The notes below the pieces were generated by a model. The model ran no database searches. It saw nothing but the letters and a program-made list of their open reading frames with translations, and was not told the DNA's origin. The position numbers were made by a program, and so were the translations under genes. 64,000 bases of DNA, taken from NCBI GenBank assembly GCA_964442285.1, contig CAYTZH010000022.1, positions 6,120 through 70,119 of the forward strand, written 5' to 3'. Below, piece by piece: positions 1 to 64,000 of this stretch (its first letter is position 1; every line of letters begins with the position of its first letter). Origin of the DNA: an uncultured Spirochaetales bacterium. Lineage in GTDB: Bacteria > Myxococcota_A > UBA9160 > JAFDET01.

Positions 1-825
1 GAGGCCCTGCGCTCCTCGGTGCGGGACTTCACCCAGCGGGAGCTCCAGAAGCAGAACTTCGACTACATCGAGCGCTTCCGCCGGGAGAGCCTGCTCGAGA
101 AGAGCTTCTACAGCCTCACCGAGGAAGACATCCGCAAGATGCGGGAGGTGGTGACCCGGCTGGCCCAGAAGATCAAGAACATCATGACGATCCGGCGCAA
201 GCGCCTGAAGAAGGGCAAGTTCGACCTCCACCAGACCCTGCGCCGCAACATGCACCACGGGGGCGTGCCCTTCGAGCTGATCTTCAAGCAGCGCAAGAAG
301 GATCGCCCGAAGCTCGTGATCCTGTGCGACGTCTCGTCGTCGGTCGCCAACGTCTCCCGCTTCATGCTGCAGTTCGCCTACAGCCTGCAGGAGGCCTTCA
401 CCAAGATCCGGGCCTTCGTCTTCGTGGCGGAGCTGGGCGAGGTGACGAAGGTCTTCGAGGACGGGGACATCAACGAGGCCCTCGACGAGGCCCTGGAGGG
501 GGGCGGCGTGATCAACGTCTACACCCGCTCCAACTTCGGCTACGCCTTCCACGTCTTCTGGCAGAACCACCTCTCCGCGGTGGACAACAAGACCACCGTG
601 ATCGTCATCGGTGACGCCCGCAACAACTACAACGACGCCAAGGCCTGGTGCCTGGCCGAGATCCACAGCAAGGCCAAGAACGTCATCTGGCTCAACCCGG
701 AGAGCCCCGGTGCCTGGGGCTTCGGCGACAGCGTCATGGACAAGTACCTGCCGCATACGGACGTGGCGGAGGAGGTACGGAACCTCCGTCAGCTCGCGGC
801 GGTCGTCGACCGACTGGTCCTGTAG
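1..825 (+). CDS. VWA-domain protein, CoxE-like (5' end cut by window edge)
   Basis: Frame is open from base 1 to TAG 823-825; track start 19 is only the first GTG. Translation shows MIDAS-type DVSSSV plus VIVIGDARNN and NVIWLNPE, typical of CoxE/VWA partners of MoxR ATPases. Confidence 0.7.
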   Translation, partial: EALRSSVRDFTQRELQKQNFDYIERFRRESLLEKSFYSLTEEDIRKMREVVTRLAQKIKNIMTIRRKRLKKGKFDLHQTLRRNMHHGGVPFELIFKQRKKDRPKLVILCDVSSSVANVSRFMLQFAYSLQEAFTKIRAFVFVAELGEVTKVFEDGDINEALDEALEGGGVINVYTRSNFGYAFHVFWQNHLSAVDNKTTVIVIGDARNNYNDAKAWCLAEIHSKAKNVIWLNPESPGAWGFGDSVMDKYLPHTDVAEEVRNLRQLAAVVDRLVL

Positions 826-916
826 GCCGTCTCGTCTTCACACGGAGACGCGCTGTGAAGACGCCGTCCGCGCGAATCGAGAAGATCGAGAAGACCGTCC
901 CCGGGCGCGTGGCGCG

Positions 917-960
917 AAAGCGAAACGCCCCGCCGGAGAAAGCGAAACGCCCCGCCGGAG
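917..960. repeat. Perfect 22-bp tandem duplication (aaagcgaaacgccccgccggag x2)
   Basis: 917-938 and 939-960 are identical. On the minus strand this duplicates the 3' arm and U-tract of the terminator hairpin. Confidence 0.95.
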
Positions 961-972
961 ACCGGCGGGGCG
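938..972 (-). terminator. Intrinsic-terminator-like hairpin (minus-strand sense)
   Basis: Perfect 11-bp GC stem (972-962 pairs with 958-948), 3-nt loop, followed on the minus strand by TTTCGCTTTC (947-938). Confidence 0.45.
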
Positions 973-1059
973 CTCAATGTGGGAGGGCGGTGGATTGGAT
1001 TATGGGGGGTGAGAGGTTGGACATTTCATGGCGAAATGTCGATCCACCGCCTCTCCACG
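938..1059 (-). ncRNA. Candidate small RNA, about 120 nt, family unknown
   Basis: Bounded by a near-consensus promoter and a terminator hairpin. Nested stems 1056-1042/995-982 (14 bp, one bulge) and 1040-1033/1027-1020 (8 bp), with a C-rich single-stranded stretch. No credible ORF. Confidence 0.4.
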
Positions 1060-1065
1060 CGGCCC

Positions 1066-1093
1066 ATTATGCAGGGCGCAGCACCAATGTCAA
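1066..1093 (-). promoter_or_regulatory. Sigma70-like promoter on minus strand
   Basis: Minus strand reads TTGACA (1093-1088), 16-nt spacer, CATAAT (1071-1066), inside a GC-poor pocket. Confidence 0.45.
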
Positions 1094-1242
1094 ACACCTT
1101 TTCAGCAAATAAAAAAAGCTTCACTGATCCAGATGCTTACGGAATATTCTGCGCGTAGGTGCTCGAGCTTGGAAGAGGAAACCCTGCGACTCTTCTCGAA
1201 GAAATCTGCAGGCCGCGCCAGCCGGGCCTCGGGGAGCCCTTC

Positions 1243-2673
1243 GTGAAGCACTTCACGATCCGCACCTACGGCTGCCAGATGAACCTTCACGATACGGAGA
1301 AGGTCGCGAACCTCCTCCACCACGAGGGCTGGCGCCCGGCGGACGACGAGGACGCGGCCCGCCTGCTCCTGATCAACACCTGCTCGATCCGGGAGAAGGC
1401 CGAGCACCGCCTCTACAGCGACCTCGGTGCCCTCCGCGCCTGGAAGCGGGCCGCGCCGGGCCGCCTGGTGGGCGTGGGCGGCTGCGTGGCCCAGCAGCAG
1501 GGCGATGCGATCCTGCGGCGCTTCCCGCAGGTGGACTTCGTCTTCGGCACCCACAACCTGGCCCGGGTGCCGGCCCTGGTCCGGGGCGCCGAGGACGGGG
1601 CCCGTCGCGCGGCCGTCGGCGAGGTGCGCGACCTCTCGCGCTTCGAGCTCCCCGAGCGGCACCCGGCCTACGCCGGCGAGACCCCGGGCCGGGCCTTCGT
1701 CACCGTGATGGAAGGCTGCGACATGTTCTGCTCGTTCTGCATCGTGCCGCGCACCCGGGGTCGCGAGATCAGCCGCCCGGCGGAGGCCATCGAGGTGGAG
1801 GTGCGCAGCCTGGCCGCGCGCGGCGTCCGGGAGATCACGCTGCTGGGCCAGACGGTGAACGCCTACGGGCGCCACGCCTTGCGACGCGGCCAGCCCGGGC
1901 TGGGGTTCGGCGCGCTACTGCGGCGCCTGGCCGGCGTGCCCGGCCTGGAGCGCATCCGTTACACGAGCCCGCACCCGCTGTTCGTCGACGACGACCTGGT
2001 CCGGGCCCACGCCGAGCTGGAGGTGCTGTGTCCCCACGTCCACCTGCCGCTCCAGGCCGGCTCGGACCGGGTGCTCGACGCCATGCGCCGGCGCTACACG
2101 GCCGACGACTTCCGCCGGGTGGTGGAGGCGCTCCGCGCGGCGCGGCCGGACCTGGCCCTCACCACGGACCTGATCGTGGCCTTCCCCGGCGAGACCGAGG
2201 CCGAGTTCCGGGCCACCCTGGAGCTGGTCCGGGAGGTCGGGTTCGTCGACAGCTACTCGTTCAAGTACTCGCCGAGGCCTGGGACGAAAGCCGCCGAGCT
2301 GCCGGAGGTTTCCCCGGACGAGGCCCAGGGGCGGCTCGAGGCGCTCCAGACCCTGCAGCGGGCGCTGACCCTGGCCTATCACCAGGGCCGCGTCGGCGGC
2401 GAGACCACGGTGCTGCTGGAGGGTGAGAGCCGCCGCGGCGGTCAGCGCATGGGCCGGGATCCGTACCACCGGGTCGTGAACGTTCCCGCCCCGGCCGCGG
2501 GGCCGAGCGCGCTCCCCGGGCCGGGCGCGCGGCTGGAGGTGGAGATCGTGGAGGCCACCCCCCATTCCCTGATCGGAGCGGTGAAGGAACGGCCCGGACG
2601 AGCCGATGAGTCTCCACGGCGCCCTGCGCTCCGGGCCCCGGGATCGTCGCCCGCCGGCAGCTGGAGCGCATAA
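1243..2673 (+). CDS. miaB: tRNA-2-methylthio-N6-dimethylallyladenosine synthase MiaB
   Basis: VKHFTIRTYGCQMN N-terminus, radical-SAM CDMFCSFC cluster, TRAM-like C-terminus. GTG 1243 chosen because the conserved MiaB N-terminus starts there; track start 1159 is an upstream extension. Confidence 0.9.
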   Translation: MKHFTIRTYGCQMNLHDTEKVANLLHHEGWRPADDEDAARLLLINTCSIREKAEHRLYSDLGALRAWKRAAPGRLVGVGGCVAQQQGDAILRRFPQVDFVFGTHNLARVPALVRGAEDGARRAAVGEVRDLSRFELPERHPAYAGETPGRAFVTVMEGCDMFCSFCIVPRTRGREISRPAEAIEVEVRSLAARGVREITLLGQTVNAYGRHALRRGQPGLGFGALLRRLAGVPGLERIRYTSPHPLFVDDDLVRAHAELEVLCPHVHLPLQAGSDRVLDAMRRRYTADDFRRVVEALRAARPDLALTTDLIVAFPGETEAEFRATLELVREVGFVDSYSFKYSPRPGTKAAELPEVSPDEAQGRLEALQTLQRALTLAYHQGRVGGETTVLLEGESRRGGQRMGRDPYHRVVNVPAPAAGPSALPGPGARLEVEIVEATPHSLIGAVKERPGRADESPRRPALRAPGSSPAGSWSA

Positions 2674-2703
2674 CGGCTAGCCTGGTCAGGGGAAACGGGG
2701 GGA

Positions 2704-4524
2704 ATGGCCAAGGCCCGCATACTGGCGGTCGACGACCAGCTGTACTTCCGGACCTTCCTCGAGGGCCTGCTGACCGAGGAGGGTTACGCGGTACAGACGG
2801 CCTCGGGTGGCGAAGAGGCGCTCCACATCCTCGAGCGGGAGCGCTTCGACGTGGTGATCACCGACCTGGTGATGCCCGGGATGGACGGTCGCGTCCTCGT
2901 CCAGAAGCTCAAGGAGCGCCTGCCGGACCAGGAGGTGATCGTCGTCTCCGGCGTCGGCGACGTGCAGACCGCCGTCGACGCCATGAAGGACGGCGCCACC
3001 GACTACCTCCTCAAGCCCATCGAGCGCACCGCCCTGGTGCGCGGGCTCGAGTCGATCCTCCAGAGCCAGCGCCTGCGCGAGGAGCACGCCCAGCTCATGC
3101 GCGAGAACCTCGAGTACATGGGGGTGCTCTCGCTCTACGAGCGGGCCGTGGGCCTGTTCTCGACGCTGGCGCCCGAGCCCGCCTGCGAGCGGACTCTGGA
3201 GGCGCTCTGCCTCGAGACCCGGGCCCAGACCGGCGTGATCTGGGCGGTGGGCCCCGACGGCAGCGAGGCCCTGGAGCTGGCGGCCGCCCGGGGGCTGGTC
3301 CAGGTGGACGAGGAGCCCGCCCAGCTGGAGGCGGACCGCCTGCCGGTGGGGTTCTCCGCCCTGTCGGGGGCGGACGGGGCCGTGCTGGCACCCGATCCGC
3401 GCGCCGCCGGCGAGCGACAGGCGCTGCTCGTACCCCTGCGCCGGAGCGGGCGGTTGATCGGGCTCGTGCGCCTGACGGACAAGCTCGAAGACCAGCCCTT
3501 CGACGACCGGGACCGGGCCGCGGCCGACAAGGTGGTGGAGCTCGCGACCGTGGCCCTGGCCAATGCCCTGCACGTGGCCCAGCTGGAGCGGCGCTCCTTC
3601 CGCGACCCGGCCACCAAGGCCTACACCCTCGCCTACCTCGAGGACGTGGTCCGCAACGAGATCCAGAAGGCCGACCGCTTCGGGCGCAGCTTCGCGGTGC
3701 TGGCGATCGCCCTGGAGGATCTGGGCTCGATGCGCCGGAAGCGGTCGGGCCCGGAGCTGGCCCGCTGGCTGGAGGGATTCGTCTACCAGATCGGCCGGGC
3801 CCTGCGCTCGACCGACCTCGTCGCCACGAACGGGGACGGCCGCTTCCACGTGCTGCTGCCCGAGACCGACGCCCTCGGTGCCGCCGTGCTCAAGCGCCGC
3901 ATCCTCGAGCTGCTCCGCGCCGGCGACTACGGGGAGACGCGGCTCGCCCTGGCGGCCGCGAGCTATCCCGCCGACGGCACCCAGCTCGACGCCATGACCC
4001 GGGTGCTCGACGAGCGGCTCGAGGCCGATCGCACGACCCTCGTCCACGAGCTGGAGCTCGAGGGGGAGAGCTTCGCCGCGTCCGTCGACGCGCTGCTCCA
4101 GCGCGCCGGCTGCGAGCGGAGCGAGGTCGCCGAGCAGGCCATGCGCCTGCTGATCGACGAGGTCGGGCGACGCCCGCGGGACCGGGGCCTGCTCTTCGTC
4201 GCGCCGGGCGGCGGCCCGACGGCGCCGGTACGCGAGGCCCTGGAGCGACTCCGGGACGTGGCGCCGCTGACCGAGGTCGTCCTGGTGGGCGACGGCAAGA
4301 GCGACGCCCTGGCCGGCGTCCCGGTCACCTGCGTCTCGGCGCGTCGGGCCGGGACCCGGGCGCCCTTCCTGGTCTACTTCGGCGAGGGGCCGGCCTACGC
4401 CCTGGTACGCGAGCGCTCGGACGAGGCGGGCCGCCCGCCGCTGTTCCACACGGGGGACCGGCCCCTGGTGGAGCACCTGGCCTTCCAGCTGCAGCGGGAT
4501 CTCGGGATCTCGCTGGCGGTGTGA
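2704..4524 (+). CDS. Response regulator with receiver, GAF-like and degenerate GGDEF domains plus unknown C-terminal domain
   Basis: REC motifs (ILAVDDQ, DVVITDLVMPGMDG, LLKP). The GGDEF-fold region has NGDGRF in place of GGDEF, with RSTD five residues upstream (I-site position). Confidence 0.8.
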   Translation: MAKARILAVDDQLYFRTFLEGLLTEEGYAVQTASGGEEALHILERERFDVVITDLVMPGMDGRVLVQKLKERLPDQEVIVVSGVGDVQTAVDAMKDGATDYLLKPIERTALVRGLESILQSQRLREEHAQLMRENLEYMGVLSLYERAVGLFSTLAPEPACERTLEALCLETRAQTGVIWAVGPDGSEALELAAARGLVQVDEEPAQLEADRLPVGFSALSGADGAVLAPDPRAAGERQALLVPLRRSGRLIGLVRLTDKLEDQPFDDRDRAAADKVVELATVALANALHVAQLERRSFRDPATKAYTLAYLEDVVRNEIQKADRFGRSFAVLAIALEDLGSMRRKRSGPELARWLEGFVYQIGRALRSTDLVATNGDGRFHVLLPETDALGAAVLKRRILELLRAGDYGETRLALAAASYPADGTQLDAMTRVLDERLEADRTTLVHELELEGESFAASVDALLQRAGCERSEVAEQAMRLLIDEVGRRPRDRGLLFVAPGGGPTAPVREALERLRDVAPLTEVVLVGDGKSDALAGVPVTCVSARRAGTRAPFLVYFGEGPAYALVRERSDEAGRPPLFHTGDRPLVEHLAFQLQRDLGISLAV

Positions 4525-4577
4525 GGAGCCCATGGCGATCGATGGGAGGATCCCATGGCGACCGGTGTGAGGAGCCC

Positions 4578-4593
<16 letters not shown>
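4525..4593. repeat. 23-bp unit x3, each carrying an SD-like GGAG/GGAT plus CCCATGGCGA
   Basis: Copies at 4525-4547, 4548-4570 and 4571-4593. ATGs at 4532, 4555 and 4578 fall in three different frames; only 4578 opens the long ORF. Confidence 0.9.
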
Positions 4594-8028
<3,435 letters not shown>

Positions 8029-8080
8029 AATCGGGATTCCCCCCGGCTTGAGTTCGATCGCTCCTCTCGAGAGGCACGGG

Positions 8081-9634
8081 ATGGCCCCCCAGGACGCCCA
8101 TCGCGACCGGGTCCTCGTTCTGGACTTCGGTTCCCAGTACACGCAGCTCATCGCGCGCCGGATCCGCGAGCAGCGGGTCTACTGCGAAATCCACCCGCCC
8201 CTCGACCCGGAGCGCATCCGGGCCTGGGGGCCGGCCGGGATCATCCTCTCGGGGGGGCCGTCGAGCGTCCTGGACGAGAACGCCCCGGACATCGACCCGG
8301 CGGTCTTCGAGCTGGGCGTCCCGGTCCTGGGGGTCTGCTACGGCCTCCAGCTCATGGCCCGGCGCCTGGGCGGGCGGGTCGAGCCCGCGCCCGACCGGGA
8401 GTACGGCCGGGCCGAGCTGCGCATCGAGCGCGGCGATCCCCTGTTCGCCGGCCTCGACGAGCCGCGGCGCAGCGTCTGGATGAGCCACGGCGACCGCGTC
8501 CTCGCGCTGCCCGACGGCTTCGAGACCCTCGCCACCAGCCCGAGCTCGCCCTTCGCTGTCGTGCGCCACGCCGAGCGCCCGCTCTACGGCGTGCAGTTCC
8601 ACCCCGAGGTCGTCCACACCGACGGCGGCGAGCGCATCCTGGCCAACTTCATCCACCGCATATGCGGCTGCGCGGCGTCCTGGACCATGGACGCCTTCGC
8701 CGACGAGGCCGTGGCGGCGGTGCGCAAGCAGGTGGGCTCCGCGAAGGTGGTCTGCGGCCTGTCCGGGGGCGTGGACTCGGCGGTGGCCGCGGCGCTGGTG
8801 CACCGGGCCATCGGCGACCAGCTCACCTGCATCTTCGTCGACAACGGGCTGCTCCGGGAGGGAGAGCGCGCGGAGGTGGAGGAGGTCTTCGCCGGCGCGC
8901 TCGGCATCCAGCTGATCACGGTGGACGCGGGCGCGCGCTTCCTGCGGGCCCTGGCCGGCGTGACCGACCCGGAGCAGAAGCGCCGCATCATCGGACACCT
9001 GTTCGTGGAGGTCTTCGAGCAGGAGGCCGACCGGCTCGGCGAAGTGGACTTCCTGGTCCAGGGCACCCTGTATCCCGACGTGATCGAGAGCGTGTCGGTG
9101 CGCGGTCCGGCGGCCACCATCAAGACCCACCACAACGTGGGCGGGCTGCCGGAGGCCATGCGCCTCGCGCTCGTGGAGCCGCTGCGGGAGCTCTTCAAGG
9201 ACGAGGTGCGGGAGGTGGGGCGCAACCTCGGCCTGCCGGAGACCGTGGTGGGACGTCACCCGTTCCCGGGCCCCGGCCTGGCGGTTCGGATCGTGGGGGA
9301 CGTCACCCCCGAGCGGCTGGCGTGCCTGCGCCGGGCGGACGCGATCGTCACCGAGGAGATCCGGCGGGCCGGGCTCTACGAGTCGCTCTGGCAGGCCTTC
9401 GCGGTGTTCCTGCCGGTGCAGAGCGTGGGCGTGATGGGCGACGCCCGAACCTACGAGAACGTCGTCGCCGTGCGCGCGGTCAACTCGGTGGATGCGATGA
9501 CCGCCGACTGGGCGCGGCTGCCGGGGGACGTGCTGGCCGCCGTCTCCAGCCGGATCATCAACGAGGTGAAGGGCGTGAACCGGGTGGTCTACGACATCTC
9601 GTCCAAGCCGCCCGCCACGATCGAGTGGGAGTAG
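8081..9634 (+). CDS. guaA: GMP synthase (glutamine-hydrolysing)
   Basis: GATase domain ([22 protein letters not shown]), SGGVDS PP-loop, C-terminal KPPATIEWE. Confidence 0.95.
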
Positions 9635-9636
9635 CG

Positions 9637-12600
9637 GTGTCCCACGCCCATTTCGTCCACCTGCACCTGCACACCCAGTACTCGCTCCTGGACGGCGCCA
9701 TCCAGCACGCGCCGCTCTTCCAGCAGTGCAGGGCGCTCGACATGCCGGCCGTGGCCATGACCGACCACGGCAACCTCTTCGGCGTGGTGGAGTTCTACGA
9801 GAAGGCCATGGCCGCGGGCGTGAAGCCCATCCTCGGCTGCGAGGTCTACGTGGCGGCCGGCTCGCGCTTCGACAAGGAGCGCCGCGAGCGCGACGACAGC
9901 GGCTTCGACGCCATCAGCCACCTGCTGCTGCTGGCCACGAACGAGACCGGCTACCGCAACCTGATGTACCTGGTCTCCAAGGCCTACCTCGAGGGCTTCT
10001 ACTACAAGCCGCGCATCGACCTGGACCTGCTGCGGGAGCGGGGGGAGGGCCTGATCACCACCACCGGCTGCCTCTCGTCGCTGGTGTCGCGGGCCATCAC
10101 CGGCGGGCAGCTCGACCGGGCCTGGCGGCTGGTGCAGGAGTTCTCGGAGATCTTCCCCGATCGCTACTACCTCGAGCTGCAGCGCCACGGCATCCCCGAC
10201 CAGGACCGGGTGAACGCCGAGCTGCTCAAGATGCACGCCGATTTCCGGCTGCCACTGGTCGCCACCAACGATGCCCACTACCTCCACGAGCACGACCACG
10301 GGCCCCACGAGGCGCTGCTCTGCATCGGCACCGGCACCACCCTCGACGACCCCAAGCGCTTCAAGTTCGACGGCCGGGGCTTCTACCTGAAGAGCGCCGA
10401 CGAGATGGCCCAGGTCTTCCACGACCACCCCTCGGCGCTGCGCAATACCGTCGAGATCGCCGAGCGCTGCAACGTCGAGATTCCCCTGGGCACCTACCAC
10501 CTGCCCGAGTTCCAGGTGCCGGCGGGGAGCAGCCGCGAGGCGGTGCTGGCGCAGAACGCCTGGACGGGCTTGCGCGAGCGCCTGGGTCTCGCCCCCGACG
10601 AGCCCTTCCGGGAGGGCCACCGCGACTACGTGCAGCGCATGGAGCACGAGCTCGGCGTCATCCAGAAGATGGGCTTTCCGGGCTACTTCCTGATCGTGGC
10701 CGACTTCATCGCCCACGCCCGCCGCAACGGCGTGCCCGTGGGCCCCGGACGCGGCTCCTCCGCGGGCAGCCTGGCCGCCTACGCCCTGGGCATCACCGGC
10801 GTCGACCCGATCGAGTACGACATCATCTTCGAGCGATTCCTGAACCCCGAGCGCGTCTCCATGCCGGACATCGACGTGGACTTCTGCATGCGCGGGCGCG
10901 ACCGGGTGATCCGCTACGTCAAGGAGAAGTACGACCGCGACGGCGACGACGGGCGCCACGTGGCCCAGATCATCACCTTCGGGAAGCTCCAGGCCCGGGC
11001 GGCGATCCGCGACGTGGGGCGGGTCCTCGGGATGGCCTATGGCGACGTGGACCGCATCGCGAAGCTGGTGCCCGAGACCCTGGGCATCACCCTGGAGCAG
11101 GCGCTGCAGCAGTCGCCGGACCTGCGGGCGCGCATGGACGCCGACGGCCAGGTGCGCCAGCTCATCGAGACGGCCCAGCGGCTCGAGGGCCTGACGCGTC
11201 ACGCCTCCACCCACGCGGCCGGCGTGGTGATCGGCAACCGGCCGCTCATCGAGGTCGTCCCCCTCTACCGCGACCCGAAGTCGGGCGACGTGGTCACCCA
11301 GGTGGACTGGAAGGCGGTCGAGAAGCTCGGCCTGATCAAGTTCGACTTCCTCGGCCTGAAGACCCTCACCGTGATCGCCGACGCCGAGAAGCGCATCCGC
11401 GCGCGGGTGGCGGACTTCTCGGTCGAGCGGGCCCCCCTCGACGACGGGGCCACCTACGAGCTGCTGGGCCGCGGCGACACCCTGGGCGTGTTCCAGGTGG
11501 AGTCGAGCGGCATGACCGACCTGGTGGTGAAGCTCCAGCCGAAGGAGTTCCGGCAGCTGATCGCCATCGTGGCCCTCTACCGCCCGGGCCCGCTGAACTC
11601 GGGCATGGTGGAGGACTACATCAGCCGCACCCACGGCCTGACCCAGGTGGAGTATCTGCACCCGCTGCTGGAGGAGATCACGCGGCAGACCCTGGGCGTG
11701 ATCGTCTACCAGGACCAGGTGCTGCAGATCGCCAACAAGATGGCCGGCTACAGCCTGGGTGAGGCCGACCTGCTGCGCCGGGCCATGGGCAAGAAGAATC
11801 CCGAGGAGATGGAGAAGCAGCGCGAGCGCTTCGTCTCCGGGGCCACCGGAAAGGGCGTCGACGCGGGCACCGCGAACAAGGTCTTCAACCTGATCTACGA
11901 GTTCGCCGGCTACGGCTTCCCGAAGGCCCACTCCACCGCCTACGCGCTGATCACCTACCAGACGGCCTATCTCAAGGCGAACCATCCCCGCGAGTTCCTG
12001 GCGGCGCTGATGTCGAGCGAGACGGGCAACCACGACAAGCTGGCCCGGATCATCGGCCACGCCCGGGAGCACAAGATCGACGTGCTGCCGCCCGACGCGA
12101 ACGAGTCGGCTCGCGACTTCACCGTGGTGCCCGAGGGCATCCGCTTCGGCCTGGCCGGCGTGAAGAACGTGGGCGAGGGCGCCATCGACGCGATCCTCGA
12201 GGCCCGGGAGGAGGAGCGCTTCGGGGGCCTGTTCGACTTCGCGCGGCGGGTGGACGCCCGGCGCGTGAACCGCCGGGTGGTGGAGAGCCTGGTCAAGTGC
12301 GGGGCCTTCGACTCCGTGCACACCGAGCGCGCCCGGGTCTGGGCCGGCCTCGACCGCGCCCTGGAGGCCGGCGCCGCCGCCCAGCGCGACCGCGAGATCG
12401 GCCAGGAGAGCCTCTTCGGCGGCGACTCGGGCGCGGCGGCGCCGGAGTCGGCGCTGCCCGAAGCGCCGGCCTGGACCGACCGCGAGCGGCTGGCCCAGGA
12501 GAAGGAGGTGCTGGGCTTCTACGTCACGGGCCACCCGCTGGCCGCGGTGGCCGACGACCTCCGCCGCTACGCCAACGCCACCGCCGCCACGGTGGAGGGA

Positions 12601-13125
12601 CGCGAGAACCACGACGTGCGCGCGGGCGGGCTGCTCTCGGGGCTGCGCGAACGGGTCACCAAGCGCGAAGAGGTGATGGCCTTCGGGAACCTGGAGGACC
12701 TCGAGGGCAGCTTCGAGCTGGTGATCTTCGCGAAGACCTACGACCGCCTGCGGGAGCTGCTCAAGCGGGCCGCCGCGGAGGAGATCCCCACGCCGCTGCT
12801 CGTCTCGGGCAAGCTCGAGGCCGCCGACCCGCCGAAGATCCTCGTGCGCGACGCCATCGAGCTGTCGAATGCCCGGGAGCAGCTGGCGTCCAAGCTGACG
12901 CTGCGGGTGGTCGCGGCGGACTGCAGCCGCGACCGGCTGCTGGCCCTGCGGCGCCTGTTCGAGGGCAGCCGCGGAGACTGCGAGGTGGCGGTGCACCTGG
13001 TGATTCCCGGGGAGAGCGAGACGGTGCTCGCCCTCGGCAACCCCTCCGGGGTCGAGGCGACCGAGGGCCTGGTGCGGGAGGTGGACGCGCTGTTCGGCCG
13101 TCCCGTGGCGGAGCTGGTGATTTGA
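9637..13125 (+). CDS. dnaE: DNA polymerase III alpha subunit
   Basis: PHP domain HLHLHTQYSLLDGA and pol IIIa core motifs, 1162 aa. GTG 9637 lies 2 nt after the guaA stop; the track ORF from 8662 is an off-gene extension. Confidence 0.95.
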   Translation: MSHAHFVHLHLHTQYSLLDGAIQHAPLFQQCRALDMPAVAMTDHGNLFGVVEFYEKAMAAGVKPILGCEVYVAAGSRFDKERRERDDSGFDAISHLLLLATNETGYRNLMYLVSKAYLEGFYYKPRIDLDLLRERGEGLITTTGCLSSLVSRAITGGQLDRAWRLVQEFSEIFPDRYYLELQRHGIPDQDRVNAELLKMHADFRLPLVATNDAHYLHEHDHGPHEALLCIGTGTTLDDPKRFKFDGRGFYLKSADEMAQVFHDHPSALRNTVEIAERCNVEIPLGTYHLPEFQVPAGSSREAVLAQNAWTGLRERLGLAPDEPFREGHRDYVQRMEHELGVIQKMGFPGYFLIVADFIAHARRNGVPVGPGRGSSAGSLAAYALGITGVDPIEYDIIFERFLNPERVSMPDIDVDFCMRGRDRVIRYVKEKYDRDGDDGRHVAQIITFGKLQARAAIRDVGRVLGMAYGDVDRIAKLVPETLGITLEQALQQSPDLRARMDADGQVRQLIETAQRLEGLTRHASTHAAGVVIGNRPLIEVVPLYRDPKSGDVVTQVDWKAVEKLGLIKFDFLGLKTLTVIADAEKRIRARVADFSVERAPLDDGATYELLGRGDTLGVFQVESSGMTDLVVKLQPKEFRQLIAIVALYRPGPLNSGMVEDYISRTHGLTQVEYLHPLLEEITRQTLGVIVYQDQVLQIANKMAGYSLGEADLLRRAMGKKNPEEMEKQRERFVSGATGKGVDAGTANKVFNLIYEFAGYGFPKAHSTAYALITYQTAYLKANHPREFLAALMSSETGNHDKLARIIGHAREHKIDVLPPDANESARDFTVVPEGIRFGLAGVKNVGEGAIDAILEAREEERFGGLFDFARRVDARRVNRRVVESLVKCGAFDSVHTERARVWAGLDRALEAGAAAQRDREIGQESLFGGDSGAAAPESALPEAPAWTDRERLAQEKEVLGFYVTGHPLAAVADDLRRYANATAATVEGRENHDVRAGGLLSGLRERVTKREEVMAFGNLEDLEGSFELVIFAKTYDRLRELLKRAAAEEIPTPLLVSGKLEAADPPKILVRDAIELSNAREQLASKLTLRVVAADCSRDRLLALRRLFEGSRGDCEVAVHLVIPGESETVLALGNPSGVEATEGLVREVDALFGRPVAELVI

Positions 13126-13856
13126 GCCGCCGGCGCGGGGTCCGGCGGGGCCTGGCCGGCCTGCTCGGGCTGCTGCTGCCGGTCGCGGCGGCGGTCGCGC
13201 CGGCCGCCGCGGAGGTGCGGCGGGTGGAGGCGGTCGGGGTGGTGCCGGTTCCCGACCCGGCCCCCTCCCGGGCGACGCTGCGGGATCGGGCGCTGCGGGC
13301 GGGCATCCAGGAGGCCGTGCTGCGGGTCGCCCGGGAGCAGATCGAGGCCCAGGGCACCGAGACGGAGCTCGAGCCCCGGGCCATGGCGGCGCTCCTCGGC
13401 GGCCAGCTGGTGGACTACACGGTGCGCTTCCGGATCCTCGAGGACCGGGGCGAGCGCGACGCTCTGCTGCTGGCCGCGACCCCGGCCTCCCGGGAGTACG
13501 TCCTGGTGACCGAGGTGCACGTGGAGGTCGAGCGGGTTCGGGAGAAGCTGGTGGAGGTGGAGCTGGTGGCGCCCCAGGCAGCCCCCGCGGGCCCGCGGCG
13601 CCGGGTGGCCGTCGTCATCCAGCCGCTTCCCAGCTACGCGGCCCTGCGCTGGGTCCAGGAGGCCCTGGGCGCCGTTCCCTACGAGCTCTCGCGGACGGGG
13701 GCCGTGCTGGTGGTCGAGACCCACGAGAGCGGCCCCGAGCTGCTGGCACGACTGCGGCGCGGATCCCCGCCGGGAGTGCGGGTGGTTTCCCGGTCGGCGG
13801 ACGAGGCCCGCCTGGCCCTGGCGGTGGAGGGCGTTCCGAGCGCTCCCCGGGATTGA
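13122..13856 (+). CDS. Hypothetical secreted protein
   Basis: TTG 13122 overlaps the dnaE stop. Signal-like N-terminus RRGLAGLLGLLLPVAAAVAPAAA. High third-position GC. I recognise no family. Confidence 0.5.
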   Translation: MSRRRGVRRGLAGLLGLLLPVAAAVAPAAAEVRRVEAVGVVPVPDPAPSRATLRDRALRAGIQEAVLRVAREQIEAQGTETELEPRAMAALLGGQLVDYTVRFRILEDRGERDALLLAATPASREYVLVTEVHVEVERVREKLVEVELVAPQAAPAGPRRRVAVVIQPLPSYAALRWVQEALGAVPYELSRTGAVLVVETHESGPELLARLRRGSPPGVRVVSRSADEARLALAVEGVPSAPRD

Positions 13857-13874
13857 CCGCACGCGATTCCGCGA

Positions 13875-13903
13875 TTGACACCTGCAGGCGAAAACGATAT
13901 TCC
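13875..13903 (+). promoter_or_regulatory. Sigma70-like promoter upstream of tRNA-Val / infC operon
   Basis: TTGACA at 13875-13880; GATATT/TATTCC -10 candidates 15-17 nt downstream; 25-30 nt before the tRNA 5' end. Confidence 0.4.
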
Positions 13904-13926
13904 TCGCGCGCAGTTAGCGAGCCTAC

Positions 13927-14002
13927 AGGCACGTAGCTCAGTGGCTAGAGCGCCGCCTTGACACGGCGGAGGTCGGCGGTTCAATCCCGCCCGTGCCTAC
14001 CA
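13927..14002 (+). tRNA. tRNA-Val (anticodon GAC)
   Basis: Hand-folded cloverleaf: acceptor aggcacg/cgtgcct, D stem gctc/gagc, anticodon stem ccgcc/ggcgg with loop ttGACac, T arm ggcgg-ttcaatc-ccgcc, encoded CCA. Confidence 0.9.
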
Positions 14003-14085
14003 CTGAGAGAGACCGCAACGCGAGCAGGTGAACGGGCTGCCCTCGCGGCTCGAATCGAATACCCCGTTCCGAAGGAGAACTGCGT

Positions 14086-14793
14086 ATCGCAGTCCGCAGA
14101 AGGTTCGACCGATCGGAGCCGCGCGGCGACACGACCCGGGTGAACGAGCGGGTGCGCGCCCGCGAGATCCGGTTGATCGGCGACGGCGGGGAGCAGCTCG
14201 GTGTGATGACGCCGGAGGAGGCCCTGGGGCTGGCGCAGGAGGCCGGGTTGGACCTGGTCGAGGTGGCGCCCAACTCCCAGCCGCCCGTCTGCCGCATCAT
14301 GGACTACGGGCGTTACAAGTACGAGCAGAAGAAGAAGTCGTCCAAGAGCAAGGGACACTCGACTTCGCTCAAGGAGATCAAGCTCCGGCCGCGCACCGAT
14401 CAGCACGACCTGGAATTCAAGCTGCGCAACGCGCGCAAGTTCCTCATCGAGGGGGACAAGGTCAAGGTCACGATCATGTTCCGCGGGCGGGAGATCGTTC
14501 ATCGCGAGCTGGGCTACCAGCAGCTGAACGTGGTGAAGCAGATGCTCGGCAACCTGGCGTCGGTGGAGAACCCGCCCCGGATGGAGGGGCGCTTCCTCTC
14601 GATGATCCTGGTGCCGAACCGCGAAGGGGTCGCCGAGGCGAAGAAGGCCGAGGCGGAGGCGGAGGCCGAGGCTTCTGCCGACGCCGCCGCGGCGGGCGAG
14701 GGCGACGAGGCTCCGGGCGGCGAGTCCGACCAGGCCGAGAAGGCCGACCAGGCCGAGAAGGCCGAGAACAAGGAGGCCGAGGCTGCGGGCTAG
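14086..14793 (+). CDS. infC: Translation initiation factor IF-3, probable non-canonical ATC start
   Basis: Conserved IF-3 sequence (REIRLIG..., PPVCRIMDYGRYKYEQKKK). GAAGGAG (14071-14077) sits 8 nt before in-frame ATC 14086, while track GTG 14140 has no SD. Acidic low-complexity C-terminal tail. Confidence 0.85.
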   Translation: MAVRRRFDRSEPRGDTTRVNERVRAREIRLIGDGGEQLGVMTPEEALGLAQEAGLDLVEVAPNSQPPVCRIMDYGRYKYEQKKKSSKSKGHSTSLKEIKLRPRTDQHDLEFKLRNARKFLIEGDKVKVTIMFRGREIVHRELGYQQLNVVKQMLGNLASVENPPRMEGRFLSMILVPNREGVAEAKKAEAEAEAEASADAAAAGEGDEAPGGESDQAEKADQAEKAENKEAEAAG

Positions 14794-14814
14794 ACCGGGG
14801 CCGAGGAGACAGCG

Positions 14815-15012
14815 ATGCCGAAGATGAAGACGCGCCGCGGGGCCGCCAAGCGGTTCAAGTCGACGGGCACCGGGAAGGTGGTGCGGTCGAAGCGGAACAA
14901 GCAGCACATCCTCACCAAGAAGTCGAGCAAGCGGAAGCGTCGCCTGCGCAAGGACGCGCTCGTCTCGGCGGTGGACGAGAAGCGCATCAAGCAGATGGTG
15001 CCCGGCCTCTAG
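14815..15012 (+). CDS. rpmI: 50S ribosomal protein L35
   Basis: [15 protein letters not shown]..., 65 aa. Confidence 0.95.
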
Positions 15013-15031
15013 CGGCGCCCAGGAGAGCCCC

Positions 15032-15394
15032 ATGCCCCGTGTCAAGCGCGGAACGATGGCCCACAAGCGGAAGAAGCGGATCTTCGATGCCGCCAAGGGC
15101 TACTACGGCACCCGCCACAACCTGATCAAGACCGCCCGCGAGGCGGTGCACCGCGGCTGGCAGTACGCCTACCGCGACCGGCGCCAGCGCAAGCGCCAGT
15201 TCCGACGCCTCTGGATCGTGCGCATCAACGCCGCCGCCCGGGAGCACGGTCTGTCCTACAGCCGCCTGATGCACGGCCTGCAGATTGCCGGCGTCGAGAT
15301 GGACCGCAAGAACCTGGCTGCGCTCGCCATCGAGGATCCCAAGGCCTTCGCCGAGCTGGCGGAGCTGGCCAAGGCCCAGACCCAGGCGGCGTGA
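15032..15394 (+). CDS. rplT: 50S ribosomal protein L20
   Basis: [26 protein letters not shown]..., 120 aa. Confidence 0.95.
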
Positions 15395-16374
15395 GCGCCG
15401 ACCTCGAGGCGGTCGAGGCCGAGGCCCGCACCGCCATCCAGGCGGCCGCAAACGTCCAGGACCTGGTGGAGGTGCGGGCCCGCTTCCTGGGCAGGAAGGG
15501 GAGCGTGGCCGAGGTCCTCCGCGGCATCGGGCAGCTTCCACCCGAGCAGCGCGGCCGCGTCGGCCAGGCCGCCAACCAGAGCAAGGCCCGGATCGAGACC
15601 TGGGTGGCGGAGCGCCGGGGCGCTCTCGAGCACGAGGCCCGGCAGGCCTCCCTGGCCCAGGCCCGCTACGACACCAGCCTGCCGGGCGCGGCCCCGCCCG
15701 CCGGCAGCCTCCATCCCATCAGCCGTCTCGTGCGGGACATCGAGCGCTTCTTCCGCTCCATGGGCTTCTCCGCGGAGTCGGGCCCCGAGGTCGAGACCGA
15801 CTGGAACAACTTCGGCGCCCTGAACTTCCCCGACGACCACCCGGCTCGCGACACCCAGGACACCTTCTTCGTGGACGGCGGCCACGTGCTGCGCACCCAC
15901 ACCTCCTCGGTGCAGATCCGGGCCATGCAGGGGCGCACGCCCCCGTTCCGCTTCATCGCGCCCGGACGCGTCTATCGCCACGACAGCGACGCCACCCACT
16001 CGCCCATGTTCCACCAGGTGGAGGGCTTCATGGTGGACGAGCGCACCACGTTCGCCGACCTGAAGGGGCTGCTCTACGCCTTCGCGCGTCATCTGTTCGG
16101 CCCGGAGACCGAGCTGCGCTTCCGCGCCCACTACTTCCCCTTCACCGAGCCTTCCGCCGAGATGGACTTCAGCTGGAACGGCGGCTGGATGGAGTGGGGG
16201 GGCTGCGGGATGATCCACCCGCGCGTCCTCGAGAACTGCGGCATCGATCCCGAGCGCTGGCAGGGCTGGGCCTTCGGCATGGGCCTGGACCGCACGGCCA
16301 TGCAGCGCTGCGGCCTCGACCACATCCGGCTGCTCTTCGATCCCGACGAGCGCGTCCTGGAGCAGCTGGGGTGA
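15391..16374 (+). CDS. pheS: Phenylalanine--tRNA ligase alpha subunit
   Basis: Class II aaRS core ([29 protein letters not shown]). GTG overlaps the rplT stop. Confidence 0.95.
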
Positions 16375-18788
16375 AGGTCCCTCTCGGCTGGCTGGCGGAG
16401 TGGATCGACCTGCCCGAGCGCGAGGCGCTGATGGAGCGCCTCACCCTGGGCGGTCTGGAGATCGAGGCGATGCTCCGGACCGGGCCCGAGCTCCCGGGCG
16501 TCGTGGTCGGACACGTGGTCGAGCACGGCCGCCACCCGGACGCCGAGCGGCTCTCGCTCTGCCGCGTCGACGCCGGCGGCGAGGCGCCCTTCGAGGTGGT
16601 CTGCGGCGCGCCGAACGTGGCCGCCGGCCAGAAGATCGCCTTCGCGCCCACGGGCACGCTGCTGCCCGACGGCACGCGGCTCAAGAAGGCGAAGATCCGC
16701 GGCGTCGTCTCGAGCGGCATGATCTGCTCCGCCCGGGAGCTCGGCCTGGGCGACGACCACACGGGCATCCTGGTGCTCGACGAGGGGCTCGCGCCCGGCA
16801 CCCCGGTGGCGGAGGTGCTGCCCGGCGCCGACACGGTGCTCGACTTCGAGATCACCCCCAACCGGGGGGACTGGGCCTGCATGCTGGGGATGGCCCGGGA
16901 GGTCCGCACCCACTTCGGGGGCACGCTCCGGCTGCCGCCCTGCGACGTCGACGAGCCCGGGGCCCCGGCCGCCGAGGCCGTCTCGGTCGCGATCGAGGAT
17001 CCGGAGGGCTGTCCCGCCTACCTGGCCCGCGTGATCCGCGGGGTGCGGGTGGGCCCCTCGCCCGACTGGCTGCGGGCGCGGCTCGAGGCGGCCGGCCTGC
17101 GGCCGGTGAACAACGTGGTGGACGTCACCAACCTGGTGCTGCTCGAGCTCGGCCAGCCCCTCCACGCCTTCGACCTCGCCACCCTGCGCGGCGGCCAGGT
17201 GCGGGTGCGCCGCGCCGCGCCGGGCGAGAAGCTCGTCACCCTGGACGGGCACACCCGGAGTCTCGAGCCCGACGATCTGCTCATCGCGGACGCGGAGCGC
17301 GGTGCCTGCGTGGCGGGGGTCATGGGCGGCGCCGAGACCGAGGTGGGCGAGTCCACCCGCGATGTGCTGCTCGAGTGCGCGCTCTTCCACCCCACACGGA
17401 TCCGCCGCACGGCGCGGCGGCTCGGCCTGCACTCCGACGCTTCCTACCGCTTCGAGCGAGGCGTCGATCCCGAGGGCCTGCAGCGCGCCGTGGATCGCGC
17501 CGCGCGCCTGCTGGCCGAGCTCTGCGGGGGAGAGGTCGCCCGGGGCATCGTCGAGGCCCGGGGCACGGCCCTGCCGGTGACGCGGGAGGTGCGCCTCGAC
17601 CCGGCGCGGGTGAACCGCCTGCTCGGAACCCGGCTCGAGCCGCGCGCGATGGTCGAGCTCCTGAACCGCGCCGACCTGGAGAGCCGGCTCGAGGCCGACG
17701 GGCCGCTCGTGGCGGCGGTGCCCTCCTGGCGGACCGACGTGCACCGCCCCGAGGATCTGGTGGAGGAGGTCGCCCGGGTCCACGGCTACGACCGCATCCC
17801 GGCCACGCTGCCCCGGGGCGAGCTCGTCCCCGTCGAGACGCCGCGCCTCGCCGACCTTGCCGACCGCGCCCGCGACGTCCTGGCGGGCCAGGGCCTGTAC
17901 GAGTGCATCACGCTGCCCTTCCGGCCTCCCTCGGACCCGGACGGGCTGCGGCTGGCCCCCGACGACCCCCGCCGGCGCGGGGTGGCGCTGGCCAACCCGA
18001 TCGTCGAGGAGGAGAGCCGCCTGCGCACGAGCCTGCTGCCGTCACTCGTCCGCGGCGCCCAGCAGAACCTCGCGCGCCAGGCCGAGGGCGTGCGCCTGTT
18101 CGAGGTGGCCCCCGTGTTCCTCGCCGGCGGCGGAGAGGACGGGCTGCCGGCGGAGCCGCTCTGGGTTGCGGGGATTCTCACCCATTCCGGGCAGGCGCCC
18201 CTGTGGGCGACCCGAGACCGCATCCCCCTGTTTTTTCTCGCGAAAGGGGTCGCGCAGCGGCTGCTTTTCAGTCTAGGCTATGCCGCGTGGTGCCGACCGG
18301 AGATGGGGGAATCTCTAGAACCGTATCACCACCCGGGCGCGGCCAACCGAATCGGTGTGGGGGACCGCGTGATCGGCTCGGTGGGGGAGCTTCATCCGGA
18401 GACGCTGGCGCACTTCGCGCTCGAGGTGCCGGCGGCCGTCTTCGAGATCGATCTCTCGGCCCTGTCGAGGCTCTCCGGGCGGGAGGGGCGCTACCGCGAG
18501 GTGTCGCGTCAGCCGAGTGTGCGGCGCGACCTCGCGGTGCTGCTCGACCGGGGGCGCCCCGCGGGAGAGGTGCTGGAGGCACTCTCCCGCACGGCGGGGT
18601 CGCATCTGGTAGCGGCCGAGATCTTCGACCGCTACGAGGGCCCCGGCGTCCCGGAGGGCAAGGTGAGCCTGGCGTTCCGGCTCGTGCTGCAGCGGCCGGA
18701 TCGGGCTCTGACCGAGAAGGAAATCGCCAAGCTGACGGACCGACTGGTGAAGATGCTCGCCCACAAGTTCGGGGGGGAGCTCCGCTAG
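16371..18788 (+). CDS. pheT: Phenylalanine--tRNA ligase beta subunit
   Basis: [16 protein letters not shown]-terminus, tRNA-binding, B3/4, B5 and C-terminal FDX-ACB regions. GTG 16371 overlaps the pheS stop (GTGA). Confidence 0.95.
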   Translation: MKVPLGWLAEWIDLPEREALMERLTLGGLEIEAMLRTGPELPGVVVGHVVEHGRHPDAERLSLCRVDAGGEAPFEVVCGAPNVAAGQKIAFAPTGTLLPDGTRLKKAKIRGVVSSGMICSARELGLGDDHTGILVLDEGLAPGTPVAEVLPGADTVLDFEITPNRGDWACMLGMAREVRTHFGGTLRLPPCDVDEPGAPAAEAVSVAIEDPEGCPAYLARVIRGVRVGPSPDWLRARLEAAGLRPVNNVVDVTNLVLLELGQPLHAFDLATLRGGQVRVRRAAPGEKLVTLDGHTRSLEPDDLLIADAERGACVAGVMGGAETEVGESTRDVLLECALFHPTRIRRTARRLGLHSDASYRFERGVDPEGLQRAVDRAARLLAELCGGEVARGIVEARGTALPVTREVRLDPARVNRLLGTRLEPRAMVELLNRADLESRLEADGPLVAAVPSWRTDVHRPEDLVEEVARVHGYDRIPATLPRGELVPVETPRLADLADRARDVLAGQGLYECITLPFRPPSDPDGLRLAPDDPRRRGVALANPIVEEESRLRTSLLPSLVRGAQQNLARQAEGVRLFEVAPVFLAGGGEDGLPAEPLWVAGILTHSGQAPLWATRDRIPLFFLAKGVAQRLLFSLGYAAWCRPEMGESLEPYHHPGAANRIGVGDRVIGSVGELHPETLAHFALEVPAAVFEIDLSALSRLSGREGRYREVSRQPSVRRDLAVLLDRGRPAGEVLEALSRTAGSHLVAAEIFDRYEGPGVPEGKVSLAFRLVLQRPDRALTEKEIAKLTDRLVKMLAHKFGGELR

Positions 18789-18814
18789 CAGCTCCGGGGA
18801 GGAGGGCAGTCTCC

Positions 18815-19144
18815 ATGACCAAGGCCGAGATCGTCGAAACCATCTACGAGCGGGTGGGCTTCTCGAAGAAGGAGTCGGCGGACCTCGTGGAGACGGTCTT
18901 CCAGATCATCAAGGAGACCCTCGCCACCGGGGAGAAGGTGAAGATCTCCGGCTTCGGCAACTTCGTGGTGCGCGAGAAGAACGAGCGCAAGGGCCGCAAC
19001 CCCCAGACGGGCGAGGAGATCCGGCTGCCCGCGCGGCGGGTGCTCACCTTCAAGCCCAGTCTCGTGCTAAAGAACATCCTGAACGAGGAAGAGAACGGCG
19101 ACGCGGCGCTCGCGGCCGAGGCCCACGCCTCCGAGCACGACTGA
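18815..19144 (+). CDS. ihfA: Integration host factor alpha subunit
   Basis: MTKAEIVETIYERVGFSKKES...GFGNFVVREKNERKGRNPQTGEEI, closely parallel to E. coli IhfA. Confidence 0.9.
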   Translation: MTKAEIVETIYERVGFSKKESADLVETVFQIIKETLATGEKVKISGFGNFVVREKNERKGRNPQTGEEIRLPARRVLTFKPSLVLKNILNEEENGDAALAAEAHASEHD

Positions 19145-19152
19145 GGGGATGA

Positions 19153-19536
19153 ATGGCGACCCGCACCAAGAGGGTCCAGGCACCGTCGCTCGACGGCAAG
19201 CGCTACTACCGCATCGGCGAGGTGAGCAAGCTCACCGGCGTGAAGCCCTACGTGCTGCGCTACTGGGAGTCCGAGTTCCGGTGGATGGCACCCGCCAAGT
19301 CGAAGTCCAAGCAGCGGCTGTACCGCCAGAAGGACATCGAGACCATCCTGCTCATCAAGAAGCTGCTCCACGAGCAGCGCTACACCATCGCCGGCGCGCG
19401 CAAGAAGCTGCGCGAGCTCGGCCTGGCCCGGGCCCTGGAGGGCCGACCCGAGCTGGACGTCGACCTGCCGGTGGGCCATCGCGCCCGCTACCGCAAGATC
19501 CGCGAAGAGCTCGCCGCCATCCGCGCCATGCTCTGA
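19153..19536 (+). CDS. MerR-family transcriptional regulator
   Basis: HTH YYRIGEVSKLTGVKPYVLRYWESEF, 127 aa. Confidence 0.8.
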   Translation: MATRTKRVQAPSLDGKRYYRIGEVSKLTGVKPYVLRYWESEFRWMAPAKSKSKQRLYRQKDIETILLIKKLLHEQRYTIAGARKKLRELGLARALEGRPELDVDLPVGHRARYRKIREELAAIRAML

Positions 19537-19580
19537 TTCACGGCGCCATGCCCGGGTTCACGGCGCCATGCCCGGGTTCA
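19521..19580. repeat. 20-bp tandem repeat x3 across the convergent merR / Yip1 gene ends
   Basis: 19541-19560 and 19561-19580 are identical (cggcgccatgcccgggttca). 19521-19540, the merR 3' end, matches at 16/20. Confidence 0.9.
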
Positions 19581-20129
19581 GAGGGGCAGGCCCGCCAGCA
19601 GGAAGTTCAGGCCCAGGATGGCCAGCAGCAGCAGCAGGAAGGCGCTGCCGAAGGTGCCCACCGCGCGCAGGGTGGTGAAGTCGAGGGCCTGGCGCACGGC
19701 GACCACGCCGCAGAGCAGGATCCAGGTCCGCGCCAGCAGGGTGATGCTGAGTCCGAGCCAGGGCGCCCAGGCGGGCTCCAGGAAGCCGAAGATCTTGAGC
19801 AGGCCGGGGGTGAAGGCGAAGCCGGTGGTGCGCAGCACCTCGGCGTAGTCGGTCTCCGTCTCCGGGCCGCGCAGGAAGGTCGCGCCCACCATGTAGGCGA
19901 AGGCCGACCCCCCGAGCCAGAGCACCAGGGGCTCCACCACCTCCAGGGCCATGATCAGGCCCGCGTCGCCGTGGAGGGCGCGGCCGCCGGCCCCGGTCAG
20001 GCACACCCCGAGCACGATCACCCAGGCCTGGCGCAGGGCGCTCGGCTCCGCCTCCACCTCCTCGTAGAGGTCGGCCTCGAGGGTGACCGCGCGGCCCATC
20101 CGCGCCGGCAGGGATCCGAGCAGGCCCAC
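19578..20129 (-). CDS. Yip1-domain polytopic membrane protein
   Basis: 183 aa with about 5 hydrophobic segments. The layout resembles the Yip1 family, judged by eye. Confidence 0.5.
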   Translation of the reverse strand: MGLLGSLPARMGRAVTLEADLYEEVEAEPSALRQAWVIVLGVCLTGAGGRALHGDAGLIMALEVVEPLVLWLGGSAFAYMVGATFLRGPETETDYAEVLRTTGFAFTPGLLKIFGFLEPAWAPWLGLSITLLARTWILLCGVVAVRQALDFTTLRAVGTFGSAFLLLLLAILGLNFLLAGLPL

Positions 20130-20132
20130 GGG

Positions 20133-20741
20133 CTAGCCCTCCTCGTTCCAGAGGGAGGACCAGGCGGTCCCGATCCGCTCCATGAGCTGGAGCAGCGCAC
20201 CGCGCATGCCGGTGCGGTCGTGGACGTCGCGCATGGCCGCCGCCACCTGGGCCGTGCTCTCGCACTCGCCGACGTTGCCCTCGGCGTCGGTGCAGCGCAG
20301 GCGCACGGCGGGCGCCTTGGCCTCCAGATCGCTGGCGGCCGCCCGCAGGGCGTCGCGGAAGGAGGGGTCCGCCTCGCTCTCCGCCCAGGCCGTGCCGAGC
20401 GCCGCGTTCCAGCGCTCGAGGCGGGCCACGATCGCCGGGTCGACGTTCTCCTGGGTCGCTGCCCGGCGGGAGATCAGCAGGTAGCCGTAGGCGAGGGAGG
20501 AGAGGGCCTCCAGGCGCCGGGCGGCGAGTCCCGCCTCGACCGCTTCCAGCCCCGCCTCGTCGAGGTCGGGATCCTCGAGGGCGCGGAAGAACTCGCCGTA
20601 CTCGGCCGTCGCCGGCTGCAGGCACTCCGGGGGCTCGTCGCCCTCCGGCAGCGGGCAGTAGGCGCCGGGAACCGGGTCGGCCGCCCGGGCGGTGGCTGCC
20701 GCGAGCAGCAGCACCGCCACGAGCCACGGCTCCCGGCTCAC
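20133..20741 (-). CDS. Hypothetical secreted protein
   Basis: Signal peptide MSREPWLVAVLLLAAATARA. Paired Cys residues. GTG overlaps the upstream stop (GTGA). Confidence 0.55.
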   Translation of the reverse strand: MSREPWLVAVLLLAAATARAADPVPGAYCPLPEGDEPPECLQPATAEYGEFFRALEDPDLDEAGLEAVEAGLAARRLEALSSLAYGYLLISRRAATQENVDPAIVARLERWNAALGTAWAESEADPSFRDALRAAASDLEAKAPAVRLRCTDAEGNVGECESTAQVAAAMRDVHDRTGMRGALLQLMERIGTAWSSLWNEEG

Positions 20742-21241
20742 GGCGCGGCGTCCCGGGGCGCGAGCTCAAGAACGAGGCCGCAGACCAGACCCAGCCAGAC
20801 GGACTCGTCCAGGCCGAAGCGACGCGCGCCGGCGGGGCCGTGCAGCTCGACCTCGACGCGGTCGAGCTGGAGCCGGTCGTCCATCTCGCCGAAGCCGCGC
20901 ACGTTCGGGATCGGCTCGAGGCCTTTGCGCAGGTAGACGCCCGTGACCGCGCCCAGATCCACGTGGGGCGCGTTGGGGTCGTTCAGCGCGGGACGGGCGA
21001 CGTTGGCGTCGCCCTTGGCGCCCAGGACGAACTCGTCCTGGTGGCCCCGGCGCAGGGCGCGCCCGTGGGCCGGCGCCAGGCGGAACTCGCGTCCGCCCGG
21101 CCCCTGGAGGCCGAGAAACAGCGGGTCGTCGCTGGCCGCCAGGCGGTCGTTTCCCACCTGGATGCGGACCACGATGCGATTCGAAGTGTCGCCCAAGCCG
21201 GAGCCCCCCCGGGTCGCCGGAAGGGTAGGGGGCCCGCCCAC
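20738..21241 (-). CDS. Hypothetical protein, PLAT/LH2-like beta-sandwich pattern
   Basis: IVVRIQVGNDRLAASDDPLFLGLQGPGGREFRL...DEFVLG...GVYLRKG...DRLQLDRVEVEL...VWLG resembles PLAT-domain periodicity. Start uncertain. Confidence 0.4.
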   Translation of the reverse strand: MGGPPTLPATRGGSGLGDTSNRIVVRIQVGNDRLAASDDPLFLGLQGPGGREFRLAPAHGRALRRGHQDEFVLGAKGDANVARPALNDPNAPHVDLGAVTGVYLRKGLEPIPNVRGFGEMDDRLQLDRVEVELHGPAGARRFGLDESVWLGLVCGLVLELAPRDAAP

Positions 21242-21287
21242 GAGGGGTCAACCGGCCGGGCGCCGACCGCCCGCGTGGCCGTCGCCC

Positions 21288-22472
21288 CTAGGTGAAGAGC
21301 CCGGGGCGATTGGCGGGATCCACGCTGAAACCCGGGAACATCGGCGAGGGGTCCGCCACCCCGAGGTGGCGCGTGAGCACCTCGGCGAAGACGTCCCGGA
21401 AGTCGGTGGTGACCTCCAGGTCCCGTCGCGGGTAGCCCTGGTTCTGGGTGAGCCCGGGCCAGGTATCGCTCTCGAGGATCACCCGTCCGCCGCCGACGCC
21501 CCCGCCCAGGGCGAGCATCATCGAGGCTCGGCCGTGGTCGGCGCCCTGGGTGCCGTTCTCCTCCACCGTGCGCCCGAACTCGGTCATCACCAGGGTCAGC
21601 ACCCGGCTGGCGTCGGCGCCCAGGTCCTGGTGGAAGGCCGCCAGCGCCGGCGCCAGCCGCTGCATCGGCCGCTGCATGTGGTTGATCTGGTCGTCGTGGG
21701 AGTCCCAGCCGCCCAGGCTGACGGCCGCCACGTGCACGCCCACGTCGGCGCGGATCAGGGCCGCGATGTCCCGCAGGTCGCGGGCGAAGCCGTGATCGGG
21801 GTAGGTCACCGGGGTCTGGGTGGACACCCCGGCCAGGGTCTCCACGACCGCCAGGGTCTCGTCGGTCCGCGACGCCAGCAGATCCCCGCGACCGGCGTGC
21901 ATGGCCTGGATGGCCGCCTTGCGCTCGTCGCGCAAGACGTTCGTGAGCGCGAAGTCGTCGACCGAGCCCAGGGCCAGGTTCGGGGCCGGTCCCTCGAGCG
22001 ACTTGGCCTTGGCGTTGCCCAGGGTGACGCCGGCCAGGACGGCGCCCTGGCCCGCGATCTCCAGGTAGCGGTTCAGCCAGCCCGTGTAGACGGTCTTGTT
22101 GCCGGGGGCGGCTCGCTCCATGAAGTCCTGGGCGTCGAAGTGGGACCGGTTGTCGTCGGGGCTGCCGACGCAGTGGATCACCGCCAGCTCCCCCGCGTCG
22201 TAGAGGGGCTGCAGATCCGCCAGCTCCGGGTTCAGCCCGAAGAAGCTCGTGAGCGGCAGCAGCTGGTCCTGGGGCAGGGCGAGGGTGGGCCGCAGGACCG
22301 CGTACTCGGGGTCGCCGGTGGGCACCACCATGTGGATGCCGTCGGCGCCGCCGCGCAGGAACACCACCACGAGCACGTTGCGGCTCGTCGCGGCGCGGGC
22401 GCCGGGCGGGGGGAGCAGCAGCGCCGCGGTGCCCGCGGCGCCGACCTGGAGGAAACGACGTCGGGTCAGCAT
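21288..22472 (-). CDS. DUF1501-family protein with Tat signal
   Basis: MLTRRRFLQVGAAGTAALLL twin-arginine signal; GGWDSHDDQ, TEFGRT and GADHG motifs. Confidence 0.8.
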   Translation of the reverse strand: MLTRRRFLQVGAAGTAALLLPPPGARAATSRNVLVVVFLRGGADGIHMVVPTGDPEYAVLRPTLALPQDQLLPLTSFFGLNPELADLQPLYDAGELAVIHCVGSPDDNRSHFDAQDFMERAAPGNKTVYTGWLNRYLEIAGQGAVLAGVTLGNAKAKSLEGPAPNLALGSVDDFALTNVLRDERKAAIQAMHAGRGDLLASRTDETLAVVETLAGVSTQTPVTYPDHGFARDLRDIAALIRADVGVHVAAVSLGGWDSHDDQINHMQRPMQRLAPALAAFHQDLGADASRVLTLVMTEFGRTVEENGTQGADHGRASMMLALGGGVGGGRVILESDTWPGLTQNQGYPRRDLEVTTDFRDVFAEVLTRHLGVADPSPMFPGFSVDPANRPGLFT

Positions 22473-22481
22473 GTCGGGCTC

Positions 22482-23930
22482 CTAGTGCTGGAGGAATTCG
22501 GGGCTGGCGACGAGCATGCCGAGGATCTCCTCGGCCACCCGGCGCTGATCGTTCCGGACGTAGTCGGGCAGGTTGGCCACGTAGTCGAGGACCCGGAGGC
22601 GGGTCGGGCTCGAGACGCTGGTCACGAACACGCGCGAGATGAGCGCGTCGGCGATCTCCTCGGGCGTGCCCGTCTCGTCGAGGGCGAACTGCAGGCCGTG
22701 CCAGCCCCGCGCCGTCTCGTAGCCGATGTTGAAGCGCGCCAGCAGCGTCCCGTTGCCCGACCAGTAGGTGGAGCTCTCGGGATAGCCCGTGGGCGGGGCC
22801 GCCATGAAGAGCTCCTCGCCGAGGCCGACCAGATCCCAGGCGAAGCGCCCGGGAAGCTCGTCCCCGGTGGCATCGAGGGCCCGGGCCAGGCTCGCCAGGA
22901 AGACCAGGGGCCGTTTCACCTTGGGCGGCTGGTTCACGGGGGCGAACAGGAAGGCCGGCGACTTGAGCAGGGTCTCCATGACGGCCCGCAGGTCGCCGTC
23001 GGTGCGGAGCCACTCCGCCTGGATCTCCTGCACGAGGGCCTCGGGGGGCGTCTCCGAGACGAACCGCTCCACCAGCTTGCGGCTCACGAACTCGGCCGTG
23101 GTGGGATGCCGGGCCAGCAGCGTGAGCACCTGCAGACCGTCGTCCATGCCGCCGCCGGCGGGGATGACCTGGCCGAGCACCAGCTTCTCGCCGTCGTCGT
23201 GACGCTCGTCGCGGTAGATGAAGCCCGTCTCGCTGTCGCTGGCGTCGTAGTCCGTGGTCCAGCCGGTGAAGCAGCGGGCCACCTCGAGGATGTCCTGTTC
23301 GGTGTAGGGCCCGTCCACGCCCAGGGTGTGGAGCTCCATCAGCTCGCGGGCGTAGTTCTCGTTGAGGCCCCAGCGGCTATTCTCGTCGTTGTCGAGGTAG
23401 TCCATCATGGCCGCCGACTCGGCGGTGGCGCGCAGCAGGTCCTCGAAGCGACCGAGAACGTGGGGCGCGATGACCTGCCGCTCGTAGGGCACCAGGCCCG
23501 TCTCGGCGAGGCCGTTGCCGCCGAAGACGTTGAAGTGATCGAACCAGAAGTCGATCAACACGGCCTCCAGCTGACGCCGGCTGTAGATGGCCCGAAGGAT
23601 CTTGGCCTGGGTGAGCTGCTGGCGCGCCTGCCACCCGTCGATCGAGCTGTCGCGGACCTGCCGGTAGCTCATCGGGAGCACCGGGTAGGCCGCTTCCATG
23701 GCGGCATAGGTGGGGTCCGCGATCGAGGCCGGGTTGAGCTGCTCGTCGAGGTAGGGATCGACCCCGAGCGTGTCGAGGCGGTCGTAGCTCCAGGTATCGG
23801 GTCCGTAGCCGGCCCGCTGGAGCACGTGGACCTGAAGGTGCGTCTTCAGGGCCTGGTCCAGCTCTCCGTCCGCGCAGGCGACCAGGAACCCGAGACTCAG
23901 GACGCCGAGCGACGTAGCGAGCTTGCGCAT
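22482..23930 (-). CDS. DUF1800-family lipoprotein
   Basis: MRKLATSLGVLSLGFLVAC signal with lipobox; FWFDHFNVF and ELHTLGVDGPYTEQDILEVARCFTGW motifs. ATG 23930 preferred over track start 24155. Confidence 0.8.
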   Translation of the reverse strand: MRKLATSLGVLSLGFLVACADGELDQALKTHLQVHVLQRAGYGPDTWSYDRLDTLGVDPYLDEQLNPASIADPTYAAMEAAYPVLPMSYRQVRDSSIDGWQARQQLTQAKILRAIYSRRQLEAVLIDFWFDHFNVFGGNGLAETGLVPYERQVIAPHVLGRFEDLLRATAESAAMMDYLDNDENSRWGLNENYARELMELHTLGVDGPYTEQDILEVARCFTGWTTDYDASDSETGFIYRDERHDDGEKLVLGQVIPAGGGMDDGLQVLTLLARHPTTAEFVSRKLVERFVSETPPEALVQEIQAEWLRTDGDLRAVMETLLKSPAFLFAPVNQPPKVKRPLVFLASLARALDATGDELPGRFAWDLVGLGEELFMAAPPTGYPESSTYWSGNGTLLARFNIGYETARGWHGLQFALDETGTPEEIADALISRVFVTSVSSPTRLRVLDYVANLPDYVRNDQRRVAEEILGMLVASPEFLQH

Positions 23931-24153
23931 CCGATTCTCCGCAATGGCCAGAGCCGCGTCCCCGCGACGCGCGCCGTGTGTTGGACAGAGCATCGGCCCT
24001 GGCGGCGGCCGCCTCCGTGACGGCCCCCACCAACCCGCGGGGTGAACGAGGGGAGCGCCCTGCAGCGGGAATCCGATCGGTGACGATCGCGTCGCAAGTT
24101 CCGTCGGGGTAAGCTGCCGGCGCGTGATCCGTCGCCAGGAAGACCCCTTCTCC

Positions 24154-25317
24154 ATGACCGCGGACCCGGACGCCTACGTCCCCCGCGAGGCCATGGAGCG
24201 CGCGCGCACCGAGCTGGCGCGCTGCGTGCTGGAGGAGGCCTCGCCGATCGCCCTCACCGGGCCGGCGGGTCTGGGCAAGACGCTGCTGCTGCGGCTGCTC
24301 GCGCGGCAGATGGCCGGGCGCGTGCAGTGCGTCTACCTGCCGTACCCGGCGCTGCCGGCCGAAGACCTCTGCCGCTGGACCCTCCACGAGCTGGGCGAGA
24401 CGCCCGAGGGCGATCCGGGCGACCAGCTCGTCGCCACGGCGCTGCGTCGGGCGGCGAGCGCCACCCCCGTGCTGCTGATGATCGACGACGCGGCGCTGCT
24501 GCCGCCGGAGAGCGCCGCGCGCCTCGCCGTGCTCTGCGAGGCGTCCGAGGGCGCGCTGCGGGTGCTGGTGACCGCCGCCGACGGCCCCGAGCGCACCCGC
24601 GAGGTGCTCCAGGCCCTGGGGCCGCGCGTGCGGGTGGTGCGGCTCGACCAGGCCATGAACGCCAGCGAGACGAGCCTGTACCTGCGCGAGCGGCTCACCG
24701 GCGCCCGCGCCTCCCCGGCCACCCGCGACCGCTTCGACGAGATCACCGCGGCGGGGCTCTTCCGGGAGTCGGGCGGGGTTCCCCGCCGCCTGCACCAGCT
24801 CGCGTCGGAGATGCTCCTCGGCCTGGTGGACCTCGAGCACGAGCCGCCCGAGCCGAAGCCGAGCGCGCGGCTGAGCGCGCAGCTCCCGGAGCCCGAGCCG
24901 ACCCCGCCCCCGGAAGGCCCGGTGGCGCTGCCGACGCCCGCGCGCTCGCTGATCCGCGAGGCGGAGGAGGAGGCGGACGCCGAGCTCGCCATGGCCCGCA
25001 GTCGCGCGCTCGCCGACGCGGGCGAGGTCGAGCCGCCGGCGGGGGCCGAGCCGCCGGCCGAGACCGATCCCCTGGAGCTCGACGCCGAGCCCGACCTGCT
25101 CGACGTCGGAGACCTGGAGGGTCCCGAGGGCTGGCAGGACTCATCCACCCGGGGCGCGCGACCCCGGCACCGGGAGCGGCCGCCGCCGGCGCCGTTCCCC
25201 GCCTACCGGGGGCTGGCCCTGGTGCTGCTGCTGCTGGCCGCGCTGGCCTTCGGCGTACCGCTGGCGGCGTCGCTGCTGGCGTCGGACCCCGCCGCCACGG
25301 TGCTCGGCATTCCGTAG
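24154..25317 (+). CDS. ExeA/GspA-like AAA ATPase with Pro/Glu-rich linker and C-terminal TM anchor
   Basis: Walker A GPAGLGKT, Walker B LLMIDDA, AAA_22-like layout. C-terminal LALVLLLLAALAFGVPLAASLL. Confidence 0.6.
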   Translation: MTADPDAYVPREAMERARTELARCVLEEASPIALTGPAGLGKTLLLRLLARQMAGRVQCVYLPYPALPAEDLCRWTLHELGETPEGDPGDQLVATALRRAASATPVLLMIDDAALLPPESAARLAVLCEASEGALRVLVTAADGPERTREVLQALGPRVRVVRLDQAMNASETSLYLRERLTGARASPATRDRFDEITAAGLFRESGGVPRRLHQLASEMLLGLVDLEHEPPEPKPSARLSAQLPEPEPTPPPEGPVALPTPARSLIREAEEEADAELAMARSRALADAGEVEPPAGAEPPAETDPLELDAEPDLLDVGDLEGPEGWQDSSTRGARPRHRERPPPAPFPAYRGLALVLLLLAALAFGVPLAASLLASDPAATVLGIP

Positions 25318-26132
25318 ACCAGGCCCGGCAGCAGGAACGCCACCAGGGTGCCCGTGCCGAACCCGAGCACGCTTCCCACCAGGGCATCGCTCGGGTAGTG
25401 GGCGCCCACGTACAGACGGGTGGCGGAATGCAGCGTGGCCCAGGCCAGGAGCAGGGCGCGGCGGCCCGCGTGGCGCAGGGACCAGAACAGGGGCGTCAGC
25501 AGGGCGAAGAGCGAGGCCGCGTGCCCGGACGGGTAGCCGGTGCCGCGCTTCGGGTCCTCGTCGGCCAGGCGCCGCAGCAGGTGGTTCCAGGCCTCGTTGT
25601 CCCGGTGCAGGGGCCGCACCCGGTACGGCGCACCCTCCACCAGCAGCTTGACCGCGATCTGGGTCAGGGCGATGGCGACCAGGGTCCAGAGAAAGGCGCG
25701 CCACAGACGCGCCTGGGTGTCGGCGTCGAGGCGGCCGAAGCTCTGGCTCACCGCGGCGAACCCCAGGACCGAGACGGCCGCCAGGCCGTAGACCGGGGAG
25801 TCCAGGGCGTACTTCTCGAGCAGCCGCACGCAGCAGACCCCGCCCACGACGAGCCCGATCGCGGGGTACACCGCCCGCAGCAGGCGCGGCGCGACCCAGC
25901 CCCGCGCGGTGAGCTGGTAGCCCAGGGCCCAGACCACGAAGAGCACCGCGAAGGCCGGCATGGAGAAGTCCGTGAGGCCCACCACGAAGGCGTCGAGGGC
26001 GACCGGAGCCGCGTCCGGATTGGCGGCCAGCAGCCAGGGCCGCTCCGCGGTCTCGTCCAGGAGGAAGCGCAGGCCGAACGCCGCGCCGGTCAGGGCGGCG
26101 ACGCCGGCGAGCAGGCGCAGCCAGGCCCTCAC
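25203..26132 (-). CDS. PAP2-family phosphatase (membrane)
   Basis: KRGTGYPSGHAA ... YVGAHYPSDALVG motifs. GTG 26132 overlaps the stop of the upstream GT39 gene (GTGA). Confidence 0.75.
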   Translation of the reverse strand: MRAWLRLLAGVAALTGAAFGLRFLLDETAERPWLLAANPDAAPVALDAFVVGLTDFSMPAFAVLFVVWALGYQLTARGWVAPRLLRAVYPAIGLVVGGVCCVRLLEKYALDSPVYGLAAVSVLGFAAVSQSFGRLDADTQARLWRAFLWTLVAIALTQIAVKLLVEGAPYRVRPLHRDNEAWNHLLRRLADEDPKRGTGYPSGHAASLFALLTPLFWSLRHAGRRALLLAWATLHSATRLYVGAHYPSDALVGSVLGFGTGTLVAFLLPGLVYGMPSTVAAGSDASSDAASGTPKASAASSSSTRASPR

Positions 26133-27994
26133 GGCGTCCCTTCGGCCAGGGCGGGCGCGCGGCTGCGCACCAGCCAGATCTCCCACTCCCGGGTGCGCGG
26201 GAAGATCCGCCCCCGCACGGTGTCGACGTGCTCGTAGGCCAGGGGGCCCAGCGCGATCACCCGGTCGAAGCGCGCCTTGGGCGCGTTGGCGATCACCAGC
26301 AGGGCCGGGCCCTCCGCCAGCGCCCGGGCCACGCCCTCCGTATCGCGGATCCGCTCGGGCTCGACCGGGAGGGTCGGGAGCGCGTAGCCCACGCTGGCCT
26401 CGGTGAACTTGTGGAAGAGCAGCCGCTCGCCCGGCCGCCAGTGGCGCTCGATGGCCGCGGCCAGGGGCGCGGCGATGCGCAGGGGCTCGAGGGCGGGGAA
26501 GACCCCGCCGAAGGTCACCGCGTAGAGCGCGGCGGCGGCCAGGGCCAGCCCGGGAAAGAGGCGTCGGCTCCCGGCGAGCAGCGCCCGCCCGCCGAGCACC
26601 GCGCCCAGCACGGCGACCAGCGCCGCGGCGCCGGCGGACAGGCGCACCCAGCCCAGGTCGACGCGCAGCGCGAGCCCCGCGGCCACGACGGCCACACCCA
26701 GCACCGGCAGCGCGAACAGCGCGGCCTCGAGCCGCCGCCAACCGGCGGCCAGCGGGCCCGGCTCCCGCTCGCGACGCACCAGCTCCAGGGCCACGAGGGT
26801 CGCCAGGGCCGGGAACGTCGCCAGCATGTAGTGGGGCAGCTTGGTGCTCACCAGCTCGAGCAGCAGCCAGGGGCCGGCGAGCCAGGCCAGCAGGAAGCCG
26901 CGTGTGGGCGCGATGCCGTTGCGGCGGACGCCGAGCCAGAGCGCCGCCGGGAGCAGCGCGCCCCAGGGCAGCAGCGCGATCGGGGTCGTGGCCAGGTAGT
27001 AGCCCGGCACACCGGCGTGTCCCTCGAAGGGGCGGGCCGTGCGCGCCACGAGATCCCCCTCGACGCCGCGGCTCCAGAAGCCGCCGTCGGTGGCGAGGAG
27101 GGCCGGCACGCCCCAGGCGGCGAACAGGCCGAGCGCGAGGGGCGCGCCCCAGATGGCGCCGAGCGCCACCCAGCCGCGACGGCCTTCGTCGCGCGCCAGA
27201 CTGCGCACCGCGAAGAAGCCGAGGGTCCCCACCAGCACGGCCGTGCCCAGTGCCCCCGCCCCGGGAATGGCCACCGCCAGCACGCCCACGGCCAGCGCCG
27301 CCGCGAGCCCGCGGCGCGCGCGCGGCCCGAGCGCGGGCACGGCCAACGCCGCACCGGCCGCGCCGAGGTAGGCCACGTTCACGAGCTTGGCCAGGGCGCC
27401 CCAGGTGACGCCCAGCCAGAAGGCCGCGCGCCAGGGTCCGCGACGCACGTCCGGGTCGTGGCGCAGCAGCGCCCAGGCCCAGAAGGAGGCCGAGGTGCCG
27501 AGCAGCAGCGCCGCATCCGCGGTGAAGGCGTGGGCCTGGATCACGGCGAAGACCGTCGTCGCCAGGATCCAGCCCGCCCGCAGCCCCACCGCCGGACCGA
27601 AGAGGCGCGCGGCGGCCCAGGCCGTGAGCACCACGGTGCCGGTCATGGAGAGGGCCGAGGGCAGGCGCAGGGCGAACACGCTCGTGCCGAGCAGCCCCTG
27701 GGAGAGGAGCCCCAGCCAGTAGATCAGGATGGGCTTCTGGTGGCGGAGCTCGCCCCAGTTGGTGGGGACCAGCCAGTCGCCCCGGTCGGCCATCTCGCGC
27801 ACGGCCAGGGCGAAGCGCGCCTCGTCCCGGTCGACCACGCCCACGCCGTCGCTGCCGACCAGGAACAGGGCCAGGGACCCCAGGGCGAGCCCCAGCAGGG
27901 GCAGGCCCAGGCCGGCCGGCTTGTGCGTGTCGGAATCCCCCATCCGCAGCCGAGGGTCCACCATCTTCAGGTTCCCGTCACCCGCTGTTTGCAT
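26129..27994 (-). CDS. ArnT/PMT-like glycosyltransferase (family 39/83), polytopic
   Basis: DEARFALAVREMADRGDWLVPTNWGELRHQKPILIYWL motif and about 12 TM segments. Start could instead be ATG 27964 or 27943. Confidence 0.75.
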   Translation of the reverse strand: MQTAGDGNLKMVDPRLRMGDSDTHKPAGLGLPLLGLALGSLALFLVGSDGVGVVDRDEARFALAVREMADRGDWLVPTNWGELRHQKPILIYWLGLLSQGLLGTSVFALRLPSALSMTGTVVLTAWAAARLFGPAVGLRAGWILATTVFAVIQAHAFTADAALLLGTSASFWAWALLRHDPDVRRGPWRAAFWLGVTWGALAKLVNVAYLGAAGAALAVPALGPRARRGLAAALAVGVLAVAIPGAGALGTAVLVGTLGFFAVRSLARDEGRRGWVALGAIWGAPLALGLFAAWGVPALLATDGGFWSRGVEGDLVARTARPFEGHAGVPGYYLATTPIALLPWGALLPAALWLGVRRNGIAPTRGFLLAWLAGPWLLLELVSTKLPHYMLATFPALATLVALELVRREREPGPLAAGWRRLEAALFALPVLGVAVVAAGLALRVDLGWVRLSAGAAALVAVLGAVLGGRALLAGSRRLFPGLALAAAALYAVTFGGVFPALEPLRIAAPLAAAIERHWRPGERLLFHKFTEASVGYALPTLPVEPERIRDTEGVARALAEGPALLVIANAPKARFDRVIALGPLAYEHVDTVRGRIFPRTREWEIWLVRSRAPALAEGTP

Positions 27995-28014
27995 CCGGCG
28001 TCAGGACCGGTAGG

Positions 28015-28872
28015 GTGCCGCGCGTGGGGGGATTCCGACCGCAGCCGGACGCCGCCTGGGGCGGGTCGGACGGCTCCCGGGGCCGTTCGCGCTGGCTGAT
28101 CGTGACGGCCCTGGTGGCGCTGATCCTGGCCTGGCTGCCCTTCGACGGCCGGGTGCTGGGCTTCGTGCAGAGCACGGGCCTCGACGAGTGGATCTCCGAG
28201 CGGGAGGGCCTGCGCTGGACCCTCCAGGTCTACGCGCGCTGGTACGGCACCACGGCGCTGGCGCTCTACGTGCTCTGGCGTCGCCGCAGCCTGCGCACCG
28301 CCCTGGCTATGGGCCTGATCTGCACCCTGACCGGCTTCTGCATCGGCTTCGTGAAGATGGGCGTCGGCCGCACCCGGCCCGGCCCCGCCGTGCGCGCCAC
28401 GGGCCAGTACGACGGCCGCTTCGAGGGCCCCATGTTCGGCATCCAGAGCTCCGCCTACCGCGCCTTCCCGTCGGGCCACACGGGCAACGCCGTGGCCAAC
28501 ACGGTCATGCTGGCGCGCCTGCTGCCGGGCCACCCGGGGCTCACCGCCGTCACCTGGACCCTCACGGGCATCGTGGGCGTCGAGCGCGTCGTCCACGCCA
28601 AGCACTACCCCGCCGACGTGGTGGGCGGCGTGCTCTTCGGCTGGCTCTTCGCCATCTGGCTGGCGGGCCGCCGCTGGCTCCACCGCCTGGCCGCGGCCCT
28701 GGCCTGGCCCTTCGAACGCGCCCTCGAGCGCCTGGGCTGGCCCGTGCTGGTGGAGCTCGGCGGCCGTGCCGCCGGCCAGCCCGGCGCCGAGACCGGCAGC
28801 ACTCCCAACCCCCGTGGGGGCGAGCCCCGCACCGGGACCGCGCCAGTGGACGCCGCTCCCCAACGGGGCTAA
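28015..28872 (+). CDS. PAP2-family phosphatase (membrane)
   Basis: KMGVGRTRPGP ... FPSGHTGNA ... VERVVHAKHYPADVVGG motifs. Confidence 0.75.
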   Translation: MPRVGGFRPQPDAAWGGSDGSRGRSRWLIVTALVALILAWLPFDGRVLGFVQSTGLDEWISEREGLRWTLQVYARWYGTTALALYVLWRRRSLRTALAMGLICTLTGFCIGFVKMGVGRTRPGPAVRATGQYDGRFEGPMFGIQSSAYRAFPSGHTGNAVANTVMLARLLPGHPGLTAVTWTLTGIVGVERVVHAKHYPADVVGGVLFGWLFAIWLAGRRWLHRLAAALAWPFERALERLGWPVLVELGGRAAGQPGAETGSTPNPRGGEPRTGTAPVDAAPQRG

Positions 28873-28884
28873 CTCTGCGTCTGT

Positions 28885-28961
28885 CGGGCCGTAGCGCAGC
28901 TTGGTAGCGCGCCTGAATGGGGTTCAGGAGGTCGGGAGTTCAAATCTCCCCGGCCCGACCA
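28885..28961 (+). tRNA. tRNA-Pro (anticodon GGG)
   Basis: Hand-folded cloverleaf: acceptor cgggccg/cggcccg, anticodon stem cctga/tcagg with loop atGGGgt, T arm gggag-ttcaaat-ctccc, encoded CCA. Confidence 0.9.
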
Positions 28962-29324
28962 TGGATTCGGTCGCCTGGCCGATCACTTCCGCGGGCCCGG
29001 TTTCCTTCGGCAGACGCTGGGTGCGCTCCGACCTCGCCACAGTCGCTGTCGCCACTCGGCGCTCCTGCACACGGCGATCTCGCCGGGCGCAACACCGAGT
29101 GCTTGAGTACGACCCCAGGATCGGGAGTCCTGGAGCCACGGCTTCGGCACCCACCCGACGCGGCGGAAGGGCGGGCAGCGGCTGTCCACTGCGGGCTATC
29201 CTGGCGATCGCTCTGCAATGTCGGCTCCGGGTTCGCCGGCCCGCGTGTGGGGGTGTCGTGGCGGTGACACCTTGCCGCGGTGGGCGCGGCGAGCGGGGTG
29301 CGGGAGCGGAAGGAGAGGGAATCG

Positions 29325-29807
29325 GTGAGCCGGAGCGCTCGGGATCTGATGCAAGTCGAGGTTCGCTCGGTCCCGCCGGACCTGGCCGTGACCGAGCTCG
29401 ACAAGGCCTTCGTGGACGCCGGCGTTGGCGGGTTCCCGGTCGTCGAGGACGGGCGTCTGGTGGGCATCGTCTCGCGCAGCGACGTCGTCCGCCAGCTCTA
29501 CGTCGAGCTCGCCCTCTCGGAGTACGTCTCCGACTTCTACCGCGACGTCGACGGGTCGACGCCCGACGGGCTCGAGAGCCTCGAGGCCATGGGCCGGCGG
29601 GCCGGTTCCCGTGTCGCGGGGATGCGGGTCGCGGACGTGATGATGCATCGACTGATCACGGTGACGCCGGACCAGCCCATCGCAGAGGTCGCGCGGGTGC
29701 TCGTGGACCACCACATCCACCGGCTGCCCGTCGTCGAGGACGGGCGTCTGGTGGGCATCCTCACGAGTCTCGACCTGGTGCGGCTGCTCGCGGAAGGGCG
29801 GGTCTAG
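29325..29807 (+). CDS. CBS-domain pair protein
   Basis: Two CBS repeats (GFPVVEDGRLVGIVSRSDV and HRLPVVEDGRLVGILTSLDL). GTG 29325 follows GGAAGGAGAGGG. Confidence 0.8.
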   Translation: MSRSARDLMQVEVRSVPPDLAVTELDKAFVDAGVGGFPVVEDGRLVGIVSRSDVVRQLYVELALSEYVSDFYRDVDGSTPDGLESLEAMGRRAGSRVAGMRVADVMMHRLITVTPDQPIAEVARVLVDHHIHRLPVVEDGRLVGILTSLDLVRLLAEGRV

Positions 29808-30145
29808 CGGGCGGGAGGGCGCGGTCGGCGCCCCACGACGCCGACGTCGCGGACCGGCTCGAGCGCTCCGAGCCTCGAGCGCCTCGCGGGCTGGGTCTCG
29901 CCCACGGCAGACGTTGCGGGCGCCGGCGGATTCGCTACCTCCGGCCCGTCGTCTCGCGAGGCTGCCGGGGTCGAGGCCAGGTCGGCGCAGCCCCGGAAGT
30001 CCGCTCGCGAGCCCTGCGTCGAGGAGTCGACGCCCGGTCCCGGGCGTGGGTTCGACGTTTCCCCAGGATTCCGGAGTCTCCGGCGGGCCGTGCCCCGCGC
30101 GATCCCCGTTCGCGGCGCGGGGACCGGTCCAACCCGGGAGGTGGC

Positions 30146-31483
30146 GTGGGCACGCGAATCGGATCCGTCTCGCTCTCGCTGTTGCTGGCGACGCTGCTGG
30201 TCCTCACCGGCAACGGGCTCCTCAGCACCCTCGCGGCCATCCGGCTGGCGGAGGCAGAGAGCTCCGAGCTCCTCAGCGGGTGGGTGCTGGCGGGCTACTT
30301 CGCCGGCCTCATCGTGGGCACGCTGGTGCTGCCGCCCACCCTGCGGCGGGTCGGGAACATCCGCGGATTCACCGCGCTGACGGCCCTCGGTGTGGCTTCC
30401 GCGCTCGCCCACGGCTTCGTGTCACCGGGCGGGGGCTGGGCACTGCTGCGCCTGCTGAGCGGGCTCTCCATGGCGGGGGTGTACATGACGGTGGAGTCGT
30501 GGCTCCACGCCGACGCCGACCCCTCCCAGCGAGGTCGGGTGCTGGCGGCCTACCTGGTGGCGATCTACCTCGGCGCAGGCTTGGGCCAGAGCCTCGTGCC
30601 GCTCTGGCCCGGCAGCGCCCTGGAGGGCTTCGCCTTCGCCGCGCTCGTCGTCAGCGCGGCCGTGATCCCGGTCTCCCTGACCCGCACGCCCCAGCCGAAC
30701 CTCGAGCTCGGGGCGCGGCTCCCCGTCGGTGCCCTGCTGCGGGCGGCGCCGCTGGGGGCGACCGGTGCGCTCGTGTCGGGCTTCCTGTCGGGTACGGTGT
30801 TCGCGAGCCTCCCCCTCGCCGCCCGCACCCAGGGGCTCGCCGCGAGCGACGTCGCCGCGCTGATGGCCGCGGTCCTGCTGGGCGGTCTGCTCGGCCAGTG
30901 GCCGATCGGCTGGCTCTCCGATCGCATGGATCGCCGGGTGACGATCCTGCTCGCGACGACGGCGCTCGCCACGCTGTGCGGCGTGTTCCCGGGCTTCACC
31001 GAGATCTCCCTCGGTGCCCTCTGTGCGCTGGGGGGCGTGTTCGGCGCGCTGGCCTTCTCGCTCTACCCGCTGGCCGTCGCCCACGTGCTGGATCGGGTGG
31101 GGCCGGCGCAGGCCATGGGCGCCTCCGCCCAGACGCTTCTCGCCTCGTCCGCGGGGGCGGTGGTCGGGCCGGGGCTGGCCTCCGCGGCGTCGCACCGCTT
31201 CGGTGCCGGCGCGCTCTTCGCCGTCGACGGGCTCCTGCTCCTGGGCTTCGCATTGGTCGTCGGGGTCCGGATGCTCCGCTTCGCGGCGCCGCGGCAACGC
31301 GCCTTCCGGGCGCTGCCGCGCACGACGGCCTTCGTGAGCGAGCTGGACCCGCGAACCGGTGTCGGCGTCGAGCCGGGGGGCGGGCCGGCGGGGCCGGGTC
31401 CGTCCGCTGCGGCCCCCCAGGATGGGGATCTGGCGCAGGAATCCGGCGGTCTGGCGGTCGGGGGGCAGTCGATAAGAAAGTGA
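30146..31483 (+). CDS. MFS transporter
   Basis: 12 TM-like segments and the loop motif LRRVGNIRGF. GTG 30146 follows GGGAGG; the track ORF from 28901 is an extension across the tRNA. Confidence 0.7.
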   Translation: MGTRIGSVSLSLLLATLLVLTGNGLLSTLAAIRLAEAESSELLSGWVLAGYFAGLIVGTLVLPPTLRRVGNIRGFTALTALGVASALAHGFVSPGGGWALLRLLSGLSMAGVYMTVESWLHADADPSQRGRVLAAYLVAIYLGAGLGQSLVPLWPGSALEGFAFAALVVSAAVIPVSLTRTPQPNLELGARLPVGALLRAAPLGATGALVSGFLSGTVFASLPLAARTQGLAASDVAALMAAVLLGGLLGQWPIGWLSDRMDRRVTILLATTALATLCGVFPGFTEISLGALCALGGVFGALAFSLYPLAVAHVLDRVGPAQAMGASAQTLLASSAGAVVGPGLASAASHRFGAGALFAVDGLLLLGFALVVGVRMLRFAAPRQRAFRALPRTTAFVSELDPRTGVGVEPGGGPAGPGPSAAAPQDGDLAQESGGLAVGGQSIRK

Positions 31484-31497
31484 CAGCTCACTTTCTT
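31474..31497. promoter_or_regulatory. Perfect 10-bp inverted repeat AAGAAAGTGA-cagc-TCACTTTCTT (operator or terminator)
   Basis: AT-rich palindrome overlapping the MFS stop codon, 30 nt upstream of the activase ATG. Confidence 0.4.
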
Positions 31498-31526
31498 TAT
31501 GGCGCTGGACGCTCTATGCTTGCGGC

Positions 31527-32492
31527 ATGGACCCGAACGCCAACCACTCCGCCTCCGCCGACCGCCAGCCGGCCTCCGAACCCGAGGCCTCCGGTCAGGT
31601 CCTGGGGATCCAGCGCTATGCCGTTCACGACGGGCCGGGCATCCGGACGCTGGTGTTCCTGAAGGGCTGCCCGCTCCGCTGCGCCTGGTGCCAGAACCCG
31701 GAGGCCCTCGACCCGCGCCCCGAGATCGCGCACGTGGCCGCGCACTGCATCCGCTGCGAGACCTGTGCAGCGGTCTGCCCGGAGCAGGCCATCGGGCTCG
31801 ACGACCGACAGGGCATTCGGATCGACCGCAGTGCCTGCACCCGCTGCGGTGCCTGCGTGGAGGCCTGCATGGCCGACGCCATGCGCTGGGCCGGGCGCCC
31901 GTGGACCGTGGCGGAGGTGCTCGAGGCCGTGCTGCGCGACCGCCCGTTCCACGCGCGGAGCGGCGGGGGCCTGACCGTCTCGGGCGGCGAGCCCTTCCTG
32001 CAGCCGCGCTTCACCGGCGCGCTCCTGCGGGCGGCGAAGCGGGCCGGCCTCCACACGGTGGTGGAGACCTGCGGCCACTTCCGCTGGCGCGACGTGGAGC
32101 CCGCGCTCCCCGCGGTGGACCTGCTGTACTTCGACCTCAAGATCGTCGACGAGGCCGCACACCGCGTCCACACCGGCGTGCGCAACCGCTGGATCCTCGA
32201 GAACGCCCGCCGCGTGGCCGCGTGCGAGACCCCCGTGGTGTTCCGCTGTCCGCTCGTTCCCGGCCATACGGCGACGCCCGAGAACGTCGAGGCGCTGATC
32301 GGCCTGCTGCGGGGGCTCGGCCAGGAGACGGTGCATCTGCTGCCGTATCACCCCTTCGGTGAGGGCAAGCTCGCGCGGGTGGACAGCCCGCTCCGGCCGC
32401 TCGGCCTGGACGCCATGGCCCCCGCGGCGGCGCGGGCGATCGCCGACCGCTTCGAGGACGCGGGTCTGCACGCGGTGCTGGGAGGCGCCTGA
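31527..32492 (+). CDS. Glycyl-radical enzyme activating protein (radical SAM)
   Basis: CPLRCAWC radical-SAM cluster, two ferredoxin-type clusters CIRCETCAAVCP and CTRCGACVEAC, GGGLTVSGGEP. Confidence 0.9.
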   Translation: MDPNANHSASADRQPASEPEASGQVLGIQRYAVHDGPGIRTLVFLKGCPLRCAWCQNPEALDPRPEIAHVAAHCIRCETCAAVCPEQAIGLDDRQGIRIDRSACTRCGACVEACMADAMRWAGRPWTVAEVLEAVLRDRPFHARSGGGLTVSGGEPFLQPRFTGALLRAAKRAGLHTVVETCGHFRWRDVEPALPAVDLLYFDLKIVDEAAHRVHTGVRNRWILENARRVAACETPVVFRCPLVPGHTATPENVEALIGLLRGLGQETVHLLPYHPFGEGKLARVDSPLRPLGLDAMAPAAARAIADRFEDAGLHAVLGGA

Positions 32493-32511
32493 GACCCGGA
32501 GGAGGGCAACG

Positions 32512-34875
32512 ATGACGCGAAACCTCCGACGCCGCGAACGCTTCTTCGAGGCGCAGCAGGCCTTCACGGTGGACGCGACCCGCGCCCGCTGCCTCACCGC
32601 CGCCTTCCGGGAGAGCGAGGGCCAGCCGCGCAGCCTGGGCATGGCCCGCGGCCTCGCCCGCACCCTGGCGGAGATGCCCCTCATCGTGGACGACGACGAC
32701 CTCTTCGCCGGCAACCTGGCGGGGGCGCTGCTCGGCAGCCACATCTTCCCGGAGCTGAAGGGCGACTACTTCACCACGGCCGCCGTGCCGTGGGAGGCGC
32801 TGCGCGAGGGGCCGCATCCGGTGCACATCGCGCCCGAGGACGCGGCCGTGCTCGATGCCGTCGCGCCCTGCTGGGAGGGACGCACGGTCGAGGACCGCTG
32901 GAAGGCGCTGCGCGACCCCGACGACGAGGCCCTGCACGGCCGCGGTCTCTACTTCCCCTACAACATGCTGGTCGGCATCGGGCACGTGATCGTCGACGTG
33001 GAGCGCGTGCTGCGGCGGGGCCTGGCCGGGCTGCGGCGCGAGGCCGCCGAGCGCCGTCGCGCCTACCGGGCGTCCACGGACGTGCCGGATCCGGAACGTC
33101 TGGCCTTCTACGACGCGGTGGGGATCAGCCTCGATGGCGTGATCCACCACGCCCACCGCTACGCGGGCGCGTGTGCTGCGAAGGCCGAGGCAGCCGGGGA
33201 TCCCGTGCGTCGCGCGGAGCTCGCGCGGCTGGCCGCGGCCTGCCGCCGCGTCCCCGAGCACCCGGCGCGCGACAGCTTCGAGGCCCTCCAGTGCGCGCTC
33301 TTCCTGCTTCACGCCGTGGGCACCGAGTCGTGCCAGATCTCCATCTGCCCCGGCCGGGTCGACCAGTGGCTGGCCCCCTTCGTCGAGGCGGACCTCGCGC
33401 GCGGCGTCCCGGAGGCGGAGATCGTCACGCGGCTCGAGGCCTTCGTGCTCAAGCTGGCCCACTGGCGGCTCTTCTCCGGCGCCGGGGCGGCGACCCTCGG
33501 CGGTGGCAACGAGCTGTGTACGCTGACCGTCGGAGGCTGCCATCCCGATGGCCGGGACGCGACCACGCGCGTCACCGAGCTGGTGCTGCGGGCGTGCGGG
33601 AACATGCGGCTCGCCCAGCCGCCGCTGGCCCTGCGCGTGCATCCCGGCACGCCCGGGACCCTCTGGGAGGAGGCCCTCCGCTGTCTGCGGACCGGCTGCG
33701 GCTCGCCGTCCTTCATGAACGACGCGGTGATGATCCCGGCGCTCCGGGAGCTCGGATTCAGCCGGGAGGACGCCCACGCCTACGCCGACATCGGCTGCGT
33801 GGAGATCGGTACCGCCGGCACCTCGCTCGGCCCGGTGAGCATCGGCTTCATCAACCTGGCGAAGTGCCTCGAGCTCGCGCTCCACGACGGCCGCTGCGCG
33901 CTCAGCGGGGAGCCACTCGGGCCGAAGACGGGGACGCTGTCCTCCCACGGCTCGATCGAGAGCCTGAAGGCCGCCTACGCCCGGCAGGTGGCGTTCGCGG
34001 CCGAGAAGTTCCATCGCTCGGTCTCGGCGCTGGAGCGAGCGCACAGCGAGCTGCGGCCGGTCCCCTTCCTCTCGGCGCTCACCGACGACGCCCTGGCCCA
34101 GGGGCGGGACCTGGTGCGGGGCTCGTCGAAGTACCGCTACGCCGGTGTCGAGGGGATCGGCTTCGCGGAGGTCGCCGATTCCCTCACTGCCGTGAAGCAC
34201 CTGGTCTTCGACGAGGGCAGGGTGGGCGCGGAGGATCTGGAGCACCAGCTCCGTTGCAGCTTCCAGGGCGACGAGCGGCTCCGCCTGCAGCTGGTGAACC
34301 GGGCGCCGAAGTACGGCAACGACGACGCCGGCGCCGACGCCATGATGCGCTTCGTCGCCGAGGGCTTCGCCCACGAGGTCAAGGGGCGGCGAGACCACTG
34401 GGGCGGCGAGTACACCGCGGGCGCCTGGAGCATCCGGCTGGCGGTCTTCCTGGGCATGCTGGTGGGGGCGCTCCCGAACGGAAGGCACGCCGGCGAGACG
34501 CTCACCGAGGGCATCCGCCCGGCCAGCGGCTGCGACCGCGAGGGGCCGACGAGCTGCGTCCGCAGCGTGGCCGAGATCGACCACCGTCTCTTCCAGAACG
34601 GCTCGATCTTCAACATGAGCTTCACGCCCGACATCCTGGACGGGCGGGCGGAGCGGGAGAAGTTCCGCGACCTGATCCGGACCTTCTTCGACCTGGGCGG
34701 CTTCCAGATGCAGTTCAACCTGGTGGACGCGTCCGTGCTGCGAGAGGCGCAGGCCCAGCCGGAGCGCTACCGCGACCTGGTGGTGCGTGTCGCCGGCTAC
34801 TGCTCGTACTTCGTCGACGAGTGCCCGCAGGTCCAGGAGCAGATCATCCAGCGGACCCTCCACGGGGGCCTGTAG
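32512..34875 (+). CDS. Glycyl-radical enzyme, PFL2/dehydratase-lyase branch, substrate unknown
   Basis: 787 aa. Glycyl-radical fingerprint VVRVAGYCSYF near the C-terminus. Single-Cys loop DIGCVEIGTAG. Confidence 0.9.
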   Translation: MTRNLRRRERFFEAQQAFTVDATRARCLTAAFRESEGQPRSLGMARGLARTLAEMPLIVDDDDLFAGNLAGALLGSHIFPELKGDYFTTAAVPWEALREGPHPVHIAPEDAAVLDAVAPCWEGRTVEDRWKALRDPDDEALHGRGLYFPYNMLVGIGHVIVDVERVLRRGLAGLRREAAERRRAYRASTDVPDPERLAFYDAVGISLDGVIHHAHRYAGACAAKAEAAGDPVRRAELARLAAACRRVPEHPARDSFEALQCALFLLHAVGTESCQISICPGRVDQWLAPFVEADLARGVPEAEIVTRLEAFVLKLAHWRLFSGAGAATLGGGNELCTLTVGGCHPDGRDATTRVTELVLRACGNMRLAQPPLALRVHPGTPGTLWEEALRCLRTGCGSPSFMNDAVMIPALRELGFSREDAHAYADIGCVEIGTAGTSLGPVSIGFINLAKCLELALHDGRCALSGEPLGPKTGTLSSHGSIESLKAAYARQVAFAAEKFHRSVSALERAHSELRPVPFLSALTDDALAQGRDLVRGSSKYRYAGVEGIGFAEVADSLTAVKHLVFDEGRVGAEDLEHQLRCSFQGDERLRLQLVNRAPKYGNDDAGADAMMRFVAEGFAHEVKGRRDHWGGEYTAGAWSIRLAVFLGMLVGALPNGRHAGETLTEGIRPASGCDREGPTSCVRSVAEIDHRLFQNGSIFNMSFTPDILDGRAEREKFRDLIRTFFDLGGFQMQFNLVDASVLREAQAQPERYRDLVVRVAGYCSYFVDECPQVQEQIIQRTLHGGL

Positions 34876-34909
34876 CCCGCGAGGCCCCGAGGCCGCCGCA
34901 GCGACGCAG

Positions 34910-35617
34910 TCAGCGGGGGAGCGAGAGGCCGGCCAGGCGGGCGCGGGCGCGATCGTTGTCCGGGCGGAGCTCGAGCGAGCGCCGGTAGTGGGCGGCGGCG
35001 GCGGTGGTGTCGTCGTCGGCCTCGGCCACGAGACCGCGGTGGTAGGCCACGCGCCAGGCGGGGGCGCCCAGCCGCTCGGCGGCCAGGAGCTCGCGGCGGG
35101 CGTCGGCCAGGTCGCCCTTCAGGTAGGCCACGGAGGCGGCCGCCTCCCGCAGGCCGGCGTGGTCCGGGGAGAGCTCGATCGATTCGCGGAGCAGCCGCTG
35201 GGCGAAGGCGAGGTTGCCCTCCTCGCTGGCGATGCGGCTGCGCAACAGCGCGGCCTCGGGATGGCCCGGGCGGAGCGCGAGCGCGGCGTCCAGGTAGGCC
35301 TGGGCCCGGGTCGGGTAGCCCACGTCGTAGGACACCACGGCGTTGGCCAGCAACACGTCGGGAGAGCCCGGGAACTCGCTCGCCAGTCGGCGCAGGCCGA
35401 GCTGGATGCGGCCGCAGTCGCGCTCGGGCTGGCCGGCCCGGGGCAGGTCCTCACAGGTCTGGCCGGAGGCCTTCACGGCCTCCCACTGCGCCAGCAGCCG
35501 CTCGAGGCGCGGCGCGGCGTCCTGGCGCTCGGCCGTGGGCCCCAGCACGCCGCGCGTCTGGGCGCAGCCGAGGGCGAGCACCGCGACGAGGGCGACGGCG
35601 CGGATCGGATTCTTCAT
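34910..35617 (-). CDS. TPR-repeat lipoprotein (TadD-like position)
   Basis: MKNPIRAVALVAVLALGC lipobox; several TPR-like repeats; last gene of the Tad locus. Confidence 0.6.
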   Translation of the reverse strand: MKNPIRAVALVAVLALGCAQTRGVLGPTAERQDAAPRLERLLAQWEAVKASGQTCEDLPRAGQPERDCGRIQLGLRRLASEFPGSPDVLLANAVVSYDVGYPTRAQAYLDAALALRPGHPEAALLRSRIASEEGNLAFAQRLLRESIELSPDHAGLREAAASVAYLKGDLADARRELLAAERLGAPAWRVAYHRGLVAEADDDTTAAAAHYRRSLELRPDNDRARARLAGLSLPR

Positions 35618-35620
35618 GGC

Positions 35621-36511
35621 TCAGCCTCCTCCCCGCGCGATGCGGTCGATGAGCTGCACGAACTGGTAGAAGGCGGGCCCGGCGGCGGCTACGAAGAGCC
35701 CGGGCAGGAAGCAGATCACCAGGGGGAAGACGAGCTTCACCTCCAGGGACTCCGCCTGGGCCAGGGCGCGCTCGCGCCGCAGATTGCGCAGGTCTTCGGC
35801 CTGGGTGCGCAGGACGCCTGCCAGGCTCGAGCCCATCTGCTCGGACTGGATGAGTGCGGTGGCGAGGACGGTCATGGCGGGGATGTCGACCCGCTCGGCC
35901 AGCCGGCGCAGGGCCTCGATCCGCGGCATGCCGGCGAGGGCGTCGCGCTGGTAGAGACGCAGCTCGCCGACCAGGGGCTGGCCGGCCGGCTGGGACGCCA
36001 CCAGCCGGTCCACCGCGGCGTCGAAGCCGAAGCCCGCCTCGCCGAGGGTCGCCAGGAGCTCCAGGCTCACCGGCAGGTCCTGCTCGATGGCGGTCACCCG
36101 CGCGCGACGCGCGGAGCGGACCAGGAGCCAGGGGGCCAGCGCCAGGCTCGCGAAGAGGATGAGCGGTCCCGCCTGCAGCACGAGGGCCATCAGCGCGCCG
36201 GCGGGCCCGGGGACGACGCCCACGCCGGCGACCAGGAGCTCGCCCAGCCCGGCGCCGAGCCACAGGAGGACGGCGACACCGGCCAGCGCCAGCGCCCCCA
36301 CGCAGCAGGCCACGAAGACCGCGGGGGCGCGGCGGCGTCGGAAGCCGGCCCGCACGAGCCAGCGCGCCAGGCCCCGGGGACGTCCGCGCCCGGTCTGGGT
36401 CTCGCCCGCGTACAGACGTCCGCGGGCGCGCTCACGCAGCAGCCAGGGCACCGCCACCAGCGCCAGCGCCACCGAGGCCAGCAGGAGCAGCAGGCCGAGC
36501 AGGGGGCTCAT
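35621..36511 (-). CDS. tadC: Tad pilus inner-membrane platform protein, TadC-like (T2SS F family)
   Basis: GspF-like domain (DLPVSLELLATLGEAGFGFDAAV..., ESLEVKLVFPLV) with TM segments. Confidence 0.8.
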   Translation of the reverse strand: MSPLLGLLLLLASVALALVAVPWLLRERARGRLYAGETQTGRGRPRGLARWLVRAGFRRRRAPAVFVACCVGALALAGVAVLLWLGAGLGELLVAGVGVVPGPAGALMALVLQAGPLILFASLALAPWLLVRSARRARVTAIEQDLPVSLELLATLGEAGFGFDAAVDRLVASQPAGQPLVGELRLYQRDALAGMPRIEALRRLAERVDIPAMTVLATALIQSEQMGSSLAGVLRTQAEDLRNLRRERALAQAESLEVKLVFPLVICFLPGLFVAAAGPAFYQFVQLIDRIARGGG

Positions 36512-36547
36512 ACGCGCACCTCCGCCGGGCCGCTCATACGCGCACCT
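36506..36547. repeat. 16-bp direct repeat (gctcatacgcgcacct), period 26, at the tadB-stop / tadC-start junction
   Basis: 36506-36521 and 36532-36547 are identical. This creates ATGA - 9-codon mini-ORF (36537-36508) - ATGA. Confidence 0.9.
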
Positions 36548-37382
36548 TCGCCAGGCGCCACATCCAGAGCAGCCCCAGGGCCTGGAGGATCATCGCCGCG
36601 GCCACCGCGAGGGCGCCGATCCGGGTGGACAGGAAGACCTCCACCCGCTCGGGCTCCCAGAGCCACATGAGCAGGCCCACGCCGTAGGAGATCAGGAGGA
36701 TCGCGACCATGGAGGCGACGGCCGCCGTGGTCTGGGAGCCGACGCGCCGGGCCAGCGCGATGCGGTCGCGCACCGAGCGCCCCACGAGCGACAGCGCCGG
36801 GGCCAGGCTTCCGCCCGTCTCCCACTGGGTTCCGAGGGAGAGGGCGAAGAGCCGGAAGCTCGCCAGGGGTACGCGCTGGGCCGGCTCGCGGAACACCGTG
36901 GAGGGCTCGTCGCCCAGCCGGAGGCGGCGACTCATGTCCTCGAGCAGGGGGCGAAAGGGCGCCCGCGAGGCCTCTGCGGCCTGCCCGAGGGCGGCGGCCA
37001 GGCCGGCACCCGCCTGGAGCGCGCCCACGAGGAGATCGATGGCGTCGGCCAGCTGGGTCTCGAGGCGCACCAGGCGTCGCTCGGCCAGCAGGTCCTCGAC
37101 CAGCAGCCCGAGGGAGAGCCCGATCGCCGTTGCCGCGACCCAGTAGGGAGGCTGCTCGGTCACGAGCCTCGCCACGAGCAGGAGCATCACCCCACCGAGC
37201 AGCGCGGCCGCCAGGGGCTGGCGTCCGACCAGCTCGCGGCCGCGCAGGAGCCCCGGCGGCGCGTCGGCCTCGCCGGCATGCAGCCGGCGTACGGCCAGCT
37301 GGTGGAGCCAGCGGTCCACGCCGATCCAGAGCGCGGCGCCGGCGCCGACGAAGACGAGGGCGGCGACCGCGACGTTAGGCAC
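36534..37382 (-). CDS. tadB: Tad pilus inner-membrane platform protein, TadB-like (T2SS F family)
   Basis: GspF-like domain (QLADAIDLLVGALQAGAGLAAAL...) with TM segments. GTG 37382 follows GGGAG. Confidence 0.8.
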   Translation of the reverse strand: MPNVAVAALVFVGAGAALWIGVDRWLHQLAVRRLHAGEADAPPGLLRGRELVGRQPLAAALLGGVMLLLVARLVTEQPPYWVAATAIGLSLGLLVEDLLAERRLVRLETQLADAIDLLVGALQAGAGLAAALGQAAEASRAPFRPLLEDMSRRLRLGDEPSTVFREPAQRVPLASFRLFALSLGTQWETGGSLAPALSLVGRSVRDRIALARRVGSQTTAAVASMVAILLISYGVGLLMWLWEPERVEVFLSTRIGALAVAAAMILQALGLLWMWRLAKVRV

Positions 37383-37409
37383 GGCGAGCTCCCGCGACGC
37401 TAGGCACGG
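37367..37409. repeat. 18-bp direct repeat (17/18), period 25, at the cpaF-stop / tadB-start junction
   Basis: ccgcgacgTtaggcacgg at 37367-37384 versus ccgcgacgCtaggcacgg at 37392-37409. Confidence 0.85.
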
Positions 37410-38827
37410 GCGCCTCCGGGCGCGTGGAAGAGCGCCACGTCGAGCTCGAGGCCCCGCTGCTTCAGGTCGGCGGTGAAGCGCGGCACGATGCCCGTGGGCA
37501 CGAAGGCTCCGCGCACGCGCCCGTCGACGAGACCGCGGCGCTCGAAGCGGAAGATGTCCTGCAGGAGCGGGGTCGCCCCCTCGAGGCCCACCACCTCGGC
37601 CACGCTCTCGATCCGGCGCACGCCGTCCTCGTAGCGCCGCACGTGGATCACGAGATTCAGCGCCGAAACCATCTGCTCGCGGATCGCCCGGGAGGGAAGC
37701 TCGATGCCCGCCATCAGCACCATGGTCTCCAGGCGCGCCAGGGCGTCGCGGGGCGAGTTGGCGTGGACGGTGCAAATGCCGCCGTCGTGCCCGGTGTTCA
37801 TGGCCTGCAGCATGTCCAGGGCCTCGGCCCCGCGCACCTCGCCGACGATGATGCGGTCGGGCCGCATGCGCAGGCTGTTGATCACCAGGTCTCGGGCGGT
37901 GATCGACCCGCGACCCTCCACGTTGGGCGGCCGCGTCTCCAGACGCACGCAGTGCTCCTGGTCGAGGATCAGCTCGAGGGTGTCCTCGATGGTGACGATC
38001 CGCTCCTGCTCCGGGATCACCTCGGCCAGGGCCCCCAGCAGGGTCGACTTGCCGGCCCCGGTGCCGCCGGAGATGAGCAGGTTCAGGCGTCCCCGCACGG
38101 CGGCCGCCAGGAAGGTGAGGATCCGCTGCGACACGCTCTGGCGACGCAGCAGCTCCTCGCGGCGAATCCGGTGGCGCCCGAAGCGGCGGATCGAGATCGT
38201 GGGGCCGTCGGGCGACGCGGGGGGAATGGTGGCGTTCACGCGGCTGCCGTCGGGGAGCCGCAGATCCACCATGGGCTGCGCGGCGTCGATGCGCCGGCCC
38301 ACCCGGGCGGCGATGCGCTCGATCACCCGCACCACGTGGTCGGCGTCGCGGAAGCGCACGTCGCTGCGCGCCAGGCGCCCGAAGCGCTCGATGTAGACGT
38401 GGTCGGGCCCGTTCACCAGGATGTCGGAGATGGCCGGATCGGACATCAGCGGCGCGAGGGGTCCCACGCCGAGGGTCTCGTCCACGAGCTCCTCGACCAG
38501 GTGCCGGGTCTCCCGGGCATTGAGGGGAATCTCCTCCCGGGCGAGCACGTCCCCGACGAACTCCTCGACCATGCCGGCGAGCGCCTCTTCGCTGTTCTCG
38601 TCGATGTCCCGGGACTCGAGGGCGTCGAGGAGCCGCTCCTGCAGGGCCCCCTTCAGGACCAGGATCTCGGTCGGGCGCGCGTGCGGAGTGCCGGCGGTCG
38701 CTCCCGAAAGGCGGCCCCGGGGCCCGGAGGCCTCGGCGCGGACCCGCAGGTCGTGCATCGACTGGCTCGCCGAGCGGCGCAGCCGATCGCGCAGGGTCTC
38801 GGGCGAGGGCTTCTCCTCGGCGCTCAT
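37400..38827 (-). CDS. cpaF: Tad pilus secretion ATPase CpaF/TadA
   Basis: T2SS E family: Walker A SGGTGAGKST, IVTIEDTLEL, RPDRIIVGEVRG, TGHDGGICTVHAN. Confidence 0.9.
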   Translation of the reverse strand: MSAEEKPSPETLRDRLRRSASQSMHDLRVRAEASGPRGRLSGATAGTPHARPTEILVLKGALQERLLDALESRDIDENSEEALAGMVEEFVGDVLAREEIPLNARETRHLVEELVDETLGVGPLAPLMSDPAISDILVNGPDHVYIERFGRLARSDVRFRDADHVVRVIERIAARVGRRIDAAQPMVDLRLPDGSRVNATIPPASPDGPTISIRRFGRHRIRREELLRRQSVSQRILTFLAAAVRGRLNLLISGGTGAGKSTLLGALAEVIPEQERIVTIEDTLELILDQEHCVRLETRPPNVEGRGSITARDLVINSLRMRPDRIIVGEVRGAEALDMLQAMNTGHDGGICTVHANSPRDALARLETMVLMAGIELPSRAIREQMVSALNLVIHVRRYEDGVRRIESVAEVVGLEGATPLLQDIFRFERRGLVDGRVRGAFVPTGIVPRFTADLKQRGLELDVALFHAPGGARA

Positions 38828-40005
38828 GCCGGCTCTCCTTCGGCGCGAGCGGCGGCCGACCCCTCCACCTCGTCGGTGAGGCCGCGCAGGGCCGGTCCGT
38901 ACCCGAAGCGGCTCGTCACCGAGAGCGCGTAGGGCTCGCCGGCACTCTGGGCCACGAGCAGGCCGCGGCGGTAGGGCAGCACGTGGGCCACGGGCTCGCC
39001 GAGGCGCTCCTCGACGTCCGCCGTGGAGAGCCGCCCGGGATGGTTGGGGTAGTTGCGGTTCAGGACGATGCGACGCCGGGTGGACGCGACGCCGAGGCGT
39101 TCGAGTACGCTCAGGAAGTGGGCCGTGCCGATCACGTCGGGCACCGTGCCCTGGAGCACCACGTAGGCCAGGTCCGAGGCGTCGAGGACGGTCATGACCG
39201 TGGCGTCGAGCAGGGGAAAGGTGTCCACGATCACGAAGCGGAAGCGGCGCCGCGCGAGATTCAGGATCCGGGCCAGCGACTCGTCGTCGACGTCCGAGGC
39301 CTCCATGGCGTCCTGGGGCGCGGCCAGCAGCCGCAGACCGCAGGCGTGGCGCACGGCGAGCCGCTGGAGCAGCGGGCCGTCGAGGCGCTCGCGCTCGCGC
39401 ACGGCGTCCAGGATCGTCGCCGGCGGCGTCAGGTCCAGGAGCGTCTGACACACGCCGAGCTGGAGCGAGGCGTCGACCAGGAGCACCTGATCGGGGTGCC
39501 GGCGCGCCAGGCTGCACGCCAGGTTGGTGGCGAGGGTCGACTTGCCCACGCCTCCCTTGTTGCTGACGAAGCTCACCACCCAGCCCCGCTCGGCCACGTG
39601 GACCGTTCCGCGGGGCTCGTTGTCGAGCCGCTCGAGGATCTCGCGCAGGTCCGAGCTCGCCACGGGGCGACGCAGGAAGTCGTGGACGCGCCCGCGAAGA
39701 GACTCGATCAGGAAGGCGCTCTCCTCGTCGCCGGAGCCGAAGCGCTCGCGCTCGTAGGCGGCCGTGAGGAAGGCCATCGGTGCGGTCTCGGCGAGCTCGC
39801 CGGCGATGGCGCGCAGCGTGCCGGCGTCGCTCCCGAAGTCCGCGCAGATCACCTCCGGCTCCCGCACGCGCGCCAGCTCGAGGCCCTCGCGGAAATCCTT
39901 CGCGTGATGGACGACGACCCGCACGGAGGTCGCGCCCGGCAGCGCCTGCTCGATCTCGTCGCGCAGGCCCGCGTCACCGATGACGAGGAGGCTCGGCGTC
40001 TTCAC
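38824..40005 (-). CDS. cpaE: CpaE/TadZ-like pilus localisation ATPase (receiver-like N-domain plus MinD/ParA ATPase)
   Basis: Deviant Walker A SNKGGVGKST and FVIVDT Walker B. GTG 40005 follows AGGAGG; stop overlaps the cpaF ATG (ATGA). Confidence 0.8.
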   Translation of the reverse strand: MKTPSLLVIGDAGLRDEIEQALPGATSVRVVVHHAKDFREGLELARVREPEVICADFGSDAGTLRAIAGELAETAPMAFLTAAYERERFGSGDEESAFLIESLRGRVHDFLRRPVASSDLREILERLDNEPRGTVHVAERGWVVSFVSNKGGVGKSTLATNLACSLARRHPDQVLLVDASLQLGVCQTLLDLTPPATILDAVRERERLDGPLLQRLAVRHACGLRLLAAPQDAMEASDVDDESLARILNLARRRFRFVIVDTFPLLDATVMTVLDASDLAYVVLQGTVPDVIGTAHFLSVLERLGVASTRRRIVLNRNYPNHPGRLSTADVEERLGEPVAHVLPYRRGLLVAQSAGEPYALSVTSRFGYGPALRGLTDEVEGSAAARAEGEPA

Positions 40006-40015
40006 GGGCCGCCTC

Positions 40016-41356
40016 CTAGCGCACCACCACCGGGGCGCAGACGAGACCCAGTTCGTCGGTCTCGGGCGCGCAGGTGGCGTTTCTGTACTCGAAGAAGAGG
40101 TCCCTGACCGCGTCGTCGGAGAGGGGGGCCAGTCCAAGGGTGATGACGGCGCTGGCGTTCGCCGGGGCCACGGCACTGGTTCGCCGCTGCAGCGTGAAGG
40201 TGGTCGCCCCGGCCGTCGCGATGATCTCGGCGCGTCCGAAGGCGACCACGCGCTCGCGGACGGCGCCCACGACGGCGCGGTACAGGGGCACGAAGGCCTC
40301 GCCGGCGGCGTCGAGCAGCGCGCCGCCCTCTTCGACCTCCTCCCCTGCGAACACCGCCCGGGGCGCGCCCGCGAGCACGCGCCCCACCACCGTGGTGCCG
40401 TCCGGCGCGAAGATCGTCGATCCGACGAGGCTCAGGGTGGTCGCGGTGTCCGTCGACAGACCCTGCCAGGCGCCCACGTCGAAGGCCACCGCGGCGGCGC
40501 CGGGGCCCACCACGGGGTCGGGCCGGCCCACGGCCAGCGCGGGTCGGGCGTCGGCGATGGCCGTCGCGCGCACGGCGAGCCCCCGCTGGCGGAGACCCTC
40601 GTCGGTGAGGCGGCCGAAGAGGACGGCGAGGGTGCCGTCGGGGGCCGAGATGCCGGCCTCGGGCGCCTCGCCCGTGAGGCGCAGCCGGGCGAGGAAGGCG
40701 CGCCGATTCGGGGGGGCGTCGACACCCGGTGTGAAGTCGGCGCGCTCGTAGTTGCAGTTCTCGCCGAAGGTTTCGAGACGGGCGGGGTCCACGCAGCTCG
40801 TGACGCGGGCCCGGGTCGGTCCGGTGAAGGTGCCCCCCACCAGGTCGCCCCGGGCCTCGTCAAAGAGGTTCGGCGCCAGCGGGTCGGGGAATTCGAGGCG
40901 GGGATCGCCCGGACCGACGGGGGGCCCGGCGCCCGTGGCCGCGGGGGCGGTGATCTGCGTCGAGAGGGAGGGGTCGCCGAGGCCGAGGCCGCTCGGATCG
41001 AGCGCGAGGGCGGCCGTGGCGATCGGGCCGACCCGGGCCGTCGCCGCGTCGCCCGCGGCGAAGAGCGCGCCGACGCGCAGGCTGGCGCGCGCTCGGCGGG
41101 CGGCGTCCCAGGCGTCGAAGACGACGCTCGGGTCGCAGCTCGGGTTCGGGTCGTTCTCGCACCAGGCGAGATCGGTCGGATTGCCGCGCCAGCCGCGGGG
41201 GCCCTCCAGGGCCGCGACCTCGGCGGCCGTCTCGAGCCGTCCCTGGGCGCTGTCTCCCACGCCGAGGTCGATCACCAGGGCGGCGAAGGCGAGCAGCGGA
41301 AGCGTGAGCAGGGCGAAGCCGAGGAGGGCGTAGCCGCCCTGGCGCCGATCGCTCAC
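40016..41356 (-). CDS. TadG-like large pseudopilin/pilus-associated protein
   Basis: N-terminal Tad motif RRQGGYALLGFALLTLPLLAFAALVIDLG, followed by about 400 aa of Gly/Ala/Pro-rich sequence with paired Cys. Confidence 0.6.
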   Translation of the reverse strand: MSDRRQGGYALLGFALLTLPLLAFAALVIDLGVGDSAQGRLETAAEVAALEGPRGWRGNPTDLAWCENDPNPSCDPSVVFDAWDAARRARASLRVGALFAAGDAATARVGPIATAALALDPSGLGLGDPSLSTQITAPAATGAGPPVGPGDPRLEFPDPLAPNLFDEARGDLVGGTFTGPTRARVTSCVDPARLETFGENCNYERADFTPGVDAPPNRRAFLARLRLTGEAPEAGISAPDGTLAVLFGRLTDEGLRQRGLAVRATAIADARPALAVGRPDPVVGPGAAAVAFDVGAWQGLSTDTATTLSLVGSTIFAPDGTTVVGRVLAGAPRAVFAGEEVEEGGALLDAAGEAFVPLYRAVVGAVRERVVAFGRAEIIATAGATTFTLQRRTSAVAPANASAVITLGLAPLSDDAVRDLFFEYRNATCAPETDELGLVCAPVVVR

Positions 41357-42426
41357 GGGGCGTCGCCCTCGGGCGACGGCGCCGCAGACCCGTCCGCCCC
41401 CTCCGCGACGGGCGGGGCAGGGGGCACGGGACCGCCGCCCACGGCCACGTAGCGGCGCTCGCTGCCGGAGATCGTCTCCAGGATCGTGTAGCCACCGCCC
41501 TGGGACGTCGACGCGTCGCGTCCGGCGGTGTAGCCGAGGGGCGAGCGGGGGGCGTAGTCGGGGGTCACGCTGTCGACCGGGTCGTCCGGGTGCCCCGAAC
41601 GGATCACCGCCTGCACCTTCGCCTCCACCGCCAGCGCCTGGGTGAGCCGCGCCACCTCGTGGGGCGCCACGGCGATCACCACCTCCTGCACCGGTCGGGT
41701 GCGGGTGATGCCGCCCTGGGTGAGCGTGTTGATGTACACGGGCACCTGGCGCGTGGCCATCGGGGCCACGAGCAGCCCGCTCTGCACGATGACGTCCACG
41801 GTGGCCTGCTTGCGCCAGTTGGCCAGCCCCGGGTCCAGGGTGGTCAGGTCCGCGGCGCGGATGCCCCCGAGACTCTTCGTCTCGAGGCCCTCGGTCTCCA
41901 GCGGCAGCGTGGCGACCAGGTCGAAGCGGTCGCCCACCGCGAGGTCCTGCAGGCCGTTGACCTGGCTCACGTCCACGCGCATCGCCCGCTTGCCCGGCGG
42001 CACGCCCGCGGCGAGTCCGGGGCGGGTGCCCGCGGGCGCGAAGTCGCGCTCCGTGAACGCGAAGCCCCCGGGCTTGGTGCGCTGGAGCACGCGCCCCACG
42101 ATCTTGGTGAGGTCGATGAGCATCGACTCGCGAATCTGCTCCGGCTCGAAGTAGAGCACGGCGACGCGCCCGGTCCGGGGGTTCATCAGGTCGTTCAGGG
42201 TGAGCTTGCGGTAGGCCGGCAGCTCCTTGGGGCTGATGGGTACAGCGACCTTGCCCTCGGGCGGGACGAACGCATCCTCCTCGGAGCCGAGCACCCCGGT
42301 CGCGAAGAGGAACCCGATGACGAGGCCGGCGACACCGAGGCCGAGGATCGCCAGCGGCGCGATCCCGCTGGGCCAGCGTCGTCGGGAGCGGGTGTTCCAG
42401 CGGCTGTCGGAACGTGCGGGGCTCAA
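41353..42426 (-). CDS. cpaB: CpaB/RcpC pilus assembly protein
   Basis: N-terminal TM, SAF-like and RcpC regions (GKRAMRVDVSQVNGL..., GDRFDLVATL). The only start that retains the TM is TTG 42426, overlapping the upstream TGA. Confidence 0.7.
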   Translation of the reverse strand: MSPARSDSRWNTRSRRRWPSGIAPLAILGLGVAGLVIGFLFATGVLGSEEDAFVPPEGKVAVPISPKELPAYRKLTLNDLMNPRTGRVAVLYFEPEQIRESMLIDLTKIVGRVLQRTKPGGFAFTERDFAPAGTRPGLAAGVPPGKRAMRVDVSQVNGLQDLAVGDRFDLVATLPLETEGLETKSLGGIRAADLTTLDPGLANWRKQATVDVIVQSGLLVAPMATRQVPVYINTLTQGGITRTRPVQEVVIAVAPHEVARLTQALAVEAKVQAVIRSGHPDDPVDSVTPDYAPRSPLGYTAGRDASTSQGGGYTILETISGSERRYVAVGGGPVPPAPPVAEGADGSAAPSPEGDAP

Positions 42427-43331
42427 AAATACACCTCGCGGCGGAAGGCGGCCTCGGCCGAGATCACGCGTCGGAACGGCCGCACGACCCGACCGAACGC
42501 CAGCTGGCGACCGAGCCCAAGGGCGCCGGCGTTGGGACCGGCGTCGCGGCTGCCCGTCGCGACCGGAATGCGGCCGACCGTCACCTGGGCCGCCTGGCCG
42601 GGCGCGAGGCCGGTGCAGGTCGTCGTCTCTGCGACGGCGCCCCGGAGAGAGGCGTTTCCATCTGCGTCCACGTTCCACGATAGCAGGGCCGCGGCCTGAA
42701 ATGGGTAGTTGAGACGAAGGGATACGAGGCCTCCGCCCGCGGCGCCGAAGCCCCCGCCCACCGCCTCCAGCACGGGGACGCAGGCGAAGCCCGCGTCCGT
42801 CTCGATGGGGATCACCACCGACAGGCTGCCCGCGCCGTCGCTCACCAGGGCGCCCGGGTAGCGGAGCACGCAGGGCGGCTGGGTGGGGTCGGCACAGGCG
42901 TCGGTGCGATCGAGGAGCATGAGGGGTCGCAGCAGCTGGTTCACGACGGGCAGTGTGCTGAAGAAGGCGTCGAGGTCGGCGTCGGAGCCGCAGTCGAGCG
43001 CACCGTCGCAGCGGATGGCCAGGAAGTCCGGGTCGAAGACGGTCTCCCGCGGCAGCACGGGCGCCCCAGCCAGGACGTCGCAGGGCGGTGTGCCCGTATC
43101 GACGTCGGCGCGGCGACACGCAAGTGCATCGGCCAGGGTGATGCCCGCGGGCGGGAGAGGCAGGAGCGCCACCTCGCGGGCCGCCACCCGGGCGGCGCGC
43201 TGCAGCTGCTGCGCGGCGAAGAAGGCCCGGCCGTAGTCGAAGACGGCGCCGGCCAGGATCACGAAGATCAGGGAGATCAGGGCGAACTCGACGAGCACCG
43301 CGCCGCGGCGATGGCGGTCGGCGGCGCTCAC
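42423..43331 (-). CDS. TadE-like pseudopilin, unusually large (302 aa) and Cys-rich
   Basis: TadE motif RRGAVLVEFALISLIFVILAGAVFDYG. GTG 43331 overlaps the prepilin peptidase stop (GTGA). Confidence 0.65.
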   Translation of the reverse strand: MSAADRHRRGAVLVEFALISLIFVILAGAVFDYGRAFFAAQQLQRAARVAAREVALLPLPPAGITLADALACRRADVDTGTPPCDVLAGAPVLPRETVFDPDFLAIRCDGALDCGSDADLDAFFSTLPVVNQLLRPLMLLDRTDACADPTQPPCVLRYPGALVSDGAGSLSVVIPIETDAGFACVPVLEAVGGGFGAAGGGLVSLRLNYPFQAAALLSWNVDADGNASLRGAVAETTTCTGLAPGQAAQVTVGRIPVATGSRDAGPNAGALGLGRQLAFGRVVRPFRRVISAEAAFRREVYF

Positions 43332-43747
43332 GCCGTGGGCCAGTGGGTCAGGAGACCGTGGGCGAGGAGGCCGGCCGCCATGGCCGGAGCGTAGGCCAGC
43401 TCGCGGGCGCCGCGCGCCGCCGCGATGATCGACAGCACCCCGCCGGCCACGGCGATCGGCACGAGGGCGGCCAGCAGCACCCAGGGGCCCAGGCAGGCGC
43501 CGATCCCGGCCAGCAGCTTCGCATCGCCGCCGCCGAAGGCCCCGAGGGCGAACAGGGCGGCGCCGATCCCGAAGCCGAGGCCCGCGCCCGCGGCGAGGGT
43601 GGACCACGACAGCAGTCCGAGCAGCGCGCCGGCGACTGCGCAGCACGCCAGCGCGACCGGGAACCCGTCGGGGATCTCGTGTCGGCGCGCGTCCACCCAG
43701 CCTGCGGCGACGGCGATCAGCGTGGCGACCCAGAGCAAGCTGCACAT
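43328..43747 (-). CDS. cpaA: Flp prepilin peptidase (A24 family), CpaA/TadV
   Basis: 139 aa, polytopic. Both catalytic Asp contexts present (RRHEIPDGF, FGGGDAKLLAG). ATG 43747 follows GGAGG. Confidence 0.8.
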   Translation of the reverse strand: MCSLLWVATLIAVAAGWVDARRHEIPDGFPVALACCAVAGALLGLLSWSTLAAGAGLGFGIGAALFALGAFGGGDAKLLAGIGACLGPWVLLAALVPIAVAGGVLSIIAAARGARELAYAPAMAAGLLAHGLLTHWPTA

Positions 43748-43763
43748 GCCTCCAAAGCCGAAC

Positions 43764-43793
43764 GGCCCCCTCCGTCGGTGGACGAAGGGGGCC
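43764..43793 (-). terminator. Strong hairpin between flp and cpaA (attenuator/terminator-like)
   Basis: 13-bp stem with one mismatch (43764-43776 / 43781-43793), 4-nt loop; followed on the minus strand by GTTCGGCTTT. Confidence 0.45.
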
Positions 43794-43818
43794 TCGACGT
43801 CGAACGGGCGACGGTCGG

Positions 43819-44178
43819 CTACGGGTTCTCGTCGAGGACGAGCGTAGCCAGATCCGAGGCGTTGGCGGCGCCCAGGAGGTTGGCCCCGAGCCGCTCCGTG
43901 CCCGGAGCGCCCGCGATGGTGGCCGTGTCGAGCGCGATCACGGTACCGCCGGCGTCCGCGCCGATCGTCTCGATCAGCTTGCCGCTGAAGATCGGACCGT
44001 TGTCGTCGGCGTGGGCGCCCGGCAGGACGGCGGCCACGGAGGACACCAGGTCGTTGGTCTTGTGACCGAAGATCGAGACGCCGGCCGAGCTGATCAGGGC
44101 CACGCCCGCGATCAGCAGGCCGTACTCCACCAGCGCCGCGCCGCGGCGGTCGCTCAGGAGTCTGCGAATGAATGCCAT
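43819..44178 (-). CDS. flp: Flp/Fap-family pilin with long C-terminal extension
   Basis: Leader MAFIRRLLSDRRG, then AALVEYGLLIAGVAL (G/xxxxEY processing motif). 119 aa in total. SD GAGAGG upstream. Confidence 0.8.
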   Translation of the reverse strand: MAFIRRLLSDRRGAALVEYGLLIAGVALISSAGVSIFGHKTNDLVSSVAAVLPGAHADDNGPIFSGKLIETIGADAGGTVIALDTATIAGAPGTERLGANLLGAANASDLATLVLDENP

Positions 44179-44250
44179 CTTCTCTTACCTCTCGAGTGGT
44201 TGGTTCCAGCTTGTTCGTGGTCGGGCCCGGATCCTGGCCCGGCCTTCCAC

Positions 44251-46275
44251 CTAGGGAGTGCCGGACGGGGGCTCCGGGTTCCCGGCCGGGTCCGTCCCGG
44301 GCGGGTCCGATTCGACCGCGTGCCCGGGCCCCGTCGCCGCGTGGTGCGGCAGCAGCTCGGAGGCCTCGGGGTACTCCCAGAGCGCCACCCGGGTGAGGGG
44401 CTCCCGGACGATGACCGGGCTGACCACGATGATCAGCTCCTGGTCGTCCTCGTCCTTGTCGAAGCTGCGCCCGAGCCAGCCGATGAGGGGAATGCGGTGC
44501 AGCCACGGCGTGTAGGCGTACTGGTCGCTGGAGCTCCGGTTGAGGAGCCCCCCGATGAGCAGCGTCTGCCCGTCCTGAAGCCGCGCGGACGTGGTCAGGG
44601 TGCGGCTGGCGAAGGCCGAGGTGTTGAGGTCCCCGGCGAGATCGCTCAGGGCGGCGGTCAGCAGGAAGTCGGGCTCGATCACCTGGGGCGTCACGTCCAG
44701 GGTGATCGCGTCGTCCTCGCCCACCAGGGGTCGGATTCCGAGCTGCACACCGAACGGCACGAAGAAGACCGAGCCGAAGACGACGTCGGCCGCGTCGGTG
44801 ACCACCGAGGTGGCCACGGGCACCTCACCGCCCACCTGGAAGGTGGCCACCTCGCCGGAGAGCACCAGGAGCTCCGGGGTGGCGAGGCTCCGCGCGATCC
44901 CCGCCTCGGCGAGGATCGCGAAGAGCAGGTCGATGGCGAACTTCGCCCCCGCCACCTGGAAGTTGTTGGCGGCCGCCCCGCCGAGTAGCGAGAGCGCGTT
45001 CTGGATGTCGGTGCCCCGGCCGCCGCCGATCTGCGGCGCCCCGAGCCCCTGGGCGCGGAGGCCGCCCAGCGTGGGGATCAGGGCGCCCTGCTGGATGTTG
45101 CCGCCGATGAAGTCGCCGCTCGGGGTCCACGAGCTCAGCCGCGAGCGGCTCACCTCGTAGATGCGCACCGAGACCCGGACCTGGGGGAGATCCTCCACCT
45201 CGATGAACGAGAGCAGACGACCCTCGAAGAGCTCGACGATCGTGGCGCGGGCGATGTTGTCGCGCAGGCGGTTCGAGAGATCCTGCGGTCGCAGCCGGAA
45301 GCCGGCGCTGACGCCGCCGCCGAAGCCAGGCAGGCCCTGTACGACCGAGCGTTGGCCGTCCTGTCCGCCGCGCTGGCGGGCCACGGCGCCCGACTCGTCG
45401 GCGATCACGCGGATCTCCCGCTCGATGGAATCCGTGGGCTCGCCGAGCAGACGCCCTGCGACCGTCAGCACCCGGGTCAGGGTCACCTGGTTGTCGACCC
45501 GTCCCGAGAGCAGGAAGGCGTCGCCGGCCCCGGGCACGTCGCCCCGCTGGATGCGTTCGACCGCGACGTTCGCGCCGCCGACCCGACGGACGGCCTGCTG
45601 GATGCGCTCCTCGAGCAGGGCCGGAAGCGTCTCCACCTGGATGAGGTTGATCACGCGTCCCCGTCGCGCCTCCGAGCCGCCGGGCCGGATGAGGCTCGTG
45701 GGGGTCGTCGCGGGCTCCGCTCCGGCTTCGGCCGCCTCGCCGGCGGGACCGGGCGCGGCCGTGGGCAGGATGGGCTCGGTCACACCGCGGGAGCGCCCGG
45801 CCGCCAGATAGGCGGACGCCGCCGCCTCGGCGGCCACGGAGAAGCTCACGTCCGGCACGGCGCCGCGCAGGACCACGGCGTCGCGGTCGGGCGCGGCCTC
45901 GGCCTGGATACCGGGGTGGATCTCGCGGAGCGCGCGCTGGAGGATCGAGAGGTCTCGTTGCACCACGAACACGTACTGCTCGATCTTCCCGTCGGCGAAC
46001 CAGACCGTGAGGCTCGACTGGCCGAGCTGCTTGCCGAGGACCAGCAGCTCGCGCTGGGAGAGGAGCTGGACGTCCAGGCTCTGCTCGTTGCCGAGGGCCA
46101 CACGCACGGTGTCCTGGCGGAAGAGCAGGCGGGCGTGGGTGCCCTGGGCAATGGCCCGTCGCGCGCCCGGGAGGCGCGGATCGGTGCCGATGACGCTCAA
46201 CAGCTCGCTCGCGCCCGCAGGCGGCCCGAGTCCCAGGAGCAGCAGCGCGAGGAACCAGCGGATGGCGCGGCTCAT
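44251..46275 (-). CDS. cpaC: Tad secretin CpaC/RcpA
   Basis: Signal peptide MSRAIRWFLALLLLGLGPPAGA, pilus N-domain, BON-like region, secretin C-domain (TLLIGGLL...IPLIGWLG...ELIIVVSPVIV). ATG 46275 overlaps the sigma stop (ATGA). Confidence 0.85.
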   Translation of the reverse strand: MSRAIRWFLALLLLGLGPPAGASELLSVIGTDPRLPGARRAIAQGTHARLLFRQDTVRVALGNEQSLDVQLLSQRELLVLGKQLGQSSLTVWFADGKIEQYVFVVQRDLSILQRALREIHPGIQAEAAPDRDAVVLRGAVPDVSFSVAAEAAASAYLAAGRSRGVTEPILPTAAPGPAGEAAEAGAEPATTPTSLIRPGGSEARRGRVINLIQVETLPALLEERIQQAVRRVGGANVAVERIQRGDVPGAGDAFLLSGRVDNQVTLTRVLTVAGRLLGEPTDSIEREIRVIADESGAVARQRGGQDGQRSVVQGLPGFGGGVSAGFRLRPQDLSNRLRDNIARATIVELFEGRLLSFIEVEDLPQVRVSVRIYEVSRSRLSSWTPSGDFIGGNIQQGALIPTLGGLRAQGLGAPQIGGGRGTDIQNALSLLGGAAANNFQVAGAKFAIDLLFAILAEAGIARSLATPELLVLSGEVATFQVGGEVPVATSVVTDAADVVFGSVFFVPFGVQLGIRPLVGEDDAITLDVTPQVIEPDFLLTAALSDLAGDLNTSAFASRTLTTSARLQDGQTLLIGGLLNRSSSDQYAYTPWLHRIPLIGWLGRSFDKDEDDQELIIVVSPVIVREPLTRVALWEYPEASELLPHHAATGPGHAVESDPPGTDPAGNPEPPSGTP

Positions 46276-46835
46276 GCTGCGCCCCGAGCGCAGGGTGCGG
46301 CACCGGAGGCCGGTGCGTCGAAGCGCGTCTGGAGCTGGCGGCGGGCCCGATTCAGCCGGGAGCGTACGGTGCCGACCGGTACGGCGAGTCGCTGCGCGAT
46401 CTCCTGGTACTCGAGTCCCATTTCCCGGAGCTCGAGCACCGCTCGATACTCCTCGGAGAGGGAGTCCAGGGCCCGCCGCAGGGCGCGGAGCTCGCGGCGC
46501 GCGTCGAGCTCGCGCTCCGGGTCGCAGAGGGGGCACTGCGCAGCCAGCTGCCCTCCTGCCTCAATCTCCCAGCGACGGCGCCGGTCGCGGGTGCGGCGGG
46601 CGTGCAGGCTGCGATGCACCACGGTCCGCACCAGCCAGCCGCGCACCGACGCCGGGGTCTCGGCGGTCTGCCAGAGGCTGACCAGCGCCTCCTGGACCGC
46701 GTCCTCGGCTTGGTCGTCGTCTCCCAGGATCCGTCGGGCGACCCCGCGCAGGAGGGCCTCGTAGCGATGGGCCACGGCGGCGACGTCGTCGTCGTGCCGC
46801 GCATGACGGGTCCGGTTACCACCGGCTTCTTGCAT
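46272..46835 (-). CDS. ECF-type sigma-70 family factor
   Basis: Region 2 (DDQAEDAVQEALVSLWQ) and region 4 HTH (LELREMGLEYQEIAQRLAVPVGTVRSRLNRAR). ATG 46835 follows GAGGAA; GTG 46865 is an alternative start. Confidence 0.8.
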   Translation of the reverse strand: MQEAGGNRTRHARHDDDVAAVAHRYEALLRGVARRILGDDDQAEDAVQEALVSLWQTAETPASVRGWLVRTVVHRSLHARRTRDRRRRWEIEAGGQLAAQCPLCDPERELDARRELRALRRALDSLSEEYRAVLELREMGLEYQEIAQRLAVPVGTVRSRLNRARRQLQTRFDAPASGAAPCARGAA

Positions 46836-46927
46836 GATCGATTCCTCGCATCGCTCCAGCGCCACGCTGCGCCGGCGGGGACGGCTCTGTGACCGTCACT
46901 CGAATGTGTCGTACGGGGCGGGCGAAC

Positions 46928-47299
46928 TCAGACGAGCGAGGAGGGCGGGGAGCGTGCGCCGGTGCCCGTTGGCGCGGGCTCGCGCGGCGCGGTCGCGGAT
47001 GCGAGCGCGAGGCGGTGCTCGGGGCAGACCGCGGCGCGCGACGCCTCGCTCGACGGCGAGACGGCCGCCGCGCGGCACTGAGACAGCGTTTCGCAGAGGT
47101 CGCAGTCGGCGGCGTCGTGATCCGCCGGGCCGTGATGCGACGCGTCGGCGGCAGCCACGCTGGAGGCCGACGCGTGCTGGAGGTGGCTATGCGCCAGAAG
47201 GACGGCGCCCTGGGAGAGCAGCGCCAGCGCCAGCAGGAGCGAGAGCAAGCGGCGGGTATCGAGCGGCACGCGCGAAACCGCGTGCCGCTCGTGCCGCAT
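46928..47299 (-). CDS. Hypothetical single-TM protein with His/Cys-rich extracytoplasmic part
   Basis: High third-position GC. TM LLSLLLALALLSQGAVLLA followed by HSHLQH...HHGPADHDAADCDLCETLSQC. Alternative start at 47323. Confidence 0.45.
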   Translation of the reverse strand: MRHERHAVSRVPLDTRRLLSLLLALALLSQGAVLLAHSHLQHASASSVAAADASHHGPADHDAADCDLCETLSQCRAAAVSPSSEASRAAVCPEHRLALASATAPREPAPTGTGARSPPSSLV

Positions 47300-47488
47300 G
47301 ACGATGAGGTGACGGTCCCGCATGGGTCTTGGGGGGGCTCCTCGCGGGCCATTCTATGCCTCCCGCCGGGGTGGCTCAACCGAGCGGCAGGGCGGCCGAA
47401 AAGCCCCGGTGGTGGGGGAAGAATTCGTGCCCCACTGCCAGGCTCAGCTATTCTGGCAACTCATCCATGCAACTGGGGGGAATCGCGC

Positions 47489-47833
47489 ATGTCCTGTGAA
47501 CGACACGCCGGCCACGATCACGTCCACAGTGAGGGCTGCGGCCACCTGGCCGTGCGCCACGCCGGTCACACGGACTACGTCCACGATGGCCATCTCCACC
47601 ATCCCCACGCGGACCACGTGGACGAGCACCAGCTGCCGGTGGGCGGCGCAAACCCGGCCGACTGCACCCCGGCTCACGCCTGCGGCGCCCACGCCCGGGA
47701 CCACAGCCACGGTCCCGGCTGCGGGCACGAGCGCCTGCCCCATGGCGACCACGTGGACTACCTGGTGGACGGGCATCTGCACCACGCCCACGGGGACCAC
47801 TGCGACGACCACGGGCCGGTCGAGCCCGCCTAG
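47489..47833 (+). CDS. His-rich putative metal-binding protein with internal duplication
   Basis: 114 aa with two copies of the pattern H-x-H..GCGH..H..H.DY..DGHLHH.H.DH.D.H. Confidence 0.6.
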   Translation: MSCERHAGHDHVHSEGCGHLAVRHAGHTDYVHDGHLHHPHADHVDEHQLPVGGANPADCTPAHACGAHARDHSHGPGCGHERLPHGDHVDYLVDGHLHHAHGDHCDDHGPVEPA

Positions 47834-47886
47834 CGGAGGCCTCCGGCCCGGTTCTGCCCACCCCTGCCACCCATCGCCATCGTGGG

Positions 47887-47911
47887 GCCACGGCCACCGT
47901 GGGGCCGTGGC
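47887..47911. terminator. GC-rich hairpin between convergent genes
   Basis: 9-bp stem gccacggcc / ggccgtggc with a 7-nt loop, no clear U-tract. Confidence 0.3.
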
Positions 47912-47920
47912 GCCGCCGGG

Positions 47921-49129
47921 CTACCGGTGCCTCTCGAGCTCCAGCCGCGCGACCATCCCGCGGTGCACCTCGTCGGGACCGTCCGCGAGGCGCAGCGCCC
48001 GCGCCATCCCCATCAGGTAGACGAGCTCGGGGTCGGCCACGCCCTCTCCGCCGTGGATCTGGATCGCGGCGTCCACCACGCGCTGGAGGACGTTCGGCGC
48101 CACGACCTTGATGGCCGAGATGTCCGTCAGGGCGCCGAAGGTGCCGACGGTATCCAGGGCCCAGGCGGCCTTCAGGGTGAGCAGGCGGGCCTGATCGATG
48201 GCCATGCGGCTGTCGGCGATCACGTCCCGGTTGCCGCCCAGGTTGGCGAGGGGCTTGCCGAAGGCGACCCGTCCGAGGGCGCGCTGACACAGGCGTTCCA
48301 GGGCGCGCTCCGCGGCGCCGATCGCGCGCATGCAGTGGTGGATCCGGCCCGGGCCGAGCCGGCCCTGGGCGATCTCGAAGCCGCGCCCGGGGCCGGCGAC
48401 GAAGTTGGCGACCGGCACGCGGACGTCCTCGAACAGGATCTCGCCGTGGCCGTGGGGCTCGCCCAGGTGGCCGAAGACCGGAACCATGCGCAGGATCTTC
48501 ACCCCGGGCGTGTCGACGGGCACGATCACCATGGAGTGGCGCTGGTGGCGCGCCGCATCCGGGTCGGTGACGCCCATGAAGATGAAGAAGCGGCAGCGCG
48601 GGTCGCCCGCGCCGCTGGTCCACCACTTGGTGCCGTGGATCACGATCTCGTCGCCCCGGACCTGGCAGGTGGCCTCCATGTTGGTGGCGTCGCTCGAGGC
48701 CACGCCCGGCTCGGTCATCGCGAAGGCCGAGCGGATCTCGCCGGCGAGCAGGGGCTCGAGCCACTGCTGCTTCTGCTCCGCCGAGCCGTACTTCACCAGC
48801 ACCTCGGCGTTGCCCGTGTCGGGGGCGCTGCAGTTGAAGACCTCCGGCGCCAGGAAGCTCTTGCCGGTGATCTCGGCGATGGGCGCGTAGTCGCGGTTGT
48901 CGAGGCCGGCGCCGTACTCCTCGTCGGGCAGGAAGAGGTTCCAGAGTCCGAGCCCGCGCGCCTCGGCCTTCAGCTCCTCGAGGACGGGCGGGATGCGCCA
49001 CTGGCGCCAGTCGTCGCTGTGGACGAGCTGCTCGTGGTAGGTCGCCTCGTTCGGCACGACGCGCTCTCGCACGAAGCGCTCGACCTGCGCCATCACGAGC
49101 CGGGCCCGTTCGGAGTGCTCGAAGTCCAT
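47921..49129 (-). CDS. Acyl-CoA dehydrogenase (ACAD10/11-like)
   Basis: 402 aa; [25 protein letters not shown] and C-terminal IHGGEG motifs. Confidence 0.85.
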
Positions 49130-49174
49130 GGGATTCGCTCCTTGGCGGCGCCTCGGGGAGGCGGTGGGCGGGAC

Positions 49175-49990
49175 TCACTGGCCCCGGGGCAGAAGCTGAT
49201 CCAGGTCCTCGCGGGGGATCATGCGGCGGGTCTGGCTCACGGGCCCGCGCACCGACAGCGGTCCATCGGGCACGAGCGACCCGAGCGTGGTGGCGCGCTC
49301 CTCCACCACCTCCACGTGGTCCCGGGGCGCGCCCCAGGTGAACCAAATCTGGGTGACCTCGCGGCTCCAGCTTCCGCCCACCATGGCCGTCGTGCTGCCG
49401 TGACGCCGGATGCGAACCGCGTTGACGCGATACGCGAGCGGGAGCCAGGCCTGGCGCCGTTGGGTGACGGGTCCCGCGCCGCGGATGCGGTCCTGGACGA
49501 CGCCCCCGAGCACGCCGATGGCGCTCGTGTCGGCGCCGGACTCGGAGTTGATCTCGCGTCGCTCGTAGACCGTGCGGCGGATGCCGGGACGCTTGGGGTC
49601 CTGGGGCTGACCGGGTCGCGGGCTCGGCTCCTCCGGGTCGGGCCGGCGGGGCGGGGTGCCCCCGGACTGCCCGTTCAGGGCGAAGATCGTGGCGCTGCCG
49701 GGGCTGACGAGGCCGAACTCGGGGTCTCCCGCGCGCATCCCCAGATTTCGGCGCTGGAACTCCTCGATGTGGAGGATGGTGCTGTGGTCGCAGCGCCCGG
49801 TCTCGCGCAGGGGAATCGTGGAGTCGAGCAGGTAGGGATTGGACGTGCGCACCTGGGTCCCCGAGGCCAGCAGCAGCCGCTGGACGACGCGCACGTCCGC
49901 CTGCCGGTTCTCGCCCCCGTCGCCGACGGATTCGCGGATCTCCTCCAAGCCGCGCTGCTCCTCTCGGGCCCGTGGCCGCGCACCCCGCAC
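49175..49990 (-). CDS. Hypothetical protein: PG-binding-like N-domain, Pro-rich linker, unknown C-domain
   Basis: VRVVQRLLLASG...TGRCDHSTILHIEEFQRRNLG...GLVSPGSATIFAL resembles the PG_binding_1 pattern. No signal peptide. GTG 49990 lies 1 nt after the upstream stop. Confidence 0.5.
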   Translation of the reverse strand: MRGARPRAREEQRGLEEIRESVGDGGENRQADVRVVQRLLLASGTQVRTSNPYLLDSTIPLRETGRCDHSTILHIEEFQRRNLGMRAGDPEFGLVSPGSATIFALNGQSGGTPPRRPDPEEPSPRPGQPQDPKRPGIRRTVYERREINSESGADTSAIGVLGGVVQDRIRGAGPVTQRRQAWLPLAYRVNAVRIRRHGSTTAMVGGSWSREVTQIWFTWGAPRDHVEVVEERATTLGSLVPDGPLSVRGPVSQTRRMIPREDLDQLLPRGQ

Positions 49991-49991
49991 C

Positions 49992-50927
49992 CTAGCGGAT
50001 TCGGCCCGTGCGCAGCCCGGACCGGCTCTCCTCCAGGAAGGCCTCGATCTCGTCGGCCAGCCGATCCGGAGCGTCCACGTGGACGTCGTGGCTGGCCTCC
50101 TCGACCAGCGCGAAGCGCGTGAGCCGCGCGTTGCGCAGGCGCGGGGTGAGCCGCCGGGCGGCGGCGACCGGAATCGACGCGTCCCGCCCGCCGTGGACCT
50201 GCAGGACCGGCGCCTCGATTTCCTCGTAGGTGCCCAGCACGAGCGGTATGCCGTCGATCGTGTACTGGCGTCGGATGAAGGTGAGCAGCGCGTTGCGGGT
50301 TCCGCGGATCCGATACGCCTCCTCGAGCCGCGCCCGATGCGCCGCGGAGAAGACGGTCGAGAACAGGTCGGTGCGACCCATCGCGACCTCGCCGAGCCCC
50401 GGCAGGAAGGGCACGAGCTGGGCCGGGTCCATGGCCATGCCGTGGCCGATGAAGACCGCGGCCTCCACCCGTTCGGGATGTCGCGCCGCGACCAGCGCGG
50501 CCACGGCGCCGCCGGCCGAGTGGCCCACGATCGTGGCGCGCTCGATGCCCAGGGCGTCCATGACGTCGATGGCCTGGCGGGTCCACAAGCGGAGCCCGTA
50601 GCGGAAGCGGTGGCTGCGATCGCTGAGACCCACGCCGTAGTCGTCGAACGCCACGACGCGATGCCGCCGGGCGAGGCGCTCGGCCAGGCCCTCCTGCCAG
50701 TCGGCGACGCTGCGTCCCGTGCCGTGGGTGAGCAGCAGCACGTCGCCGCTTCCCACGTCCAGGAGGTGGACCCGCCCCGAGCGCGTCTCGAGAAACGAGG
50801 TGTGGGGGCCGGAGGGCGCCCGGGCGCCGGCGAGCGGCTCGAGCCGTGCGATGAGCGCGTTCCCGATCACGACGAGCAGGACCGGGATCGCGACCGCGCC
50901 CAGGGCGATCCAGAGGACGACGCGCAT
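49992..50927 (-). CDS. Alpha/beta hydrolase with N-terminal TM anchor
   Basis: HGTG oxyanion region and GHSAGG nucleophile elbow; 311 aa. Confidence 0.8.
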   Translation of the reverse strand: MRVVLWIALGAVAIPVLLVVIGNALIARLEPLAGARAPSGPHTSFLETRSGRVHLLDVGSGDVLLLTHGTGRSVADWQEGLAERLARRHRVVAFDDYGVGLSDRSHRFRYGLRLWTRQAIDVMDALGIERATIVGHSAGGAVAALVAARHPERVEAAVFIGHGMAMDPAQLVPFLPGLGEVAMGRTDLFSTVFSAAHRARLEEAYRIRGTRNALLTFIRRQYTIDGIPLVLGTYEEIEAPVLQVHGGRDASIPVAAARRLTPRLRNARLTRFALVEEASHDVHVDAPDRLADEIEAFLEESRSGLRTGRIR

Positions 50928-51098
50928 TTGGCTTCTCGCGATGGAGTATGGCCTCCGGCGCGGTGCCCGGCCACGCTCCGCGCCGGTGTGGGGCCGAGGA
51001 GGGCTTCGATCGCGCCGCAGGCGGGCCAGTGGCGAAGCTCACAGGGCGTGGCGGAGAATTCGGCGATGCTTCCCTCCAACACGGAGGTGAGCCAGCCC

Positions 51099-51395
51099 AT
51101 GCCCCAGTCCCGGGACCCGCGCCAGCAGTCCGCCATCTTCAAGCGGCACCAGCGTCACCAGCAGCGGCTGCGGGCGCTCCGCCAGTGCATGAGCCAGGGC
51201 AAGACGCTCTTCGGCCTCGACGTCTGGCACAAGGGCCACGAGAAGCCCTCCCTGATCCGCTTCGCCGACTGCGGACCCAAGGGGCACCCGCCGGCGGTGG
51301 TCTGCGTGCGCACCAGCCGCGAGGCCAACCTGGCGCTGCCGCCCGAGGCCCTCGGACGCTTCGTCGAGGTCTATCAGGGCCCCGCCGCGGGCTAG
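51099..51395 (+). CDS. Hypothetical small basic protein
   Basis: 98 aa. GGAGG lies 11 nt upstream of ATG 51099. I recognise no family. Confidence 0.4.
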   Translation: MPQSRDPRQQSAIFKRHQRHQQRLRALRQCMSQGKTLFGLDVWHKGHEKPSLIRFADCGPKGHPPAVVCVRTSREANLALPPEALGRFVEVYQGPAAG

Positions 51396-51413
51396 CGAGG
51401 GGAGTCGAGCCGC

Positions 51414-51445
51414 TTGACTCATGGTAATGAGTCAAATAGACTCAT
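51414..51445 (+). promoter_or_regulatory. vapBC promoter overlapping an operator palindrome
   Basis: TTGACT (51414-51419), 17 nt, TAGACT (51437-51442). Perfect IR TTGACTCAT-ggta-ATGAGTCAA (51414-51435) plus a third half-site GACTCAT (51439-51445). Confidence 0.6.
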
Positions 51446-51448
51446 GGC

Positions 51449-51706
51449 GTGACCAAGCGGATGCAGGTGCTGCTCGAGGACGCCGAGTACCGGCGGTTGC
51501 AGCGGATCGCCCGGCGCCGGCGCATGACCCTCGCGGAGTGGGTGCGCCAGGCTCTGCGCGCGGCAGCGCGAGAGGAGCCCGAGGGCGACGCGGGCAAGAA
51601 GCTCGCGGTGGTCCGCGAGGCGGCCACCCACGCCTACCCCAGCGGCGACGTCGAGCAGATGCTCGCCGAGATCGAGGCGGGCTACGGGAGCGACCTCGCC
51701 GAGTGA
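51449..51706 (+). CDS. vapB: Ribbon-helix-helix antitoxin (VapB-like)
   Basis: [35 protein letters not shown] pattern. Start is GTG 51449 or ATG 51461. Confidence 0.75.
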
Positions 51707-51725
51707 TCCCCGAGGACGCCGCCCG

Positions 51726-52121
51726 GTGATCTTCGTGGACTCCAACGTTCCGATGTATCTCGTCGGGGCGCCTCACCCCCACAAGGCCGACGCGCAGCGG
51801 GCCCTGGAGGGCCTGATCTCCCAGGGCGAGCGACTCGTGACCGACGCCGAGGTGCTCCAGGAGATCCTGCATCGCTACGTCGCGATCGGTCGCCGGGACG
51901 CCGTCCAGCCGGCGTTCGATGCCGTGCTCGGGGTGGTCGACGACGTCCTCCCCATCACCCGGCAGGATGCCGAGCGCGCGAAGGCGATCCTGCTCGGGTC
52001 GCCCCGGCTCTCCGCCCGCGACGCGATCCACGTGGCCATCATGGAGCATCACGGGATCGCCCGGATCCTCTCCTTCGACACGGGCTTCGAGCGGGTTCCC
52101 GGCCTCACCCGCCTCGGCTGA
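51726..52121 (+). CDS. vapC: PIN-domain toxin VapC
   Basis: IFVDSNV (first acidic residue), [26 protein letters not shown]; 131 aa. Confidence 0.85.
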
Positions 52122-52169
52122 TCGCCCGGAACGAGCGGAGTAGCGGCCTCTGCGCCCTCCTCGTCCAGT

Positions 52170-53066
52170 ATGGGCATCATGCCGGGCGGGCGCCAAGTCG
52201 GCCGAGTGCTCCGCGGCGCCCGCGAAGGGGAGCGCCACGGCGGCGCAGACGAGCAGCGGGGAGGGCAGGCGGGGAGGGATCAGCGGCGCCACGAAGTCGT
52301 CTCGAGGTGTTCGTCCCTCCTCCCCCCGGCGCTCGGCGGGTCAACTGCAGCGTGGGAGATCCCGATCGGCGCAGACCGGGCGCAGGTGTTCGCGGCCACG
52401 GCGTTCGTCCCTGGCTTCTACAGCTACACGGCCGTGGCGGTCGCAGGACGGGCCCACGAGGTTCTCGTGGTGCCGGTGCACCTGCATCTCGAGCGCTCTC
52501 GGCCGGACCCGCAGCCGAGATCACGCGCGCCGGACCCGAGCCAGCGGCTGCCCGTGTTCGCGCTGGATCGGACGTCGGGTGGCGTGGCGCGCCTGACGCG
52601 GGGCCAGTTCCTCGAGCGCGAGACGCTCGCGGAAGACCTGCCGCAGGAGCTCGCGTCCCGGCATCCGGAGCTCGCGCTCGCCGGAAGCCGGTCGCAGTAC
52701 GCCGTCGCGCGACCGGAGGGCGATCGGGCGTACGTGGCCGCCGAGTCCTGGGAGAGCGAGGAGCGCTCGAGGCTCACCTTCGGCCTGCCGAGCCTGATCC
52801 CCTTCATGGGGCGCCAGGAGTTCTTCGAACGCCGGACGTTCCACAGCGGGACGCGCTTCCTCGAGGTCTTCGACTCGGCGCGTCCGCAGGTGCCGGTGAT
52901 CCGCTTCAGCCAGCGGTTCCGGAACCACACCACCGTCCCGCTCGCCAGCGAGTTCGCGGCCTGGGTGCAGGGCGCCGCCGAACCGGTGCTGGTGCTGGTG
53001 GATCCCGGGGAGCCGCGTCGAAGGGCGGCCCGCTTCTACGTGGTCGAGGTCCGTCCCCGGGAGTGA
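52170..53066 (+). CDS. Hypothetical protein (start uncertain)
   Basis: Strong third-position GC from about 52350 to TGA 53064-53066; the first ~60 codons look non-coding. Alternative start GTG 52386. No family recognised. Confidence 0.45.
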   Translation: MGIMPGGRQVGRVLRGAREGERHGGADEQRGGQAGRDQRRHEVVSRCSSLLPPALGGSTAAWEIPIGADRAQVFAATAFVPGFYSYTAVAVAGRAHEVLVVPVHLHLERSRPDPQPRSRAPDPSQRLPVFALDRTSGGVARLTRGQFLERETLAEDLPQELASRHPELALAGSRSQYAVARPEGDRAYVAAESWESEERSRLTFGLPSLIPFMGRQEFFERRTFHSGTRFLEVFDSARPQVPVIRFSQRFRNHTTVPLASEFAAWVQGAAEPVLVLVDPGEPRRRAARFYVVEVRPRE

Positions 53067-53185
53067 GCGGGGCGACGGGCCTTGGCACGCCCGCTGCACC
53101 GTCCAGGGCTGAGAGCCGTGCGCCTCCGCGGGCACCGGGGATGCCCCCCGTTCTGCCCTCCGGCCACAAGGCAGGGAGTCCGCTC

Positions 53186-53386
53186 ATGTTTCCGCTTCTC
53201 TGGCCCCTCGAGCAGCCCGTCCTGTGGGCGGTCCTCGCCGTGGCGTTCGTGATCCCCGTGTGGCGGATCTGCACACGGCTGGGACATCCGGGCTGGTTCT
53301 CGATCGCGGTCGTGATCCCGTTCCTGAACCTGCTCTTCCTGTACTTCCTGGCCTTCACCGACTGGCCGCGGGACATCCCCGACTAG
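53186..53386 (+). CDS. Small membrane protein (DUF805-like C-terminal pattern)
   Basis: 66 aa with two TM segments; RLGHPGWFSIAVVIPFLNLLFLYFLAF. Confidence 0.5.
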   Translation: MFPLLWPLEQPVLWAVLAVAFVIPVWRICTRLGHPGWFSIAVVIPFLNLLFLYFLAFTDWPRDIPD

Positions 53387-53590
53387 GGCGCAGCGGCCAC
53401 GCGCAGGGGCAGCGAGCCGGCGTGGTCGCGGATCTCGCCGCCGCGCTCCAGGCGGACGGCGGGGTCCTGTCCCTCGCGGGTGTGGAGGGTGACCACCTCG
53501 CCCACGAGCGGGGTCGCGATGATGCCGGCCACGAGGACGAAGAGCAGGACCGGGGCGCCGAGCCCGATCAGGATCTGCTTCGCGGAGACC

Positions 53591-54778
53591 TCAGTCCCAC
53601 CAGAGCACGATCTGGCGGCGGGCCTTCAGGTCGCGGGCAAGGATCTCGAGGCCGAAGCCCTCCTTGGTGAAGTCGATCCCCTCGATCAGGGGCTGCAGGT
53701 GGGGCGGGACCTCCCGCCCGGTCTCCTCGTACATCTCCACCATCTCGTCCATGCAGCCGAAGCCCTGCTCCACCACGTCGGGGCAGAACGCGTGGATCTC
53801 CTGCGCCAGCCCGGACAGGTCCTCGGGGAGGGTTCGGAAGGCCACGGTCAGGCGGCTCTCGCTCACGTCCGAGATCTCGATGCCGAAGCGCGCGTCCCAG
53901 TCCTTCAAGACGGCGACGACCCCGTCGGTCGTGAGGCCGCAGTGGATGCCGTTCGTATGGTGGGCGTACAGCGCCGCGAAGCGGGGGTCGCGATCCAGGG
54001 GTGTCTCCTCTCGGGAAGCGGCGGAGCCGCCTCGTTCGCGCAGCCAGTCCGCCACGGCATCGTGGCCGGCCTCTCGGGCCAGGAGCTCCGCGGTGCAGGC
54101 CGGATCGCCGTAGGCAAAGCGGTCGGGCCGCGCGCCGGCGTGTACCAGCCGCTGCACCATCTCCAGGTGCCCGGCCGTGGCGGCGCGGATGAGCGGGGGC
54201 TCGGCCTGCTCGTCCGCGTCGGTGCCCTCCGGGTCGGCTCCGTGGGCGAGCAGGAGCGCCGCCATCTCGTGGTCGTCGTTGCGCACGGCGATGGCGAGGG
54301 GACCGATGATCCGCGCGTTCGGATCGAGGCCCGCGGCGAGGGCCCGCTCCACGGCGGTCGTGTTGCCCCGGTCCACGTCGACCTCGAAAGCGAGCAGGGG
54401 CTCGTCGCCGCGATCGGCGCCGGCGGCGGCCAGCAGATCCTGGATGGCCTCCATCCGCTCGCGCACCACCCGGTCGGCGATGCGGGAGACGCAGGCGCCC
54501 CACGGCGTCCAGCCGTTGGCGTCGCGGCGCGACGGATCGGCTCCGAGCTCGAGCAGGAGTGCCACGGCCCGGGGAGCGCCCCTTCCCCCGAGGATCGCGG
54601 CGGTGAGCGGCGTCTCGCCGTCCTCGGAGGTCCCGTCGAGGTGGGCGCCGTCCGCATGCGCCCGGCGGATGCCCTCCAGGTGCGCCTCGGCACCGGGCCG
54701 GTCGCACCAGGCGACGGCGAAGAAGAGCGCCTCGTCAGGGGTATCGAACGCGAGCGCGGGGGCATCGGTTTCCGACAT
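53591..54778 (-). CDS. Ankyrin-repeat protein with DUF4253-like C-terminal domain
   Basis: Several ANK repeats (GETPLTAAI...LLLELGADP; LLLAHGADP; GHLEMVQRLVHAGARP). The C-terminal domain ending IVLWWD resembles DUF4253 (from memory). Confidence 0.65.
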   Translation of the reverse strand: MSETDAPALAFDTPDEALFFAVAWCDRPGAEAHLEGIRRAHADGAHLDGTSEDGETPLTAAILGGRGAPRAVALLLELGADPSRRDANGWTPWGACVSRIADRVVRERMEAIQDLLAAAGADRGDEPLLAFEVDVDRGNTTAVERALAAGLDPNARIIGPLAIAVRNDDHEMAALLLAHGADPEGTDADEQAEPPLIRAATAGHLEMVQRLVHAGARPDRFAYGDPACTAELLAREAGHDAVADWLRERGGSAASREETPLDRDPRFAALYAHHTNGIHCGLTTDGVVAVLKDWDARFGIEISDVSESRLTVAFRTLPEDLSGLAQEIHAFCPDVVEQGFGCMDEMVEMYEETGREVPPHLQPLIEGIDFTKEGFGLEILARDLKARRQIVLWWD

Positions 54779-54820
54779 GCCTCCCGTGTCGTCGTCCCGG
54801 ACGATCGGCTGAAGGCCGTG

Positions 54821-56194
54821 TCAGGCGGCCTCGGCCCCGGGCGGCCGGCCCTGCTCCAGGCGGTACCAGTCGACCCGTCGGGTCACCCACATCGCCAGGC
54901 CGAGCCCGCCGAACAGGCCGAGAGAGCCCAGGAGCAGGGCGTAGTCCTGCTCCTGGAGGAGCACGTAGAGGAACGCGTAGAGCGCGGACACCAGGCCACC
55001 CAGAGCGGCCGCGCGGCGCCCCGCGCCGAGGATGGCGCGACCGTAGAGCGTGACCATGCTGGCGATGGCGACGCCGGCCAGCCCGTAGGCGACCGGAAAG
55101 CCCAGGTGCTCGGCGAGCGAGAGCTGGAGCAGGTAGAACAGACACAGCGCGCCGCCCACGAACAGGTACTGGATCGGGTGGACGCGCAGTCCGACCAGCA
55201 CCTCGAAGAGCCAGATCACCAGGAAGGGCAGGCCCAGGAACAGCACCTCGTACTTCACGCTCCGCTCCGCCATCCGGTAGGGATCGACCGGCGCGAGGAA
55301 GTCCACCCCGACGACCGCGGAGCGGAGCGCCGCGGCCGTCACCTCGACGTCCCGCCACTGCTGGGGGTAGCCGCGGGCGAGATGGGAGACCTCCCAGCGC
55401 GCCTCGAAGCCCTCGGCGTCGATGCGGCGCTCGCTCGGCAGCCAGCGACCCTGGAAGCTCGGGTGGGGCCAGTTGGAGGCGAGCGAGACGGTGCTGGTTT
55501 CGCCCACGGGCGTGAAGGCGAGCGCGCGGGCGCCGTTCAGGCGCACCTCCACACGGAACGTCCCGCCGGCCCGCACCCGCTCGGCCGGCAGGCGCGCGCG
55601 CAGGCTCGGCGGGCCGTCGGCGAGGGAGGCACCGCCGGGCTCGAAGTCGAGCGGGGTGTCCAGCCAGGTGAGCTTCGGCTGGCTTCGCAACGCGCCGGGA
55701 TCCTGGATGGCGAGCAGCAGCTCCGCCTTCTCCCAGAGCACCGCGTCGGGCTCGACGTCCCACTCCCGGAAGTCCGGCGCGCGGAAGCGTCCCTCGAGCG
55801 CCAGGTCGGCCCGGTAGAGCGGGACCTCGAAGATGCCGCGGTAGCGGGTCTCGGCGTGGGCGTCCGCGCGGAGGGCGAGCGACTCCGGCAGGAAGTAGGC
55901 GTGGCGGATCACGCTGTCCTCGAAGCGGGCACCCCGCTCGGTGCGGGTGACCCGTAGCTCGCGCCAGGGCACCCGCAGCACCGGGCCGAGCAGGCGCTGC
56001 TCGCCACCCCAGCGACGGGTCACGTCGGCGACGGCCTCGTCGCGGGTCGCGCGGCGCGCCCCGATCTGGCGGTCGATCAGCTCGATCGGGACCTGGAGCA
56101 CGAGCACGAGCAGGCCGACCACGAGCACCCGCAGGAGCTGCGAGCGCCCGAGGGCGGCGGTCACTGCGCTGAGGTCGGGGGGCGAAACGGCCAT
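54821..56194 (-). CDS. creD: Inner-membrane protein CreD
   Basis: Colinear with E. coli CreD, including SNWPHPSFQG and the C-terminal TM bundle (HPIQYLFVG, LSLAEHLGF). ATG 56194 follows GGAGG. Confidence 0.85.
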   Translation of the reverse strand: MAVSPPDLSAVTAALGRSQLLRVLVVGLLVLVLQVPIELIDRQIGARRATRDEAVADVTRRWGGEQRLLGPVLRVPWRELRVTRTERGARFEDSVIRHAYFLPESLALRADAHAETRYRGIFEVPLYRADLALEGRFRAPDFREWDVEPDAVLWEKAELLLAIQDPGALRSQPKLTWLDTPLDFEPGGASLADGPPSLRARLPAERVRAGGTFRVEVRLNGARALAFTPVGETSTVSLASNWPHPSFQGRWLPSERRIDAEGFEARWEVSHLARGYPQQWRDVEVTAAALRSAVVGVDFLAPVDPYRMAERSVKYEVLFLGLPFLVIWLFEVLVGLRVHPIQYLFVGGALCLFYLLQLSLAEHLGFPVAYGLAGVAIASMVTLYGRAILGAGRRAAALGGLVSALYAFLYVLLQEQDYALLLGSLGLFGGLGLAMWVTRRVDWYRLEQGRPPGAEAA

Positions 56195-56384
56195 GGGGCA
56201 CCTCCGTGAGCCGAGCGCGAGCGTAGACGCGGAATGCGGCAGCACGGGGTCGGCGGGAGACTTGTCGGAGGCGCGATGTGGCGGGCTCGAGGCAGCCAGG
56301 GTTCTACGAAGCCGGCCCACGGGCGGTCCCGAGCGGATCGTCCGATCGACCACCGCGCACCTTCGGGTGCCTGGGGAATCGGCC

Positions 56385-57187
56385 ATGGATTTCTGCGAAG
56401 CCCGGGAGCTGGCGGTGGCCCTCCGCCGGCAGCGCCTCCGGATCGTCTACTTCGCCCACCGCTACGCGGCCTGGCTCCTGGCCCGCGCGGCCGGGGAGGG
56501 CGTGCCGATGCGCGAGCTCAAGCGCTGGTGCCAGGGCTGGTACCAGACGACGCGACCGGGCTCGAACCTGATCGTGCTCCTCAACTTCTCGCTGAAGCAC
56601 AACGCGGTGTACCGGCGCTGCCTCGATCCGGGGCACGACCTCCCGATGGTCGTACGAGGTCACCCCCACGCGCGGCCGCCGGAGATCACCCTGGCCTGGA
56701 CCCGGGTGGACGTGGACCGCGATCGCGGCGAGGCGTTGATCGAGGAGGTCCAGACCGACTGGATCCGGGAGTTCGCCTCGCTGTGGTCGTGCACGGAACG
56801 GGTCGCTCGCGCGCCGCCCGGGATCGGCTGGTGCGGGAGGAATTCCGGAACCGGGCCGCCTCCTTCGAGGGGCTCGCGCGCTACTGGACGCGGGTGCTCG
56901 CGCTGCACCGGTCGTGGTGGGCCGACGCGACGCTGTTCGCCACGCTCTGGCTGCTGGTGGAGAAGCTCCGGATCCGGCGGGTCTACTACCACACGTTCGA
57001 GGGGGGCGAGCGGCGCAAGGGGCTCGCCTGGTCGCCGCCCCGCTCCCTCTACACCGGGCTGCCGGAGCGGTTCGGCTTCGAGTCGACGTGCGAGCCGCCC
57101 CGGTTCCTCGTGCCCGAGCAGCCGAGCGCCGAGGCGGCACGTCGGGCGGCCCGGGGCGAGCCTCCGTGGTACCGGCTCGCGTTCTGA
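56385..57187 (+). pseudogene. Frameshifted gene of unknown function (or sequencing error)
   Basis: Coding signal runs in frame 0 from ATG 56385 to about 56815, then in frame 2 to TGA 57185-57187. Total 803 nt (3n+2), consistent with a 1-nt loss near the CCCGGG run at 56817-56822. Confidence 0.6.
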
Positions 57188-57233
57188 AGGCGCGGGGGTC
57201 AGGCGCTGCGGGCGGCCGGCCGATCCGGGGGCC

Positions 57234-57749
57234 ATGCTCGCCCGCCGCGCCGCGCTCCTCTTCCTGGTACCCTACGTGGCCTGGCTGGTCTTCGCCTACG
57301 ACTATCACTTCCTCGACGGCGTGAACCTGCTCTTCCACGAGGCAGGCCATCTGTTCCTGGGCTTCTTCGGCGCGACGTTGCACTTCCTGGGCGGGACGCT
57401 CGGCCAGCTCTTCTTCCCGGCGGCCTGTGCGATCCACTTCCTGCGCCGGGAGGACCGCTTCGGCGCGGCCGTCTGCGGCCTGTGGCTCGCGGAGAGCCTG
57501 ATGAACACGGCCCGCTACCTCGGCGACGCCCGCGCCCAGGCGCTGCCGCTGGTGGGCGGCCACATCCACGACTGGAACTGGCTGCTCACCCGCTGGGGGC
57601 TGCTGGATCGCTGCGAGGGGCTCGCCACGCTGCTCCACCTGGGGGCGAGCCTCCTGGCCGTGTGGATGCTGGTCGTGGCCGCCCGGACGGAGCTTCCGAT
57701 CGGAGACCGCGCGGGCCGGCATCCACGCGCCGGCGCCCCGTTGACTTGA
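57234..57749 (+). CDS. Polytopic membrane protein with HExxH motif (putative metalloprotease)
   Basis: 171 aa, 4-5 TM segments, FHEAGHLF within the first TM region. Confidence 0.5.
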   Translation: MLARRAALLFLVPYVAWLVFAYDYHFLDGVNLLFHEAGHLFLGFFGATLHFLGGTLGQLFFPAACAIHFLRREDRFGAAVCGLWLAESLMNTARYLGDARAQALPLVGGHIHDWNWLLTRWGLLDRCEGLATLLHLGASLLAVWMLVVAARTELPIGDRAGRHPRAGAPLT

Positions 57750-57805
57750 AGGCCTGCGGGTCGCCTGCGCCCCGTTGACTTGAAGGCCTGCGGGTCGCCT
57801 GCGCC
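57735..57805. repeat. 34-bp tandem repeat x2.1 including the last codons and stop of the HExxH gene
   Basis: 57735-57768 and 57769-57802 are identical (gccccgttgacttgaaggcctgcgggtcgcctgc). Confidence 0.95.
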
Positions 57806-57885
57806 TCCGAGAAAGCTCGGTTCAGGACAGACCTCGACACGCCGATGATGGAGAGGCGCATCGCTTCGAGCTCCAAGGGGAAGCT

Positions 57886-59628
57886 GTGACCGTGGTCTCC
57901 ACGAGCCGCCCGCCCGCTGCCATCGTCGTCCTCGTGGTCGAAGAAGGCGACGTTCATCGCAGACCCGACCTGGGCGATCTGCTGGTGGTCTCGGAGCTCG
58001 AGCAGTTCGACGTCCGCTGCGCGGCGGACATCGACGAGGCGCTCGCCGTGCTGCGGACCGAGTCTTGCGACGTGCTGCTGCTGGGCGTCTCCTCCGACGC
58101 CGGCCTCGCCGGCCTCGAGCGTGCGCGCAACGCGGCCGTCCAGACGCCGATCGTCGTGGTCGGCACGGATGCCGAGGAGCGGGAGGCGGTGGCGGCGCTG
58201 CGCGCCGGCGCGCAGGAGTACCTTCTCCGCACCGAGTGCAGCCCGCGGCTCCTCGCGAGGACCCTGGCCCAGGCCGTCGAGCGCCAGCGGATCGCGAACG
58301 AGCTGCGCGAGGCCCGTCAGCGCGACCACTTCTTCGCTACGCGCGACCCGCTCACCGAGCTGCTGAATCGGGAGGCGTTCCTGGAGCAGCTCCCGGGCGT
58401 GCTGGCCCGGGCCGAGCGCGCTGGAAGCCACGCGGCCCTGCTGTTCATCGACCTCGACCACTTCAAGCAGATCAACGACTCGCTCGGGCACGCCGCCGGG
58501 GACCGCCTGCTCCGCTTCGTGGGCCAGCGTCTGGCCATGGCGACGGAGGCGGGTGGCTTGCTGGCGCGCTTCGCCGGCGATGAGTTCGTGCTCTGCCTGC
58601 GGGAGGTCGACAGCGCCGAGGCGGCGGCCGTGGCGGCCGACAGCCTGGTGCACCTCCTGCGGGAGCCGTATCTGCTGGAGGGCCACGAGACCTGGGTGAC
58701 CGCGAGCATCGGGATCGCGGTTCATCCGGCGGATGGCAAGGAGCCGGCGGAGCTCCTCCGCAACGCCGACATGGCCATGTATCGGGCCAAGCAGAGCGGC
58801 CGCAACGGCTTCCAGTTCTGCACCGAGGCGATGAACCAGGCGGCCGCACGCCGGGCCCTGGTGCGGCGCCGACTCGGGCACGCCCTCGAGCGGGGCGACC
58901 TGTCCGCCGAGTACCAGCCGATCCGCGACACCCGTACGGGTCGGGTGACGGCGTGCGAGGCGCTGGTCCGCTGGAACGACGCCGAGGCCCGCGCCGTACC
59001 GCCGTCGGAGTTCCTCCCCATCGCCGAGGATACCGGTCTCATCGTGCCGATCGGCGAGTGGATCCTGGGTACGGCCTGTCGGCAGGCCCGTGCCTGGGAT
59101 GTGCAGGGACTGGGACCGGTTCGGGTCTCGGTGAACGTCTCCGCCCGAGAGCTGCGGCAGCACACCCTCGTGACGCAGGTTCGCGAGGCACTCGGCGAGG
59201 CCAACCTGAGCCCTGGAAGCCTCGAGCTGGAGATCTCGGAGAGCACGCTCGTGACCAGTGATGCCTTCACCCGGGACGTGCTGCGAGGTCTCCGGGATCT
59301 GGGTGTCGGTCTCGCCGTAGACGGTTTCGGTACCGGCTACGCGGCGTTGAGCGGCCTCCGCAAGCTCCGCTTCGACCGGGTCAAGATCGATCCCAGCTTC
59401 GTGAGCGAGATCGCGCGAGATCCGGATGCCTCGGCGCTGGCGTGCGCGATCGTCGCCATGGCCCGGAGCCTCAAGCTCGGGTCGGTGGCGGTGGGCGTCG
59501 AGTCCGAGGAGCAGGCCGCGGTGCTGACCCGGTTCGGGTGCGAGGAGATCCAGGGCCTTCTCGTCGGCGGCTCCCTCGGCGCGGAGGCCCTCTCCAGGCT
59601 GCTCGAACGCGACAAGCGCGGCGGCTAG
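57886..59628 (+). CDS. Receiver-like / GGDEF / EAL protein
   Basis: REC-like N-domain, GGDEF domain with AGDEF motif, EAL domain ([25 protein letters not shown]-like GVESEEQ). Confidence 0.85.
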
Positions 59629-59983
59629 AGGCGCTCCAGCACGAAGTCCGCGCGCTCCTCCGGCGAGCGCCGCGGAACCAGCACCACCGCGTAGCCCCGC
59701 GCCGGGTAGACGCGGAGCAGGTCCTCGTACTCGGCCACGGCCTCGGCGAAGCCGTGCGGGCACTCGACCTCGGTGATGTAGAACTCCCAGGGCGGCACCA
59801 GGAAGACGGGGCTGTCGTAGCGGCAGGCCGCTTCCTGGCGGCGCACCGCCGCGGGCGGCTCGCGGCCCATGCGCGCGAAGCCGGCGACGGCGTCGACCAG
59901 CGAGCGGTCGAAGAAGGCCGTCCGCGCCGGGCGAGGACGTCGAGCAGGGTGGACTTGCCGCCCCCCGAGCAGCCCGAGAGCAC
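59625..59983 (-). pseudogene. Decayed AAA_28-type ATPase (internal deletion plus frameshift)
   Basis: Walker A SGCSGGGKST in one frame; the C-terminal two-thirds (AFFDRSLVDA...PPWEFYITEVECPHGFAEAV...) in another. About 50 codons between ARG and FFDR are missing relative to family members I remember. 359 nt = 3n+2. Confidence 0.6.
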
Positions 59984-60000
59984 GATGCGCCGCGGCGCCG

Positions 60001-62451
60001 TCAGGCGCGAGCCAGCCCGTGGGCGGGCAGGGCCACGCCCCGGGTGTCGACCCGCCAGGGCAGCCACACGAGCCACAGGGGCGCCACCTCCAAATCGCCC
60101 TTGCGCGGGGAGACCCGGCGCGCGCGGACCTCGAGTTCGCTCGGGTCGATTGGCGCCTGCAGGGGCGCCAGGTCCTGCTCGAAGTCGGCCTCGAGCGCCT
60201 CGAGCCGGGCGGAGAGCGTCTCCAGGCGCTCCTCGGCCCGGGCGATGTCGCCGCGCTCGCGGGCGGCCCGGGTGGCGCGGTCGATGGCGGTACCGGCCCG
60301 GCTCACGGTGCCCACGCTGCCGAGCTTGCGTCCGAAGAGCGCGCCCAGGACGGTGCGGCCCACGGACACTGCCGTCTGCAGCTTGCGGGTGTCGTACTGC
60401 TCGCGCTCCCGCTCCACCCGCTGCTCGGCGCGCTCGATCTGGTCGCGAAGGCGCGCCAGCTTCGGCGCGTAGCGAGCGCGCAGCTTCTCCAGGGCCACGT
60501 CGCGGGCCTCGCGCTGGGCGGCGGCCAGGCGGGCGCGGAAGGCGCCCTCGCGCTCGCCCGGTCGGCCGGCGAGCCGGGGCTTGCGGCACGACCAGAGCGT
60601 CAGGGCCCGCTCCCGGTAGGCGTGGCTCGCCAGCATCTTCCGCCAGCGCGGCCAGGTGGCGGCGCGCAGCGCGCTGGAGGGCAAGTCGTCGAAGCCGGCG
60701 GGCACGCCGGGCTCGGGCTCCGCGTCCAGCTCCGGAATGGCGTCCAGGGCGGGCGCGTCGCGCCAGGGAGAGCCGCGCAGGTCGGGCTCGAGGTCCGCCA
60801 GCCAGCTCACCTCGCTCCAGGCGTCGAGCCCGGCGCGGGCGTCCACGTGGTGGAGCGTGGCCGCGCCGAGCAGGGCGGGGCGATACAGGAGCGACTCCCC
60901 GGGGCCGGGCAGCGCCACCACCGGAGCAAAGCGCTCCTCGCAGTCGGCCGGCAGGGAGGGCCGCTCCGACACCCGCTGCGAGGGCGCGGCGGCGCGCTTC
61001 GCGGGCGGGGCGACCGCCGGGCTCGGCGGCGGCTCCGTGGCCGGCCCGGAGGCTTGGGCCGCCAGCTGCCGGATCTGGTCGCGGGCCAGGGGCCCGGCGA
61101 GATAGGAGAGCACCCAGCGGGTCTGGAACAGGACCGGCCGGTCCTCGTGCACGTTGTTCAGCAGGAAGGTCCGGCTCGGCAATCCGGAGAGGATGCGCTC
61201 GGTCTCGGCGCGGTCGAAGGCCGCGGCCGACGCGCCCTCCAGGCCGTCGAGGAGGCGGGCCTTGTCGCGCTCGGTCTGGAGCCGGCCGACGAACCAGGTC
61301 CCAGCGTTCGAGAGGGCCTTGTAGTCGAGGTCGACGGGGTTCTGGGTGGCGAGGACGAGCCCCACGCCGAAGGCGCGCGCCTGCTTGAGCAGGGTGAGCA
61401 TCGGCGCCTTGGACGAGGGGTTCGCGACCGGCGGCAGGTAGCCCGCGACCTCGTCCATGTAGAGCAGGGCGCGCAGGCTCCCGCTGCCCGGCTGGCTGCG
61501 CATCCAGGCGAGCAGCTCGCTCAACAGGAGCGTCACGAAGAACATCCGCTCGCGGTCGCTCAGGTGGGCAATCGAGAGCACGGAGAGTCGGGGGCGTCCC
61601 TCGGGCGTCCAGAGCAGGGCGCCCACGTCCAGCGGGTCGCCCTCGGTCCAGGCCGCAAAGCCCGGCGAGGCCAGCAGGCCGTTCAGGGAGAGGGCCAGCG
61701 CCTGGCGCTCCGCGGCGGGGTAGAAGGTCTCCAGATCCATGACCCCGAGGCGCTCCAGCGGCGGCCTCTGGATCTGGCGGATCAGCTCCGGAAGGTTCAC
61801 GTCGCGGCCCTGCTCCCAGGCGTGCGCGAGCAGAGACGACAGCAGGATGTGCTCCCGACTCTGGAGCGGATCGGCGGCGAGACCGAGCAGGCCGAGCAGG
61901 CCCGACGCCGCGCCGGCGAGCCGCTCGCGGAAGGCCTCGCTGTCATCGCGCAGCGCGGGCGGGGGCGCGGCCAGGGAGCGCAGCACCCGGAGGCCGCGCC
62001 CGGCCGTGCCGCCGGGGGTGTAGAGGGTGGGCTCGGCCGCGTCCCGGTAGCGCTGGATGCGGGCCGGCTCCTGGCCCCACTCGGCCAGCCCGCTGCGCCA
62101 GAGGGCCGCGGTCGCGCGGGCCTCCTCGTCGACGCTGCGGCCGCGGCGCGCCGCCTGGGCCGGGTCGATCCAGGGCCGGAAGTCCTCGGGTCGCAGCCGG
62201 GGAAAGGCGAGCAGGAGGTTGCCGAGGTCGCCCTTGGGGTCGATCGCGAGGACGGGGATCCCGTCGATCAGGGCCTCCTCGATGAGGCCGACGCCGAGCC
62301 CGGTCTTGCCGCTGCCGGTCATCCCCACGACGACCGCGTGGGTGGTGAGGTCCTTGGCGTCGTACAGGAGCGGCTCGGGTCCGGTCTCGCCGCTGGCGGG
62401 ATCGACCGTGCGACCCAGGTAGAAGGCGCCCAGCTGCTCGAAGCTCTTCAC
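60001..62451 (-). CDS. HerA/FtsK-like P-loop ATPase with long coiled-coil C-terminal region
   Basis: VKSFEQLGAFYLGR N-terminus, Walker A GMTGSGKTG, Walker B LLYMDEVAG, LVLATQNPVDLD, then about 330 aa rich in Arg/Glu/Ala heptad-like sequence. GTG 62451 chosen. Confidence 0.7.
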   Translation of the reverse strand: MKSFEQLGAFYLGRTVDPASGETGPEPLLYDAKDLTTHAVVVGMTGSGKTGLGVGLIEEALIDGIPVLAIDPKGDLGNLLLAFPRLRPEDFRPWIDPAQAARRGRSVDEEARATAALWRSGLAEWGQEPARIQRYRDAAEPTLYTPGGTAGRGLRVLRSLAAPPPALRDDSEAFRERLAGAASGLLGLLGLAADPLQSREHILLSSLLAHAWEQGRDVNLPELIRQIQRPPLERLGVMDLETFYPAAERQALALSLNGLLASPGFAAWTEGDPLDVGALLWTPEGRPRLSVLSIAHLSDRERMFFVTLLLSELLAWMRSQPGSGSLRALLYMDEVAGYLPPVANPSSKAPMLTLLKQARAFGVGLVLATQNPVDLDYKALSNAGTWFVGRLQTERDKARLLDGLEGASAAAFDRAETERILSGLPSRTFLLNNVHEDRPVLFQTRWVLSYLAGPLARDQIRQLAAQASGPATEPPPSPAVAPPAKRAAAPSQRVSERPSLPADCEERFAPVVALPGPGESLLYRPALLGAATLHHVDARAGLDAWSEVSWLADLEPDLRGSPWRDAPALDAIPELDAEPEPGVPAGFDDLPSSALRAATWPRWRKMLASHAYRERALTLWSCRKPRLAGRPGEREGAFRARLAAAQREARDVALEKLRARYAPKLARLRDQIERAEQRVEREREQYDTRKLQTAVSVGRTVLGALFGRKLGSVGTVSRAGTAIDRATRAARERGDIARAEERLETLSARLEALEADFEQDLAPLQAPIDPSELEVRARRVSPRKGDLEVAPLWLVWLPWRVDTRGVALPAHGLARA

Positions 62452-62794
62452 GTCGGGATTCCTCTCGCGCGAAGCGAAGCGGAATCGGGGCGGAGCGTCC
62501 AGCCCGGGCTCGGGGGTGGCCCGTCCCCGGCGGTGCCCGGACCCGCGGTCCCCGCGACGCTCGGTCGCGTGACCGGGCGTCAACAGGCGCGAGGTCGGCG
62601 CGCCGTGCCGCGGCTCACAGCCTCTCCGCGGTCGCCCGCTTTTCATCCCGGCGTCCGGAGTCTGCTCGAATACGCAGGCCCGGGCCCGCGTCTAAGCCCG
62701 GGCCGTCCGGGATCGGACGCCGTCGCGGCGGGATGCCCGGGGCGCCTTCCCGCCGCCCGCACCCACTCCCCCAAGCCCCCGAATCGAGCCTCCC

Positions 62795-63391
62795 GTGGAA
62801 TCCATCTTTGCCGCCCTCGGCGACCTGCAGCAGGACGAGGCGCTCGACGCCCTCGGCCGACGCCTCGGCACCGATCGCAACACCGCCGGCAAGGCGGTCG
62901 CCGCGGCCCTGCCCGCGCTGATCAGCGCCCTGAGCCGGAACGCGCGCACGTCCGACGGGGCCCAGTCGCTGGCGGGCGCGATCGCCCGCGACCACGACGG
63001 CGGCATCCTCGACGATGTGGTCGGTGCGTTGGCCGGCGGCGGTAGCCGTCGGGACGAGCGCATCCTGGATCACGTCTTCGGCGGCCGGCGCGCTCCGCTG
63101 CAACAGCAGCTCGGACGCGGGGCTGGCCTCGACGGCGCCGGCATGGGCCGCGTGCTCGCCGCGCTGGCGCCGGTCGTGCTGGGCGCCCTGGGTCGCGCAC
63201 AGCGACAGGGCACCTGGGATGCGGGGGACCTCGCCGGAGCGCTGCAGGGGGAGGGCCGTCGTCTCCAGGAGCGGGACCCGGACGCCTCCTCCCTCTTCGA
63301 AAAGCTCCTCGACAGCGACGGCGACGGGCAGGTGGCCGACGACGTCGCCGCGATCGGCGCCCGGGTGCTGGGCCGCTTCTTCTCGCGCTGA
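62795..63391 (+). CDS. DUF937-family protein
   Basis: ILDHVFGG...GMGRVLAALAPVVLGALG pattern; 198 aa. Confidence 0.6.
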   Translation: MESIFAALGDLQQDEALDALGRRLGTDRNTAGKAVAAALPALISALSRNARTSDGAQSLAGAIARDHDGGILDDVVGALAGGGSRRDERILDHVFGGRRAPLQQQLGRGAGLDGAGMGRVLAALAPVVLGALGRAQRQGTWDAGDLAGALQGEGRRLQERDPDASSLFEKLLDSDGDGQVADDVAAIGARVLGRFFSR

Positions 63392-63463
63392 GCCGGGGCG
63401 CGCCCCGGGCAGCTTCCGTTCAACCAACGCCCGCCGTTGCGCGGGCATGCCAGGAGAGAAGCA

Positions 63464-63913
63464 ATGGGACTCATCGATTTCGTGAAGGATGCCGGCCAGG
63501 AGCTGCTGAAGCGGGCCGGCGTGGTGGACGAGGTGGAGCCGGACGCGCTCGTGAAGGCCATCCACGACCACGGCCTCGCCATCGACGGCCTGTCGGTCGC
63601 GGTGGACGGCGATCGGGCCACCGTGCGCGGCACCGCGGCGAGCCAGGCGGAGCGGGAGAAGGCGGTGCTGATCGTGGGCAACACCCAGGGCGTGGCCCGG
63701 GTGGACGACCAGCTCGCGGTCAAGGCGCCCGAGCCGGAGGCGACCTACTACACGGTGGTGAAGGGCGACACCCTCTCCAAGATCGCCAAGGCCCAGTACG
63801 GCGACCCCATGAAGTACCCGGCCCTCTTCGAGGCGAACCGGCCCATGCTCAAGGACGCCGACCTGATCTATCCGGGTCAGGTGCTCCGCATCCCCCCTGC
63901 GGCGCAGGTCTGA
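63464..63913 (+). CDS. kbp: BON plus LysM protein (Kbp/YgaU)
   Basis: MGLIDFVKDAGQEL..., BON domain, LysM YYTVVKGDTLSKIAK...IYPGQVLRIP; colinear with E. coli Kbp. Confidence 0.9.
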   Translation: MGLIDFVKDAGQELLKRAGVVDEVEPDALVKAIHDHGLAIDGLSVAVDGDRATVRGTAASQAEREKAVLIVGNTQGVARVDDQLAVKAPEPEATYYTVVKGDTLSKIAKAQYGDPMKYPALFEANRPMLKDADLIYPGQVLRIPPAAQV

Positions 63914-63924
63914 GGAGGACCGTC

Positions 63925-64000
63925 ATGGCGAATCACAAGATCGAGGAAATCGAGGGCATCGGGCCGGCCTACGGGGAGAAGCTCCGCAAGGCGGGCATCG
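63925..64000 (+). CDS. Helix-hairpin-helix protein, N-terminal fragment (runs off window)
   Basis: MANHKIEEIEGIGPAYGEKLRKAGI; SD GAGGAGG upstream. Confidence 0.4.
   Translation, partial: MANHKIEEIEGIGPAYGEKLRKAGI

Follow-up and report, generated by a model that had tools for sequence, protein, structure and literature searches.

The pilus genes in the window, the whole 64-kb stretch of DNA analysed here, appear to belong to a Tad/Flp (type IVc) pilus operon of 13 genes arranged as a relay of three steps, in which a leader ORF would set the translation of an ECF sigma factor and the sigma factor would drive the pilin and most of the assembly genes; we put the probability of this reading at roughly 60%. 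The locus and its relatives are known here from metagenome assemblies, from which we infer all function.

Architecture of the pilus locus

Coding on the minus strand runs without a break from about 46865 to 34910 (GC3 frame plot), and start-codon mapping places twelve co-directional genes at 34910-46835, comprising an ECF sigma factor gene and a complete Tad/Flp set (Table 1). The junctions reported by an earlier reading of this DNA made from the sequence alone were reproduced, with 4-nt overlaps at sigma/secretin (ATGA), peptidase/TadE (GTGA), TadE/CpaB (TTGA), CpaB/TadG-like (GTGA) and CpaE/CpaF (ATGA) and gaps of 3-72 nt elsewhere. The operon unit begins upstream of the sigma gene, which that reading had taken for its head: a 13th ORF and a sigma-70-type promoter lie directly upstream. 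Gene assignments were made by Pfam and NCBIfam profile searches, and the profiles agree with the earlier call of a Tad-type locus, with Flp_Fap (20 bits vs a cut-off of 32.2), RcpC (23.8 vs 28.8) and pilus_cpaB (E = 7.9e-13) remaining under their cut-offs. The pilin is further supported by its canonical G/AALVEYGLL site and by homologues annotated as Flp pilins.

Table 1 Features of the locus, listed in the direction of transcription
Feature	Position	Strand	Basis or remark
Housekeeping (sigma-70)-type promoter, TTGAGC-N17-TAGAAT	47351..47379	-	~28 nt upstream of the leader's first ATG
CruR/CutF-like (DUF2946-type) leader ORF, 131 aa	46928..47323	-	motifs, orthologues, weak Pfam
Leader CDLC (CxxC)	47093-47104	-	
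Leader RSPP	46943-46954	-	
Predicted anti-Shine-Dalgarno arm CCCUCCUCGCUCGUC, the leader's last five codons	46931..46945	-	MFE folds, RNAalifold, swap test
Two intergenic hairpins (46880-46897 and 46856-46875) inside the long-range helix	46856..46897	-	folds
Shine-Dalgarno arm GGAGCGAUGCGAGGAA of the sigma gene, predicted to pair with the leader tail	46842..46857	-	MFE, RNAalifold, swap test
ECF sigma factor, 187 aa, Sigma70_r2 + r4_2	46272..46835	-	Pfam/NCBIfam, alignment, PDB profile matches
CPLC in the sigma2-sigma4 linker	46524-46535	-	invariant (alignment)
Tad secretin (CpaC/RcpA type), 674 aa, T2SS-T3SS_pil_N + Secretin	44251..46275	-	start overlaps sigma stop (ATGA)
Candidate sigma-dependent promoter, GGAAC-N15-GGCAC	44258..44282	-	motif + PWM
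Flp-type pilin, 119 aa, processing site RRG/AALVEYGLL	43819..44178	-	profile, homologues, structural model
GC-rich hairpin 3' of the pilin gene, perfect 13-bp stem	43764..43793	-	z = -3.36
Prepilin peptidase (A24, TadV/CpaA type), 139 aa, Peptidase_A24	43328..43747	-	Pfam
TadE-like minor pilin, 302 aa, 8 Cys	42423..43331	-	TadE profile
CpaB/RcpC-like protein, 357 aa	41353..42426	-	both profile matches under curated cut-offs
TadG-like large minor pilin, 446 aa, 6 Cys	40016..41356	-	Tad profile
CpaE/TadZ ParA-like ATPase, 393 aa	38824..40005	-	AAA_31/CbiA/ParA
CpaF/TadA secretion ATPase, 475 aa, without FHA domain	37400..38827	-	T2SSE
TadB platform protein, 282 aa	36534..37382	-	T2SSF
TadC platform protein, 296 aa	35621..36511	-	T2SSF
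TPR lipoprotein (TadD-like), lipobox LGC, 235 aa	34910..35617	-	profile + lipobox

The window has the full component set of the canonical loci flp-tadV-rcpCAB-tadZABCDEFG (Aggregatibacter) and pilA-cpaA-F (Caulobacter): a Flp pilin with a G/xxxxEY site, A24 peptidase, secretin, CpaB/RcpC, TadZ/CpaE, TadA/CpaF, TadB, TadC, TadE-/TadG-like minor pilins and a TadD-like TPR lipoprotein. It differs from them as follows: the secretin comes first, the operon includes a sigma factor and a leader ORF, the mature pilin has ~106 aa, and there are only two minor pilins, both large, and no RcpB. Several of these features had been taken as unusual in the sequence-only reading and turned out not to be. The ~120-aa Flp pilin family has 963 homologues, including ones from cultured Planctomycetes, with more than 120 at ≥55% identity, and KilP of the Kil system also has ~100 aa; the pilin length is therefore ordinary. 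Large Cys-rich TadE/TadG-like minor pilins have already been described as a general feature of the Tad 'Tip' complex (PMC12075869). Finally, gene order varies among relatives, and the secretin-before-pilin order therefore carries little weight.

Kil, a Tad-like predation apparatus of Myxococcus xanthus, resembles the window in its phylum assignment, judging by homologue labels, and in its long Flp pilin; its minor-pilin 'Tip' complexes likewise match the large TadE/TadG-like minor pilins of the window, being rich in disulfides and ending in a domain of unknown fold. We rejected an assignment of the locus to Kil on account of the secretin, FHA and sigma/leader differences: the Kil secretin is uniquely short and without N0, KilF has an FHA domain and the system is accompanied by many FHA proteins (PMC8460266), whereas the window has a 674-aa secretin with pil_N and a CpaF free of FHA; Kil has neither a sigma factor nor a leader ORF.

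The sequence-only reading had favoured an autoregulated Tad-derived device for adhesin display or secretion, with the orphan sigma factor as sole regulator and no plain fibre as product. The conserved sigma factor without a classical anti-sigma speaks for such a device, as does the TadG-like protein, whose pilin-type N-terminal helix is followed by a beta-rich C-terminal domain with no known fold relative. However, every core Tad pilus part is present, including the canonical Flp processing site, the pilin belongs to a common family whose members in cultured bacteria are annotated as Flp pilins, large minor pilins belong to Tad tips in general, no effector-like or adhesin gene lies in the operon, and the proposal leaves the leader ORF out of account. 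We found no evidence for an adhesin-display or secretion device distinct from a pilus and consider it improbable. An ordinary Tad fibre is the most likely product, predicted to be assembled from the long Flp pilin with the two large disulfide-rich minor pilins at its tip. The hairpin already noted behind the pilin gene was confirmed; owing to its weak U-tract it escaped a simple terminator scan, and it probably acts as a partial terminator or stabilises the mRNA.

The complete arrangement is found again in at least 12 diverged metagenomic loci. All loci with a sigma factor of more than about 43% identity carry the same Tad set, which was absent from about 70 loci with generic ECFs. The earlier reading had allowed that the architecture might prove common and characterised in relatives; it is common there, but previously uncharacterised.

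The leader ORF

The 13th ORF, which would have 123 aa from an alternative start (ATG 47299), encodes in order an N-terminal signal/TM segment, HSH (HxH), CDLC, a 46-residue spacer, RSPP, four residues and the stop. Orthologues lie directly upstream of the sigma gene in every related locus: a six-frame scan with the pattern C..C-N40-50-R[AGS]PP-N0-8-stop found the leader in 12 of the 12 sigma-Tad loci that include the region upstream of sigma, and not once in 458 kb of unrelated ECF control loci. Across the eight measured orthologues, CxxC and R[AS]PP are always 45-47 apart, and the C-terminus follows 2-4 residues after the motif. The spacing and the C-terminal arrest motif are conserved, but not the low-complexity stretch that separates the two motifs. 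The published hallmarks of DUF2946 are a CXXC and a RAPP set 45 ± 1-2 apart, the latter three residues before the end (PMC9426467). Pfam DUF2946 matches were weak (14.4 bits, E = 0.067 for the window leader; gathering cut-off 23.7), yet reached the profile end in five of eight orthologues. Taken on these sequence features, the leader is very probably an arrest peptide of the CruR/CutF class; RSPP is an arrest-permissive variant in which arrest was only partly retained in tested peptides (PMC12992588).

Like the copper-sensing DUF2946 leaders CruR (Bp2923, Bordetella pertussis) and CutF (Rhodobacter capsulatus), the window leader is the first gene of its operon, carries an export signal and a CxxC (CxxxC in CutF), ends shortly after an R-x-P-P at a spacing of ~45 residues, and is followed by structured intergenic RNA ahead of the regulated gene; the shielding of the downstream Shine-Dalgarno sequence (SD) in CutF also matches the helix predicted for the window. 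It differs from them as well. First, an ECF sigma gene and a pilus secretin gene take the place of the copper homeostasis genes downstream (TonB-dependent transporter, multicopper oxidase, PCuAC and so on). Second, the window has RSPP in place of RAPP, in a sequence too diverged for the Pfam threshold. Third, the predicted anti-SD arm lies within the last codons of the ORF, not in a separate intergenic stem-loop. A small ORF of the R-x-P-P arrest type immediately upstream of an ECF sigma gene is also found in Streptomyces lividans (SLIV_33595, SLIV_33605; Fujiwara et al. 2025, PMC12992588), but these actinomycetotal proteins have four TM segments, are unrelated to DUF2946 and lack a CxxC at fixed spacing; their regulon is unassigned and a link to pili was not drawn in that study. 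Enriched downstream partners in its supplement include 'sigma-70 family' and 'class III signal peptide' genes, and the supplement also supports a DUF2946 leader upstream of the Planctomycetes Flp pilin, where we found an RGPP/RAPP leader directly upstream of the orthologous pilin gene.

In L003 and L089, second CruR-like leaders head adjacent ABC/FtsX/ZnuA operons, and CobW, ZnuA and FeoB genes lie nearby. The CruR-like ORF type also heads metal-transport operons, and Flp operons without any sigma factor. Whether the controlling signal is a transition metal we regard as evenly balanced. We also considered the leader product as a novel kind of anti-sigma factor anchored in the membrane, or as a stable part of the pilus structure, as its constant adjacency to sigma, TM-like segment and Cys/His motifs might suggest. 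This is highly improbable: the cytoplasmic N-terminus is short and not conserved (only ~6 residues in L005), and the conserved part would be periplasmic and therefore could not reach sigma. Moreover, conserved spacing and arrest motif around unconserved sequence typify a nascent-chain regulator, CutF undergoes degradation once exported (bioRxiv 10.1101/2022.11.11.516240), and the same ORF type occurs without sigma as described above.

The sigma factor

Profile matches in the PDB include Mtb SigE and others. The sigma factor truly belongs to the locus, as had been proposed, and is conserved in it, with the 4-nt sigma/secretin overlap also present in L003, L006, L090, L091 and L092, and no classical anti-sigma gene was found at the locus, again in agreement. 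In an alignment of 27 homologues, C101, C104 and H78 are invariant and H74 is nearly so; the two histidines lie in the last sigma2 helix. These residues raise the possibility that the sigma factor itself is the sensor, binding metal or sensing redox through the linker CxxC and H74/H78 as in the CorE-type ECFs, with the leader ORF encoding a separate periplasmic metal-binding protein without regulatory role. CorE and CorE2 (ECF238), which like the present sigma factor occur in Myxococcota, likewise have no anti-sigma and use conserved Cys residues, in some cases in the linker (PMC7826278). However, the C-terminal Cys-rich extension that defines CorE/ECF238 is missing, with the conserved CPLC and two sigma2 histidines instead, and the C-terminal Cys of the window sigma is not conserved. 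A sensor role would also fail to account for the position of RAPP/RGPP 2-4 residues before the stop, its fixed distance from the CxxC and the covariation described below. We therefore consider it unlikely, though sensing by sigma could act as a second layer of control.

Predicted pairing of the leader tail with the sigma Shine-Dalgarno sequence

In the subclade of the window, the leader-sigma intergenic RNA has 89-95 nt and is largely base-paired, with compensatory changes in both internal hairpins; the motif AGUGACGG..CCGUCC is conserved in the window, L003, L089 and L091. The leader tail is paired with the sigma SD in the MFE folds of the window, L003, L091, L092 and L093, and RNAalifold recovers this helix (columns 19-30:112-124) with compensatory changes in 9 of 28 pairs, the tail/SD covariation spanning five loci. 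In a swap test of the five loci, the cognate assignment of tails to SDs was the best of 120 permutations, and each cognate duplex was stronger than with shuffled tails. The duplex of the window was the weakest of the five (p about 0.04 vs shuffled tails), its C/U-rich tail reached -21.0 kcal/mol with the SD of the TPR gene vs -18.2 with that of sigma, and the intergenic RNA of the window was overall not stabler than shuffles (z = +1.26). A ribosome that stalled at RSPP would cover the predicted anti-SD arm with its footprint; since the tail is predicted to pair with the sigma SD, such a ribosome would unmask sigma translation. On this basis, we think it rather likely that the leader ORF gates sigma expression.

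Alternatively, control could follow the CruR style and act through Rho-dependent termination between the leader and sigma genes: a stalled ribosome would keep Rho away, and once the stall is lifted, e.g. by copper, transcription would end before sigma. Rho-dependent termination was shown for CruR, the founding member, with its 162-nt intergenic region (PMC9426467), and the 121-174 nt regions of L006, L088, L089 and L090 have no obvious SD-shielding helix. In the subclade of the window, by contrast, the region is short and a covarying helix specifically sequesters the SD, which resembles CutF or SecM more than CruR. Attenuation in place of SD unmasking is thus unlikely here, although the two mechanisms are not mutually exclusive. 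The shared helix is absent in the distant loci L005, L006, L089 and L090 (intergenic 43-174 nt), and the mechanism may therefore differ between lineages.

Promoters

The sigma-70-type site before the leader is the sole one in 43600-47700 (expected 0.1), and a second scan picked it up as well. GGAAC-N15-GGCAC has a single match in the window vs 0.41 expected, inside the last secretin codons ~80 nt upstream of the pilin ATG, and this site is also the top PWM match (26.3 bits). The same position is occupied in L001, L003, L005 and L090 and in the held-out L091 and L092, and the motif was correctly placed in three held-out loci obtained after its definition. We counted 18 matches in 160 kb of sigma-linked loci and 1 in 110 kb of GC-matched controls; the 17 of 17 instances that are not coding artefacts have the 15-nt spacing and extra conserved positions in common, and precede the pilin, detached tadB/C, a conserved secreted-protein family or, in L008 and L088, the leader-sigma pair. 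On count alone, a first dyad enumeration did not exceed shuffles (five of seven loci, reached in 10 of 30 shuffles), and several pilin-promoter instances lie in the coding sequence of related secretins and are therefore not fully independent. Assigned by co-occurrence only, the motif is likely the promoter used by the sigma factor, which probably controls the Tad genes because this conserved ECF-type promoter precedes the pilin.

In the window itself, a PWM scan found no sigma-type promoter before either the leader or the sigma gene, which is unusual for an ECF sigma factor and counts against the autoregulated device; the instances in L008 and L088 would amount to autoregulation there. The earlier notion of self-regulation is thus only half borne out: in the window the sigma-type promoter precedes the pilin and not sigma, which sits behind a housekeeping-type promoter and a probable arrest leader that the earlier reading had missed.

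Proposed relay

In the first step, the housekeeping-type promoter would transcribe the leader ORF, whose product would be an exported, metal-sensing ribosome-arrest peptide of the CruR/CutF (DUF2946) class. In the second, a ribosome that does not stall would terminate, the tail/SD helix would form, and sigma and the translationally coupled secretin would be poorly translated. A ribosome that stalls when the two Pro codons occupy its P and A sites, as in CruR arrest (PMC12992588), would cover the anti-SD arm and free the SD, and sigma would be made. By analogy with CutF and CruR, the stall may be set by metal (copper, possibly zinc) on the Cys/His motif of the nascent chain, by the pulling force of export, or by both, and the sequence cannot tell whether metal would switch the system on or off. 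In the third step, the ECF sigma factor, without an anti-sigma, would recognise the sole GGAAC-N15-GGCAC site of the window in the 3' end of the secretin gene, and this internal promoter would drive the pilin and then peptidase, TadE-like, CpaB, TadG-like, CpaE, CpaF, TadB, TadC and TPR lipoprotein genes, with the hairpin 3' of the pilin probably setting the pilin-to-machinery ratio. Such a relay would put pilus production under a metal or envelope signal.

The ECF sigma factor is a conserved component of the Tad operon

In a third-position GC frame plot, the coding sequence on the minus strand was unbroken from ~46865 down to 34910, and start-codon mapping reproduced the twelve genes and junctions of the sequence-only reading, with five 4-nt overlaps (ATGA, GTGA, TTGA, GTGA and ATGA) and other gaps of 3–72 nt; raw ORF lists were uninformative because the window has a G+C content of ~73%. 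The first of these genes encodes an ECF sigma factor that contains sigma2 and sigma4 without sigma3 (Pfam Sigma70_r2 E = 2e-13, Sigma70_r4_2 E = 4e-16), scores above the NCBIfam TIGR02937 cut-off and matches the PDB profiles of SigE, SigH and RpoE. It folds like an ordinary ECF sigma factor and is set apart by Cys and His residues: in the clade alignment, the sigma2–sigma4 linker carries an invariant CPLC and His residues occupy positions 74 and 78. H74 and H78, located in the last sigma2 helix, form with the linker CPLC an HxxxH...CxxC pattern that is reminiscent, as a sequence pattern, of a zinc site. Membership in the CorE/ECF238 group was rejected, since the sigma lacks the ~20-aa Cys-rich C-terminal extension, the C-termini are short and variable, and the C-terminal Cys of the window protein is not conserved.

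More than 120 sigma homologues were found at E < 1e-40, several of them labelled Myxococcota MAGs. Every locus with a sigma of more than ~43% identity and enough flanking sequence carried the same Tad set (L003, L005, L006, L009, L011, L049, L088, L089, L090, L091, L092 and L093; hereafter the sigma-Tad loci), often with the 4-nt sigma/secretin overlap retained, and no Tad genes were present at ~70 loci having generic ECFs (28–41% identity). The metagenome scan with the sigma alignment was swamped by the generic ECF pattern and yielded ~6 true clade members, the remainder serving as controls, and a scan of genome contigs using the secretin as query yielded a single close locus and a single distant one. 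The sigma factor inside the operon, which the sequence-only reading had listed as unusual, belongs to the system as a conserved component across the sigma-Tad loci. The accompanying claim that no anti-sigma is adjacent also held, as Pfam detected no anti-sigma domain in the genes neighbouring sigma, either in the window or at the related loci. A co-encoded anti-sigma is typical of ECF sigma factors, not universal. Literature searches for an ECF sigma within a tad operon returned nothing relevant.

A leader ORF with the features of an arrest peptide precedes the sigma gene

A small unannotated ORF, overlooked in the sequence-only reading, lies immediately 5' of the sigma gene in every locus. 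It is the first gene of the operon, with a promoter upstream and no gene between. The leader orthologues have little sequence in common, yet all share an N-terminal hydrophobic segment, an H-x-H and a CxxC; in the window copy, the hydrophobic segment follows basic residues (the export signal was judged by eye) and the CxxC is CDLC at residues 74–77. All 8 orthologues measured have the CxxC, separated by 45–47 residues (46 in the window) from an R[A/S]PP that lies 2–4 residues ahead of the stop. The leaders of the window, L003, L092 and L093 read RSPP, that of L091 reads RAPP, and the others read RAPP or RGPP; RSPP is an arrest-permissive variant for which only partial arrest competence is reported (PMC12992588). 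A six-frame scan for the CxxC...R[AGS]PP signature recovered it upstream of sigma at all 12 of 12 loci, in L093 ahead of both sigma paralogues, and did not find it in 458 kb of control loci. The two sigma paralogues of L093 each have an arrest-type leader (RSPP and RGPP); CobW/ZnuA genes adjoin one paralogue, and the secretin is coupled to the other. A reading of the leader as a classical or novel anti-sigma was rejected from its topology and motifs.

These features resemble those of DUF2946, to which Bordetella CruR and Rhodobacter CutF belong. Both are copper-sensing leader ORFs with a nascent-chain Cys motif, and they control the next gene by arresting the ribosome at a RAPP or proline-rich motif of the C-terminus (PMC9426467; bioRxiv 10.1101/2022.11.11.516240). 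In the literature, the family is recognised by a CXXC, a RAPP three residues short of the end and a conserved spacing of 45 residues between the two (PMC9426467). The window leader shares the CXXC, the ~45 (±2) spacing, the N-terminal hydrophobic segment and the first position in the operon, but it has RSPP instead of RAPP and scores only 14.4 bits (E = 0.067) against PF11162, under the cut-off of 23.7. The best orthologue reached 18.6 bits, and the weak DUF2946 matches, found in 5 of 8 leader orthologues, extend to the last profile position. The genomic partners also differ: those listed for CruR and CutF in published synteny analyses all belong to metal homeostasis, whereas the window leader is joined to an ECF sigma and a Tad operon.

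Related leaders were found in other settings. Stieleria neptunia and another large genome (L095) carry the same Tad core without the sigma, and a DUF2946 leader (CVIC-N44-RGPP and CGLC-N44-RAPP, respectively; the Stieleria copy is a weak DUF2946 match) lies directly upstream of the pilin. CobW, ZnuA, FeoB and pyridine-nucleotide oxidoreductase genes are located near L093 and L095. In the sigma-Tad loci L003 and L089, a second CruR-like leader (CxxC-N46-RAPP) heads a divergent, adjoining operon of two to three small unknown proteins followed by ABC_tran/FtsX, in L003 also with ArsP-Band_7 and ZnuA; the window has no equivalent of this operon.

Parts of this arrangement have been reported. A proteome-wide study in 2025 described RAPP/RGPP arrest peptides upstream of Streptomyces ECF sigma genes, which differ from the present leader in being four-TM proteins, and its supplementary tables give "sigma-70 family" and "class III signal peptide" among the enriched downstream partners and include a Rhodopirellula DUF2946 case; the study never mentions pili (PMC12992588). 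The components and their pairwise adjacencies are already catalogued in the literature, and the searched literature held no description of the three-step cascade, its RNA element or its promoter.

The leader tail is predicted to pair with the Shine-Dalgarno sequence of sigma

In the minimum free energy folds of the window, L003, L091, L092 and L093, the last five codons of the leader pair with the sigma Shine-Dalgarno (SD) sequence. The window pairing joins CCC-UCC-UCG-CUC-GUC to GCGAGGA, and the helix encloses two inner hairpins. RNAalifold found this helix independently, with compensatory double changes in 9 of 28 pairs. In a swap test, the cognate assignment of tails to SDs was the best of 120 permutations and each cognate duplex beat shuffled tails, with the window duplex being the weakest of the five (p ~0.04) and the C/U-rich tail pairing well with any strong SD. 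The leader–sigma intergenic RNA of the window is, as a whole, not unusually stable (z = +1.26).

During CruR arrest, two Pro codons occupy the ribosomal P and A sites (PMC12992588); therefore, a ribosome that stalls at RSPP would occupy the anti-SD arm and leave the SD accessible. Stalling would then permit translation of sigma, following the logic of SecM and CutF. The more distant loci have differing leader–sigma intergenic regions, and there CruR-style Rho-dependent termination instead of SD unmasking is a live alternative. For the window, L003, L091, L092 and L093, we favor SD unmasking.

A candidate sigma-type promoter lies upstream of the pilin gene

A dyad search over the intergenic regions first suggested the motif GGAAC-N15-GGCAC, which was not significant on count alone. 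The 64-kb window contains one match (0.41 expected), located within the last codons of the secretin gene, ~80 nt upstream of the pilin ATG. The sigma-linked loci contained 18 matches in 160 kb, against a single one in 110 kb of controls matched for GC, and two matches within CpaE were set aside as coding coincidences. The 17 other instances share the spacing and further conserved positions, and the instances precede the pilin, detached tadB/tadC, a paralogous secreted family or, in two related loci (L008 and L088), the leader–sigma pair. Three loci fetched after the motif had been defined carry it at the predicted place. Inspection found no TTGC at sigma-54 spacing, and a sigma-54 reading of the GGCAC element was rejected. 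The sigma factor probably transcribes from these promoters. A weight-matrix scan of the window gave one further, second-best site (20.8 bits, GCCAC for GGCAC), which is antisense within a PFL-like gene and is probably a chance match.

The same scan found no such site upstream of the leader or sigma gene of the window; TTGAGC-N17-TAGAAT, upstream of the leader, is the only sigma-70-type promoter of the region. The self-regulation proposed in the sequence-only reading is borne out in part, as the sigma-type promoter of the window lies ahead of the pilin and not of the leader or sigma; the circuit is thus best read as a relay rather than simple autoregulation. The housekeeping promoter would drive the leader, the leader would gate sigma (produced with the secretin), and sigma would act on the internal promoter of the pilin and remaining genes.

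In related loci, these promoters also precede a paralogous family of secreted proteins without known domain (260–560 aa), which are likely additional members of the sigma regulon; tblastn found no copy in the window.

Coordinates of features in the window and related loci
Feature	Locus	Position	Strand
Leader ORF (131 aa)	window	46928-47323	-
Leader anti-SD arm	window	46931-46945	-
SD arm of sigma gene	window	46842-46857	-
ECF sigma gene	window	46272-46835	-
CPLC of sigma2–sigma4 linker	window	46524-46535	-
GGAAC-N15-GGCAC match	window	44258-44282	-
Pilin gene	window	43819-44178	-
Second-best weight-matrix site	window	34015	-
PFL-like glycyl-radical enzyme (858 aa) and radical-SAM activase	window	31476-34875	+
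Response regulator, GGDEF (and EAL)	window	2674-4524	+
Response regulator, GGDEF (and EAL)	window	57784-59628	+
Second CruR-like leader	L003	~8534-8851	-
Second CruR-like leader	L089	4854-5207	-
Sigma paralogues	L093	9458-10624; 19563-20370	
Secreted family	L005	12615-14705	
Secreted family	L088	2751-3860	
Secreted family	L089	7335-9353	
Secreted family	L090	7400-9267	
Secreted family	L093	13299-15877; 18335-19357	

The structural genes are ordinary for their lineage

Pfam and NCBIfam profile searches bore out the core Tad families. These are the secretin (Secretin E = 4.5e-34), a 139-aa prepilin peptidase without the methyltransferase domain (Peptidase_A24 E = 1.7e-13), a TadE-domain protein (302 aa, 8 Cys), a Tad-domain (TadG-like) protein (446 aa, 6 Cys), a ParA-like CpaE, the CpaF/TadA ATPase (Pfam T2SSE E = 7e-61; NCBIfam TadA-family model E = 3e-102, 342 bits, just below the 373-bit cut-off), the platform proteins TadB and TadC (T2SSF E = 2e-15 and 6e-14) and a TPR lipoprotein. 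CpaB/RcpC matched weakly (RcpC E = 4e-5, pilus_cpaB E = 8e-13, both under the cut-offs) and the pilin scored 20 bits against Flp_Fap, below the cut-off of 32.2; both assignments are supported by the processing site RRG/AALVEYGLL (G/xxxxEY type) and the annotated homologues. The hairpin 3' of the pilin gene was confirmed as a perfect 13-bp stem (z = -3.4). The locus is a real, conserved Tad pilus operon, with the pilus predicted from its genes.

The structural peculiarities that the sequence-only reading had stressed are ordinary for the lineage. First, gene order varies among relatives, with TadB/TadC located at the operon end, divergently upstream or directly after sigma. Second, the pilin is not unusually long: the 119-aa protein has 963 database relatives, more than 120 of which are at least 55% identical over nearly the full length, cultured Planctomycetes among them; those in Stieleria, Novipirellula and Rhodopirellula bear the annotation Flp family type IVb pilin or class III signal peptide. 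KilP, the major Tad pilin of Myxococcus (labelled at A96), is also ~100 aa long. Third, large Cys-rich minor pilins have already been described as Tad "Tip" complexes, in which large TadE/TadF/TadG-like proteins are rich in predicted disulfides and carry a C-terminal domain whose fold is unknown, and which the authors argue are general to Tad systems (PMC12075869). The window TadG-like protein, having 14 homologues only, fits this description: its model shows a pilin-type helix and a confidently modelled beta-rich C-terminal domain, for which no PDB relative was found.

The pilin model has only moderate confidence past the N-terminal helix. Beyond the Flp helix, the pilin family alignment contains invariant GHKT-D, PGAH-DDN, GK-IET and R..N motifs, which are kept at ~60% identity between these MAGs and cultured Planctomycetes. 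The conserved loop is rich in His and Asp and could conceivably form a metal site, judging from its composition.

Four otherwise complete sigma-Tad loci (L006, L009, L089 and L090) have no prepilin peptidase gene, which must therefore be encoded elsewhere; a similar situation was noted for KilP processing (PMC8460266). The Kil system itself is distinguished by a uniquely short secretin without N0, an FHA-fused ATPase and associated FHA proteins (PMC8460266). Membership in it was rejected: the window secretin has 674 aa with a Tad-type pil_N domain, CpaF matches only T2SSE and P-loop models, and Pfam found no FHA domain in the locus.

The closest relative of the window Tad genes (L001, CAYYUT010000094.1; 60–87% protein identity) is titled 'uncultured Spirochaetales bacterium' and other relatives are labelled Myxococcota, probably reflecting a binning or taxonomy label problem. 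The PFL-like enzyme and activase genes, convergent with the 3' end of the operon, suggest an anaerobic or facultative lifestyle from gene content. Two response regulators of the window belong to c-di-GMP signalling and might bear on surface behaviour.

Discussion

Outside a few model organisms, little is understood of how Tad pili are switched on, and ECF sigma factors without an anti-sigma are a standing puzzle. The parts of the present system are known; new would be the wiring that we infer, in which a CruR/CutF-type arrest peptide acts on an anti-sigma-less ECF sigma and this in turn on an internal pilin promoter. All functions are predicted from sequence, conservation and covariation. Candidate signals for the leader would be copper, zinc or export status. 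If the relay model holds, GGAAC-N15-GGCAC and the sigma would constitute a concrete sigma–promoter pair, open to reporter tests together with a compact cis-element. The relay would also define a new input logic for ECF sigma factors, translation gated by an arrest peptide that reads the periplasm, and would carry the CruR/CutF principle beyond metal-homeostasis genes to a surface organelle.

At the far end of this reading, to which we give roughly one chance in four, a nascent-chain metal sensor of the CruR/CutF type would control a whole surface organelle through its dedicated sigma, which has no anti-sigma. This widespread Tad subtype, whose pilin has an invariant loop rich in His and Asp, would then be a fibre that responds to metal and possibly binds or acquires it, since the same type of leader directly precedes the orthologous Flp pilin in Planctomycetes; the leader would be the first arrest peptide to replace an anti-sigma as the input of an ECF with a defined regulon. 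The organism of the window is uncultured, but Stieleria and Rhodopirellula are cultured and carry the simpler leader-to-Flp version, so the metal dependence of the subtype is directly testable.
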